Assembly (NCBI GenBank): GCA_025594325.1
Contig: JANHCV010000008.1
Location: 1 to 64,000 of the forward strand
Length of the DNA: 64,000 nt
Source of the DNA: Blastocladiella emersonii ATCC 22665
Taxonomy: Eukaryota; Fungi; Blastocladiomycota
Direction: 5' to 3'
Shown here: in pieces, positions 1 to 64,000 of the stretch
Numbering within the stretch: the stretch's first letter is position 1
How the letters are laid out: every line of letters begins with the position of its first letter
The notes under the pieces: generated by a model
What the model was told of the DNA's origin: nothing
The model's database searches: none
The model's input: only the letters and a program-made list of their open reading frames with translations
Position numbers and translations under genes: made by a program

Positions 1-36
1 GGACAAAAGCCGAGGGAGATATGGCGGTTCAAAGTG

Positions 37-121
37 TCCCCCCTTCCCCCCTCCCTCCCTCCCTCCCCCTTCCTTTCTCTCCTTCTCTTCCCCCTTTTCC
101 TCCCTCTTTCCTTCTCCTTTC
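37..121. repeat. Pure polypyrimidine (C/T) low-complexity tract
   Basis: Positions 37-121 contain only C and T, including CCCT repeats; the minus strand has multiple G-runs. Confidence 0.9.
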
Positions 122-1652
122 ACCCGTATCTGTACCCAAAATGTCCTGTTCAGACGGGGTGTGATTGAGCGGCGAACCCGTCGCTGCGGAAACGAAGCTC
201 GCGCGCATTTTCAGACCAGCCAGCGCCGTCTTTCATCTTCACACCTCGCCACTAGCTGCATCCCGTTGCATCGTCTGGTTGCAATCAGTGACATGAATCT
301 CAAGCTTTAACAGACCCCCTTCATCGCCTTCGCCGGCATTCGATCTACCAAATCTCCTGGCTGACGCGTCTTGACGCGACTGGCGGTTCGATCGCGTGAT
401 CCAACGGCGCCACACCTGCCGACCAATGACTTCGCGCCGCTGTCACTCCGGGACTCGACTCTTCCATTGTTGGTTCGACACACTGGATATCACTACTCTC
501 AATGTAACCTGATGCAAATGAGTTACGACGTGATTGGCAAGGAGATCCTGGTCCGCGGGCGGGTTCGGCGGCGATTGTGGCGTTTGCAAACTTGCTGATG
601 TCGTGCTCGCGTGCGACTCCACCATGTTCGTGCACTAAACACGTGTCACAGCAAACGCAGGAATACGAAGCAAGTGTTGTTGTGTTCCGCGCCACCCATC
701 CCGCTGTTCGTGTTGGCCCGCCTTGGGGGTGATCACGGGTTTACTACCACGCTTGAGGTCCTCCCTGTTGACGATGGGCTGGCTGAGTGGTGCATGTTCG
801 TGTCGTTGCAGCTTCTTGAGTCTCCTAACGCGCCACTTCCGTGCGTGTATGGTAACGGCCCGCCGTCGCCGCGTTCGTTGCGGGCGAAGACCACGATGCT
901 GTGCTCGCGCTCATCGGCGAGACCTCATTTACGGCCAGCTCCTCATACTTAGCTGCGTGGCGTCGGGACTCGGGCACCTCTAACTAAGCTGGCCGCGACC
1001 ACAATCTCACGCTCTTTGCGAAACACATCCATGACCTGCTACGCCTTCAAGCGCACACTGCCAAGCCCCTCTACTGGTTCGTGCCATTCCACGCGACTTG
1101 ATGGTCTGCGGCTTAATAATACAAACACGCGCCGCTGCGCACCGTTTGGGGACTCATCGCTTGATGCCGTTTCGCGTACCAATACACCCGCGGGTCTCTG
1201 CAGCTTGGGAAAAGCATCAGCCTGTCGCAGAAAAATTTTGGCTTCACCCAGCGATATTGGCTGCTGCGGCCTTGAGCGAGCATCACGCGACTACCAACGC
1301 GACCTCCTTGCTGCAGCCGCGCCTGTTATGTTTTGTGGCAGTACGTGCTGCAACCCCTTGACGTCCCCGCCAATCTTGGCTATCGCTGCCGCTGCTCACT
1401 CTCAAACCTGCCCTTCATCTAGCTGGCGAACTCGCGAATCTTGTACGCGACCGAGTCGCTGCTGAGATCAGATAGCTCATCCCCGCGCAGCGGTCCCAAC
1501 CCGCTTGCCCGAGGTAACTCGGTCAGTGTAGACCGCGCTGTTGAAGCAGCGCGTGAATGCCGTCGCTCGCGTCAGTTGGTTTCGACTCAGGCTTGCTTCT
1601 TGCTGCTGATCAAACTCCAGCGGTTTGCTCAAGTACAGATCCACTTCACTGC

Positions 1653-2483
1653 TCATCGCCAGTACATTGATTTGGACTCAGAATCAAAACCAGTGGCAGT
1701 ATCCTCATCAAGCTCGGCAAGCCCCGCTTCGTGCCACCACGCAATCACATCAGCGCGTCCGCGTTTCCTCGCCCTCGCCATGCCCTTGGTCGACGCCTTG
1801 AGTGGAAGGCCTGAGTTGCGCCACCAGCGCAGCACGTCGATCCGCCCAGTAGCCGCGACATCGTCCGCGGCCGCCTCAGAGTACAAGGCGGGCCACCTCG
1901 ACTCGCGCAGCAGCCAGTTGAGTACATCAACCTTGGACGCGGCGTCCATGAGGTTCAAGGTCATCTTGTCAGCAAGGAGCCCCGAGTCGCGCCACCACTG
2001 CAGCGTCCCAATGTGCCCGTTGCGCGCAGCGCCGCGGATCGCGCGTTGGGTGAACCTGAGCGGGTACCCTGACATACGCCACCACTCGAGCACGTTTGTG
2101 CTGCCGTTGATCGATGCAAACGCCACGGCGTGCACGTTATACTCGAGCTCAGTACAGTTCCAGCTGGCGAGCCACGCCAACACGTTTACGTGGCCGTGTT
2201 CGCTCGCCGCGTTGGCGATCCGCGTGGGATCGACGGGAAGCGGTACGTTAAGCGCGCGCCACAGATCAAGCACGGCAACGTTCCCACACTCGACGGCGGC
2301 GTTGAAGACGGAGCTGGGTTGCTGCGCGAGCCGCGACCTGTCGAGTGCACGAAGCACGGGGCCAGGCGGCGAGGTCACAGCAAAGTACGCTGCAATGTGC
2401 GCCGTGTCGCTACCAAGCTGGACGGCGTGCGCGAGGATTGACTCGATCAGCTTGGTGGGTAGCCTTTGTTCATTGGATCTCAT
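1653..2483 (-). CDS. Ankyrin-like repeat protein with F-box-like N-terminus (copy 1)
   Basis: Intronless ORF from ATG at 2483 (MRSNEQRLPTKLIESILAHAV). It carries about 35-aa repeats of the type A(S/A)xxGHxxVLxWWxxSGL. Confidence 0.75.
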   Translation of the reverse strand: MRSNEQRLPTKLIESILAHAVQLGSDTAHIAAYFAVTSPPGPVLRALDRSRLAQQPSSVFNAAVECGNVAVLDLWRALNVPLPVDPTRIANAASEHGHVNVLAWLASWNCTELEYNVHAVAFASINGSTNVLEWWRMSGYPLRFTQRAIRGAARNGHIGTLQWWRDSGLLADKMTLNLMDAASKVDVLNWLLRESRWPALYSEAAADDVAATGRIDVLRWWRNSGLPLKASTKGMARARKRGRADVIAWWHEAGLAELDEDTATGFDSESKSMYWR

Positions 2484-2778
2484 GACTGTGCAACGTTGCA
2501 GGAGGAATGAGAGCGAGTTGCGCGGTTCCTGGAGCGAGGGTCGCATCGAACAGCGCTTCAACACGGATCATCTGATGCTGCGTGACGGCCCAGTGTGGCG
2601 CAACGCGGTCGGTCGGTCGGAGCGGGTGCGCTGTTCGGCTCTGAAAGGTCGGGTACACATGCAGCTACTTCAAGATCGGGAGACATTTCGAATCAAAGGG
2701 AGAGAAACCAGCTGACCCTCAGTTGTATTCGGACCCGTGCTGATGCGGGCGACGTCGGCAGCAGACGAAAACTGGTGC

Positions 2779-3580
2779 TCACGCGTCTGGATCCGGCAGG
2801 CCCGCCTCTCGCCACCACGCAACGACGGCAGCGTGCCCGCGTCTCCTCGCTTCGTTGATCCCCTTCCCTGACGCCTTGATCGTGAGCCCTGAGCTGCTCC
2901 ACCACCGTAGTAATTCGATTCGCCCAGCAGCCGCGGCCGCGTCGACCGCCGCCGCCGAGTATTCGACGGGCCACCCGGACTCACGCAGCATCCACTCGAG
3001 CACCGCGACCTGCCCAAACTCGGACGCCACGTCCATAATCTTGTCCGTGAACCCGCCAACGTGCAGCCCCGAGTCGCGCCACCACTGGAGCGCCGCGACG
3101 TCCCCATTCTTGGTGGGCCCCGTGAAGGCAAGCTGCGAGTACATGGGCGGGTTGCCCGACGCCTTCCACCACTCGAGCACGTTGAAGTGACCGTTCATGG
3201 ACGCGAAGTTCATGGCGTGCACGGTGTAGCCCGATAGGGGCCCGCTCGCGCGCACGATCCACCCGAGGACGTCAGCGTGACCGTCGCGACAGAGGTCGTT
3301 GACCAGCGGCTTCATGAACTCTGGGTGCACGAGCAAGTCGAGGGAGCGCCACAGATCAAGCAGGTCGCGGTGGGGATGCGTTACGGCGACGAATATGGCG
3401 GTACTAAGCTCGTGCTCGAGGCGGTGCTTGGCGAGCGCGCAGAGCGCAGAGCGCCGGACTGGGCGTCGTCAGAACGGCAAAGTAGGCCGAGTAGTTGGTG
3501 GCGTCGTCGTCGACTTGGACGGCCTGCACCAAGATGTACTCGAGGAGTTCAATAGCTAGCTTCTGTTCATTGTATTCCAT
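2779..3580 (-). pseudogene. Ankyrin-like repeat protein (copy 2), frameshifted tandem paralog of 1653..2483
   Basis: ATG at 3580 gives MEYNEQKLAIELLEYILVQAV, matching copy 1. A 7-bp tandem duplication (AGAGCGC x2, 3441-3454) shifts the frame. Removing one copy joins the N-terminus to the repeat-encoding frame that ends at 2779. Confidence 0.7.
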
Positions 3581-3825
3581 TGCTGTAAGTGCTTTGGCGT
3601 GAGGGTGGAAGAGCGCTGAGGCGAGGGGGGGCGGATCGCGAGCTGCCGCGTCGCCTCCGCTTCGCGCCCTGCTTCGCGCTCGCCGCTCGCTCGACCTCGT
3701 CGCGTGAGCTGTTCGTTCTCCTCTCGCTGCGTAGCCGATTGTTCAACAAAACCCGTTTTCTTACATTGCACCGATACAAAACTCTTCTTCCTCCTCAACT
3801 CGATCCAGACTGGCGCGACACCGGC

Positions 3826-6800
3826 TTAGTTCTGGACGTTGGCGGCGAGCCAGGCGGCGACGGCGTCGCGGTCGCGGTTGAGCCAGGTGGCCTGGGCGCG
3901 GATCTTCTCGAGCGTCTGCTGGATGGCGCGGTCGACGTGCTTGGTGTCCTTGCCGGCGAAGAAGCCCTCGACCTCGCGGTCCGCGAACTCGGCGTCGGCC
4001 CAGTCGGCGGCGATGCCGACGCAGTGCGCGAGGAGCGACAGCGAGCCCTTGAACTGCGCCTCGAGCTGGGCCCAGTTGTCCTGCACAAACTTCCACGCCA
4101 GGGCGCGGCCCTTGGGGTTGCCCGCGACCGAGCGCAGCGGGTACATGAAGTCCTGCGGGCGCACCTTGCCGCCCTTGAGCGAGTACTCGAGCAGCTCGGC
4201 CATGAGCTTGGTGTCGGGGACGCGGCCGAGGGCGCCGAGCGCGGCGAGGCGCTGGTCGGCCGACAGGGACTCGTTCTCCCAGATGGCCTTGACGGCGTCG
4301 AACTCGGAGCGCGAGCCGACGGCCGCGTTCTTGAGCACGATCGCATACACGGCACCGCGCAGGTTCGGGTGCACGGCCGTGGCGTCGCCCTGGACGAACC
4401 GGGCGAAGCGCGCCTTGGCCTGGGCCACCACCTCCTTGTCGCCGTTGAGCCCGGCCACCGACACGACGAGCTGGCGGAGCAGCGCGTCGAGCTGCGACTC
4501 GCCCTCGGGGAAGTCCCACCCGACGCGGTGCGCCGTGGGCGCGAAGATGGTGCGCGACAGCGCCGCGAGCTGGTCGTTGACCGCGTCGCCCTCGAGCGCC
4601 CACACCGTCTTGACGTGCGCGAGCTTCTCGGCCACGGCGTTGAGGGCAATGTACTCGCGCTCGTTGGCAAAGTGGCGGAGCAGCTGCAGCGCGTCGACCG
4701 TCGACGTGTACCCGGCGGCGGCGAGCGCGAACGTGTCGCCGACGAGGCCGACGCGGTCGGCCGTGTTGAGCGTGGCCTTGTCGCCCTGGTTGGCGATCAC
4801 CTCGCCGAGCTTCTCGAGGTCGGCGGGCGCGTACTGGGTGCGGAAGAAGTTGGCCTGGTGGCGGTTGAGCTTGTAGAAGGCGGGCGTGGCGGGGATCGTG
4901 AACTCGCCCGAGCGGGACTTGAGCATTGTCGACTGCGCCGAGCGCTGGGTCGCGGCCTCGTCGCCCGTGTAGAGACCAAGCGGGCACCACCACTCGACCG
5001 TGTCCTCGTCGGCCTGCACGTTGCCCGACGACAGGAAGCGCGACTGCGAGACCGTGACCTTGTCGGCGGCCGTGCGCTCGACCTTGAGCACCGGGTACCC
5101 GATCTTGGTGGTCCACAGCTGCATGAACTGGGCGACGTCGACGCCGGCGGCCTCGGACAGCGCGGCCCACAGGTCGTTGGTCGTGGCGTTGCCGTACTTG
5201 TGGCGCTGGATGTACTTGCGGATGCCGGCGAGGAACGTGTCCTGCGTGAGCCACGACGACAGCATGCGGATCACCGACGCGCCCTTGGAGTACGAAATCG
5301 CGTCAAAAATCTGGCTCACCTGCGACGAGGAGCGCACCGCGACGTGGATCGGGTGCGACGAGCGAAGGCCGTCGAGCGACAGGGCACGCGTCATGTCATC
5401 GCCGACAAAGTTGGTCCACACGTTCCACTCGGGGAAGAGCGAGTCGGTCGCGAGCCAGCCGACCCAGGTGGCAAAGCCCTCGTTGAGCCAGAGCTCGTCC
5501 CACTAGTAGTAGTTGATCGGGTCGGAGGAGGGGTGAGGGTCATGGGGTTAGCTTGGCCGCGCGAGACGCGGCAGCACGAGAAGGCGAGAATGCGTACCCA
5601 GGACATGGTGACGAGGTTGCCGAACCACTGGTGGGCTACATGGGCGCGAGGAGGGGCGAGGTCAGAGACCCGAGGGCCGAGTCGCGACACCGAGTCGAGG
5701 AACCGTACCCAGCTCGTGGGCGACGACGTAGGCGACGCCCTGCTTGGTCTTGGCGCTAGAAGTCTTCTCGTCGAAGAGCAGATAGATTGTGCGGTACGTG
5801 ACGAGACCCCAGTTCTCCATTGCACCTTTACGGACGGGAAACGCGAGAAATCAGCGAATTTCGCGGACCCAGAGCCCAGAAACACACGTACCGGCGCTGA
5901 AGTCGGGAACCGCGAGCATGTCCATTTTGGGGAGCGGGTACTTCTCGCCGAACACCTCGGAGAAGTACTCGAGGATGCGGACGGCGCAGCCGAGGGCGAA
6001 CTTGCCCTTGGCGCTCTCGCCCTTGGACGTGTAGACGCGGACGGTGACGGGCTCGGGGAGGGCGGCGCACGAGGGCGAGGTCTTGGACTCGATGTACTCG
6101 AGCTCGCCGACGGCCATGGCGACGAGCTATGGGCGCGGGTCGATCGGGGTGAGCGACGAGTCGTGGGTTGATGGAGAGCCAAGGATGAGAAACGCACGTA
6201 GGTCGACATGATCGGGGTGCGGGCAAACTTGACCGTCTTGTGGGTGGCGAGCTTGGGGTGGTCCTCCTCGGCGACGACGTTCATGTTGGAGAGGGCGGTG
6301 AACTCCTTGCGAACGTTGAGGACAACGTCGAAGGTGGCCTTGTGGGCGGGCTCATCCCTGGGCAGAAGGAGGTCGAGGAGGAGGTCGGGGAGGAGGAGGA
6401 CGAGAAGGAGTCGGCGGATCGAGTGAGCAAAGGCGGATCTACACGAGGACGCGGCGGGACGACGACGCACCAGCAGGGGAAGGCGCGGCGGGCGTCGGTC
6501 GCTTCAAATTGCGTGACTACCATGGCTCTGCGGGGAGCAACAGAAGTCAGCGGAGGAGCAACATACGGGCAAAGAAAGTGACGACGAGGTACTTCTGGTT
6601 GCCGTCCTTGCCGGTGTAGCCCGAGCGGTAGAAACCGGCCATCTTGTCGTTGTGGATGCCCTTGAAGGTGATGGTGAGGGTGGCGTCGGCGCCGGCGGGG
6701 AGGGCCGAGGGGAAGTGGAGCGACGACTGCTCGATCTTCTCGTCGTGGGTGATGGACGACGCGTCGAGGCGCTGCTCGGCCTTGTTGTGGGCAAAGGTGA

Positions 6801-6987
6801 CGTGGGCAGCGTGCACCTCGAGCTCCTTGGTGTTGACGACGACGACATCGGTGGCGGTGCGCACCTTGACGGCGATGTCGACGGTGCCGTCGAAGGTGAA
6901 GGCCTCGAGGTCGGGCGTGAGGTTCACCGTGTAGTGCACGGGCGTCACGTTGGCGGGGACGATCTCGCGGTCGGCGGGGGTCGACAT
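3826..6987 (-). CDS. APE2: M1 family (puromycin-sensitive/Ape2-type) zinc aminopeptidase, multi-exon
   Basis: Spliced translation gives [18 protein letters not shown], the GAMEN motif, HELAHQW-x-NEG (HEXXH-18-E) and [12 protein letters not shown] introns are visible between exons. A possible upstream extension runs to 7335 (see findings). Confidence 0.93.
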
Positions 6988-7737
6988 GGTGGTGGTGGTT
7001 TGGTGGTGGACTAGATGGAGAGCGGGGAGAGCGAGGGTTAGGTTCGCGTCGATGCAGGACGAGGAGAGCGACGCGTGGGTCCACTCGGCGCGGCGACGCG
7101 GGCAGCAGCAGCAGCAGTCCCAGCTGCAGGATCAGACAAGGCGAGCGAGCAAGCGAGCAGGTACACCTTGGCGGATCTGGCCGAGGAGCGACGGTCCGGT
7201 CGCTGCGAGCAGCTGGAACGCGACAGCGACGAGGGCCGTCGCGAGCGCCGCCCTGACGAACGCCGCCCAGCGCCACGCGGGCTCGGCAGGCGTGTCGTCG
7301 CGGCGGTTGCGCGAAGCCGTGTTGCGCGGTGCCATGGTCGCGCTAGTACGTCTGCTGCCGCGCCGCGCCGTGATCGTCGCCGTGGCCGTTGGTTGGTCTT
7401 CGGTGCATGGGTAGAGGGGTGTATCATGATGAGCGGGGCGTACCTCTCGGGTGCGCACTCAGAGGTCCGGGGAGAGCGGGGGCCGTGTTGGGGGCGGCGG
7501 TCCGTTTTGTGGTTCTCGGCGGTCGGCGGAAGGCGGAAGCGAAGCGAAGAGCAAACGCGATCGGCACTTCGGCCTGCTCGTGTCACGGCTCTCCCGAACC
7601 ACGCGGACGTGAAACGCGTCGCGCCGCGCCTTTTGCCGCCTGACGCGACTGGAAGCCGGTTTGCGACCTCACGCAACGAGAAAGCAGGTTTGCGAACAGA
7701 TTTGGTTTTGTATTGCACTCCGTCATCCCTTCCCATG

Positions 7738-9990
7738 TCATTTCCCGCTAAAGAACGCGTCCACCTCGTCCGCCGTGGTCCCGGCGACCGCCTCGGGCGT
7801 CGTCGGCATGGGTGCGACCGCGAGCTTGGGCGGCGCGGCGGCCTGGCTGCGGCGGAGAAAGGCGCGCGGGTTGAAGGTGCCGTCGGGCGATGGCGCGAGC
7901 TCCGACGACGGCGATGTGCCCGCGACGAGAGCCGGGCTCGACGGGTGCGACCGCGGCGTGCGGCGGAGCCCGAAGAACGCGGGCGCCGCGGCGTTTTCGG
8001 GCTCCGCGGCCGCGTTGACAGTCGTGAGCGACGGCGCCGATGCCGTCGAGTCAATGATCCGCGGCCGCGGGCGGAGCACGACACCGGCCACGCCGCGCTG
8101 CCGCGGCGACCCGCGCTCATCGTCGTCCTCGTCGGCCTCGTCCTCCTCCGAGTGGCTGCTGAGCCCGCCGCTACCAGTGCGCCGGCGCACGCGGCGTTTC
8201 GCGCCGCGGGTCGGCGACCGGTCCGGGTTAGCGGCGGCGAGCCGGCGCACGAGGGCCTCGCGCAGCACGTCGTTCGGGTGGACGGGCGCGCGCGCCTGCT
8301 CAACCGAGGGCCCCTTGTTCCCGCGCGGGGTCGGGTGCGACCCGACGCGCCGCAGCTGCACCTGCTTCATCTCCGACAGCAGGTTGGTCATGTCGACGGC
8401 GGCACCCGCGTTCTTCGCGGCGGGCGCGGTGCTGCCGGGCTTGCGCTTGATGACGAGCGGCGGGGTCGGCGCGAGCAGGGGCGGCGGCGGCGGGGGTGGG
8501 GGCGGAGGCGGACCACCGGCGCCAGGACGCGCGACGAGGGGGCCCATCGGGGGCGGCGGTGGTGGAGGGGGCGGCGGCGGACCCGCGGCAGCGAGTGCGG
8601 GCGGGGGTGGGCGCGCGAGGTACTGCTCCTGCAGCTTGGCAAACGCGGCCTTGAGCTCGGCGAGCTGGGCGCGCACGTCGGCAAGCTCTTCGGCGGCCTC
8701 GGCCGACAGACCCGACGCGGTGCCCGCCTGCGACACGGACGAGTGCACACTGGGCGCGCGCGGTTCCCGTTCGTCGGAAGACGAGGTGGCGGGCGGCGGG
8801 AGCGAGGCCGTGGACGCGCGCGAGCGGAACTCCTCGTCGTCGGTCATGGCGGCCGAGGAGGCGAGGTGGTTGCTGAGCGCGGGCACGCTCTGGGCGGTGC
8901 CGGACCCGCGTCGGCCGAGCGACCGGCGCTCGCGCTGGCGGCCGCGGCGGAACTCGTCCTCGTCCATGTCCATGGCGTCCTCGGGCCACTGGAAGGGCGG
9001 CGACGAGACGAGCGTGGCGTTGCCGCGGGTCGGGCTCATGCCGGGAGCGGTGGCGGCGCGGACGACGGTGCCGGGCGGGGAAGCGGCGGGCTCAAAGGCG
9101 ACGGCGAGCGAGGCGGGCGGCGGGCGGTACACGCGGAACTCGGCGTCGTCGTCGAGTGCCCCGCCGAAGTCGGGGTCGAGGCCAAACGACTCGGGCGCGG
9201 CGGCATCGAGTGCCCCGGCAAAGTCCTCGGCCTGCTTGGCGAGGCGCTCCGAGTAGACCGAGTCGTGGCGGACGACAGGCGCGGCGGTGGTCGACTTTTT
9301 CTTGCGGGTGCGGCGGCGGTCGCCCGTGCGCTTTCCCGCGCGGAGGGTTGCAGGCTACACGCATCAAACGCGGTCAGAGGGAGTCCGTCGGAGCAAGGAT
9401 CGAGACGGGAGTACCTTGCGGCCATCGGCGGCAGCAGCCGGCGCCTTGAAGAGGCCGAGCAGCGAGTGGACCGGGTACGTGACGACGGCGAGGACCGACT
9501 CGAGCAGCGTGGGCGGTTTCGCGGCAGCCGCGAGGGCAGCAGCGCGCTCCTTGGCGCGCTCAATCTGGGCAATCGGGTCGGCCGGGTCGGCGGCCGAGGG
9601 CGAGGGCGCAACGCGGCGGCGGCGCGCCATGTCGATTGCGTCGTCGGGTTCGGACTCGTTGTCGTCGTCGGAGGCAGAATCGGACGACCAGTCGGCGTCA
9701 CTCGCGGCGGCGGGTTGCGGTATTGGTGGTGGTGGGGGCGGCGGCAGCGGTGGCAGCGAGGCCCAGCGGCCGCGATGGGCAGCGGCGGCGGCGGGGCGGG
9801 ACGCGAAGGCGGAGCGGCCGTGCGAGAGGGAGAGGGCGGCGCGGCGGTTGGCCGAGGCGAGGGCCGGGTCGGCGAGCGAAGCGCGAGGTGCGGCGAGGCG
9901 CAGTCGTTTCCGCGGGGTCGCTGCAGACGATGAGGACGAGGAGGGGCCCGGTATTGGGGGCGGCGCGGGGGTCGGGCCGGCCTTGCCCAT
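7738..9990 (-). CDS. Proline-rich protein with MTFR1 (mitochondrial fission regulator)-like or WH2-like C-terminal motifs
   Basis: ATG at 9990 and a 60-bp GT-AG intron at 9355-9414 join the ORFs in frame. The product has a coiled coil (EELADVRAQLAELKAAFAKL), polyproline tracts, DMTNLLSEMKQVQLRRV and PNDVLREALVRRLA. Confidence 0.6.
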
Positions 9991-10342
9991 CCTTGGCGAA
10001 GACGACGCGTCGCGACGCGCTTGAGGGAACGTGGGAAGCGCGCGCACGTGCGCAGTGGGAGACACTTTTCCAGGCGAAGACGTGAAAGCGGCGCGATGGG
10101 GCCGAGACGGGCGCGGCCGGAGAGCGCTCGCGGCGGTGAGCAAGATGCGACGAGTGGAGGGCGGCGAGCAGGTCTAGCGAACGCTGCGATGGACGGTCGA
10201 GAACGGCGAGGGTGCCGCGAGCCTGCATGCACCTTGCCGGCGACGAGAAGATGAAGCGCGTCACCTGACGCCCGAGAGCGCCCAAGCGCGCGCGAGCGCT
10301 CCGCCACACGCTCCCGCTCCCCTCACCCGTAAACGAAGCATC

Positions 10343-11428
10343 ATGGAAAAGTACCAGGTACTCGCCAGTACCTGCAACCGCGCGCCCGCCGCCCGGATCG
10401 CTCACCCGCGGCCGACGCTACAACAGAAAATCGAGAAGCTCGGCGAGGGCACCTACGGCATCGTCTACAAGGCCCAGAACCGCGACTCGGGCGACATCGT
10501 CGCCCTCAAGCGCATCCGCCTCGACAACGAGGAGGAGGGCGTCCCCTGCACCGCCATCCGCGAGATCTCGCTGCTCAAGGAGCTCAAGCAGGCCAACATT
10601 GTCCGCCTCTACGACGTGCTGCACACCGACAAGAAGCTCACCCTCGTCTTCGAGTACATGGACTCGGACCTCAAGAAATACCTCGACGCCAACAACGGCG
10701 ACCTCGACCCCGCCGTCGTCCGCCAGTTCCTCTACCAGCTGCTCAAGGGCATCGCCTTCTGCCACGAGCACCGCGTCCTGCACCGCGACCTCAAGCCCCA
10801 GAACCTGCTCATCAACAAGCGCGGCGAGCTCAAGCTGGCCGATTTCGGCCTCGCCCGCGCCTTTGGCATCCCCGTCCGCAGCTACTCCAACGAGGTCGTC
10901 ACCCTGTGGTACCGCGCACCCGACGTGCTCATGGGCTCGCGCCAGTACTCGACCTCCATCGACATCTGGTCCGCCGGCTGCATCTTTGCCGAGATGGCCA
11001 CCGGCCGCCCGCTCTTCCCCGGATCCAACATTGCCGACCAGCTGCTGCGCATCTTCCGCGTCCTCGGCACCCCGTCCGAGGACACCTGGCCCGGGTGCAC
11101 CGCCCTCCCCGACTGGCGCGCCGACCTCCCGCGCTTCGACCCGCAGCCGCTCGATCCGCTCCTCCCCAAGCTCGCCGCCGAGCCCGCCGCCCCCGGCATC
11201 GACCTCTTGCGCCTGCTCCTCGAGTTTGCCCCGCACCGCCGCATCGACGCCCTCTCCTCGCTCCAGCGTACGCTTTCTTCCGAGTGCATGCGAGCCGCGT
11301 GTGTCTCACCTCCCACTCGCCACGTAGACCCCTACTTTGACGCCATCCGGCCACCACCCTCCAACCCCGCCCAGTACGCCGCCGCACCCGCCGCCGCCGC
11401 CACCTCGACCGTGCCACCACTATCGTAA
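10343..11428 (+). CDS. Cyclin-dependent kinase, CDK5/Pho85-like (PCTAIRE helix)
   Basis: [30 protein letters not shown] and VVTLWYRAP motifs. Two introns (after MEKYQ and before the HPYF motif). Confidence 0.92.
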
Positions 11429-11490
11429 CGACTGTGCATCAACAACCCGCCCTGTATTGATATATCACCTGCCCCACCCACTCGCTCGCC

Positions 11491-13260
11491 TCACTTGCGC
11501 ACCGCAAACACAAGCGGGATCTCGACCGCCTTGGCCGTGACCGTGAACTCGACCCGCGGCACGTACTCGTCGTCCGCGAGCCGGATCGCGTACCGCGCCA
11601 CGAGCCGCGCCGTGAACTGCTTGAGCTCCATGATCGCGAACGCGCGCCCGATGCACGCCCGCGCACCGCCCAGGAACGGCATGAACCCGTACGGCGGGAT
11701 CAGCCGCGTCTTGCCCGCCGGCAGCGGCTCGGTCGGCGTCGTCGCGTGGTGCACCTCGTCCGACCACCGCTCTGGGCGGAACGCGTGCGCGTCGGGGCCC
11801 CACAGCTGCGGGTCAGTGTGGATCGCTTGCTACTCGCGCGCGCGGGAGAGGGTCAGTCGCTGTTTGTGAGGGTCAGTGAGGGAGTGGGAGTAACATACGA
11901 TTGGGTAGTAGATGACGAGCCCCGCGGGCAGACTCAGCGTCTCGCCGGAGCTCAGCGGCACCTGCAGGTCCTCGGTCGCGAGTCGCGTCGTCGCGTACGC
12001 GGGCGAGTGCAGCCGCAGCGCCTCGTTGACGACATCCCCCAGGTACGTGCTGTCGACGCCGGGCGCATCAACCTCGGCCGCGAGTTTCGCCTGCACGTCG
12101 GGGTGCTTGGCGAGGTAGTAGACGAGCATGCCGAACAGGTTAGCCGACGTCTCGTGGCCCGCCGCGAGGAACGTGAGCAGCTCGTCGCGCAGCTCGCGCA
12201 TCGTGAGCTTGCCGCCGTCGCCTCCCTGCGCCACCGCGTCCATGAGCGTCGCGACGAGCGACGGCACGCCGCCGTTCACGTCGCGGCCCGCGGCCAGGTC
12301 GGCCTGCGTCGTGCGCAGGATCGCGTCGACGCTCGTCGCGACGAGCTTGCGCGCGGCGCGCAGCTCGCGGTTGCGCGGCACGGGCAGCTTGTTGAGGAGC
12401 GGGAACGCGTCGCGGAAAAAGTTCCACGCGTTGATCTCGAACACGCGCATCACCACGGCGTACGCGGTCGTCAGCGGCGACGGCTGGCCCGGCCGCAGCG
12501 CGTCAAAGTCGGTCGCGAGCGCCGCGCGGCCAATCACGTTGAGCGTGACACCCGTCGCGAGGTCCTGGAACTCGACGGGCGTGCCGCTGGCCACCGCCGC
12601 GTCGAGCAGCGCCTCGAGCTCGTCGAACGCCGCGTCCATGACGGGCAGCAGCTGCTTCATGGTCTTGAGGTTGAACACGGGGTTGACGATCTTGCGGTGC
12701 GCCTTGTGCGCGTCGCCCTCGAGCACGAGCAAACCCTGGCGGCCCGTGACGAACGCGAGCGGGTCGGCGAGCTCGGGCGGTTTGACGGTCGCGTACGCGC
12801 GCGTCGTGCACAGGTAGTAGAGCGCGCGCGGGTCCGCGACGACTACACCGGGCGACCCGCCGAGATCGCGCAGCGAATGGATCGGGCCGAGCTTGCCCAG
12901 CTGCCGCTCCTGGTACGCCACGATGCTCAGCGCGGCCAGGATCGCCGGCATGTGGCCCGTCAGGTACCGCTCGGCGAACCCCGCGTCGGCGAGGCCCGGG
13001 ACCGCGCGCCGCGTCTTGCCGTCGCGCGACACGATGTACAGCTTGCGGCGCGCCGTCGACTTGGCCCGCGCCACACGCACCAGGAACGACGTGACCGCGT
13101 GCGCCACGGGGAGCGACACGAGCGCTGCCGCGGCGGCGAGCGCGAGGACTGGGCGCGGCGTCCGCGCGAGCCGGTCGGCCACGTCGTGCGCGAGCGGCGT
13201 CGCCTTGCCGAGCAGGTCGTGCACCGCGTCGTGCAGGTAGGTCGTCGAGAGGACCGGCAT
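11491..13260 (-). CDS. Cytochrome P450 (paralog A)
   Basis: N-terminal hydrophobic anchor, AGHETS (I-helix), EALR, FRPERW and FLGGARACIG heme motif. One intron after YPI. Confidence 0.93.
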
Positions 13261-13826
13261 GGCGGGCGGTGTGGATGGATCGGTTGGCGCTGCCGGGAGC
13301 GTGGGAAGCGCGCAGCCGGCCGCCGCCGACTTGTACCGCATGCGTCCATTCGCAGCTCATAGCCCGTCAAAGGGCGCGATGCATCGCGGCACAACACGTC
13401 GCCAAGCCAAAGAGCGGGGGCGAGGCAAAGAGCCTGGCCCGATTTACTCCGTGGCCGCCGTGACAAGGGCGCGTCCGCGACCCGGCGACGCGCGCCAGCC
13501 GAGGCTTGAGCGACGCGTCCCCCCGATCTGCCCAGTTTGGCAGGCGGGAGACGGACGCGTCGGCGGACGCGGAAAATCTGCTGCGACGCGACCTCGACCG
13601 CGTCCAGAAAGCAACGCGGCGGAGGAGCAGACGGGAGGCGTACGGAAAAACAAAGGCCATGGCCACGGACACGGACACGGTCACGGTCATGGTCGCGATC
13701 ACGGCGACCACGGACTTCCACGAGCACAGCGAGGGCTCACTGCGCGGATCAATGCAACAACACACTTCTACGTGGCAAGAGAATGAATACCGTTGTATTG
13801 GGACAGTGAGCGTGCGAGTTGGTGCG

Positions 13827-15541
13827 TCAGAGCAGCTCGAGCATCACCATTCCGCGAAGGACAAGCTTGCCGCCCACAAGCGGCGACGGCTTCAGACATG
13901 AACCCCATGCTAGGTTCGGGCCCGACCGAGCCGCGGGAAGCCGCCATGTCATGATATCGCGATCGACATGCGCGCAAGTATCCGCCTTGTGGCGGCTGAC
14001 GCAAGTGTCTGAGAACTGCGACGTTGCGCGCGAGTAAACCATAAAGGAAACTCGCTGGGGAACCTTGGCCCGCTGCTCGATGTACGGGATGTCGTCGAGA
14101 GACTTTGGCGCACATTGCACACTTTCAAGGGATCGGAGGGCCGAGTATTAGTGACGAGGAGGTATCTCGGCAGATATGAGCAGGTCGTGACGTACAGGGA
14201 GACCGCTCGCACCGTCTGATTCTCGCGCTTCTTCGGCGCCACTTGCACCTGGAGTAGGCGACCTCCAAAGAAGACGGGCGGGCTTTGATACGTGACATGG
14301 ATGTCGTCGACCACCTCGAACGAGAAGGGGATTCGCAAGCAATGACGACGAGGCGACGCCATTGTAGCAACAGTCGCGTCAGTAGCCTTGCGCGAGCGAA
14401 GTGAGTCTTCGCCGTCCTCGGTCGCCTCCCCAACCATGCCAGCGCCAGGGTCCTCAAGCCGGCCGATGTCTAGGACAGGTTCCTCGGACTTCGGAGGTTC
14501 GGGATAGCCAGCAACAAGCAGCCGTTTCTGATCCTTGGGCGCCGATACAATAGCGTTTTCAAGGGAGTGCGCGTCAAACGCGATAGAGCGGACGCCCGAG
14601 GCAAAGATGGGGTCGCGCGTTGCAAGCGGGGACGCGAGGACGAGGGCAATCTCCGCATTGCTCATCGTGTTGAAGAGGACGGCGCGAAGGATGTCGGCAG
14701 GCGCCACGTCCAGCTCGTGCAAGAACTCGAAGCGGGAGAGCTCGGACGGCGCGTAAAGGTTTGGCGACAGCACGACTTGGCGCACGAGCTGGCGCGGGCA
14801 CTCGGAAAGAATGGCTCGCGTGAGCGGGGAGGGTCCGAGAAACCGCAGGTGCTCCTGCGCGGAGCGTAGAAGCGTCCGGACCGCGGAGGGAAGAACCCGC
14901 TCCGAGTCGTGAGTCAGGGCCAACACGCGAGCCGCGACCAAAGGAAATGGATCGAGGCTCGGGTCCGCAACCGAGGAACACGATGCGAGCATGTCGGTGT
15001 ACGACGTCACGCATGTTTCGAGCAGGCATGCGAGGTCTAGCACGTTCATAATTAGCTCCGAGATATCCTTCGAGGTTGTAGGCCCGGGACGCACCAAGGT
15101 ACATAGCAGTCTCGAGCACATCAAGGAAAGTGTCGGCCGTGATCCGTTCGGCCATGAGCTGAGTGCAACCACCGTACAGCGCGATGACGGCCGTCTCCCA
15201 CGCATGGATAATCCGCCTCAACGTCGTTGCACTGTCATCGTCACTCTGAAGCGGGAGAGGGAGCGGGAGCGAGAGCTCGAGTAGAGACTGCTGTCGTCGC
15301 TAGGAATGTGCCAATCGTCGCTCAGCCGCGCGGCAAAGTAGGGGCTCTGGGCGAGAACCACCCGGTGAAGCGGATAAACGCGTCCGTGCAACAGGATGGT
15401 GATGTCGGACTGGTCGCCGCTGACCGCACGGAGCTGGAAGTAGCGGACGAGCGAGGGATGTTGCTTGGTGCACTCACACTCGTTGGCAAGCGCGTCCTTG
15501 AAGGACGGTGGATTTACATTTGTTGCATCAGGTTGTTCCAT
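13827..15541 (-). pseudogene. BTB/POZ-domain protein with C-terminal beta-sandwich (copy 1), probably frameshifted
   Basis: BTB motif SDITILLHGRVYPLHRVVLAQSPYF, collinear with 15972..17847, with two shared intron positions. The frame changes near 15300, between the BTB core and QQSLLELSLPL...HAWET, and I found no workable intron there. Confidence 0.55.
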
Positions 15542-15971
15542 GATTCGGGCAGTTTGTGGTGAGCTGGAAGATGGCCCAGGGAGCTTCGTGCGCTCGCGCG
15601 CGGCGCGACAGGCCAACGCGGATCGCCCGGGCTGTCACATGGTCCGCGCGCCATTCCAGTTGTGTGGCGCATCGCGTCGCTCTCTCCGACAGTCCGCGTT
15701 GAATGCGAGCGGCCTCTACAAGCTCGCGCCCCTTCTCCTCGTGAACTCACCTTCCTGAGCATGCGGATTCGAGGCACGCGAGCGGTCGCTATCGCGTTCG
15801 CGTACTCATTCACGTTGAGGGACTGACCTCGACCACGATTCTTGCCACCAGTGCCGTAAGCCTGCGCCATCAATCTGCGGCCGTGTGCGCATCTCGTGTG
15901 GCGCATCGTGTCCGCGCGACTTTGACCAGTTGCCCGGTGAACAGAACCAACGAGCTAACGATGTATTCGGT

Positions 15972-17847
15972 TCAGATCAGCTCCAAAACAAACATCCCGC
16001 GGAGGACCGCCTTTCCGTCGACCACTGGGAGCGATTGCTTGCCATAGAACGTCCACACGTTGTTCACCACAGAGCAGGGCACGGCCCACTTCCACCTTCT
16101 TGGCTCGATCAGATCATGGGGCTTCAGCGAAGGGGAGCATAGCGAGGCGGTCCCATCAGGAACTGCGAGCAGATATGCAACCGCATGCGCGCGGTACGTG
16201 GCAATGGTTCGAGGATCAGAGTACATAGCGACCCCGCCAGCAGAGGGGGCAGTGGTGCTTGAACAAGTTGAGACGCTACATGGCGATACAGGTGTTGTTA
16301 GGCAATGATGTACCAACGCGTATGTCGCATGGAGAAAAAAAAGACATACAGGCGCGCAAAAAATCCGCCTTGGTCATTTCCAAAGTTCGGGCCCAGCGAG
16401 AGCGAATAAGTCCGCCCGCCGAAGAAGATAGGAGCCAGCGCCTGTTGGGGATAGGACTTGGGCGCGGATGTAAGCGAAAAAGGGATGCGCAAACAATGGC
16501 GGCGGGGAGTGGTCATGACCTGAGCGATGTCCGCATTGCAATCCAAAGCCTCGAAGTCCGTTCGCGTGAAGCTATAGTCAACTACGGATTCGGACTCGAG
16601 CCCGTTGGGCGGCTCAGGGTAACCAGGTGCAGGTAGGCGTTGATCGTCAGTGCGAGCAGTAATCACGGCCGCACGAAGTGAAAGCTTGTCAAACGCAAGA
16701 GATTTGACGGCAGCCAGGAACATGGCATCCCGGGATGCAAGAGAGGACGTAAAGACTTGATTGAGTTCCACTTCGGACATGTTGGCGAAGAGGACAACGC
16801 GGAGAATGTCAGCTGGGGCAACATCAAGTTCCGCGAGGAACTCAAAGCGCGAATATTCCGACGGCGACCAGAAATTGGGTGAAACAACGACACGTCGGAC
16901 GACCTGGCGGGGGCAACCTTTGAGAATAGTCCTGGCGACTGGGTTTGGGCCAAGAAAGTGGAGGTGATCAATCGTTATCGTAAAAAGGGACGAGATCGGC
17001 TTTGGGAACTCGCTCTCGATGCAAGCCGTAAGAAGGCGGGCGACCAAACGCACGGAAGGGTCGTCATCGGGGGCTGCAATTGTCGAGCAACCGTTGAGAC
17101 GAGCAACGTAGAAGTCATAGCAAGCATCGGCGAGCTGAGGCAAGGCTACATACGGTCCAGCCGTACCAAGTAAGCCTTAGAACGCGGGTGGATCACGCGC
17201 GGGGCGAACGTACCAAAGTAGGTCGCCGCATGAACAGTGTCAAGGAAGTTGGCGGGCGTGATGCGCGAAGTCATCAGCTTGGCACAGCCGCCGTAGAGTG
17301 CGACAATGACCGTCTCCCACGCGTGCACCGAGCGATCGTAATTGCAGTCACTCCCGGTATCATCGATGATGGTGAGCTCGCCGATGAAGCCGGTCAAGTC
17401 CGACACACCGTCTTCATGAAGATCAACCGTGTTCACCTCGTCAGCTTCGCAGCGCGGGTCGGTAAACTCGACGCTGTGCTCGTCGCCCCGGAAGGTACTG
17501 GACCCATCAACGTAATCAACCGGGCCGTACTCGTCGTCCGGTTCGGAAGGAGTAACTTCGGCCTCGTCCGGTAGCGTGAAGTCAAGCGGCAACACGCCGC
17601 CGTCCAAGGACGAAGCCCACTCACCGCTGAGCAGGGCCGCAAAGAAGGAGCTCTGGATGAGCACGTTGGAGTGCAGCGCGTAAAGTCGGCCGTGCAGCGA
17701 GACGGTCATGTCCGAGCGGTCGCCCGAGACGGCAAGCTCCTGGAAGTGACGGACGAGTCGCGGACACTTGGCCGCGCACTCGCACTCGAGGGCGAGCGTG
17801 TGCCGGTAGGACGGCGGATATACATTTGTTGCATCAGGTTGATCCAT
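15972..17847 (-). CDS. BTB/POZ-domain protein with BACK-like and C-terminal beta-sandwich regions (copy 2)
   Basis: SDMTVSLHGRLYALHSNVLIQSSFF. Two GT-AG introns (after YF and near RL) join the three ORFs in frame. It ends LRGMFVLELI, like copy 1. Confidence 0.75.
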
Positions 17848-17994
17848 GGTTACGTGTGAGGTGTGGAGTCTGACGAGAGAGGCGAGGGAGATAATATAGC
17901 GCGATCGTGGGTGGCGGGTGTCTCCCTGCTCCGCGGCGTCAGGCCGCGTTCCGGTCGCTCGGGCGACTCCACCCAAGGACGTATACACTGTGAT

Positions 17995-19332
17995 CTATTC
18001 GAGCCAGCGGTACATGTCGGCAGCGAGGTACAGGCTTCCCGCGACGACCACGTCGAGCTCGCCCTCCTGACTGAGCGGCAGATCCGCGAGGTTGAGGTCC
18101 CACACGCGCTTGGCCTCCGCGACGACGTGCGCGCCAGGCATTGCCGCACGGACAGCGTCCGCGAGCTCGGCGGCAGCGACGGGGCGGACCCATGGCATGT
18201 GCTCGACGTCCGAGAACTCGACGCACGCAACGCGGTCACCGGGGCGGACAAGGGCGGCGACGACGGGCGCGACGGCCTTGCCGCGGGTCATACCGATGAT
18301 CCAGGTGAGCGGGCGCGTGCGCGCGGCGTTGTTGAGGTAGGCGGCGAGCTGGTGGGCGCCGTCGGGGTTGTGTGCGCCGTCAACGAGGACGCGCGCGGTG
18401 GGGATGCCGGGGAGGGCGACGCGGTGCAGGCGGCCGGGCCACGACATGCTGGCGAGGGCGGCGGCGAGGTCAGTGTCCGAGACGGGCCACTGGAGCGCGT
18501 CGACTACGGCGAGCGCGGTGGCGGCGTTGGCGACCTGGTATCCGACAATGGCGCCGGGGTTGCCGTCGGGGAAGGCGAGGGTGCGTGAGGACTCGTCAGC
18601 GAAGTAGACGACGAGAGATCCGTTAGTCCACTCGGCGCGGTCGATCCAGATCGCGGCGGGCGTCTCGGCGGCGACAGCAACGCGGACCTGGTCGGGGTAC
18701 GACTGCGGACCGATGACGGACACGACGGGCGGCGGGGCGAGGATACCGGCCTTGTGGCGGGCGATTTCGTTGACCGTGGACCCGAGCAGGGCCTCGTGGT
18801 CGATCCCGATGCGCGTGATGACGGACGCGAGCAGCTTGCCCTCTCCGCTCTCGGCAGGCCCCGAACAGGCGCACGGGAGGCGGTGGCGGAACACGTTGGT
18901 CGCGTCGTCGCGCCCGCCGACGCCGACCTCGATCACGGCGGCCGTGACGCCGCGCGAGACGAGCCAGGCGAGGCACGCGGCGACGTCGAGCTCGAACTCG
19001 GTCGGCGCCTGTGCGCCCTCGGGCAGCCCGGCGAGGACGCGGGCGCGCGCAGCGGCGTACTCGTGCTCGGACGCGGGCACGCCGTCGATGCGCCAGGCGT
19101 CGCGTGGGCGGACGAGGTGTGGCGACGTGAAGGTGGCGACGGCCGGGTAGACGCAGCGCATGGCGCGGGCGAGGAAGGCGGCGGTCGAGCCCTTGCCGTT
19201 GGTGCCCGCGACGTGCACGACGGCGAGCCGCCGCTCCGGGTGGCCCGCCCCGCACAGCAGCGCCGCCACGCGCGCCAGGCCGAGGTCGAGCTCGCCGCGC
19301 GGGGCTGCTGCCGCGGTGTTCATGTGCTGCAT
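17995..19332 (-). CDS. FolC-family dihydrofolate synthase/folylpolyglutamate synthase
   Basis: HVAGTNGKGS P-loop, FTSPHL, EVGVGGRDDATN, DHEALLG, WPGRL, DGAHN and GSLYL motifs. Intronless from ATG at 19332. Confidence 0.92.
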   Translation of the reverse strand: MQHMNTAAAAPRGELDLGLARVAALLCGAGHPERRLAVVHVAGTNGKGSTAAFLARAMRCVYPAVATFTSPHLVRPRDAWRIDGVPASEHEYAAARARVLAGLPEGAQAPTEFELDVAACLAWLVSRGVTAAVIEVGVGGRDDATNVFRHRLPCACSGPAESGEGKLLASVITRIGIDHEALLGSTVNEIARHKAGILAPPPVVSVIGPQSYPDQVRVAVAAETPAAIWIDRAEWTNGSLVVYFADESSRTLAFPDGNPGAIVGYQVANAATALAVVDALQWPVSDTDLAAALASMSWPGRLHRVALPGIPTARVLVDGAHNPDGAHQLAAYLNNAARTRPLTWIIGMTRGKAVAPVVAALVRPGDRVACVEFSDVEHMPWVRPVAAAELADAVRAAMPGAHVVAEAKRVWDLNLADLPLSQEGELDVVVAGSLYLAADMYRWLE

Positions 19333-19479
19333 CTTGTTTGTGGGAGGAGAGAAGAAGAAGCGACGTGGCAGCGACTTGGCCGCGGAGAAGAACGGCGCGC
19401 CGACCTCGCACCGACAACCACCCTCCCCACGCGGCGCCGCACTCAGCGCCCGCCCCCCTCCCACTGCATGCAACGCACC

Positions 19480-22245
19480 ATGGACGGCGACTACGACGAC
19501 TGGGACACGCCCGCTGCACCGCGCGGCGGCCTCGGGTTCGCTGCCCCGCCCGCGCGGCCCGCTGCTGCCCCCGAGGAGGCCTCTGTCGCACCCGCGTCCG
19601 ACGACGAGGACGATGACGATGCGGCGATCAGCGCGCAGGCCGACCGGCTGCGCAAGCAGAAGCAGTCGCGGCGGTTCCGCGACGCGGTGCACGCGGCCGA
19701 CGGCGAGATCCCGCTCATGCTCGACAGCAGCGAGGACGACTACGACGCCAAACCCGCCCACCGCGCCCGCTTCGCCGCCGCCGCCAACTCGAGCGACGAG
19801 GATACGCGCGCCGGCAGCGATGACGACGGGCCGCGTCGCCGCCGCCAGCGCAAGTTCGGCAACGACTTTGGCGACGACAACTCGGACGACTCGGACGACG
19901 ACCGCGAGCGCGCGCGCCGCCGCGCCGCCGCTACCAAGAAGCAGCGCGCCGCGCCGCCCAAGCAGCAACAGCCCAGGCAGGCGCAACCCCCAAAACCCAA
20001 GAAGAACTTCGGCGTGTTCGCCGGCACCGGCGGCCTCGGCCTCAAGCTCATGATGAAGATGGGCTACACCCCCGGCAAGGGGCTCGGCACCAAGGAGGAG
20101 GGCATCGTCGAGCCCGTCGAGGCTGTGCTGCGCCCGCGCGGCGCCGGTATCGCCTACGACGACTGGGAGGAGCGCGCGCCCGCCCCACCACCACCGCCCG
20201 CACCCAAAACCAAGGACGAGGACGGCGCCGCCATGGACGTGGACGGCGACGACGACGCGGGGCTCAACTTCCGCTTCGCGCGCGGCGGTGTCGAGGAGCT
20301 GTCGTCCTCGCAGTCGCGCCGCAACCCGCGTGGACCCGCGCGCCGCAACCGGTACAAGAAGTCGGCCTCGGCGATCCCCGTCGCCGTCAACGAGGACGGC
20401 GTACCCCTGCGCGCCGACCTCCCTGCGCCCGACGACGACGACGCCCCCGCCATCGACCTGCGCGGGAACGCCGCCGCAGCCATCACCACGGGCCCGCTCG
20501 CCAACCTGCTCGACCACCTCGCCGGATCCGCCGCCGACGCTACCCGCAAGATGCACGCCCGCCGCGCGCGCCGCGCCGCTGACCTTGAGCGCGTCGCTGC
20601 CCTGCGCGCCCACCTCGACGCCGCGCGCGACCGCCTCGGCGCGCGGACCGAGCAGACGCGTAACGTTGAGACAGCCGTCGCCGTGGTCCGCCGCCAGGCG
20701 TCTGGCGGGGACTGGGTCGCGACGGTCAAGGGCATGGCCGGGTTCGCCGGACTCGCCCCGCTCGCCGCTGCCGTCGCGGTGCCGCGGCTCTGGTCCATGT
20801 TCGTCGACTGGGACCCGTGGGCCGAGCCCGACTTTGGCGCCGAGGAGCTCGCCGTCGTCCGTTCCGCCACGGCCGTCCGCGCGACGTCTGCTGCTGCGGC
20901 GCGGGCGCCCGACGCCATGGACGTGGACGGCGCCGACGACGGCGCGCACCGCACCTCGGGGACGTGGTACGAGGCCGTCTTGTGGAACGCCTGGATCCCG
21001 CGCGTCCGCGCCGGGTTCCAGCAGCCGGCCGGTCACCACCACCACCACCACCATCATCATCATCACGGGCAGCCTACCCCGCTCAACGTCACGTCCGTGG
21101 CACAGGCCTCGGTCGCCGCCGCGACGCTGCAACAGTGGTCGACCTCGGGCCTCCTCACGCCGACGCTCGCGGGGTACCTCGCCAACCAGGTCGTGCTGCC
21201 GTGCCTGCGCCGCGCCGTCGAGGCGTGGTCGCCGCACCGCGCCCCCACAACCGAGTCGGGCCCGCTCGCCCCGTGGCTCCTGCCGTGGCTCGCGGCGAAC
21301 TTGCTCCCGACGCCCGCGGACCTAACGTTCGCATGCCTCGGGTACAAGCTCGGTGCCGCGCTCGACGCCGCGCACGCGTCGCCCAGCGCGCCACACCTCG
21401 ATGCGGTCCCCGCGTCCGCCGTCTCTGCGTGGCGCCCGCCCGTCCTCAGCGACGCCGGGTGGTCGGCGTTCGTGTCGCGGCACCTCGTCCCGCTGCTCAC
21501 GGCGCACGCGGCGCGGCGCATAGTCATCGACCCGTCGAACCAGGACCCGGTGCCCGTCGACCAGCTGCTGGCGTACCACGCACACGCCGTGGTCCCGCCC
21601 GCGACGCTCGCAGCCGTCCTCGTCGGCGGCGGGGTTTTGGCGAAGTGGACGTCCGTCCTGCACGCGTGGCTCACGCAACCCGGCGCGAATTTTGCCGAGA
21701 TCGCGGCATGGTTCCGCGCGTGGCGCGACCACGTCCCGCGCGACGTGCTCGAGGCCCCGCCCGCGCGCGCGTGGCTCGGCGCCGCGCTCGACATGATGCG
21801 GCGCGCGGTCCAGGGCGAGCCTGTCCCCGCGCCCGAGATCCTCGTTCGGCAGGTGCCGCGCGCGGCGGCAGCTGCTGCGTCGGCTGCCAAGCGACCCCCG
21901 CCACCACCGCAGGCGCCCCCGGCCGAGTCGGTCACGTTCAAGGCGATGCTGGAGCGCGACCTCGACGCGCACGAGCTCGCGCTGGCGCCGACGGGCCGCA
22001 CGCTCGCGCGCGTCGCGCGGCCCGTGTACCGCGTCGTCCCGCTCGGTGCACGAAAGGCCGGGACCCGCCGGCCGCCGCCCGTCTGGGTGTTCTGGGACCA
22101 GGACGTGGTGTTCCTGCGCCGCGCGCCCGCGGAGGTCGGCGAGGCCGCGGCGGCCGCAGCGTTTGACGAGAACGAGGACGACGAGGCGTACTGGGATCCG
22201 GTCGAGACGAACGCAGTGGTCGAGCGGGCCAAGGGCAGGACGTGA
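19480..22245 (+). CDS. TFIP11: G-patch spliceosome disassembly factor TFIP11/Ntr1 (Spp382)
   Basis: G-patch (GLGLKLMMKMGYTPGKGLG...GIVEPV...RPRGAGIAY), acidic N-terminus and GCFC-like region (WLLPW, WHAWL-like motifs). Intronless from MDGDYDDW. Confidence 0.82.
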   Translation: MDGDYDDWDTPAAPRGGLGFAAPPARPAAAPEEASVAPASDDEDDDDAAISAQADRLRKQKQSRRFRDAVHAADGEIPLMLDSSEDDYDAKPAHRARFAAAANSSDEDTRAGSDDDGPRRRRQRKFGNDFGDDNSDDSDDDRERARRRAAATKKQRAAPPKQQQPRQAQPPKPKKNFGVFAGTGGLGLKLMMKMGYTPGKGLGTKEEGIVEPVEAVLRPRGAGIAYDDWEERAPAPPPPPAPKTKDEDGAAMDVDGDDDAGLNFRFARGGVEELSSSQSRRNPRGPARRNRYKKSASAIPVAVNEDGVPLRADLPAPDDDDAPAIDLRGNAAAAITTGPLANLLDHLAGSAADATRKMHARRARRAADLERVAALRAHLDAARDRLGARTEQTRNVETAVAVVRRQASGGDWVATVKGMAGFAGLAPLAAAVAVPRLWSMFVDWDPWAEPDFGAEELAVVRSATAVRATSAAAARAPDAMDVDGADDGAHRTSGTWYEAVLWNAWIPRVRAGFQQPAGHHHHHHHHHHHGQPTPLNVTSVAQASVAAATLQQWSTSGLLTPTLAGYLANQVVLPCLRRAVEAWSPHRAPTTESGPLAPWLLPWLAANLLPTPADLTFACLGYKLGAALDAAHASPSAPHLDAVPASAVSAWRPPVLSDAGWSAFVSRHLVPLLTAHAARRIVIDPSNQDPVPVDQLLAYHAHAVVPPATLAAVLVGGGVLAKWTSVLHAWLTQPGANFAEIAAWFRAWRDHVPRDVLEAPPARAWLGAALDMMRRAVQGEPVPAPEILVRQVPRAAAAAASAAKRPPPPPQAPPAESVTFKAMLERDLDAHELALAPTGRTLARVARPVYRVVPLGARKAGTRRPPPVWVFWDQDVVFLRRAPAEVGEAAAAAAFDENEDDEAYWDPVETNAVVERAKGRT

Positions 22246-22344
22246 GGAATACACATGGACTTGTTAGCGCTGTTGACGGAGGCGAAGTCTGATGCGAGTC
22301 GCTGAGCTCGCTCTCCCAAAGAACTCGACGATCATGATACTCCA

Positions 22345-24071
22345 ATGAAGACCCCTGCTATATCAACAACGTCTCTCTATGAAACCTTGCCGCGAGACCT
22401 GATAGCACGCCTAGCTGCCGTGCCACGTCGCAATCTCGCCGTCGGCCTGGTCGCCGTGCTTCTGTCGCTCCCAGTGACCTACTCGGTCGGCCGCTTCCTC
22501 CTCGTCGGCGTGCGACGCAAGATTGCCGCGCGCCGCGGGCTGTACATCCTCTCCCCGTCGACCGGCAAGCGGCGCCCGCTCTCTGGCGTCGAAGACGGTG
22601 GGTTCCTCGCGCGGCACGTCCTCGGCGACCTCCCCGCACTCCTCGCAGCGCCGAGCCTCGTCGCGTACCAGGACCAGCAGATCGCGACCCTCGGTCCCGT
22701 CCACGCGCTGCGCGATCTCGGCGGCGCGCCGGGCGTCGTGATCGGCGACCCGCGCGCCCTCTACTACTTGTGCACGACGCGCCCCGACGCCACCGTGAAG
22801 CCGCCCGAGGTCCTGCGCCCGCTCGCGTTCGTCGCGGGCCGCACGGGCATGTTCGCGATCGAGGGCGACGTGCACCGGCTGCACCGGCGGATCCTCAACC
22901 CCGTGTTCAACCTCAAGACGCTCAAACAGCTGGTCTCGACGATGCACGCGGCGTTCGATGAGTTGCAGGCGATCCTCGACTCTGCCGCCGATGCGGGCGC
23001 GTCCGTCGACTTCCAGGACCTGACGACGCGCGTGACGCTCAACGTGATCGGCCGGACCGCGCTCGCGACCGACTTTGACGCGCTACGGCCCGGCACCCCG
23101 TCGCCGCTGACGGCGTGCATCGCGACGCTCATGCGCGTGTTCCAGTTCGAGGCGTGGAACTTTTTCCGCGACGCGTTCCCGCTCCTCAACAAGCTGCCCG
23201 TGCGCCGTAACCGCGAGCTGCGCGCCGCGCGTGCTATGCTGTTCGAGCAGGTCGAGAAGATTGTGCGCGAAGCCGCGCGCGCTGACCGGACGGCGGTGGG
23301 TGTGCCGTCGCTCTTCTCAGCGCTCACCGACGCGGTGGCGGACGGCGGCGAAGAGGGGAAGCTTTCGCCCATCGAGATGCGCGACGAGCTGCTGACGTTT
23401 CTCGCCGCGGGGCACGAGACGACCGCGAACCTGCTCGGGATGATCGCGTACTTCCTCGCCAAGCACTCGTACGTCCAGGCCAAGCTGGCCGCCGACATCG
23501 CGCGAGCTGGGACCGACAGCGAGTACCTGGGGGATGTCGTCAACGAGACGCTGCGCGTCCACTCGCCGCCCTTCTCGACCATGCGGCAGGCCGCCGAGGA
23601 CCTCGCGGTCCCGCTGTCCACGGGCGAGACACTCCACGTTCCCAAGGGTCTCCGCCTGTTCTACCCGATCGTACGTATCCGCTGCTCGCCCGTCGTCTTG
23701 CGTGATCGCTCACGCGCCCGTACCTCCAGCAAGCGACGCACAACAACCCTGCAATCTGGGGCCCGGACGCGCTCGCCTTCCGCCCCGAGCGGTGGTCGGA
23801 CGAGGTGCACCACGCGACGACGCTGACCGAGCCGCTCCCGGCGGGCAAGTCGCGGCTGATCCCGCCATACGGCTTCCTCCCGTTCCTCGGCGGCGCGCAC
23901 GCGTGCATCGGGCGTGCGTTCGCGCTCATGCAGGTCAAGCTGTGCGTCGTCCGCCTCGTGTCGCGGTACGAGATCTTGCTCGCTGATGCTGGGTTCGTGC
24001 CTACCCTCGAATACACGGTCACGGCGCGCGCCAAGGAGCTGCCGCTCGTGTTCAAGCGTCGGTCCGCGTGA
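22345..24071 (+). CDS. Cytochrome P450 (paralog B)
   Basis: AGHETT, ETLR, FRPERW and FLGGAHACIG motifs. One intron after YPI at the same position as in the paralogs. Confidence 0.9.
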
Positions 24072-24224
24072 GGAGTGTGCGCGTGCGGTGCATGGGCGTG
24101 TGCGACGCCTGCGGTGGTCGTCGTGAGGGCGGAGCGAGGCTCGTCAACTTGAGGGCCGCGCTGGCCCGTTCCCTTCTCTCCCCGCGCGGACCCCAATGTA
24201 ACTTTGAATGTAAAGCACATGAAC

Positions 24225-25959
24225 ATGCCCGTCCTGTCGACGACCTACCTCTACGACGCACTTTCGTCTGCTCGCGCGCTCATTGAGCGACTTGCGGCCC
24301 TTCGGCAGCCGGGCCACGCCGTGGCTGCAGCGCTCGTCTTCGCGTCGCTTCCTATCTCCTTGTCGGTCGTACGTTTCGGCTTGAACGTACTCCGCCGCAA
24401 GTTGGCCGCGCGCCGCGGCCTGTACATCACGTCGGACGGCGGCAAGTCGCGGATCCCGATCCCAGGCCTTCCTGATGCCGGGTTTGTCGCGCGGTACCTT
24501 CTCGGCGACACGCGAGAGCTACTTGCCGCTCCCAACCTCGTTGCGTACCAGGAGCAGCAGATTGCAAAGCTCGGTATGATCCATGGGCTGCGCGACCTCG
24601 GCGGCGCGCCTGGCGTCGTTGTGGGGGACCCGCGCGCGCTCTACTATCTCTGCACGACGCGCGGGTACGGAACTACAAAGTCGCCCGAGCTCACGAGCCA
24701 GTTCGCCTTTGTCGCCGGGCGCATGGGGATGCTCGCCGCTGAGCATGACCTGCACCGCGTGCACCGCCGTATCGTCAACCCCGTGTTCAACATGAAGACG
24801 CTCAAGCAGCTCGTTCCCACCATGGAGTCCTCTTTCGACGAGCTCGAGGCGATTCTGGACAAGGCTGCGGAAGGGCAAGTGGCGGTCGAGTTCCAGGACC
24901 TCGCCACGTCGCTCGTCCTCAACGTCATTGGCCGCACCGCACTCGCCACCGAGTTCAACGCGCTTCGCCCGGGCGCACCGTCGGCGCTCACCGAGGCGTA
25001 CGCGATCCTGACGCAGGTGTTCCAGTTCAATGCCTGGAACTTCACCCGCGACGCGTTCCCGATCCTCAACTGGCTCCCCGTGCGGCGTAACCGCGACCTG
25101 CTCGCCGCGCGCAAGCTCGTGTTCGGCCGCGTCGAGTCGATCCTGCGCGACATGGCCGCGGCGCAGGCGGCCGGGCGTGACCTCAACAACGGCGGACCCG
25201 CCTCGCTCGTGGCGACGCTCATGGAGGCGGCGCAGGGTGAGGACGGTAAGCTATCGCCGCGCGAGCTGCGCGACGAGCTGCTCACGTTCCTCGTCGCCGG
25301 GCACGAGACGTCGGCCAACCTGCTGGGCATGATCGGCTACTTCCTCGCCAAGCACCCCGAGATCCAGGCGAAGCTCGCGGCTGACCTCGACCAGAACGGC
25401 ACCGAGAGCGAGTACCTCATGGACGTGATCAACGAGTCGATCCGCCTCCACTCGCCCGCGTACTCGACGATGCGTATGGCCGCCGAGGACCTGCAGGTCC
25501 CGCTCACGTCGGGCGGCACCATGCACATGCCCAAGGGCGCACGTCTCTTCTACCCGATCGTATGCTGTCGCGCCCACACTTCCATGCCTTGCCCCGACGC
25601 TGACCGCCTTCCACTGCCTGTAGCAAGCGATTCACACGAACCCGGCCATCTGGGGCCCCGACGCCGAGGTGTTCCGCCCCGAGCGGTGGTCGGACGAGGT
25701 GCACGTCGCCACGACACCGACGGACACGCTGCCCGAGGGCAAGACGCGCCTGATCCCGCCGTACGGGTTCATGCCGTTCCTCGGTGGCTCGCGTGCGTGT
25801 ATCGGCCGTGCCTTCGCGATCCTCGAGATCAAGCTGTTCGTCGCGCGCCTGTTCACGCGGTACTCGGTCCGCCTCGCTGACCCCAAGTTCGTGCCGACCA
25901 TTGAGTACACGGTCACGGCCAAGGCGGCCGAGGTCCCACTCGTGTTCTCGCGTCGGTAG
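24225..25959 (+). CDS. Cytochrome P450 (paralog C)
   Basis: MPVLSTTYL start, AGHETS, ESIR, FRPERW and FLGGSRACIG motifs. One intron after YPI. Confidence 0.92.
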
Positions 25960-26401
25960 AGCGGCGTCGAGCAGGACGTCAAGCGTCGGCTGGTGTCGGG
26001 CTGTGTGTCGAGGTGTTCGTTGCATCAAGGGCGACGGAGGCCCGCTCTTCCCATCATGGACCTCCCCACCGCAACGAATAGCATCATGAAGTCGTCTACT
26101 TGTTGCATTATGTGATTCATCAGGTTTCCGACAGCGCACCGCAGTTGCTGAGGAGAATCAGGCGGACAGGTCCAGCGAGAAGTCGGCGCGCACAGCGGTC
26201 GCCGTGGCCGGAACTTTGACGTGCCGCTGACGCTTGTCGTCGCGGTTCGCTTGACGGTGCCGGAACGAGGATACGTTCGAGCGAACCTTCCGACTCAGCA
26301 TGTACGGACTGTTGTCCGCGGAACCGGCTCGTATAAGAGCGCGGTCGTCCTGGCGCTCCCTCGCCCAGTCGAGCTTCAACACGCATCCTCAACCCCCAGC
26401 C

Positions 26402-28169
26402 ATGGCAGTCCTCTCGACAACCGCCCTCTACGTCGCGCTGCCGTCGCTCGCGCGCGGCGTCGTGTCGACGCTCCGGCGCCCTACCCCCGCCCTTGGCGCG
26501 TGGCTCGCCGTAGCCCTCCTCACCCTCCCCATCACCTTCTCCGCGGTCCAGTTCGCTCTGGTCGTCGTGCAGCGCAAGTGGTCCGCCCGCCGCGGCCTGT
26601 ACATCACGTCGCGCGACGGCACGCGGCGCCCGGTTCCCGGACTCCTCGACGCCAGCTACGTCGAGCGGTACCTGACGGGGGACACGCGCAAGATCCTCGC
26701 CGCGCCGAGCCTCGTCGTGTACCAGCAGCAGCAGATCGCCAAGTACGGCACAGTGCACACGCTGCGCGACCCCGGCGGCGCACCCGGCGTGGTGGTCGCG
26801 GATCCGCGCGCGCTGCACTACCTGTGCACGGCGCGCGCGTACGCGACCGTCAAGCCGCCCGAGCTCGCGCGCCTGTTTGTCTTTGCCGGCGGGCAGGGCG
26901 GGATGCTGGCGCTCGAGGGCGACGCGCACAAGGTGCACCGCCGCGTCGTCATCCCGCTGTTCAACATGAAGGTGCTCAAGCAGCTGGTCCCGACGATGCA
27001 CGCGGCGTTCGACGAGCTCGAGGCCATCCTCGACCGCGTTGCCGCGGCGGGCGAGAAGTCGGTCGACTTCCAGGACCTCGCGACGCGCGTCACGCTCAAC
27101 GTGATCGGGCGGACGGCGCTCGCGACCGAGTTCGACGCGCTGCGTCCGGGCTCGCCGTCGACGCTGACGTCGTCGTTCGCGTTCCTCATGCGCATCTTCG
27201 AGTACTCGACGTGGAACTTTGTGCGCGACGCGCTCCCGGTCCTCACGTACCTGCCGCTCCCGTACAACCGCAAGCTTTGGGCCGCGCGCGCCGTCAACTT
27301 TGACAACGTCGACGCAATCCTGCGTCGCGTCGCGTCCGAGCGCGCTGGTGGCGGGCGGCCGATTTCGGCGGACGCGGCGGCGGCGCCGTCGATGCCGCTG
27401 TTCACGGCGTTCCTCGATGCGGTCGACGGCAGCAACGGCTCGCTGACGCTGCACGACATGCGCGACGAGCTGCTCACGTTCCTCGGCGCCGGCCACGAGA
27501 CGTCGTCGAACCTGCTCGGTATGCTCGGCTACTTCCTCGCCAAACATCCGCGCGTCCAGGCCAAGCTCGCGGCGGACGTGGATGCGTTCGGCGTGGATAG
27601 CGCGTATTTGGGGGATGTCGTCAACGAGGCACTGCGCGTGCACTCGCCCGCGTACTCGACGATGCGGCTCGCCGCCGAGGACCTGCAGGTGCCGCTCACG
27701 TCGGGCGAGACGCTCCACGTTCCCAAGGGCCTCCGCCTGTTCTACCCGATCGTGCGTGTCCTCTCTCTCCTTTGGACCTGCACCATCGCCATCGCTGACA
27801 CTCCCTCGTTGCGGCCGCCCGTAGCAAGCGATCCACACCAACCCCGAGCTCTGGGGCCCGGACGCGCACGAGTTCCGCCCGGAGCGGTGGTCGGACGAGG
27901 TGCACGTCGCGACGACGCCGACCGAGACGTTGCCCGCGGGCAAGTCGCGGCTGATCCCGCCGTACGGCTTCTACCCGTTCCTCGGCGGCCCGCGCGCGTG
28001 CATCGGGCGCGCGTTCGCGATGCTCGAGATCAAGCACTTTGTCGCGCGGCTCGTGGCGCGGTACACGGTGCGGCTCGCGGATCCCAAGTTCGTGCCGACT
28101 ATCGAGTACAAGATCAACGCGCGCGCGACCGAGGTGCCGCTCGTGTTCGCGCGGCGCGACGGGGTGTAG
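26402..28169 (+). CDS. Cytochrome P450 (paralog D)
   Basis: MAVLSTTAL start, AGHETS, EALR, FRPERW and FLGGPRACIG motifs. One intron after YPI. Confidence 0.92.
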
Positions 28170-28288
28170 ATGGGCGCGCGGTGGCGCGCGAGAGAAGGGT
28201 GAGGGTGGATGATGATACATTCGATTTGTGCTGTACAAAGCCGCAGGGAAACCAAACCCACAACACCCCACAACGCTAGGGCGGCGAG

Positions 28289-29302
28289 TCAGATCCACCG
28301 AGAGCTCAGTCTCTCACTGGCGCCTGAAGCCTTGAGCCAGCCCGACTTGGCCCAAAAGTCGCCGACGGCCTTGTTCGCGGCGCACGCGCGGTCAATGGTC
28401 GTGCGGGTGAACTTGGACTTGAGGTCCGGCCGCTCCGCGAACCACTCGAGCACGGCGACGTGGCCACTGGTGCTGGCCTGGTCGAGCGCGGCGGCCGAGT
28501 AGTCGAGCGGGAGCCCCAACCGCGCCCACCAGTCGAGGACGGCGACATGGCCGCGGGCGCACGCGCGGTCGATGGCCGCGGCCGAGTAGCGCAGCTTGAC
28601 GCCGGCCTTGGTGGTCCACCAGTCGAGCGACGCGAGCTGGCCGTTGGCGCTGGCCGAGTCGATGGCGGCGATCGAGAACTTGAGCGCGTCGCGGCCGACT
28701 GTCGCGAGCCACCAGTCCAGGACCGCGACGTGGCCGTTCCACGACGCGGCGTCGACAGCGACGTGCGAGTGCATCATCTCGAGCCCGGACTGCGCCCACC
28801 ACTGGAGCACGGGCAGCTGGCCCTTCCAGCTGGCGTAGTCGACGGCCTGCTCCGAGTAGACAAAGTGGACGGGCGTCGCGAACGCCCACTCGAGCACGGC
28901 GACGTGGCCCTCCTGGCTCGCCAGGTCGACGGCGCGGTGCGAGAACTTGAGCTTGAGCCCCGACGCGACCCACCACTGCAGCACGGCGAGGTGACCGGCC
29001 TTGCACGCGTCCTCGACGGCGCGGTGCGTGTACTCGTCGCGTGGCAGACCGAGCGCGACGCGCAGCTCCAGCGCCGCGACCGAACCGCGCGCCGACGCTG
29101 CGTCCATGGCCGTCTCGGGCAGGTGCGGGAACACGGCGCGCTCGAGCGCGTCCACCATGGCGTCGGACCGCAGCAGGACGTAGAGCAGCTCGCGCAAGTC
29201 TGACGGGTCCTGCCCGGGCAGCTGCGCCGCCAGCACCATGATCCGCTCCATCAGCTCGCGCGGCAGGCGCAGTTGGTTCGTCGTGTCCTCAGCAAGACTC
29301 AT
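28289..29302 (-). CDS. Ankyrin-like repeat protein with F-box-like N-terminus (copy 3)
   Basis: ATG at 29302; RLPRELMERIMVLAAQL is followed by about 7 regular repeats (AVDxASxxGHVAVLxWW). Confidence 0.8.
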   Translation of the reverse strand: MSLAEDTTNQLRLPRELMERIMVLAAQLPGQDPSDLRELLYVLLRSDAMVDALERAVFPHLPETAMDAASARGSVAALELRVALGLPRDEYTHRAVEDACKAGHLAVLQWWVASGLKLKFSHRAVDLASQEGHVAVLEWAFATPVHFVYSEQAVDYASWKGQLPVLQWWAQSGLEMMHSHVAVDAASWNGHVAVLDWWLATVGRDALKFSIAAIDSASANGQLASLDWWTTKAGVKLRYSAAAIDRACARGHVAVLDWWARLGLPLDYSAAALDQASTSGHVAVLEWFAERPDLKSKFTRTTIDRACAANKAVGDFWAKSGWLKASGASERLSSRWI

Positions 29303-30010
29303 GGTGCATGTGTTTCGTGGGTGGCCCGAGCCGGTGGAGGAGGGCGAGCCGCGATGGCGGCGACGACGGGCGTTGTTCGCCCTCCCCGCCGCCGTCGAAC
29401 CGGAATCCAACCGCCGTCCCGCGAGTGCCGGCGCTCCATGCAACGTTGATGCTAGCTCATGGAAAAATGTCTCGCGTGGGCTTTTCCCGCGCGTCGCGTC
29501 CAGCACGCCGGGCCGTGCGGGGAGTGCGGGGAAGCGCGGGTCGGGCGCCGCCGCGACGACGCCGCCGCCACCCTGGTCGCTCCGAGACGCTGACTCTACG
29601 CCGGGAGCGGGTCCCGCCGCGCGAGATGCATGCATCTTCGCGAGCGCAGTCGGCAGCGAGCTGCGCTTCGGTCGGGTGGGGCCCACCGACTCACTCGCCG
29701 CCGCTTCGTCGCGTGCTCCTCCGACCCTGCCCGACCCTGCCTGTTGATCGTGTTGCGTGCTCGCCCGTCCCGTCCGCTCGGCTCCGAAACACGCGCGATC
29801 CGCGTGTCTCACCAGGGACGGGGCAAACGCGGTGCCTCCCCCGCCCGTTGTTGACGAGCGATGGCGCGACTCGAGCCGGGCCGTGTCGGGATCAAACGCG
29901 CGGGGTTGATTTCCCGAGCAAGGGGAGAGATGGAGGTGTGAAGCGCTCATATATCGCGAGGGACCCGCGTTGGAAGCATGGACTGCACAGCACCGTCGTA
30001 TTCTTGAACC

Positions 30011-30811
30011 ATGGCGCCCGTCCTTGCAGCCGATTCTCTCGCACTCGCCTCCGCTCGCGGGCCCGCCGCCCTCGCCGAGGTGTTCCCGTCCACATCGGCT
30101 ATCCGCGGAATCTGTACCAAGGGTTCGCCGTCCTCCCTCACTCGCGCCATCGCGTCAACCAATTCTCACGCGAATTGCGTGTCTTTAGAGCTTCTCTGCC
30201 CGTCAAGCTTCGCGTGTCTGCCGCTCTCAACGCCGGCGCTCGCGAGCCGCGAAATCTACGTTGCCCATCTGCCGGCGGCCTACTCGGCCCTCGAGCCCGC
30301 GAGCACCGCGTATCGCGCCGCCGTCGAGTCCAACACGTCGAACGTCACCGCCACGGATCTCGGTCTCTGCCTCGACTTCCCCACGGCGCTCACCCTCAGC
30401 CAACAACCCGCCGCCGCGCTGCCTGCAGCCATCGCCGATGCTCCCGCGACGCGCGACGCGGGCCCCTCGACCGTCGGCGCCCCGCCCGTCTTCCAGAACC
30501 CGTGGACCTACTTCCTCCTGGGCCTCATCTCGCTGACGGTGCTCGGCCCGCCGCTCGCCCTGCGCGCGTATCGCCGGCTTCGCCGCCGCTCAGAGCTCGC
30601 CGCCCTCCCGCCGAACGTGGTCAGCGTCGTGGAGCGAGGCCACGGGCTCGAGCCCGGGTCGCCGCAGATGCTCGACGCGTTCGTGTGCGAGGTCGGGTGG
30701 GACGAACTGCCGCGGTACGAGGCGGACGAGATACCAAGCGTCAAGGTTGAGATTGAAGGTGAGGCAGAGCGAAGAGAACTGGATCTGGGGCTCGCGTCAA
30801 GTGACGAGTGA
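30011..30811 (+). CDS. Single-pass membrane protein with cytosolic LPRY motif (copy 1)
   Basis: Cys-containing N-terminal region, a TM segment (PWTYFLLGLISLTVLGPPLAL), basic stop-transfer residues and WDELPRYEAD. A paralog lies at 40296. Confidence 0.6.
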   Translation: MAPVLAADSLALASARGPAALAEVFPSTSAIRGICTKGSPSSLTRAIASTNSHANCVSLELLCPSSFACLPLSTPALASREIYVAHLPAAYSALEPASTAYRAAVESNTSNVTATDLGLCLDFPTALTLSQQPAAALPAAIADAPATRDAGPSTVGAPPVFQNPWTYFLLGLISLTVLGPPLALRAYRRLRRRSELAALPPNVVSVVERGHGLEPGSPQMLDAFVCEVGWDELPRYEADEIPSVKVEIEGEAERRELDLGLASSDE

Positions 30812-32282
30812 ATACATGAACTCTTGCTCTGCTTGCTACGACGCTGCGTGTGATTCGTCTCGCGGACGCGAGCGGCGACGGCCTCCGACCACGCTGCGCG
30901 GCGTGAGTGTGGCCAAGTGGCCCAGCGAAATGAGCCGTTCTCGCTTGTCGTATGCTACACCCATTCATCTTGCCGTTGATCCTAACCGGATCGCGCTTCC
31001 TTGGTGAGCGACAGGACGAAGTCGGTTCGGGTCGTGACGTCGCCCCACACTCGGCTCGGACTCTCGTTCTCCAGCGATCCTTTGCTATGCATCCCATGGA
31101 ATAGAACCGCCGGCTCACTCGTCGCAACGCTTTCGGCAGCCCTTACTCGAGCGCTGCACCAGTGGGCCGGCTCGCGCCGTGGAACGTGGCGACAGACTAG
31201 TGCTGCTCGTCGCTCAGCTCGCTGATCCTCAAGTGCGCCGCGCTCGCGGCCCACATTTCGCATTCAGCTGAGCCTGAGACAGTTCTTGCCTTCTTGTGTC
31301 GGAACGCTGTGCTGGGCACCGCTCGCGACGCTCACGGGCCAGCGAGCGAGCCACGCGTTATAGCAGGTGACGTTCGGTGATCACCGTCAACTCTTGGCCG
31401 CCACGGTCTCCCGTGGCTCGTGGGCTGCGGCTCTAGAATCTCGGTGCCACGTTGAGAAGCTGAGACGATTGACTGCTGCTCTCGGAGTCGCGCAAGCCCG
31501 CTCGCTGGCGGCTAGCCTGTGTGATTCCTGTGCGCCGCCTCTCATTCCTGTCCTGGCTCACTTTATGTATGCTGTTCACGTGGGAACGCATTTCCTATGC
31601 TGTACGGTTACTTTAGTCGCCATGGGCCCGGCTTGGACAGCAAGACCGAGAACTAACCCAGCCAAGGAAGCGGACCCAAATCGGCTCACGACGCTTTGCC
31701 TTGACGAGTCGCAGATGCGGACACCATGTACAACTCGAACGACAACCGCGGCCTCATCAAACTTACTTTCAGACTACTTTGCTCAATCACAGAGAAACGA
31801 GTTGATCGAGGTGCTACTCGCAGGCCCCTGCCTGCACTTTTTTGCTCTTTACACGGTCCCCTTTGACGTGACCTTCCGGGTCGACGACTCTGCGCACGCG
31901 TCGGCTTCCTCCTCGCGTACCCGAGTTGACGTGCGTGATCCAAGTGCGGCTGGGCACGGTTCGCGTTCCATGCCTACTGTGAGGCGATTCGCGCTTTCGC
32001 CATCATTGCCGCCGCACCCGCGAGAACTCTAGGACGGTGTTGCGCGACGCAGCGCCAAGGGGCGCGTGTGCCGAGTCGTGGATCCGCTCATTGCGTCCAG
32101 AGAACCGCTCTCGGAGCGAGCATCGAGTGCCGTGTGGAGGACCTGAATAGATCCTTTCTTGCTCAATCACTCACCCTTGGTAATCACTCACCCATTGGCA
32201 AACGCGCCCTCGCAGCCGACCCGCCGTGCAGAGTGGAACAGATGAATTCACGTACACAACCCCTCCTCTCCCCACTCAGTTC

Positions 32283-32849
32283 CTACTTGCTCGTGAGCGA
32301 CTCGATGACAGCAGTCTGCTCGGCCTCGACCTTGGCGTAGGTCTCGTACTGCGCGGTGAGGCGGTCGAGCTGCATCTGGCGCTCGCGCAGGAGGAAGCTG
32401 ATGCGGTTGAGCTCGCTGACGCGGCGTGCCGGTTCGCGCTCCACGGCCGTCCGCAGGGCCACGGCGCGCCGCTTCTCGCGCTCAATCTCGGCCGCGCGCG
32501 ATGTCACGGCCGTCAGTAGATCCGATACGAGCGTGGTGAACTCGCTGACCTCTACACGTGCGAGCGGAGAACTGGGTCAGGGGCTCTCTCAGTCGGCGGT
32601 GCGTTGGAGAGCGGACGGACTCGACGTCAGGTCCCGGCACTCCTCCTTGAGCTTCTCACTGGCGTCCGTGGTCGCGGGCGGGACCAGGCGCAGCTTGCCG
32701 AACTCGTCGAAGGTCACGGACACGGGGCCGCTCGCCGCGTTGCCGCCGAGGAGCGACGAGGACGCGGGCGTCATGCCGCCGCTGCCGCCCGCTGGGGCGC
32801 CGGCCGGGCGCAGGTTGGCGAGACTGCCGGAAGTCGCGGTCGAGTACAT
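32283..32849 (-). CDS. IFT20: Intraflagellar transport protein 20
   Basis: VTFDEFGKLRLV...LKEECRD, an intron at about 32552-32620, then EFTTLVSDL...EIEREKRRAVALR...YETYAKVEAEQ. This matches the IFT20 pattern. Confidence 0.88.
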
Positions 32850-33358
32850 GGCGTGTGGCGCTTTGGGGGATGGGATGAAGGGGAAGCGAGGGAAACGCGT
32901 CGGATTCGCCGCGCGAATCGGTCAGGTGAGCGCGCGCGTGCGTGGCGCAACGCGTCTCGCGTTCCTCGCGAGCATCCTTCCCTGCGGTTCACGGCCTTCA
33001 CCCGGTGCAACGAGAGTCTCACGGCGCATGGAGCCCTCACGATGAAACGGGTTACGGTTCAGACACTCGGTCCACTGGGACTTTTGCGAGATCGTCGTCG
33101 CCGCTCAGTCGAATCCGCGTGTTGTTCTACGCTGTGACCCGTGAACGGGAACGGCGGTGCGTAAGCGCCATTTCGAGTCCTCTGCCTCCTCCGGATCCAT
33201 GCGTTCAGGCGGTGCAGGTCGAACCGACCGCCGCCCCCGTTGATCTGATCGCTCGGTGCAGGTGCCACGTCCCCCCGCAGTGCGTCAACAACCAGGGACT
33301 GCGCTACCGCAGATGAACGACTTCGCGCTTGACTTTCCACGGCGCAGAGGCCGGCACG

Positions 33359-33432
33359 TATAAAAGGAGCGCGGATCCCCGCCTCGTTGTGCTGCTCGTC
33401 ACCAAAACCAAGAGCGCCCTTGCACTGCAACG
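33359..33432 (+). promoter_or_regulatory. TATA box (TATAAAAG) and ACTGCAACG leader motif of pseudo-metacaspase 1
   Basis: TATAAAAG at 33359 and ACTGCAACG at 33424, upstream of the ATG at 33449. Both elements recur upstream of the two paralogs. Confidence 0.5.
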
Positions 33433-33448
33433 CAACACAACAAACACA

Positions 33449-34690
33449 ATGCCCAACTCCGCTGCCGTCTGCATCGGGCTCTCGTACCCGACGACGCACT
33501 CGCCCCTCCCCGGCGCCGCCGTCGACGCCAACACCATGTCGTCGGTCGCCGCGGGCATGGGCATGGAGGACATCCAGACCATCACCGACGCGGACGCGCC
33601 CGTGACGCGCGAGCAGGTTCTCGGCAGCCTGCGCGACCTCGTGCAGGGCGCCGAGTCGGGCGACACGCTGCTCTTCTCGTTCTCGGGCCGCGGCACGACC
33701 GTCGCCGACACGAACAGCGACGAGACGGCGGGCGGCAAGTTCGACGAGGCGATCCAGTGCGCCGACGGCGTGGTGACCGACGACGAGATCCGCGCCGTTC
33801 TCGGGGACTTGCCCGAGGGCGCCAACCTCATCATGGCGTTCGACTCGACCAGCTCGGGTTCCATGGCCGACCTCGACCTCGCGGGCGCCGAGATCCCGGG
33901 CAACGTGGTCGTGCTGTCGTCGTGCGCCGCCGACGGGACCGAGGTCGCGCAGTCGTCGGCGGCCGGCGGCGCCTTCACCAACGCGCTCGCCGAGGTGCTC
34001 GCCGCCAACCCTGGCATTACTTGGTCCGACGCCGCGGCGCTCATGGACCAGGCCGACGGCAACTCGGGCCAGACGGCGAGCGTGGCCGCGAACCGCGCCG
34101 AGCTGCTGTTCGAGCCGGCGTTCGCGCCGGTCGAGGACGTGGCGCGCGACGCTAACGCCGACGCCGAGTCGGCGACCATGGGCGGGGCGAGCGCCGTCGG
34201 GTCGGCGATCGCCGTCGAGACCATCAACGGCAACGAGGTGACGATCGAGCGGTTCGAGTCGGGCGCCGAGATCCGCAAGGCCTACACGGACGGCGACGGC
34301 GTGGCCAACGTGGTCGCGTACGTTTCGGCCGACGGGTCGACGACCATCGAGGCCGATCGCACGGGCGACGGGTCGCAGGACTTCTCGGCGCGCATCGGCG
34401 CTGACGGGACCGTCACCATGGCCGCGTACGACGTGGACGGCGACGGGTACTACGAGACGCAGCTGCACACGGCCGAGGACGGGTCAACCACGGTCGGCGT
34501 GTACGACCGCGACGGCAACATGGTGCAGAACCTCGACACTGACGGCGACGGGATCGTCGACGTCAAGGCCGACGCGAACGGCGACGGGATCCACGACATT
34601 GGCCCCGGCCTCGACCTCGCCGCCATGACGCTGGACGGCGCCGCGACCGTTGGGCTCGGCGAGTCGCCGTACGGCGACGGGTGCTGCTAG
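33449..34690 (+). CDS. Catalytically inactive metacaspase-fold (C14) protein with C-terminal Dx[DN]xDG repeats (copy 1)
   Basis: p20- and p10-like segments (AVCIGLSY, GDTLLFSFSGRG, FDEAI, VTDDEI, FDSTSSG, VVVLSSC, GGAFTNAL). The His site reads R and the Cys site reads T. The acidic tail has DVDGDG and DTDGDG and ends GCC. Confidence 0.8.
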   Translation: MPNSAAVCIGLSYPTTHSPLPGAAVDANTMSSVAAGMGMEDIQTITDADAPVTREQVLGSLRDLVQGAESGDTLLFSFSGRGTTVADTNSDETAGGKFDEAIQCADGVVTDDEIRAVLGDLPEGANLIMAFDSTSSGSMADLDLAGAEIPGNVVVLSSCAADGTEVAQSSAAGGAFTNALAEVLAANPGITWSDAAALMDQADGNSGQTASVAANRAELLFEPAFAPVEDVARDANADAESATMGGASAVGSAIAVETINGNEVTIERFESGAEIRKAYTDGDGVANVVAYVSADGSTTIEADRTGDGSQDFSARIGADGTVTMAAYDVDGDGYYETQLHTAEDGSTTVGVYDRDGNMVQNLDTDGDGIVDVKADANGDGIHDIGPGLDLAAMTLDGAATVGLGESPYGDGCC

Positions 34691-35428
34691 ACTGCGCCCT
34701 CGACTTGTTTGTGAATATACCTACTCTTCTCTGGCTCATCACATGCGACTTGTTGGTTTCGTGAACACACCGTGCTGTGAGGTGACAGCCGCGAACACGG
34801 CCGTGGCCGCGGACTGTTCCTCGCTCTCCGCTCCCATCGCGATGCACTCGAATGAAGCCTTTCCCATGGATCTCAGTTGATGCAACATGAAATACACAAC
34901 CTCTTCCCTCTAAGTATCGATGTGACCACGCGAGGCTGTGCAAAGTGCAACGAACTCGTCGACGGCAGGTTCGCGGCAGCCGTGAGCGATCGGGCCCATC
35001 TTCCTTGCATTATTGATCGTGTACGCCGGCACCACATCAATCCCGCCCAGAACCTTCTGTTCGGTGCCCATGACGCGACGCGGCACGCCACGCAACACGG
35101 CCTTGCCGTCGTGCGGCAGGCACTACATGCGCGGCACCGGCTTCAGCCATGACCGAGGCCGACGCCCGACTGGGCACTTGCGTGTCTTCTCGGAAATCAT
35201 GCATTGAGACGGACTGCGCTCGCGAACGAACGGATCTCTTGGTGCGCTCGCTCCGGTTGACGGATCCGCGGTCCTGAGCGGTGCGCGCGTTCCGTGAACG
35301 AGGCGATCTCTCACCGACCTTGTGTGGCTGGGTCCTACAAAAGCTTCGCGAAGCTCCCATCCGCCTTGCTCCATCGCCTCACATCCTCTCTCCACTGCAA
35401 CGAACTACCACCACCAACACACACAAGA

Positions 35429-36745
35429 ATGCCGTCTGCCGCAATCTGCTACGGCCTGTGCTACCCCAACACCGCCGTCCCCACGCCCGGCTGTGACGTA
35501 GACGCGGCGACCATGTCGGGCGTTGCCGCGGGGATGGGCATCGAGGACATCCAGACCATCACCGACACGGCCGCGCCCGTGACGCGCGAGCAGGTTCTCG
35601 GCAGCCTGCGCGAGCTGGTGGCGCAGGCCGAGCCGGGCGACTCGCTGCTCTTCTCGTTCTCGGGGCTCGGCAGCCAGCGCACCGACACGTCCGGCGACGA
35701 GGCCGGCGACGGCTACGATGAGTTGCTGGTGACCGAGACGGGCGCGGTCACGGACGACGAGATCCGCGCGGTCCTCGCCTCGCTGCCCGCGGGCGCCAAC
35801 CTCGCGCTCGTCCTCGACGCGTCCAACTCCGAGTCCATGGCCGACCTCGACCTCGGGGGTACCGAGATCGCGGGCAACGTGGTCGTCCTCGCGGCGTGCG
35901 CGGCGGACCGCCAGGCGGTCGGGGACGCGGCCGGCGGCCGATTCACCAACGCGCTCGCGGACGTGCTCGCCAACCACCCGGGCATCTCGTGGGGCGAGGC
36001 CGCGGCGCGCATCGACGCAGCCGACGGTAGCAACGACCAAGTCGCCAACGTCGCGGCGAACCGCGCCGAGCTCCTGTTCGAGCCCGCGTTTGCGCCGGTG
36101 CAGGCGCCTGCGACCGACGCGGACGCGGACGCGGCGAGCGGGTTCGACGCGGACCCGAGTAGCGACGTGGCCAAGGCCGAGGCGGCTCTCCGCGCGTCGA
36201 ACGCCGCGACGGACCCGACGGTCACGCGCGAGCGGCTCGGCATGGACGACTCGCTCGAGGTGCAGCAGTTCGCGTCGGGCGGCGAAATCCGGACGTACTT
36301 TGACGGCGAGGTGGCGGCGGCGAAGGCGGTGGTGGCGGCGGACGGGTCGGTGGTGCTCGCGTCGGACTCGACGCACGACGGGGTCATGGACACGGTGGCG
36401 CGGTTCGACGCGGCTACGGGCCACCTGCAGACGGCGGCGGCGGATCTCGACGGCGATGGGTTCTTCGAGACGCAGCTTGTGGAGCAGGGCGCGCGCGCGT
36501 TCGCCGTGTACGACGCGCACGGGAACGTGGTGCAGGAGGTTGACGCAGACGGCGACGGGTTCGCGGACGCGGACGTCGACCTCGACGGCGACGGGTTCGC
36601 GGACGCGGACGTCGACCTCGACGGCGACGGGGAGGTCGACATGGCGCAGGGGTTTGACCTGCAGAAGGCGGCGTACCTGCCCGCGCTCAACATGGACGCG
36701 GGCGAGCCGGATCTCGGGTACTCGGCATTTGGGATTGACGGGTGA
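35429..36745 (+). CDS. Catalytically inactive metacaspase-fold protein with Dx[DN]xDG repeats (copy 2)
   Basis: Tandem paralog with FSFSGLG (His to Leu), LDASNSE (Cys to Ser), GYDELL and TDDEI. The tail has several DxDGDG loops. Confidence 0.8.
   Translation: MPSAAICYGLCYPNTAVPTPGCDVDAATMSGVAAGMGIEDIQTITDTAAPVTREQVLGSLRELVAQAEPGDSLLFSFSGLGSQRTDTSGDEAGDGYDELLVTETGAVTDDEIRAVLASLPAGANLALVLDASNSESMADLDLGGTEIAGNVVVLAACAADRQAVGDAAGGRFTNALADVLANHPGISWGEAAARIDAADGSNDQVANVAANRAELLFEPAFAPVQAPATDADADAASGFDADPSSDVAKAEAALRASNAATDPTVTRERLGMDDSLEVQQFASGGEIRTYFDGEVAAAKAVVAADGSVVLASDSTHDGVMDTVARFDAATGHLQTAAADLDGDGFFETQLVEQGARAFAVYDAHGNVVQEVDADGDGFADADVDLDGDGFADADVDLDGDGEVDMAQGFDLQKAAYLPALNMDAGEPDLGYSAFGIDG
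36548..36631 (+). repeat. Perfect 36-bp intragenic tandem repeat (2 full units plus a 12-bp partial) encoding DGDGFADADVDL
   Basis: GACGGCGACGGGTTCGCGGACGCGGACGTCGACCTC occurs twice in tandem, followed by GACGGCGACGGG. Confidence 0.9.
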
Positions 36746-36869
36746 GTAGTGCGATATTATACAACTCGCTGTGATTTTTCTCAATCAAAGCAACGAGCGA
36801 GGAGGTGACAATGGTGGTATATTACACTAGCAGGCGACGAGCGCGGAGCGACGGAAACGCGTCGCGTCG

Positions 36870-37750
36870 CTACTCGTCCTTCTTGGCGGCGCGGGGCGGC
36901 AAGGGGAAGAAGATGGAGGTGCGGGCCTTGTATTCCTGGTACTCCTTGAGGTGGCCGTAGCGCTTGTCGGCCGAGTTCTCGAGGAGGCGGACGCCCGAGC
37001 CAAAGTAGAGGAGCAGGGTGACAAAGACCGGGGAGAGCACGGCGACCCAGTTCCAGGCGTCGACAAAGCCGCTGGCGCACAGCAGGAACATGCCGTACCA
37101 GAGGGTGACCTCGCCGACTAGTTTCAGGGGTGGCAAGGTGAGTGACGAGATCGAGGGCGTGGGAACGCGAGGAAGAGGGGGAGCGTACAGTAGTTGGGGT
37201 GGCGCGAGTAGGCCCAGAGGCCCGAGGTGATGAACTTGGACGGGTTGGCGTTCTTGAAGGTGTTCTTCTGGTGGTCGGCAATGGTCTCGATGGCGAACCC
37301 GGCGACCCAGACGGCAGCGCCGACGGCGTCGAGGGCGTTGAGGTCGGGCATGCGCGAGGCGGGGTTGGTGGCGACAATGTAGACGGCGAGGCCGGTGAAC
37401 CAGACCCAGGCGGTCTGTGCGGTGAAGGCGAAGAGGAAGCGGACGGGCGAGGTCTTGATGTCGTCGAAGCGGTGGTCGTGGCCGGCGCGGCGCACGCGGC
37501 GGAACAGGAACAGGCCGAGGCGCGAGCACCACACGAGCGACAGGGCGGCGGCGGCGAGCTGGCGCGGGTGCAGGTCGGCGAGCGACTCGGCGGCGGGGCG
37601 GTCGAGCAGGGCCGTGGCGAAGCACGCCGTGTAGGTGAGGGCGCCCGACAGGTCGTAGAAGTGCTCGGTCTGCAGCGGGGCCGAGAAGGCCCAGGTCGCG
37701 AGCTGGATGCCCGCGTCGATGACGAAGACGAGGAGGAGGCCGCCGAGCAT
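36870..37750 (-). CDS. DUF1295 / steroid 5-alpha-reductase-like polytopic membrane protein
   Basis: FYDLSG, RLGLFLFRR, DHRF, FAIETIADHQK, FITSGLWAYSRHPNY/FGE and LLENSADKRYG motifs. One intron within NY-FGE. Confidence 0.85.
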
Positions 37751-38044
37751 CGTCGTTACGTTCGATCCGTTGGTTTTCGTGTGTTTTCGTTCCCTTTGAG
37801 GGAGCGCGGACGCGCGGCGGGTACTTGTAGTCGTTGCGGGCACTCGCCGGCGTGGATTACATGTCCATGAGCAAGCTGCTCGGGATGGTGACGGAGCGCG
37901 AGCCGATCGCCCGCGCGCAGCCGTCGCGCCGCGCCGCGCCGATGCCGAGCGGACGGTGGCGCCCATGTGGTGGCGCACCCCTCTCCCCTCGCTGACACAC
38001 GCGGACGGATGTCAAATGAATACAGGATCTATTGTTTATTGCTT

Positions 38045-39613
38045 CTACTCATCGTCCTCGTCCTCATCGTCCTCGTCGCCGTCGCTCACGCCCGCGTCGA
38101 TCCCGACCCACCCGGCCGTCGTCCCGCCGCGCACCCGCCGCCCGCGCGGCAGCTTGTGCACCACCTCGTCGTCGTTGCCCGTGAACGCCGTGTGCACCCC
38201 ACTGTCTTTCGCTGCTGCCGCGACCGCCGCCGCCGCCGCGCCCGTCCGCGTCACGGCAGGCGGCGCGATGAGCTCGGGCACCGCGACCGCCGCGCGCGGG
38301 ATCGCCGAGAGGTTGCCCTGCAGCCGCGCCCACCGCTTCTTGGTGATCACCGGCCGCCGGTCGCGCGTCAGCGCCGCCGCGATCTCGGCGTCCGTCGGGT
38401 ACTTTGCCGCCGCCGACTCGCTGCCGCCCGGCAGCGCGCCCGACTCCATCATCACGTAGCGCACCATCAGCCGGCACGAGTGCGGGCCGAAGATAAAGTA
38501 CGACTTGTGCTTGGTCGCCGCCGCCGCCGCCGCCGCTGCGCTGCCCGCCGCGAATGCCGAGTGGTTCGGCAGCGGGACCATGGTCGTCGCCGCACTGGCG
38601 CCGCGCACCTGTGCCCGAAGCGCGCGCCGGCTCGGTGACGGCTTCCCGCCGCTTCCGCCGCGCGGCTTACGAGCCGGCTTGGCCGAGGCGACCGGCGGCG
38701 ACGGCATCGCGAGCGCGTTAACGAGCGGCGACAGGCCCGACTCGGCCGCGGGGGCCGCAAACTGCGCGAACGCCGCCAGGTCGAGCGGCGCCATGGGCGG
38801 CAGCTGCGGCGCGAGCATCGAGCCCGGCGCGTCCGCCGCCAGCGCCCACGGCGAGAGCGACAGTGACGCCGCTGGGACCGACGCGGGCGAGACCACGGGC
38901 GACGAGTGGTGCAGGTGGTGGTGGGGGTGGTAGTTGTTGGGCGGGAACGGCGCGCAGCACGCGCACCCTGGACCGCTGGCGCTGCTCATGGCGTCGTGCG
39001 GCCCGTAGTACTGGTGCTGGTGGTGGTGGTGCGGCGGGTACCGGTACCGCGACTGCGGAACGTGCCGCGCGTGTGCGTGGTGAGGGTGCGGGTGGTGGTG
39101 GAGCGGCGCGCGCTCGTACGGGTGGTACCCGTGGTAATGCCCGCCGCCGCCGCCTGACGCGCACCCGTGCGAGTGCTGGCACGAGCAGCACGCGTGCGCC
39201 GGGCCGCCGACCGACGGCGGGCTGCCCATGGCCGACGCAAACGGGTCGACGAGCGAGCTCGCAGCCGTCGCCGCCGAGTCGAGCGGGTACACGTTGCCGT
39301 GCGACGAGTGCTCGAACGGCAGCTGCTGCTGGACCTGCGGCGTCGGCTGCTGCCAGTCGAACGTCTGCCACAGCGACGACGCGGCCGACTTCGCGTGCAG
39401 TTGCTGCTGCTGCTGCGGGTGCGAGTCGACGCCCGCGGTTGCCGTCATGGACACGGCTGGGTAGTTGACGCCGGGCGAGATCGCCGTGAGCGGCGGCAGC
39501 GGCGGCGGCGCAAGATGCACGTCGCCGCCGCCCAGCTGCTGTTGCTGCCACGACGCGAGCTCGAGCTCGGCGGGCGACGGCAGCACGAGGCCGCGCTTTC
39601 GTTCCCAACGCAC
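38045..39613 (-). CDS. Hypothetical low-complexity Gln/His/Pro/Ala-rich protein (start uncertain)
   Basis: 522-aa ORF with biased codon usage, poly-Q and poly-H tracts, a small globular-looking segment (KSYFIFGPHSCRLMVRYVMME) and an acidic tail. Confidence 0.5.
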   Translation of the reverse strand: MRWERKRGLVLPSPAELELASWQQQQLGGGDVHLAPPPLPPLTAISPGVNYPAVSMTATAGVDSHPQQQQQLHAKSAASSLWQTFDWQQPTPQVQQQLPFEHSSHGNVYPLDSAATAASSLVDPFASAMGSPPSVGGPAHACCSCQHSHGCASGGGGGHYHGYHPYERAPLHHHPHPHHAHARHVPQSRYRYPPHHHHQHQYYGPHDAMSSASGPGCACCAPFPPNNYHPHHHLHHSSPVVSPASVPAASLSLSPWALAADAPGSMLAPQLPPMAPLDLAAFAQFAAPAAESGLSPLVNALAMPSPPVASAKPARKPRGGSGGKPSPSRRALRAQVRGASAATTMVPLPNHSAFAAGSAAAAAAAATKHKSYFIFGPHSCRLMVRYVMMESGALPGGSESAAAKYPTDAEIAAALTRDRRPVITKKRWARLQGNLSAIPRAAVAVPELIAPPAVTRTGAAAAAVAAAAKDSGVHTAFTGNDDEVVHKLPRGRRVRGGTTAGWVGIDAGVSDGDEDDEDEDDE

Positions 39614-40295
39614 ACGTCCGTCGCTTGCTTTTGGATCCCGAGACCACGATCTCGGGGCTCAGATGCGACCTTACGAAGTACTCTACGCGAAGCTGCAGCT
39701 GCACGGCCGAGCTGCGCGTCAAGTGGACTACACGCTCCCTCGAGGAAGCTTCTTCGATGCTACTATTAGACATTGGAGGCTTTACTCGGCTTCACACAGC
39801 GATGGATGGGCACGGTCGGCAACCAGCGGCGCTGCCTTGCGGGGAGCGCATTCACACGCATTGCTCTCCGGATCGGCACACCCTGAGCTGCGGGAGTCCT
39901 CAACGGTGGCCAAATCCTGCTTAGAGATCCAGGATTTCCGTCCGCGAAGAGCAACGCGATCGCCGGCACGGTGGCTCGAGCATGAATGGAGGACGCCTCG
40001 CGACCGTCAGCTGCACGGAGCGGGTGGTAAATTCTACCGCTCTGGAAGTCGACGAGGCACTCAGTCGGCATTATATTGCAAGAAGTTAGGTGTCCATTCG
40101 CTGGCGTGGTGTGTGCGTTCCGAGGCGCAAGCGAGAGGAGGAGGTGTCTCGCGCACACGTGATATCGGAACGCGTCGACATCGCCGTCGAGTCGGGCGCG
40201 CTGGGCGCGCGTCTCGCGCCAAGTCTCCCTGTTCGCGTCAGGCTCTCGCAAGCTTACCTCACGCGCACGGTTTGTAATCTGGAACTAGAATGAAA

Positions 40296-40700
40296 TCAAT
40301 GTATTGAGCTCTCGCCGAGATCCACTGCTCGCTGCCCTCCACCCGCGTCGCCTTCGCCGCCCTTGCTTGCGCTCGGATCAGCTTCGTAACGCGGCAGCGC
40401 GTCCCACCCATCGTCATCGTCTCGCACTAAATCGTCGAGCATGTTGCGGGAAACAACAGGGTGGAGTACGATGCCCCGCTCAACCACCGCCGCCACGTCC
40501 GACGGCATCGCAGAGAGTGCAGCGCGGTCGCACAGCCGACGGCAGAGGTGCACGGCGAGCGGCGGGCCGACCACGATCACGGCGAGCAGGGCGAACAGGA
40601 AGTAGGTCCATGGATTCTCGATGGCCGACGGTCTGGTGCTGTCCGCGGTGCGCAGGCCGCGTGGAATGGGGCCGTCAGAGCGTGGGATGAGGCGGAGCGA
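40296..40700 (-). CDS. Single-pass membrane protein with LPRY motif (copy 2; 5' end unresolved, possibly degenerate)
   Basis: ENPWTYFLFALLAVIVVGPPLAV...VVERG...WDALPRYEAD aligns with 30011..30811. The upstream part does not align cleanly. Confidence 0.45.
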   Translation of the reverse strand, partial: SLRLIPRSDGPIPRGLRTADSTRPSAIENPWTYFLFALLAVIVVGPPLAVHLCRRLCDRAALSAMPSDVAAVVERGIVLHPVVSRNMLDDLVRDDDDGWDALPRYEADPSASKGGEGDAGGGQRAVDLGESSIH

Positions 40701-41036
40701 AGTGCACGACGGTGGACAGGTCGAGCAAGACAGGAGCGTCGCTTCCGTGTATGCGAAGTGGTGGGAAGCGAGACGCGCCGCGCGCGCGGCTCCGCCGAAC
40801 AGCAAGCTTTGGATGACGTGGCAAAGAGATTGCAGCAAGTAATGCGTAAAGCTATTCCATGAGATACATGCTAAGCGATGGGTGCGGGTTGAAGGAGAGA
40901 GAGAAAGAGCGACACGCGCGGCGCGTTCAGCCCAGCAGCGTTCAGCCTGTGCCACGCGCCGCTTCCGCCCGCTCGCGAAGGAGCACCAACTAGGCAGTGA
41001 TTATCGATTTGATGGTGGTTTGGATACATGGGTTGT

Positions 41037-43072
41037 TCACACGACACCAACGACGAGGACGACGACGACGCGGCGGCGCTGGATGTGCTCGTGATGACGG
41101 CGGCGGTCGAAGCCGAGCGCCTGGCCGTGTTCATGTCGCGCGGCACGGTCGGCAGCAGCGTCGCGGCCCTCTTGGCCACGTCGGCGAGCGCCATGCCGAT
41201 CGCGTGTGCGTGCGTCGCAGCAGGCCCCGTCGGTCGGCGACGGTGCGCGAGAGACGGAGCGGGCGCCAGCAGCTCTACATGGCGAGCAGTGAGTGGTGCC
41301 GATCTGGAGTAGGGAAGCGACTGAGGAACGCGTAGCAGGCGCACCGGCGGGCGGGTGCGCGCACATCAGGTGCGGACGGGCCGTGTGGTCTTTGGCGCCG
41401 GCGTTGGACTCGTCGGGGTGGCGGATGGTGATGGTCGCATCAACGAGCGGCATGCGCTCGTCCCACACCGCGACCGCAAGCGGCGACTCGGCCGGTAACG
41501 CGTTGACGCCGTGCAAGACCGGGATGAGGTATAAGTCGCTCTTGCCGCGGCCGCACGACCCCTGGTACGCGTCCGACACGACCCCGTTCATAGACCCGGT
41601 GCCGTGGCGGGCTGGGACGGCGTGGCCTTGAGGAGCAAGAGCCTAGCGCGCGCCGAGAGGTTGAGTGGATCGCGGCACGGATGATATCGCGTGCGACCAG
41701 GCGCGACGCGATGTTGATCTCGCCTGCGCCGATCTCGGTCTCGCCTGCCAAATTCTCGACCTTGACGTCGCGTACCGCGTCGATCCGCACCTCGCCGACG
41801 TCGCGCAGGTACATCAGCCAGCGGTCACGGCGCGACGCGGCGGGTTGCGCGGCGGGCTGCGCGCCGAGCTCGTCGTGCTCAGACACGGTGGCGCGGCGCT
41901 GCTGGAGCTTGGTCTCGACGTCGTCCTGCGCCTGCCGCTGCCCTGCGGCGTCCTGCAGACCTTCCAGTACGAGCGCGACCCGGACGCGGTTGAGCTGGCC
42001 GAGTACAGGACTCGAGATCCGCGTGGCGGGCTGGGTCACTTCGCCCTCGACGGCGAGCAGCGGGGGCTCAAGGGCAGTGGCGTGGTGGGCAGCGGAAGAT
42101 TGTCGGCGAGATCAGGGGCCACCGCTTGATCACGACGGGTTCGGTGTCCTTGAGGCGGCGGATGCACTCGTGGCCGTACCCGACCTCGAGGACGAAGTCG
42201 CGACAGGCAGGGTTTCTTGATCACGTAGGACTTGGTCGTGCCGCCGCGCGAGTTGATGACGGACGTCGTGGAGCCGTAGACCTCGTCGTCGGGCGGGGGC
42301 ATGTCTTCAAGAGCGACGAAGCGCTCTTCGAGCCGCTGCTGGTTCTCGGGCCTAGCAAGACGCACGGCGGGCTCGCGCGGGGCCGCGGAGCCGTCGTCCA
42401 GATGGAAGCCGTCGGTTATCGTGTCGCATCCGAGAATAAAGCCGTAGATGTTCGAAAACGCGTTCTTCTGCACAACCGTGCTGAGCCCGAGTTGCGCTGA
42501 GATTGAGAAGCGGCGCTGGAGCGCGACGTGCGGCGTATTGGTGCCGTCGGCGCGCAGCGAGCGCAGATTGCCGACGCCATCCTCGCACACGGCGCAATTG
42601 GTGCCGTGGACGACCTGCTCCTTGTCGGCGATGAACCCGTTACTGTCGCTGTGACGGGCACCCTCGTACTGCGGGTCGCGCACCACCTCGTTGCACTGGA
42701 TCAACGGACACGACGCCGCGCTCCTTGATTCGCACGAGCGGCACAGTAGCGACTAGCTCGCGGTCCTCGACCGTCCACAAGCGCCGCGACGGCGCAAGCT
42801 TGGCGAGGACGCGCATCGAGTGCGTTCGCTACAAGTCGACGGTGTTGTTGTCGTGGCCGACTAGGGCGAGGTATATGCGCGGGTCGGGCGCGTGGAACAA
42901 GCCCTCGATCGCGACGGCGAGGGACTCGAGCCGCGGCGGACGGCCCCGTGCCGAGCGTCGCGTTTCTCCAGAGGAAGCCGCATAGCTTCTCGCGCGTCAT
43001 GAGCTCGCGCTCGGTCAAGATCTTAGCGAGGTGGCAAGCGTTGCGGCAGCGGAGGTCCGAGGTGGTCATGGT
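41037..43072 (-). pseudogene. Heavily disrupted gene of unrecognised family
   Basis: Consecutive minus-strand segments with GC3-rich, protein-like codon usage switch frame about 5 times and include an in-frame TAG. No family recognised. Confidence 0.35.
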
Positions 43073-43514
43073 CATGGCCATCGCGGCCGCACGCGTGGTT
43101 CCGCGGGCCAGCGTGCTGTAGACGTCGTGACAACATAAATGCAGCAACTGAGCTAGTGGTTCGGTTTCATTAAATACATGGTAGGTGGCGACGCAGGTTA
43201 GAGAAGGGTAGAGGATAGGGAGAAGCGACGCTGAGAGACGCGTCGGTTGGCTGGTCGCTGAGGTGGCCGCCCGCTCGCGACGCCACTACGCCAGGTCGGT
43301 GCCGACCTCACCACTTCTGATTTCTCGCCTGAAGGAGCGAGCGAGGCGAGATCCACTATAAACGATTCCATTTACTCGTCGGATAGAGGGGCATAGCGGC
43401 CGGAGACAAAGAGAGGGTAAGGGTGAACAAGAATCATCATTCCATGATACTGGGCTCATAGGATCGACAGGGAGGGTGATGGAAGATACGAAGAGGGTGC
43501 GGGGGACGCCGTAT

Positions 43515-44013
43515 TTAGGCGAACTGCTTGGAGAACTGGCTGCAGGCCGAAGCAAGGGCCTCCTCACTCGCGGGCGAGAGCTGGCCCTCCTTGCGGATGG
43601 TGGCGAGGAGCTCGGCATGGTTGGCCTTGATGTAGGGCAGGAAGGCGGCCTCGAACTCGGTGATGCGCTTGACGTCGACGCGGTCGAGGTGGCCCTTGAC
43701 ACCGGCGAAGATGAGGGCGACCTGCTCCTCGACGGCGAGGGGCGAGTACTGGGGCTGCTTGAGCAGCTCGGTGAGGCGGGCGCCACGGCCGAGGAGGAAC
43801 TGGGTCGACGCGTCGAGGTCCGAGCCGAACTGGGCGAAGGCGGCAACCTCACGGTACTGGGCGAGGAAGAGCTTGAGCGAGCCGGCGACCTGGCGCATGG
43901 CCTTCTGCTGGGCAGCGGAACCGACACGGGACACGGACAGACCGACGTTGATGGCGGGGCGGATACCCTTGAAGAAGAGCTCGGCCTCGAGGAAGATCTG
44001 GCCGTCGGTAATG

Positions 44014-44044
<31 letters not shown>

Positions 44045-45875
44045 CATCACCACCCTGGGTCTCGATGACGGGGAGGGCGGTCAGGGAGCCGGCGCCGAAC
44101 TCGTCCGACATCTTGGCGGCGCGCTCGAGGAGACGCGAGTGGAGGTAGAAGACGTCACCGGGGTAGGCCTCGCGACCGGGGGGACGGCGGAGGAGGAGCG
44201 ACATCTGGCGGTAGGCCACGGCCTGCTTGGACAGATCGTCGTAAATGATGAGGGCGTGCTTGCCGTTGTCACGGAACCACTCGCCCATGGCGCAGCCCGA
44301 GTAGGGGGCGAGGAACTGGAGCGGGGCGGCCTCCGAGGCGGTGGCGGCAACGACGATCGAGTACTTGAGCGCGTCGTTCTCCTCGAGCGTCTGCACGAAC
44401 TGGGCCACGGTCGAGCGCTTCTGGCCGACGGCGACGTAGACACAGTACAGCTTCTTGGCCTCGTCGGCGCCCTCGTTCCAGCGCTTCTGGTTGAGGATGG
44501 TGTCGAGGGCGACGGCGGTCTTGCCGGTCTGGCGATCGCCAATGATCAGCTCACGCTGGCCACGGCCGATGGGGACCATCGAGTCGATGCACTTGAGGCC
44601 GGTCTGCATGGGCTCGTGGACCGACTTGCGGGGGATAATGCCGGGGGCCTTGACCTGGACACGCGACGACACGACGTTCTTGAGGGGACCCTTGCCGTCG
44701 ATGGGGTTGCCGAGACCGTCGACAACGCGGCCGAGGAGGCCCTCGCCGATCGGGACGTCGACAATCTTGCCGGTGCGCTTGACGGTGTCGCCCTCCTTGA
44801 TGAGGCGGTCGTTACCGAACACGACGACACCGACGTTGTCGGCCTCGAGGTTGAGGGCCATACCCTGGTAGTAGTGGTCACGTGGAGTGGGGGTGAGCGG
44901 GCTGATCAACAAGTTTTTTTCGCCCCACCCACTCTGACCGCAGCCAGAGCGGGCGAGCGCGACGCGAGCTCCGCCCAAAAATTGCGTACCTTGATGCCCG
45001 ACGAGAACTCGACCATCTCCTCGGCCTGGACGTTCTTGAGGCCGTAGACACGGGCGATACCGTCACCGATCGACAGGACGCGGCCAGTCTCCTGGACATC
45101 GACGTTGGCCGACGAGCCGAGGATGCGGTCCTCGAGGATCGACGAGAGCTCCGAAGCGCCTATTTGGGGGAAACAGTCAGATCGAGGTCGGGCGATCGTG
45201 GGCGATAACGGGCGCAAAAAAACGTACCGGGCTTGGCCGCGGCGCTCTTGAGAGCGACGTTGGAGAAGGCGCGCGAGGCGGGGCGCGCCTGTAGACGGGC
45301 GAGAGGATCGGGGGTCAGTGAACACGTTCGTGCGGTGGGTGGGGCGGGAGGGCGGGCGGGATGAGGGGGATGGTGGGTGCGGCCCTCGTCGTCAGTCAGC
45401 GTCGTCGTCACCGGTGCGGGTCGCCGCTGGCCGAGCTGCTCGAGGATGGTGGTCGCGGGCGGCGAGCAGGGCGATCGAGGTCAAACGGGCAGCGAGCCGA
45501 CAGACTCGGCGACAACCGACGACCGCTGCTGCTCGAGCCCGAGGTCGATCGGTGCGATGCGGCTCGAGTCGAGGTGCCACACAGCGCGGCGAGGCCGGGC
45601 CCGCGCGTTGGTCAGAGCCCGCGAACATGTTGTCGAAGGCGAGCGAGCGACGACGACGACGACCAGGACCGCGATCGCTCGCGCGCACCCTCGCGGAGGC
45701 GGAGCGGGTGGCGCGGGTGCAAGGGCGAGCATGCGCGGCAGGCAGGCAGGCAGGTGGGCCGCGCGTGACGACGACGAAGACGACGAGGGCGGGGTGCGGG
45801 CGAGGGCGGGGGCGCTCGCGCAGCGACACGTACGTAGGCGGCGCGGGCGGCCGAGCGAACGACGGTGCTGAACAT
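43515..45875 (-). CDS. ATP1: Mitochondrial F1 ATP synthase subunit alpha (nuclear-encoded)
   Basis: Presequence [14 protein letters not shown], then [15 protein letters not shown], the GDRQTGKT Walker A motif and [21 protein letters not shown]. Three introns, the first at 45289-45833. Confidence 0.97.
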
Positions 45876-46313
45876 GGCGACGAAGTGGTGGTGGACGACG
45901 GCGACGGGAGCGAGGGCCAGGTCGCGGAGGCGGAGGGGAGAAGAGCGGGGCGGGCGAGGGCGGGGGCGCGTGCGGGCGGGCGGCGTGTGCGAGTGCTCTC
46001 GGGCCGGCCAACTCGGCGAAGAACGGCTCGCTCTGACCCAGAGGGAAAACAAACCGGGCGAAAACCGCGGTCCAGTGGACTCACATGCGCGCCCAGCCAC
46101 CGCCCGACAGCCGTGGCACCCCCCGGTTTCGCGGGTTCGCGTCACCTGACCCGCCCCGCTTCCGCCCGCCCGCACGTGCCGCCGCGCGCGAAAAAAGTGT
46201 CTCCCGTCTCGCCCGCCGCCTCCGCGGTCGGACGCGCCGCGCGCGCGTCGCTTCGCCGACGCTCTCGCTCTCGCCTGCCCACACACCTACACATTACATG
46301 CAACGCAATCACC

Positions 46314-47613
46314 ATGGCGCGCGATCCCGTCGTCGCCGCTAAACCGCGCCACTCGGGCACGCCATCCTCGCGCGCCGGGTCGGGCACCGCCACCCCGCTC
46401 GCCACCACCTCCTGGGCCACCGCCAATGCCGCCACCAAGCGCGCAACCGCCACCGCGTCGCCGCCCGTTCGCTCGACGCCCTCGCCGCGTGCCGCCGGCG
46501 GGGGTGCACGGCCAGCGGGTGCTGCGCTCGGATCCGCGGGCGCCGCCTCGCGCAAGCCCGCTGTCGCCCCTTCATCCCGCACCACCGCGACGCGTCCCGC
46601 AGCCCGCAACAGCGCGCCCGCCGGCGCAACCCGTGCGCGCGAGCAGGCGCGGGCCAACCCGCTGCAGCACGAGGTGCACATCTACATCCCGCCTATCCCG
46701 CAGGACCCGTTCGACGAGTCCGTCTACAACCTGATCCCGATCGCCATCACGCCGCCGCCCAAGCCGCCGCGCCACGTGTCCAAATTTGCCGGCATGGCCC
46801 GCACCGAGTACCGGTCCGGCGTGAAACCCATGGCGTCCATGGGCCCGCTGCGCGTCGTGAGTTTCGGGCCCGAGCGGTTCCTCCGTAAGGGCGACGGGGA
46901 GAAGCTCAAGGTCGAGAGTACGTGTCTCTTTCTTCTCGCGCGCGCTGATCGTTGCTTGACTCACCTCGCCATGCGGTAGTCCCCAAGCACCAGCCCGACC
47001 GCACCACGCGCAAGGCCCCGCTGCCCGACGAGCCGGGTAACATCCCCGGGCCCTCGGGCACCGACTTCATCAAGCTCAACCGCGCCACCATGGCCTACTC
47101 GGGTACACTCTCACTCGTTCTCATTCTCGCAACGCGTCGCTGACCCACCCCCCGTAAACGTAGAACCGCCGGCCCCACCCGCGCCGCCGCGCAGCTTCCT
47201 GCGCAAGGCCAACTACGGGCGCAACCCGACGTACCTCGACCACCGCAAGGAGGAGGCCGAGCTGACGGCGCTGCAAGCCGAGATCGAGGCGCACGAGCGC
47301 GCCGCGCACGGGCCCAACGGCCTGGGCAACAACGAGCTGGTCCCGCTGCCCGAGGACGAGCGCAAGCACATCCTCGACGGGCTCAAGGCCAACTGGGAGA
47401 AGCTCAACTCCGAGTACCAGAAGCTTTCGCTCACCGTCGACACGGTGCCCAAGATTGCGCGGTACGTTCCCCTGGTGGTGATCCGTCGCGGGTTCGGCTG
47501 CTCACCCGCACATCCGTGTCTGTAGCAAGGTCAACATGGAGCAGCAGCTCAAGCGCATCGAGGAGGACATTCTGCGCTTCTCGCACGAGAACATTTACGT
47601 GCGCTTCGAGTAG
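46314..47613 (+). CDS. ENKUR: Enkurin (flagellar microtubule inner protein)
   Basis: ESVYNLIP...KPPRHVSKF, YGRNPTYL, LPEDERKHILDGLKANWEKLNSEYQKLSLTVDT and KVNMEQQLKRIEEDI motifs. Three introns. Confidence 0.85.
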
Positions 47614-47920
47614 CCGCCCTGCTCGGCCGCCCGCTCCTACACCATTCATCTGCCGTTGTTTCCTTCCCTCTGACTGACGCGGGGCCTTTCCATACCCGCC
47701 CGCCGCCCTGCCTGTAAATATAAACCCCGACGCGTCTCTGCCCAGCCATGTCATGTCTCGCGCCTGAGACGCGCCGCGCCCTGCGCCGCGCCGCGCGCGT
47801 GGTCGCCACCGCGGCCAAGTCCCGCACGTGCGCCGCCGCCGATCCCTCCTCTCTCTCTCACCTCCTCGAGCAGACCCTGCAACGCATCAACACTAGCTGC
47901 AACAAACGCAAACAGACATC

Positions 47921-48643
47921 ATGGTTGTCGCCCTGTACACGCGCGCCCTCGCCAAGTACCCGATCACGACGCAGTCGGGCGCGACCGGTCCGGCTCACCC
48001 GCATCTCTTGCTATCATGACCGGCTGATGATCGGCCCGCTGATAATGTACTGGGCGATCCTGTCTAGCCGTCTTGTTCGCCGCCGGCGACCTGATCGCGC
48101 AGCAGGGCGTCGAGGGCCGCGGCTGGGCCAAGCACCAGTGGGACCGCACCGCGCGGTACGCCCTCTCACACAACCCGCGACGGCGCGCGCTCACGCCGTT
48201 TGCGCGAACCTAGCATGTCCGCGTTCGGCTTCTTCCTCGCAGGCCCAGCGCTCGCCAACTGGTACCGTTTCCTAGACCGGCGCGTGACCATCGCGCACCC
48301 GGTCGGCAACCTCGCCGCGCGTGTCGCGCTCGACCAGTTCGCCTTCTCGCCCGTGTCGGTCGCCACCTTCTTCTCCGTCAACAGCCTCATGGAGGGTCTG
48401 TCGGTCGACGAGACCCGCGCCAAGCTGCGGCAAAACTACTGGACCGCCCTCGTCAACAACTGGAAGGTCTGGATCGGCGTCCAGCTCGCCAACTTCTACT
48501 TTGTCCCCGTCAACCACCGCCTGCTCGTCGTCAACACGGTCGCCCTCGGGTGGAACGCGTACATGTCGACGCTCAACGCGGGTAAGGTGGAGGAGGTCGA
48601 GGCCGAGAACGGGATGGTGCTCGCGGTCCCCGCGGACAACTAG
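47921..48643 (+). CDS. SYM1: Mpv17/PMP22 family membrane protein (Sym1-like)
   Basis: YTRALAKYPITTQS, LFAAGDLIAQQ, RVALDQFAFSP, NWKVW and ANFYFVP motifs. Two introns. Confidence 0.9.
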
Positions 48644-49180
48644 GCGGCGCTGTGTCGGCGTCGGAGAGAGTCTTGGGCGTGCGATCCATATATGTGTCAT
48701 CCTTACCCGCTGCTGCTCCTGCGTCTACCTCGCGCGCTCGACGAGCGCAGATCATCCTCCTCGCGTCGTCGTGTGCACCTCTCGCCCGCGCCAAGGTCAA
48801 CGGAAGACCCGCTCGACCCACACCGTCTTCGCGGCCATGACAAAGACGTCATCGCGCCCAGGCCTCGCACGCGGGGCTCGCGACGCGCACGATCAGTTCG
48901 CGGTCCTGGGCGTTGCGCGCCGGCGCTCGCCCACCGCGCCTTCTTGACGTCGCAGGGAACGCGTTCATCGCGCATGCTCGCGATGGTGGACTTGATGCAA
49001 TCGAATGGACCTACTTCGCGGCGGAGCTCGGCGCGCAGCGTTGCTGTCCCAGCAGGACCTGCTCGTGCTCAAGTGCCGCGACGCGAGCGCAGTCAGGACG
49101 CACCGCTCACTCACCTCAGTACCAGCATGATCGAGTTGAAAACGTATCGTAACGTGTATTGAGGGCAAGAACAAGGCGGC

Positions 49181-50348
49181 TTAGCAGCAACCACTGTCGC
49201 CGAAATCCGCCGCGCCGCCCGCATTCGCCGCGTCCAACTCGGACTGCATCGCGTCCATGACCTTGGGCATGTCGTAAGTGCGCAGGGCTTCAGACATGAG
49301 CTTCCCATCAAACACGCCCTCGTCGACCGTCCCATCGCCGCGCGTGGCGACCGACGCGTCCACAACCCCGTCCGCGTCGCGGTCCTCGAACACGTTCGTC
49401 CACACGCCCGTCGGCAGGTTCTCCGTGACCACGAACCGCTCGACCACGCCGTCCGCGTCGAGATCCTGCGCGACCACCGTCGTCGAGTTCACCTCGTGCG
49501 TGACGACCTCGGGCCGCCCGTCCTGGTCGGCGTCCTCGCCGTACGCGTACGGCGTGCCATCCGGCGCCAGCAGCGCCGCGCGGTCAGCCACGCCGTCGCC
49601 GTCCTCGTCGCTGGCGACGACGTGCAGCCCGGGGCCCATCGTCGCCGACTCGTCAGTCGCGGCGTCGCCGGACCCGCCGCCGTACATGGGCTGGAACAGG
49701 AGCTCGGCCCGGTTCGCCGACGCGACCGCCACCGGCTGCTCCGTGGCGCCGAGCTGCGCGTCGATCGCCGCCGCGACGTCGGACACGGTCATGCTCTCCT
49801 CGCGGAACACGGCGGCGCGGAACGCGGACGTGAACGGGCTGCCCGTCGTGTCCCACTCGACGCCCTCGGGCGTCACCGCCGCCGCGGCCGCCGCGGGGAT
49901 CTCGCCCGTCGGCGCGAGCGTGACCACGTTCCCCACGAAATTGGCCTCGGACAGCATGAGCGGGTCGCCGTTCCCCGCGGCGATCGTGCCGGGCGTGTCG
50001 ATGGTCATGGTCAGGTTGGCGCCCTCGGGGAGCCCCGCGAGGATCGCGCGGATCTCGTCGTTGTTGATCACGCCGTCCGACACCTGCATGAGCGCCGTCG
50101 AAATGTCGGCGCCCGACGCGCCAGAGAAGGAGAAGGCGAGCTGGTCGCCCGGCTCCGCGGAATCGACCATGTCGCGCAGCGCGTCCAGAACGGCCGCGCG
50201 TTACCGTGGCGCCGTCGGCGTAGGTCAGTGTGGCGATGTTGTCGAAGCCCAGGCGCGCGGCCACGTCAGCCATGGTCGCGGCGTCGGCCGAGTTGGCGGT
50301 CGCGTCGCCCGTGTTGATCCCGATGCAAATGGCCGAGGACGCGGGCAT
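49181..50348 (-). pseudogene. Inactive metacaspase-fold protein with Dx[DN]xDG repeats (copy 3), frameshift near 50195
   Basis: MPASSAICIG start; the frame breaks at ACG CGC G GCC GTT (paralogs read TREQVL). Downstream it has FSFSGASG, NNDEIRAIL, ANRAELLF and DEDGDG/DADQDG/DLDADG loops, ending GCC. Confidence 0.65.
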
Positions 50349-50840
50349 TTTGGTTGGTGTCGATTCGTAGAGCGTGCGTTGCAGTTGCGCTGTGGGATCG
50401 GAATGCGGCAGGGCGGCCAGCTTTTAAGGACTCGCGACGCGGCAGCGGGGAGGCTGTGTGATCCATGCGCTGATCTGGGGTTGAGTCAAGCGAGAAACGC
50501 GTCCCCGGATGCGGCTATGCCACTCGCCCTCGACTGCCAGCGCACCGAGCTTTCTGAATAATTAGTGCTGGCTTCCATCAACGCCCGGATTGCAGGGAAA
50601 TCTTGTCTGAGCTTTCGCACCGTGTCGTGATGAGGCCCGTGTGGTCGCAAGAAGAATCCCTCACGTGAAGGGAGCCCGCCCCCAGCTGGCGCGAGCTCTG
50701 CCTTCCTCGAACACGGGCCGGAAGCTCGAGCGTGTCATGCGCCGTTTACATGTTTTGGTGACACGAGCGCGTTGCGCCACAGCGTGATCGCGTAACTCAC
50801 TCGCCTCACTCTCACATGGCCAAGGAAAAGTAATTTCTGT

Positions 50841-52493
50841 TCACACAATGATCTCGCACTCGGGGTACCCCTTGGTGAACGCGGCGAGACCCGCGCTCGT
50901 GCTTGGGATCCCACAGCCAGCGATTTCCAAGACACGCAGCTTGGGCAGCTTGGCCCGCGACAAGGCTGACATGGCTTTCTCGCTGAGCCCGCTGTGCGAG
51001 AGGTCAAGCCGGACCAAGCTTTGCGGGAGGTGCAACAGAAACGCGGCGGTGAGCGGCCTGAGTCGAGATGTATGCGTGATGCCGAGTTCGTCCATGGTTG
51101 CGGGGAGCTTCTCTATGAGCGCGACAAGTGAGGACTCGCTGGTGGCAAGACCGACCATGTGCAGACGCTTGAGGTTCGGCGGGAGAAGCTTCGCGATGGT
51201 GTCGTAGTACGAGCAGTAGAGCGATGAAAAGCTGAGATCGAGAGTATGGACTGACGCAGGAAGGTTGAGAAGCAGCTCCAGGAACGGATCGATGGCGGAC
51301 ACGAGGTACGCGAGTTTGAGGCACTCGAGCTGTGAAGGGTAGTTGAGTCCCAGGGCAGTCCAAACTCGCCGGCCCAGCCTCGTGTGCTCAAGCGCCAGCT
51401 CTTTGAGAGAAGCAGGGAGGTGCGTCAAGACATGTACTGCCGGAGAACCGGTAAAGTGCTTGCCACGGATTGCCAAGCTGCGGAGATGCACGGGAAAGCG
51501 GCGGACGAGCGCGTCGGCAGCGGCGAGGTCCCAGTGAGCGTCGGGCAGCGCGAGCCGTTCGAGCAGCGGCGGTAAGCCGTGGATGAGATCGAGCAGCGCG
51601 CGAGCTGACATGGGCGTACCGGAATCGCGAGGCTGCGTGGGGAACTCGAGAGTGCGAAGCGAAGCAGGGAGGTAGCGGAGTAGACGCGTTGGGTTGGCAG
51701 ACGCACGCGGCGGCACGGAGGATAAGGCGAGTTTGGTGAGCTGCACCGGCAGCCACGGGGAAGGCACCGCCTCGTCCGCCGTCGCGCCATGGACGAGGGT
51801 AGCAAGGTCAAGGGTAAGCGACTTGACGGAATCAGGCAACTGCAAGCCGGCGAATATGCGAAATGTGAGGTTGGACACGTTGGCCATGCATACGGCGGTG
51901 ACGGCCTGAAGTGGGCTCGCTAGCGCGGTGCGAAGCATCGCAACGACCGCGTCTGTGATCCACTGGTGTCCGAGGTCAAGCTCGGTAACCTCGCCTGCCG
52001 CGACCGCCACTGCAAGTGGGGTAAACGACGCTTCGAGTGCCGATTCATCGATTCGACCGGTCAGGTGGTTGTACAGAACGTGGTATGGCAGGCTTTGGGT
52101 CCCGTGCCTGCGCCAGAACTCAATGACGTGGTAGTGGCCTCGCCGCCAAGCGCCAAGAAAGGCCTGGCCGAGTTCCTCGCGCGTCAGCGGGATGGGTCGG
52201 CCCGAGACGATCCAGGCGCGGACGGCAGCCAAGCGGCCGTGTGCGATGGCGTCGCGCAGCGGGTTCTTGTGCAAGACTCTATCGAGGATGGCGGCACGGA
52301 CGCGAGGCGCTTCGCGGTGAAGCATGACCCGGCCGAGTCGGGCGATGGCATCGGCGTCGGCTGGATCAAGCAGGTTGACAGCGTGCACGAGGATGCACTC
52401 GAAGACGGCATCGATCCGAAGCCGGAACGAACGCGACGAGGGTGCCGCCGAGCTCAGCAAGGCCGTCGGTTGGTGTTGCTCGAAGTCTTTCAT
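50841..52493 (-). CDS. RNI-like leucine-rich repeat protein with F-box-like/ankyrin-like N-terminus (copy 1)
   Basis: 550-aa ORF with repeated LPxxLxxLxL units. The N-terminus reads RIDAVFECILVHAV...RDAIAHGRL. Confidence 0.75.
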   Translation of the reverse strand: MKDFEQHQPTALLSSAAPSSRSFRLRIDAVFECILVHAVNLLDPADADAIARLGRVMLHREAPRVRAAILDRVLHKNPLRDAIAHGRLAAVRAWIVSGRPIPLTREELGQAFLGAWRRGHYHVIEFWRRHGTQSLPYHVLYNHLTGRIDESALEASFTPLAVAVAAGEVTELDLGHQWITDAVVAMLRTALASPLQAVTAVCMANVSNLTFRIFAGLQLPDSVKSLTLDLATLVHGATADEAVPSPWLPVQLTKLALSSVPPRASANPTRLLRYLPASLRTLEFPTQPRDSGTPMSARALLDLIHGLPPLLERLALPDAHWDLAAADALVRRFPVHLRSLAIRGKHFTGSPAVHVLTHLPASLKELALEHTRLGRRVWTALGLNYPSQLECLKLAYLVSAIDPFLELLLNLPASVHTLDLSFSSLYCSYYDTIAKLLPPNLKRLHMVGLATSESSLVALIEKLPATMDELGITHTSRLRPLTAAFLLHLPQSLVRLDLSHSGLSEKAMSALSRAKLPKLRVLEIAGCGIPSTSAGLAAFTKGYPECEIIV

Positions 52494-52959
52494 GATGTTC
52501 CCATGGCTCTTTCCGAGTCTTCAGTGCGAGGAGTAATGCGTGCGCGAAGAGAGCCAGCGTGGGGACGGCGGACGAGCGCCTGGAAGAGCGCCGCCGCTCT
52601 CCCGCAGCGCCGCGCGGATCACGCTGGATGTGGCCACCCACGCTGAGAGACTTGATGCAATCGAATGAAGCCGTCACATTGCGGATGCGCGAGGGAGCAG
52701 CACGCTGCGCGCGCTTTGGCAGCGGTCATGTCCGAGCGAGCGCCCGCCCGCGGCCTGAGTGGGAGCGCCACCGAGGTCTTGAAGTTGACCGTGCGCCGAG
52801 ATCAACTACAGTCTCGTTCCATGCGTTGAATCGAACGGCATCGCTTGAGAAATGTGTCCTCGATTTGTCCCCGATTTGTCCGGGAGACATCGCGCACGAG
52901 TTCCTTAAAGCTCGCCCGCCAGTACCCACAGCGTGCATTCTCCCAACTGATACTAGACA

Positions 52960-54330
52960 ATGAATCATTCCCCACGACTTGCTGTGCCCGATGTCATCGA
53001 CCACATCCTGGCGATGGCCGTGCGCCTACACGATCTGCGCGATCCGCGCGAGTTTGACACGATGGTGCAGTACGCCCGCGTCATGCCCGCGAGCAGCATC
53101 CCGTCGGTCCGCTGCGCGATCTTCGAACACGTATCGCGCATGACCATGGACGAGGCCACTCGCACTGGCCGAACTAATGTGCTCGAGGCGCGGAAGCGGC
53201 TGAAGCAGTCGCTCGTCTTTACTCCAGCGGTGATCGAGGCGTACGGCGTCCAGTTTCTCCCCGTCATCGAGTGGTGGCGTCAGTCGCGACTTCTGTCACC
53301 GTCGACCCATTGGGGCTCGTCAATCTTGCGCGCCTACTTTTCCGACTCGATTATGCAATTCTCGTCGCCTGGCGGGCTTGAATGGGCTCGAGCGAGCCGT
53401 CTCAACGAGGTGCGCACCGGGGACGTCCAGCTTCTTCTTATTCGCAACTTTCGCGTGTCGCTCGCGGACGCACGCGCACTCGCCGCCGCGTTTGCTGATC
53501 CGCGGCAGCGAGTCAAAGACGTGACTCTTGCGGCCTGCATCATGACCTTTCCGCTCATTTGCGCCCTCGAACTGCCTAATACGGTGACTTCGCTCACACT
53601 TGATGACAACTGGATCTGCGAAGGAGCGCCGCGCGAGGGCGAGCCTCACATCTCTCCGTTACCTGCGTCACTCGAGTCCATCATCCTCGTGCGCACTCCG
53701 CTCGGCGGCCATCGCCCAGGCGGGTTCTTCCGGTCCCTCCCGAGTACTTTGACTCGCCTGCATATCTCGCAGAGCACGCTTTCTCCTGATGCAGCTCATG
53801 TCCTTGCGAAACATATGCCTGGCAGCCTCGTGGATCTCGCACTCAACGGGTGCGGGATCGGGACGCAGGAGCTTCGAATTCTTGTGCCATGCATCCCGCG
53901 AACCGTTCGGACTCTTCGAATGGCCAACAACAACATTCTCACCGAAAACTTGGCCTTGCTGGCCCGCGGCTTTCCGTCCGAACTCCAGGTCCTCGATCTC
54001 TCAGGCAACATTCTCACTGACCACGGCGTGGCCGCGCTCGGACCGCTGCTACCCCAAGAGCTTGAAGACCTGCGGTTGTCCAAGGTCGCGCTTGGACACG
54101 CCGGCATCGTGGCGTTGGCCGAGCACCTTCCGCCCAAGCTCATCAAGCTCAACCTGCAACATGTTATGGTCACGCAACGCGCGTTTGACGTGCTCGCGGC
54201 CCGCCTTCCACCATCCGTGCAGGAGATACGCCTTGAGCACGCGACGATGGGATGGACGGGCCGGCCGCTGAAGCAAACGAGCATTCGGTTGCGGCCGCAG
54301 CTCGCTGTCAACGCGCAAATTTTCATGTAA
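52960..54330 (+). CDS. RNI-like LRR protein with F-box-like/ankyrin-like N-terminus (copy 2)
   Basis: AVPDVIDHILAMAV...MDEATRTGRTNVLE, followed by LPxxLxxLDLSGNxLTDxG-type repeats. Confidence 0.8.
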   Translation: MNHSPRLAVPDVIDHILAMAVRLHDLRDPREFDTMVQYARVMPASSIPSVRCAIFEHVSRMTMDEATRTGRTNVLEARKRLKQSLVFTPAVIEAYGVQFLPVIEWWRQSRLLSPSTHWGSSILRAYFSDSIMQFSSPGGLEWARASRLNEVRTGDVQLLLIRNFRVSLADARALAAAFADPRQRVKDVTLAACIMTFPLICALELPNTVTSLTLDDNWICEGAPREGEPHISPLPASLESIILVRTPLGGHRPGGFFRSLPSTLTRLHISQSTLSPDAAHVLAKHMPGSLVDLALNGCGIGTQELRILVPCIPRTVRTLRMANNNILTENLALLARGFPSELQVLDLSGNILTDHGVAALGPLLPQELEDLRLSKVALGHAGIVALAEHLPPKLIKLNLQHVMVTQRAFDVLAARLPPSVQEIRLEHATMGWTGRPLKQTSIRLRPQLAVNAQIFM

Positions 54331-55863
54331 GTAATCAAACAGCTTCAGGTCGACATGGAAATGAAATACACGTTTAACTAGAGCTGAATTTGATGCAAAT
54401 CTCGGCCCGACATGACCAACGTCGCGAAGAACTGCGCCGTTTGGGCGCGTGACGTCGCCAAAGGCGCGAATGATGGCGTCGACGCTCTTGCAGAAGGCCA
54501 ACAAGGGTCGATACGTGACACCAGTGGTGAGATCCTTCACCTCGAGCCATTCCCACTGCGTGAAAGAGATCTCCAGATGGTAGATATCGAAGGAAGCGAG
54601 GATGCAGCGAGATTGAGTGCCCTGGTAGACAACATGTACGGGGGTCGGCTCAAAGTGCTTTCTCGCGATGGAAGGGTTGGGCGTAACGGGCAGAGTTTGG
54701 ATACGTTGTTGACAGACCGATGTAAGCTGAGTGGCCTGGTCCGCATCCGATGAGCACTTGGGGGCTTCGACGCGATACTGCTGCCAACACCGCTGGAGAA
54801 ACGGGATTGGTACGTTGCGGTGAGCTGGAGAGTGAAGGAAGAGCGAGGGAGCGACCCAGAACCGGAGGCTGATTGTCATCGGCCGAATTCCAGTTGTAAC
54901 CTGGACTTCCTCGATAATGGACTGGCGCGAGATTGAGTAGAAAGCAATCGGTCCACCGTGGAATGCGAGGAGAAGCTTGTCGGGGTCCATTGTGGTGTCA
55001 CAATAGGAGAATTGACGGTCGTGTTGGACCTCGAGTCGAGATAGCGGCGCCAGCGAGTCCGGGTCGAGCATTTCGATGACGCAGTGGCGGGGTTCCAAAG
55101 CCATGGAGGTCAGCATCAAGTCACCGGACTCATCGGACTCGAAAGTAGCGACATTCTCTCTGAAACTATTCGGAGGCATTTGGCGCGTCGCCTCTAGTGC
55201 ACTGGCAGCGTGGCGGTTCCAGTGCCACCACGCCAGATGCCGTGGCCCGTCGCGGTCAGGCGAAGTGACGCGGGCAAGGAAACGCGATCTCTCCGATTCG
55301 ATGCGGAGAATTTTGATGTTGTGATCCGGGCCGATGTCGAACGGCAAGTCGGGGCAGTCGCTGAAGTACACAGTGGTGACCGGCTCGAGTGAGGGCAGAG
55401 CAATGACGTGCGCGCAGAAGTAGGCAGCGGCGAGATGTTGCTTGTAGCGCTTGGCGATCGTCACAAGGTGCTGCATGTCGGAAGAAATCGATTCGTAGTC
55501 AACGAGCGTGTCCGTCGGGTCACGCGGTGCGGCGTAGTCGATGCGCACAAGGTCGAACTGTCCTTTGGTCCAGATGTGGTGGGCGCGCGCTTGGTCGCGA
55601 ACGGCGGCCCACCACGAGGCGGGGTGGTCGCCCACGCGCGGCGCTCGGCCGTACATGTCGGTGCACAACGGCCCGTTACGGGCAACGAAAAGAGCGTGAC
55701 CAACACGTTCATCGCAAGGATGCGAGTGCAGCGCGCGGCTCGCGCACATCACGGCAAGCACGTCGCGCGGGCAGTCGGTCGAAGCGACGCGCACGATGAT
55801 GTCGATCCAGAGTTCGGGCGAAAGCTGAACTGGGCTCGCTAGAGGTTCTTCCATTGGTTGCAT
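54049..55863 (-). CDS. F-box protein with beta-rich (propeller-like) C-terminal region; 3' end uncertain
   Basis: LSPELWIDIIVRV...RDVLAVMCASRAL F-box pattern, followed by SWWAAVRDQARAHHIWTKG, which resembles the linker of F-box/WD proteins. The ORF overlaps the convergent LRR gene. Confidence 0.6.
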   Translation of the reverse strand: MQPMEEPLASPVQLSPELWIDIIVRVASTDCPRDVLAVMCASRALHSHPCDERVGHALFVARNGPLCTDMYGRAPRVGDHPASWWAAVRDQARAHHIWTKGQFDLVRIDYAAPRDPTDTLVDYESISSDMQHLVTIAKRYKQHLAAAYFCAHVIALPSLEPVTTVYFSDCPDLPFDIGPDHNIKILRIESERSRFLARVTSPDRDGPRHLAWWHWNRHAASALEATRQMPPNSFRENVATFESDESGDLMLTSMALEPRHCVIEMLDPDSLAPLSRLEVQHDRQFSYCDTTMDPDKLLLAFHGGPIAFYSISRQSIIEEVQVTTGIRPMTISLRFWVAPSLFLHSPAHRNVPIPFLQRCWQQYRVEAPKCSSDADQATQLTSVCQQRIQTLPVTPNPSIARKHFEPTPVHVVYQGTQSRCILASFDIYHLEISFTQWEWLEVKDLTTGVTYRPLLAFCKSVDAIIRAFGDVTRPNGAVLRDVGHVGPRFASNSALVKRVFHFHVDLKLFDYLHENLRVDSELRPQPNARLLQRPARPSHRRVLKAYLLHGWWKAGREHVKRALRDHNMLQVELDELGRKVLGQRHDAGVSKRDLGQPQVFKLLG

Positions 55864-56704
55864 GATGTCTTGCGGCGGTATTCTGAGCCGTGGGAATGAA
55901 GGCACGCTCAAACGACGGAGCGCGAGTTGGCGCGCGAACGCGGCGAGGGAAGCGCGCCGTCGACGCGTCTTGAGATCGCGTGACCTGTTGCCACCGCCGT
56001 CTCAACACCAATCGTCTCGAACCCGCCGCGTTTCAGCTGGTATTGCAATGTAACCCGATGCAACATGATTGCTTCCCAAATGTCTTGCGATCCTTCTGGT
56101 TCTGCGGGAAATCCGAGCAGCGCGGTCGGGACTTGACCGGCGGAGTCTTGTTCCGACATCGGCCCCCAGCAGCGGGCCTCTCCAATTCTTCAAGACATGA
56201 ACGATCGGACAGAGGCGTTTCGCGCTGCCCTCGTTTTAAGGCTTTCCCGCTTGTCTTCGCCAGCCTTGGAGACGACGCAGCCTTGACGCTTGAGCAGGTC
56301 TCCTCAGAAGGGATTTCACACAACTCGTCGGGACCAATCGCGGTCGCGTTCACCTGGATGTTCCAGGGTGTGATCACGCTCTTGCTCATGGTCACGCAGT
56401 GCGCCACAGCGGCGCTCTCGTTTGGGGTCAAACGACGGGCTACAACACCGTTAGCGCTCTCATTCGCGCAGGACTTCTCGGCGGCGGCGGCGCTCGCTCT
56501 CAAACCCCTGCTCTGCGTCCCCTCAACGGCGCCCGGGCTCGTGGCACCAGCGTTCCCCGCCTCGAGTCTCTCACTGGTCATTGGGCTCGCGGCTCACTGC
56601 CGCGCAGTTTGCTTGTCTGTGCCGCAAGATTGGGAACTCTGTCATGCGCTTTAAATGCATACCGCTCGACTCCAACGGAGCAATGACTGAAGCGCGCAAC
56701 TTTT

Positions 56705-57386
56705 TTGAATGACTTGCAGCGTGCCGCCCCCGAGGCGCCGCTTGCTCATCTCCCCACCGCAGCCGTGTGCAGCGTCCCGCGCCTGGTACATCAAATCTAC
56801 GGGGTTCACTTGCGCGATACGGCCTTGGATCGCGAGGCCAAGCGGATTTTCCTTGCCGCTGTCGATCCAAGACCATTCAACGACTGGAATCGGCAGTGGC
56901 TCAATCACATCCCGGGTCCGCGCGAACGAGATGCACTAGCAAACATGGTGGCCCCCAACACGACGCGCCCTGTCAACTCCCCGACCGGCTCGGAGCCTGG
57001 TGACGTGAACGCTGAGCTGCAGGACGCGATCCAGCGTCAGGATGCCCGGATTCGCAACCTCGAGGGCCGGATCCGGCGAAAAGACAGGCGGCACGCCGCT
57101 GCCATCGACCAGCTGGAGGCGCAGGTCGCACAGCTCACGGAGCAGCTGGCCGCGGCCAATGCGCGCGAGGCTCACCTCGAGCAGCAGTTTGGCCGCGTGA
57201 TCGGGACTATCAACCGTGTGGCAGAGAATGCTCGTGGCTATGGCCAACACAGTAAAGGGTCTCGACATCTCCCGCAAGCCGTACGTCTTTTTGTGTGGTA
57301 ATTTGAGCAAGTAGGATCCCGCTGACGGCTTATTGAACCTCATTAGCGCCCACGAGCAGAAGCAGCCCCTCGAGACCAATGAGTGA
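56705..57386 (+). CDS. Hypothetical coiled-coil protein
   Basis: Heptad-rich segment LQDAIQRQDARIRNLEGRI...LEAQVAQLTEQL. A possible 44-bp GT-AG intron at 57281-57324 leads to a short last exon. Start uncertain. Confidence 0.4.
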
Positions 57387-57848
57387 AGTCGCGGCGCAGT
57401 CCCCGCCAAACGTATTATGTACGCGCGCGCGTGTGTGTGGCAGCTCATCACGCTCATTATCTCCCTTTTCTCGCCGTTCCTCGTACCCCTTTTCAGCCAT
57501 TGTCTTGTGAACCATGCTGTCCTCGCCACCTCCCCCTCCATTTATACCATGGCTCCCCCTGCGCTCCGCCACTCATCCTCAAAACAGTCCGCCGCCTTGC
57601 TGCCGCGTGTATATATCCTCTGATTTTACTCTCAACTGCTTTCTCTGGTTACAATAGTCCTTGATCTTCGCCCTGCACAACTTGGACAGCTCGGCTGCGG
57701 AGACGCGCCGCGCCACAGCGTGACCGCGTTTCAGCTCAGGTCGCAGTTCAGACACGTCACTGCTGGCGCGGGAGCGGAACGCAGAGCTTGGTGATAGACA
57801 GGAAATACAGCAAAGCAGGCGTCTATTGAATCAAAATCGGCTTCCAAA

Positions 57849-59798
57849 TCATAACGCTACTCGATCCCGCCATCCCGTGTACGCCTCCTCCAACTCGCAG
57901 TCTGGGTACCGCGTCTGGAACGCGAGGACGGCCTCGCCCACCTCGTCGTCCGATTGCAAGGTCAACTGCGGGTCGAGTCGAAGGACGTGTAAGCCGTCCA
58001 ACTTGAGCTCCACCATGCCTGTGAGAGCCGCGTGAGTCATGTCCGTTTTGCCAAGGCTCAAGGTTTGGACCATGGCAGGGAGCTGGGCAACAACTGCAAG
58101 CACGCCGGCGTCACCGAGCTCGCTGTTTTTGTCGAGGATAAGAGTGCGGAGCGAGGGCGGTAGTTTCATCGCGAGCATGCGCGCGCTAGCAGCGGTTTCG
58201 AGTCCGACATCGGAGATGTCGAGGTACCACAGCCGAGGCGGGAGATAGTGCGCGAGAAACTCGACACCCTCATCATAAAGAAAATTGTCGGCAATCGTCA
58301 GCATTCCCAGCGTGCGAGGGAGCGCAGGAGCAAGGATTTCGAGGTCGTGACGCCGTAACCTTGTTGTGCAGAGATTCAAGCTTACCAGACGTCGCGGAAG
58401 GTGTTTGGCAAGCACTTGACGTTCATATTGGCCGAGTAAGGTGCACCCAAGGTTCAAATGTGTAAGTGTGTCGCGAAATGCACGCGCAAGTAGAACAAAA
58501 TGACCAATGCACAGGCTTATTCCGCAAAGGTCAAGGTGGCTCAGCTTTGGAGGGAAATGCTTGTCAAGAAGCGTGACAAGGGACATGCCCTGAGAATCGT
58601 CATTGATTCGGAGCTCGCGCAACGTCGGCGGAAAGTTCGGGATGAGATGCGGCCAGACTTCACTGGGCAGGTGAGTATCGCCGAGCACATTTTTTCTCAA
58701 GTCGAGTGACCCGCAGCTTGGCGCCAACTTGGCGAGCGGCATCGACCGTCCACTCAGCGCCGCGCAGATAAAGACTCTTGAGGCCTGGCGGTTTGCCATG
58801 AGCGAGGTTGACAAGACCGTCGGGAAGCAGGTCCGTATCATTGAGAACGAGTGTCTTGAGTGATGTCGGCAAGTAGCGCAGAAACCAAGTGGCTCCTGGC
58901 TTGTTGAGTCGGGCCCGGTCCAAGTACAGTCGCTTCAGCCCATTGGGAAGCCACGGGCCTTCGGGTACTCGGTCAGCACCATGGGCGAGGCAGCTTTGCT
59001 GGGGCTCGAGGCTACGCAGCGTCGACGGGAGCCCCATGCGGACGAGAATAGGAAGCGAGATGCCCGAAAAGTTTAGAGCAAGCTGGGAAACATTTTGCCC
59101 GGGATGGCTGAAAGCAGCGCGGAGGTCGTCCGCGCCAAGCTCGGTAATCCGCATTCCGTCAAAGCAAAGCGATTCGATCTCGCCCGACACAATTTCGGGG
59201 TAGCTTGCGGCCGCGCCGAGGTCCCCTGCAGTTCGGACCTAGCGGCATATGGAAGCCGTCAGCTTACCCAGGCCTTGGAAGGAGCGCACAAAAAGTGTGA
59301 ACGTACTGCACTCGGTTTCGACGGAAGGTCGACAAACCAAGCAGGCTCAAGATCGAGAAGGGCAGCAACGGTCTGCGAGTACCAATATGGTCGGACATTT
59401 TCAAGTTTCGTTAGAAAACCCGAATCGCGCCACCAGTCAATGGCCGAGATATTGGTATCGTGAAACGCTTGCCCAGGCGATTGATCCAAGTATGCGGGCT
59501 CCAGATCATCCAGCGACCGCCCAGAAGCCCTCCACAAGTTGAGAAGTGGTAAGAGTCCGCGCGTCGTCGCTTCGTAGATCGAGATTGAGCCTAGGACCGC
59601 GTCAACGATCGAGCGGAATACTCGAGGCGCCGCGCTACGATTCGTGACACGAGCATACTGCGAAAGTGCTGCAAAGTCGTCGGGTGGCGTCGTGTAGACG
59701 GCGCGAACCAAAATATCCTCGATCACCTCGTCGAGGCCGCGAAGCGTGCGCATAGGCAAGAAGACCGCTTCGTATTGCGGTTGCATGGAGTGATTCAT
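57849..59798 (-). pseudogene. RNI-like LRR protein (copy 3) with an apparent frameshift near 58710
   Basis: The N-terminus GLDEVIEDILVRAV is homologous to copies 1 and 2. A GTACGT...TAG intron (about 59240-59306) joins the first two ORFs. The LRR register jumps frame between AKL and SLDLRKN. Confidence 0.6.
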
Positions 59799-60194
59799 GG
59801 TTGTGTGTGATTCATGGGCAAACTTGTGCGTGCAAGCGGAGAGCGGGAGTTGCGGTGGCGCCGGTCAAAGTTGGCGTTTCGAGTTTCAACTCACGCCGAC
59901 GCCACTCACGCGGACGTGACCATCGCGCGTATTTCGACTGAGCCGTGCAACGTGCGGCGAATGTCGCACTCGTGTGGATATTCCGCTTTATGCACATGCT
60001 GTAGTCTTCCTGCTGCGGCTTGACCTTATAACACCGCAAGTTCCTCTCCAGGCGTGCATGCGTGCATGCATGGACTCGGTTTGCATTCACAGTTTGTACT
60101 CGGGAGCAGTAGTCTCCCGGCCCTGTATCACAAATTGAGCTTCTCTCCTCGATTATAAACTCTCTCCACTACCTTGCTCGAAGCTACCCAAACC

Positions 60195-61818
60195 ATGGAG
60201 CAAAACACAGCAAACCTTCCGACCCTCAAGGAGTCGTTGAAGTCCAACTGCGAGTGCATGGCCAAGTATCCGCCGGTCGTTCGGGATCTGCAACAGTCTG
60301 CGCTGAGTGGAGACCAGTCGGACGTAAATGTCGTGGTCCGTGGAAAGTCATACGTGCTGCATCGGGTAAAACTCGTCCAGAGCCCGTTGTTCAAGGGACT
60401 CCTTGGTGGCGAATGACAACCGGTCGCGTTTAATAGTGTTCTCAGCATCGACTTCTCGCTGACCAATTTGACGAGTGGGGACACTCAAGTCGGCGACACC
60501 CGCACGCTGTACACATCGTCGCGGCCATATACGGCGCTTGCACCAAGGTCTTGGCCGCGCGAATGTCGCTCGCCAACTTCACGGACATTCTCGACGGAGC
60601 CCTTTACTTTGGTACTACCAATCATTGTTCCATTCTCAAGATGGTGATGCTAAAGGTTTGTGACTTTTAGATTTACCTCAGATCATCAACGCATGCTGCG
60701 AAGCGTACTTGGACCTGCTCACGAACTGCCTTGCTTCTGTGGATTCTCCGTCCGAAGCCCTTGTCGCACTCGTTGCCCACGTGATAAAGTTCTGCTCCGA
60801 GGGGCCCGTTCCAAAGGCGGTCGTAGGATTCCTCAAGTCCATTATCAAGAATCTCGAGCACTTGGGTCCGCATCCCTTTACTCGCGCGGTCCTCTCACAG
60901 TGTAGCCGCAGCCTTGTCCCGCGCGTCGTCTGCTCACCTTCATTCTGGATTCCCTCCGAATACGCTCTGTTCGAGTTTCTCGTCGAGCTCTATGCACCGA
61001 CGGACGATATCCTTCGCGCCGTCAAATTCAGCATCATGTCCGACAGCGACCTGCTTCGCGTGCTCTGGAGTCCACGCGTTATGAAGTAGCCGCTACTCCG
61101 GATGGCGGTCCGTTACTCCGCCTTTGAAGCCACCGAGCTTCGTGCCCTCATTCTCGAATCCGATCCGAATGGCCAGCTCTTGGCCCAGGAGGGATACCCT
61201 CTCCCGCTGGTTTCAAGTGAGTTTCTTTGTTGTCCCAAGGCGGCAAAAAAGGAGGCCAGAGACGGCCCGAGTCAAGAGCAACCGCTGTTCCCTGACGACG
61301 TACTTGCCGCACGACGCCATTATGCACGAATGACGCTTTCCTTCCGGCATAATCAAGAAGGTCGCGTCTTCGAGTCCGACCCAGTGTCATTCGGCGGGAT
61401 GTATCGCAAACTCAAAGCGATTCGCGACGAAGGCAATCCAGAATACTATGCGCTTCACATGTACGTAGCTCAATGCCTCATCAACCAACTCGACAGTTAA
61501 CTTAACCCTCGTCCATTTGCGTGATTAGTACCTGCTGGGAAGGAGAACCTCCAGTGCTACGATGATCCACGAAAAGTATTCCTGATGCGCCTAGGGCTTG
61601 TCACGCACCATCCCGGTCGGCTTGACTCTGTCAACTCAACACTGGCATGTTCCCTGGTACGGCCTGTGAAAGGCCACCTCCGGCAAAGGGCGACGTGGTA
61701 TCAACCGACGGCCATGGAAGGAACCAAGGGGTGGACCGTTAATGCCTACGAGGCGGCCAAACCGATCATTCGCAGTGAACCGACAATTCGTGTCATTGTT
61801 TTTGTCGAATACCTGTGA
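60195..61818 (+). pseudogene. BTB/POZ-domain protein (copy 3), multiply disabled
   Basis: Collinear with the two BTB genes at 13.8-17.8 kb. TGA at 60414 replaces the conserved Trp of GEW, the frame shifts near 60500, and there is an in-frame TAG at 61087. Confidence 0.8.
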
Positions 61819-62145
61819 ATTCTGATGCAAATTTACGTTTATATGGCTCACAAGTCAGCACATATCACTGTCACTTCCGAGGCCGAGGCGGCATGGCCAG
61901 CTGCTTTTGGTGAGACGCGTCGATTTATCACGTGGTGTGAGACACGCGAGGGCTGATTGCTGCTCCAACGGTTTCGAATGCTCCTCACCACTCGTACCCA
62001 CCACCCATGCATGCATCACCCAAAATGAAACCAAACTTGACGCAACGAAATCAGAACAGCATGCAACAGACTCAGGATAACCCGGGACCTGGCTCCACGC
62101 TCAATGTCACGGCCGCTTCGAGTCCATCGCGCCTCATCTTTCAGC

Positions 62146-62255
62146 GGGCTTCGGTGCCTCAGCATCCACAAACTCAATGGCATGGATCATGCTTCCGCTC
62201 AGCAACTTTCCAAACACATGCCACCACTGCTTGAAGAGATCACGCTCCACTTAGG
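62146..62255 (+). pseudogene. Isolated LRR gene fragment
   Basis: LRCLSIHKLNGMDHASAQQLSKHMPPLLEEITLH resembles repeats in the local LRR family (e.g. DAAHVLAKHMPGSLVDLAL). Confidence 0.45.
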
Positions 62256-62454
62256 GCCCGTTTGGTTCCGGAGTGAATCAGGTGGATCAATCGATTTTAC
62301 ACGGTCCGGTGTTCACCCAGCTGAAACGTGGCATTTTCACCCCGTCGCGTTCATCGCGGCGTTTGGTTCAACCCCCGGGTGAGCTGAATGGAACCCTCGT
62401 CGCTGAATCGCCCGTCTGTTCGCCCCCGAAACCTTCAGGCTGTGCTCCCCGGCC

Positions 62455-62852
62455 TATATAAACGCCGTTTTCCTTCGTGGGGCGGCTCGACCACCACCGG
62501 CGAGTACTCGCACCTCGAGCAGGACGGCAAGGAGTCTGGTGACGTGGAAGGTGTTGATGGTCAAGACGACGCGGCCCCCGCCAGCAAGCGCAGCCGCACT
62601 TCGGACAGCAGCTCGCGTCGCCTCTCGGACTCGGAATTCCTCATGGGCATCAAGGAGGTGTTCCAGAGCGTCGCGACCGCCGACTCCAAGCCCGCTCTGA
62701 CCGCCGCACTTGAATGGGTCCAGGACGCGTACAACGACAATGAAGAGTACCAGATCGACGTCGCCACCCGCCTGACCGAGGATCAAGCGCTTCGCGTCAT
62801 GGCCGTGTCCGAATCGAAGCGCAAGCGCGTCCTCGAGTTTTTCATTCAGTAG
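62455..62852 (+). mobile_element. C-terminal remnant of a PIF/Harbinger accessory (Myb/SANT-like ORF1) protein
   Basis: RFPSW...GGSTTTGEYS, an acidic/basic linker (KRSRTS) and a helical C-terminus, as typical of Harbinger ORF1. It is convergent with the transposase. No N-terminal Myb domain is visible. Confidence 0.5.
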
Positions 62853-63165
62853 CTCTCTCGCACATGTCCCCCTCCCCTCGCGTTGCTTCCTGGCCTTGTT
62901 CTCGCCCATTTGTGTCCAATACATCTGGCTTTGTGTCCATCGTATCTTCAATCGTTACCCTTGGCTCGAAAATGACGCGACTCGTTGAGAAACGCGTGGT
63001 TCGCAAAGTGTCTCACACGTCACGTGATTGATCGACGCGTCTCCACCGATGCATTCTGACCTCAGCGACGCGTCAAATCATCTAGAATCGCTTATATAAC
63101 ATTATAGTACTTGACAAATCAGTATATTACAGCATGCATGCGGGTACAACAATTATTTCGCGCCT

Positions 63166-64000
63166 TCAAAGACGGGTCCCACGAGCGGCCATGACGCGCC
63201 TGTACTCGGTCCAAAGAACATTTGCGACGCGGTTCCGAGGCGAGATACAGCGCTGACGAGCTCCGTCCAGCGAGGCCTCGAGGACAGCGGCCTCGTCGTC
63301 CTCCTCGTTCTCGTCGTCCAGGGGCTCGCGCCCACGCACTGGCGCCTCACGCGCCGCGTCCCGCGCGCGCCGGAGCTCCGTCTCGGCGTCGCGAAAGAAG
63401 GCGTCGCCGCCTTGGTTCCACTTGTTGATCATGTTGTGCAGCGTGCAGAGCGCGTACACAAGCTTGACTTGAGTCTTGATTGGGTAGGCCGCGCCAATCG
63501 AGAGGACGCGGAACCGCTTCTTGAGCACGCCAAAGATATGCTCAATGGAGTTGCGGAGCGACGCGTGACGCAGATTGAAAAGCTCTTCGCGGTTCTTAAC
63601 TCTACGTACGTTGGTGAAGCAGATGAGATGGCGCCAACGTGATGGTCATGGCAGTGAGAACGTACCCATCCTTGCCGCGCGCAAACTCGCGAAGATGATA
63701 GCGGGTACCGCTGAAGGGCACGATGATGGACGTGCGGTTTGCGTAGCCGCCGTCGGCGAGGTAGAAGCGGCCGGCGGGGATCTTGAACCCACGGGCGAAG
63801 GCGTCCGAGAGCACGCGCGAGTCGTGCGCCTTGCCCTCCCACCCTGCGAGAACGTAGGTGAAGTTCAAGTCAAAGTCGCAGGCAGCGAGGACATTTGAGG
63901 ATATGGTCCCCTTGCGGTTTCGGAACGAGTCGTGAAGCTTAGTGGGCACAACAAACGGGATGTGCGTTCCGTCAAGCGCGCCGACCGCGTTCTGGAACGG
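63166..64000 (-). mobile_element. PIF/Harbinger (HARBI1/IS5-like DDE) transposase, 5' part beyond the window
   Basis: GALDGTHIP, FRNRKG, NVLAACDFDLNFTYVLAGWEGKAHDSRV, YLADGGY, NLRHASLRNSIEHIFGVLKKRF and LHN motifs. One GT-AG intron. Confidence 0.93.

Follow-up and report, generated by a model that had tools for sequence, protein, structure and literature searches.

The first 64,000 nucleotides of contig JANHCV010000008.1 from the flagellated water fungus Blastocladiella emersonii, which constitute the window analysed here, contain three genes (copies 1 to 3) for members of peptidase family C14B (metacaspases), assigned by fold and homology and, for copy 3, through its paralogues. In all three the catalytic dyad is substituted. 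Copies 1 and 2 retain the Ca2+-site and specificity-pocket residues of this family and continue into an acidic tail with repeated DxDxDG-type loops, an architecture also found in dyad-intact paralogues of the same fungus. By analogy with the Trypanosoma brucei pseudopeptidase TbMCA4, copies 1 and 2 would be non-catalytic, Ca2+-responsive and possibly lipid-anchored partners or decoys of these active paralogues, with copy 3 in decay, a reading to which we give roughly even chances. The coordinates and motifs of the three copies are exactly those of the original prediction, which was made from the letters of the window (Table 1).

Table 1. Positions of the three copies and their parts; nucleotide positions are those of the window, residue positions those of the copy 1 protein.
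Feature	Position	Strand	Details
TATA-like box TATAAAAG	33370..33390	+	upstream of copy 1
Copy 1 (P0001)	33449..34690	+	ATG at 33449; 413 codons/413 aa; intact frame
Copy 1 C14 domain	residues 1-225
Copy 1 acidic linker	residues 226-251		disordered
Copy 1 hairpin sheet with Ca-type loops	residues 252-361
Copy 1 helix	residues 390-400		C-terminal end is Cys-Cys
Copy 2 (P0005)	35429..36745	+	ATG at 35429; 438 codons/438 aa; intact frame
Copy 3 (public model P0016, 371 aa)	49181..50348	-	ATG at 50348; two frames; probable pseudogene
Gap in public gene model of copy 3	50153..50204	-	52-nt GT-AG

Copies 1 and 2 match Peptidase_C14 (PF00656) in Pfam at 8e-15 (55.5 bits) and 1e-11 (45.1 bits), the cutoff being 21.4 bits, and a profile of the family matches solved metacaspases in the PDB at E = 4e-18 to 8e-24 (about 1e-18 to 8e-24). 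An AF2 model of copy 1 (pLDDT 80) is assigned to metacaspase structures by Foldseek with a probability of 1.0, the top matches being GSU0716, CgMCA-I, TbMCA2, AtMC9 and Yca1, and its N-terminal domain is thus modelled with the metacaspase fold that had been predicted. Copy 3 is placed in family C14 solely by its paralogues (tblastn to P0011, 6e-55). The protein begins directly in strand beta-1 (MPNSAAVCIGL), and the p20 part is followed after ~15 residues by a p10-like part; with no N-terminal prodomain, no long p20-p10 linker and no p10-before-p20 order, it falls outside metacaspase types I, II and III. The absence of a prodomain holds for all three copies, as originally proposed, while the complete p20+p10 fold ascribed to all of them is found in copies 1 and 2 only, because copy 3 spans two frames.

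The His-Cys dyad (SGHG ... DxCHSG) is absent from copies 1 to 3 and present as H/C in the paralogues P0002, P0004, P0006 and P0007. Copy 1 reads SGRG and DSTSSG (Arg for His, Thr for Cys), copy 2 SGLG and DASNSE (Leu and Ser), and copy 3 SGAS and DTPGT (A in the His column, I or T in the Cys column), and the alignment bears out the predicted loss of the dyad by different substitutions in each copy (R/T, L/S and A/non-Cys). The Ca2+ ligands were mapped by alignment to CgMCA-I, with residues taken from PMC9622860. All four aspartates of the site (CgMCA-I Asp198/214/215/245, corresponding to TbMCA2 Asp173/189/190/220) are retained in copies 1 and 2, in the motifs FDEAI or YDELL, TDDEIR and ADLD, as had been anticipated for these two copies, and copy 3 has lost the first Asp and one of the DD pair. 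In the alignment, the acidic S1 pocket for Arg/Lys (TbMCA2 Asp95, Asp211 and Ser156; PMC4357240) appears to be retained in all three copies, as the D of a (C)xxDA motif, the D that precedes the Cys position by two residues and the S of SGxG. Having kept the fold, the two pocket Asp and the four Ca2+-site Asp, copies 1 and 2 are probably still able to bind Ca2+, as well as basic-residue ligands that they would leave uncut.

Lys is depleted, as predicted (0.5-0.7% Lys), and the net charge is -55 to -63. The loop D-x-[DN]-G-[DN]-G-x-x-[DE] occurs 3, 4 and 1 times in the tails of copies 1, 2 and 3, against ~0.003 per tail in composition-matched shuffles (n=5000), which reached the observed count in 0/5000 cases for copies 1 and 2 and in 10/5000 for copy 3. 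For the looser pattern D.[DN].[DN]G the counts are 3, 6 and 4, and shuffles give ~0.1. Copy 2 has a longer linker than copy 1, and its four DxDGDGxx[DE] loops include a duplicated DLDGDGFADADV unit. The D/G columns of the loops are invariant in an alignment of 11 paralogues. Thus, the tails carry repeated, conserved DxDxDG-type loops with a downstream acidic residue, which are putative Ca2+-binding elements, and Ca2+ binding is a candidate function of the tail.

The tail model (pLDDT 86.5, pTM 0.79) is an open, single-layer run of ten antiparallel strands, whose connections are by turns a tight xxDGx and a 9-residue acidic loop (DxDGDGxx[D/E]), the loops lining one edge. The acidic hairpin tail with DxDGDG loops is therefore as foreseen, both in its loop counts above shuffles and in its modelled hairpins. 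By contrast, the 'calcium blade' of the original prediction gives way in this model to an open hairpin sheet. A beta-propeller, FG-GAP type of blade was considered and set aside, the modelled sheet staying open and the fold searches agreeing: propeller matches reach TM 0.2-0.25 and DUF6802/EF-hand_5 clusters TM ~0.56, and closest in shape are single-layer sheets of the OspA type, MORN repeats and bacterial DUF6802/EF-hand-loop proteins. Nor do the loops appear to belong to EF-hands, being flanked in the model by beta-strands without a helix-loop-helix, and Pfam EF-hand scores are sub-cutoff and confined to paralogues. Other Pfam scores of the tails lie below gathering (DUF6802, 25.7 vs 27 bits in copy 3 and 14 bits in copy 1; FG-GAP, 11-13 bits), and one paralogue, P0021, exceeds the DUF6802 cutoff with 31.2 bits. 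The beta-hairpin DxDGDG module is otherwise seen in bacterial proteins that look secreted.

The metacaspase family of B. emersonii comprises at least 27 paralogues. Its prodomain-less C14 clade is shared with Catenaria and a chytrid, and within the databases searched the fusion of C14 to the tail is present in B. emersonii only. In one architecture of the family, a compact C14 domain is followed by an acidic, disordered linker, then by the open hairpin sheet with its loops, and finally by a short helix ending in Cys-Cys. The dyad-intact P0002, P0004, P0006 and P0007 share the tail, the acidity, the Lys depletion and the C-terminal Cys-Cys, and the proposed 'pseudo-metacaspase system' is thus in fact a family in which live and dead members occur side by side: at least four of the same-tail paralogues are dyad-intact and about a dozen are dyad-less, involving several independent losses. 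The Cys-Cys end, which copies 1 and 3 share with eight paralogues, is a candidate acylation site in most family members. It is missing from copy 2, where the stop codon overlaps GTGAGT; a hidden terminal exon restoring it was looked for, and the downstream frames yield no such end.

In the tree, the tailed clade (n=9, support 99/95) comprises live members alongside two dead lineages of independent origin, and over the whole tree no fewer than 7 changes of dyad state are needed. Copies 1 and 2 are sisters (support 96/89) with ~53% identity; they are tandem duplicates whose ancestor already lacked the nucleophile. Copy 3 belongs to a separate, entirely dead subclade, so that the three paralogs originally taken as one group resolve into a tandem pair of sisters and a long-branched, frame-broken relative. 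The end branches of copies 1 and 2 (0.28 and 0.31) lie within the range of the live paralogues (0.08-0.32). For the C14 domain, NG86 dN/dS values are 0.58 (dead pair), 0.55 (live pair P0002/P0004) and 0.56 (P0008/P0009); they serve for a dead-versus-live comparison only, since dN/dS as such is high (0.55-0.76) and a GC3 of 93-96% hampers its interpretation. That dead and live pairs score alike could also reflect weak constraint on the family as a whole. The clade lies nearer to short homologues from uncultured, metagenome-derived organisms than to fungal MCA1, with weak support (86/75); this placement and a motif-driven similarity at most hint that the C14 clade or the tail came from bacteria.

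Copy 3 is split after 51 codons, and the 329 codons that follow are in another frame, owing to a 1-nt frame offset near 50195-50200. The 52-nt gap by which the public gene model bridges this break removes a conserved helix of the family, and the other frame of the gap encodes the conserved AAVLDALRDMVDSAE helix. A real intron is unlikely, given this out-of-frame coding of conserved family sequence and the missing CTAAC branch site, which the genuine introns of P0008 and P0009 do carry. An assembly error is unsupported as well: contigs from three DNA runs (one sample, possibly the source of the assembly) agree and show no indel. The branch of copy 3 is 1.12 long, against 0.08 for its nearest relative P0011, and the gene, which still ends in Cys-Cys, is most likely a decaying pseudogene. 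Another visibly decaying dead member is P0009, which has a 5' frameshift.

The ATG of copy 1 lies ~90 nt downstream of its TATA-like box, and similar boxes are found ~85-95 nt 5' of the ATG in copies 2 and 3 and in the paralogues P0004 and P0008. Among the neighbouring genes (P450s, IFT20, a DUF1295 gene, ATP synthase, enkurin and Mpv17) no functional partner emerged, their linkage being inconsistent across paralogue loci.

In the favoured mechanism, copies 1 and 2 would be functional pseudoproteases acting as partners, decoys or scaffolds for the same-tail, dyad-intact paralogues, and copy 1 may be tethered to a membrane by acylation of its terminal Cys-Cys. The main competing explanation, which we consider unlikely but by no means negligible, is neutral birth-and-death, in which copies 1 and 2 are redundant, inactive duplicates in an expanding family, drifting to pseudogenes without a function of their own. 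The repeated shifts of dyad state in the family, the frame breaks in copy 3 and P0009, the dN/dS of 0.58-0.76 and the loss of the Cys-Cys end from copy 2 are all consistent with such drift, as is a search for RNA runs that turned up none. It is harder to reconcile with the full-length frames that copies 1 and 2 have kept despite ~47% amino-acid divergence, with their retention of the Ca2+-site and pocket Asp, the invariant tail loop residues and the TATA-like boxes, and with branch lengths and dN/dS that match those of dyad-intact paralogues, unlike the long branch that separates copy 3 from P0011.

An improbable alternative, which is at the heart of the original prediction, makes copies 1 and 2 stand-alone cytosolic Ca2+ buffers or sensors, in which the acidic tail and the C14 Ca2+ site bind Ca2+ independently of any active metacaspase. 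The strong negative charge, the 3-6 DxDxDG-type loops per tail, above chance, the retained C14 ligands and the tail's atlas neighbours (bacterial proteins that carry EF-hand, FG-GAP or DUF6802 labels) would all fit this role. However, the dyad-intact paralogues share both tail and charge, and therefore these did not evolve for a protease-free role; buffering alone also leaves unexplained why the entire C14 fold has been kept, together with the S1-pocket Asp. Cryptic catalysis, in which the copies cleave peptides through substitute residues such as Ser or Thr at the Cys position, is very improbable: Cys is replaced by Ser in copy 2 and by Thr in copy 1, and P0003 and P0008 combine a retained His with Ser at the Cys position, but the general base, His, is missing too (Arg in copy 1, Leu in copy 2), and TbMCA4, which has His and Ser, shows no detectable activity, no caspase-fold protein with a Ser nucleophile being known at the time of that study (PMC3220528).

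Beyond the favoured reading of copies 1 and 2 as partners or decoys, a more ambitious and improbable version would place them among live and dead metacaspases that together form a membrane-tethered network, in which the DxDGDG hairpin sheet, possibly of bacterial origin, would be a cytosolic Ca2+ switch, the dead copies 1 and 2 would gate or redirect the live ones in Ca2+-controlled stages such as sporulation or zoospore germination, and the near-absence of Lys/Arg would prevent self-cutting throughout the family. Lipidation, contact with active paralogues and any zoospore role are conjectural here.

Pseudo-proteases that regulate active relatives are a recurring theme, of which TbMCA4 is one example; cFLIP is another pseudo-protease regulating active relatives. 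To our knowledge, natural families with many live and many dead members of one architecture are rare, and they are useful. The B. emersonii family thus provides a comparison set for asking what the metacaspase fold does once cutting is lost. B. emersonii is not a standard organism for genetic work. The tail, if the model is correct, would be a compact and confidently modelled candidate for a new eukaryotic intracellular Ca2+ module, its open hairpin sheet contrasting with EF-hands, C2 domains and the propeller.

No paper or database entry describing the C14+tail architecture was found, in keeping with the original statement that it was not recognised among characterised proteins, and literature searches on Blastocladiella metacaspases, or on metacaspases with FG-GAP, returned nothing relevant. 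The individual parts have clear counterparts. Yca1, CgMCA-I and the bacterial GSU0716 (PDB 3bij) share the C14B fold, the GDExDGxDE / DDE / DSCxSGxxxDL signature, the Ca2+-site aspartates and the acidic S1 pocket, and type I fungal metacaspases differ from the B. emersonii copies in having a Pro/Gln-rich prodomain, a long p20-p10 loop and the dyad. Bacterial pseudo-orthocaspases are likewise described as having a dyad-substituted C14 domain with the acidic specificity pocket retained (PMC6426788), but are prokaryotic, carry a characteristic Tyr/Ser substitution, lack the p10-like region and are joined to other partner domains. Bacterial FG-GAP, DUF6802 and 'EF-hand-loop' proteins (for example P0165-P0167, P0051 and P0149) resemble the tail in their beta-hairpins with D-x-D-G-D-G-x-x-[DE] loops (profile E to 1e-21), yet they are secreted-looking (hydrophobic N-termini), contain 14-16% Arg and have no C14 fusion; much of the similarity is that of the motif itself, and it is compatible with, rather than indicative of, common descent. 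Integrin-type FG-GAP repeats close into a propeller, unlike the open B. emersonii tail as modelled.

For the Cys-Cys end, the closest parallel is that of the yeast kinases Yck1/Yck2, soluble cytosolic proteins with a ...GCC end, and in Yck2 both C-terminal cysteines are palmitoylated, tethering the protein to the plasma membrane (PMC3145546). The Yck2 signal also requires Phe-Phe and the kinase domain, and acylation of the B. emersonii proteins is a candidate modification only. The comparison with T. brucei MCA1 and MCA4, drawn in the original prediction, is apt, as these too have a metacaspase fold in which the nucleophile or the whole dyad is substituted, and coexist with active paralogues. 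TbMCA4 is a lipidated pseudopeptidase of the flagellar membrane that is processed by the active MCA3 (PMC3220528), and B. emersonii is likewise flagellated, with a candidate acylation end in most family members. By contrast, MCA4 is acylated N-terminally (myristoyl and palmitoyl) and has no repeat tail, while the fungal proteins have no N-terminal extension and carry the Ca-loop hairpin domain and Cys-Cys at the C-terminus. The pseudo-metacaspases of the two organisms belong to separate C14 lineages and are of independent origin.

The N-terminal regions of copies 1 (P0001) and 2 (P0005) match Pfam Peptidase_C14 well over the cutoff. A profile built from 13 paralogues matched the solved metacaspases Candida glabrata MCA-I, yeast Yca1, Geobacter GSU0716, Arabidopsis MC9 and MC4, and T. 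brucei MCA2 at 8e-24 to 4e-18, and these were also the top matches in a structure search with the AlphaFold model of copy 1 (mean pLDDT 80; residues 1-225 mostly in the 80s-90s, with dips in two loops). Pfam, profile and model thus agree on the metacaspase-like fold of the original prediction. In the family alignment, the catalytic His and Cys (the dyad) are replaced by Arg/Thr in copy 1, Leu/Ser in copy 2 and Ala/non-Cys in copy 3, in agreement with the predicted loss of both residues, differently in each copy. Profile alignment to CgMCA-I in author numbering allowed the transfer of its Ca2+ ligands Asp198, Asp214, Asp215 and Asp245 (TbMCA2 Asp173/189/190/220, PMC9622860), whose counterparts are, in turn, the aspartate of FDEAI, the pair in TDDEIR and the aspartate of ADLD. 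These aspartates are all kept in copies 1 and 2, as had been claimed for the acidic Ca2+-site residues, and two are missing from copy 3. Each of the proposed S1 residues of TbMCA2 (Asp95, Ser156 and Asp211, PMC4357240) has an equivalent in all three copies. The start codons lie where they had been placed, and the prodomain is indeed absent, the protein beginning in strand beta-1 and a TATA-like box lying about 90 nt 5' of the ATG in each copy.

Metacaspase-like genes and neighbouring features of the window
Feature	Position	Strand	Remarks
Three tandem cytochrome P450 genes	about 23449-28169	+	
IFT20	32283-32849	-	flagellar-protein gene
Copy 1	33449-34687	+	413 aa, frame uninterrupted
Copy 2	35429-36742	+	438 aa, frame uninterrupted; 741 nt from copy 1
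DUF1295 gene	36873-37625	-	adjoins copy 2; Pfam 1.2e-13
Enkurin	46314-47613	+	flagellar-protein gene
Copy 3	50348 (ATG) to 49181	-	51 codons, then 329 codons in another frame

The window DNA has a G+C content of about 67%, and scanning its whole length gave zero tRNA or Rfam matches. The gene model of the first P450 also matches G-patch and GCFC, and may be a merged model. The IFT20 and enkurin genes show no sign of linkage to the copies. The DUF1295 gene has a faint precomputed match to isoprenylcysteine methyltransferase, and an ORF fragment beside the paralogue P0002 (L005:4520-4876, minus strand), with a precomputed Prenyltrans match (PF00432), looks like a protein prenyltransferase beta-subunit. 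Such prenylation-type neighbours are curious for a family with Cys-Cys at its C-terminus, but are probably a coincidence, because none occur at the other paralogue loci.

A complete p20+p10 fold had been claimed for all three copies; this holds for the whole frames of copies 1 and 2, but not for copy 3, in which family homology shifts frame after codon 51. Read directly, the junction gives VTR and then, one base out of register, AAVLDALRDMVDSAEPGD, the conserved helix of the family. The public model P0016 spans the break by a 52-nt GT-AG gap, so deleting this helix, and the gap has no branch site of the CTAAC kind found in the introns judged genuine in the paralogues P0008 and P0009 (83-106 nt, GTACGG...CTAAC...TAG). 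No indel was found in this region in contigs from three DNA runs (one sample, possibly the source of the assembly). On these grounds copy 3 is treated as broken in frame at the DNA level, and is probably a pseudogene.

Between the C14 domain and the C-terminal tail lies an acidic, disordered linker (residues 227-252 of copy 1, pLDDT <50), and with an overall pTM of 0.56 the full model does not define how the two domains are placed relative to each other. In a separate model made together with 11 paralogues, the tail (pLDDT 86.5, pTM 0.79) forms ten antiparallel strands, followed by a helix and a floppy end closing in Cys-Cys. Nine-residue D-x-[DN]-G-D-G-x-x-[DE] loops alternate with five-residue xxDGx turns, placing the acidic loops along one edge of the sheet. 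The tails of copies 1, 2 and 3 contain 3, 4 and 1 such loops, whereas composition-matched shuffles give about 0.003 per tail and reached the observed count in 0 of 5000 for copies 1 and 2 and 10 of 5000 for copy 3; for the looser DxDxDG form the counts are 3, 6 and 4, against about 0.1. The loop D and G positions are invariant among paralogues. The acidic, loop-rich hairpin tail is therefore upheld, but the term 'calcium blade' is not: the model is an open hairpin sheet, and propellers scored poorly in a fold search whose matches were engineered OspA single-layer sheets, MORN repeats and bacterial protein predictions with DUF6802, EF-hand_5 or FG-GAP labels (TM about 0.45-0.58). Pfam FG-GAP and DUF6802 are below threshold on all three copies. 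The only family member over the DUF6802 threshold is P0021 (845 aa, another contig), which has a dyad-less C14 domain, then a PGFPQP repeat rich in Pro, and then a longer hairpin-loop domain present twice, with 10 DxDxDG loops. The tail profile also matches Arg-rich bacterial proteins of ~270 aa built from this hairpin-plus-loop unit (E-values as low as 1e-21), one adjoining ExbB-ExbD-TonB genes; their N-termini are hydrophobic and resemble signal peptides. Common descent is not claimed, since the motif itself makes up much of the similarity.

When 1.8 billion representatives were searched exhaustively by profile, there were 16,170 C14 matches, among which only B. emersonii proteins join C14 to the hairpin-loop tail; the prodomain-less C14, but without this tail, is also present in Catenaria anguillulae and the chytrid Dinochytrium. 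A maximum-likelihood tree was built from 49 C14 domains after taking out the two dyad columns. In it, 36 zoosporic-fungal sequences form one clade (100/99 support), enclosing a tailed clade of nine (99/95). This contains the dyad-intact ('live') P0002, P0004, P0006 and P0007 and two separate dyad-substituted ('dead') lineages, (P0003,(copy 1, copy 2)) and (P0008, P0009). In the former the order of loss is Cys first and His later, P0003 retaining His. Both P0003 and P0008 have His with Ser at the Cys position (alignments A1/A2), the configuration of the T. brucei pseudopeptidase MCA4, and appear to be midway in losing the dyad. Copy 3 belongs to another clade of seven, all dead; its end branch measures 1.12, and that of its nearest relative, P0011, 0.08. 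Dyad state requires at least seven changes on the tree.

The whole clade, live and dead, in Blastocladiella and Catenaria, is extremely acidic and almost lysine-free; tailed members carry net charges of -40 to -76, and Lys is 0-0.7% in the tailed clade, compared with 5-6% in fungal MCA1 representatives. The predicted composition and tail are thus confirmed, but as traits of the family rather than of pseudo-enzymes, since live paralogues share them. One plausible reason, which we only infer, is a shield against the family's own Arg/Lys-specific cleavage. The public model of P0002 begins 87 nt too late (L005:5918-6000); an in-frame ATG at 5918 yields the usual N-terminus (MVNAAVCFGLNY...), by which this dyad-intact protein is full length. 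Tail-less relatives in Catenaria (P0026, P0030, P0038) and B. emersonii (P0040) have Cys-rich ends (...CDGCNDGLMIM, ...CQDVGHVC, ...CDCDC and ...DDCCC), so a C-terminus with cysteines may predate the hairpin tail.

Neutral decay of copies 1 and 2 would be in keeping with clear decay in other dead members (copy 3, and P0009 with its 5' frameshift) and with the loss from copy 2 of the Cys-Cys end present in copy 1 (...GDGCC). P0009 (L007:5916-6000) is the second dead member whose frame is broken: its upstream ATG (MPSLS...) is out of frame with the conserved YCVGLNYPGTE, so that the public model begins at an internal Met and misses strand beta-1. Against decay, copies 1 and 2 keep full-length frames after ~47% mutual divergence, every mapped non-catalytic functional residue and their TATA-like boxes, and their end branches (0.28 and 0.31) fall inside the live range (0.08-0.32). 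Nei-Gojobori dN/dS in the C14 domain is 0.58 for copies 1/2, close to 0.55 for live P0002/P0004, and 0.56 for P0008/P0009, values inflated in absolute terms by high GC3 (96% in copy 1, 93% in copy 2); the comparison shows no extra relaxation of the dead pair. High GC3 lowers synonymous divergence and raises simple dN/dS estimates throughout the B. emersonii genome. Neutral decay is on balance rather unlikely. That the two proteins, with their Ca2+ ligands and acidic loops, serve as an independent Ca2+ buffer or sensor is improbable, and that they still cut by cryptic catalysis, with both dyad residues substituted, is barely credible.

Pseudo-metacaspases (e.g. T. brucei MCA4, PMC3220528) and pseudo-orthocaspases (PMC6426788) are already known, and C14 domains joined to other modules are common. 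The original prediction did not recognise the present architecture from characterised proteins, and literature and protein-database searches likewise found no paper and no other organism with C14, hairpin-loop tail and Cys-Cys end, blastoclad genomes being thinly covered in databases. The closest precedent for copies 1 and 2 is MCA4, a Cys-to-Ser metacaspase of undetectable activity, which is dually acylated, resides at the flagellar membrane and undergoes processing by MCA3, itself active and palmitoylated (PMC3220528). The end of copy 1 resembles that of yeast Yck2 (...LGCC), whose C-terminal Cys-Cys is a dual palmitoylation site and plasma-membrane anchor (PMC3145546). From these two precedents it is proposed, with about even confidence, that copies 1 and 2 no longer cut but would still bind Ca2+ and basic-residue ligands, and would serve the live paralogues with the same tail as partners, decoys or scaffolds, at a membrane in the case of the members that retain Cys-Cys.
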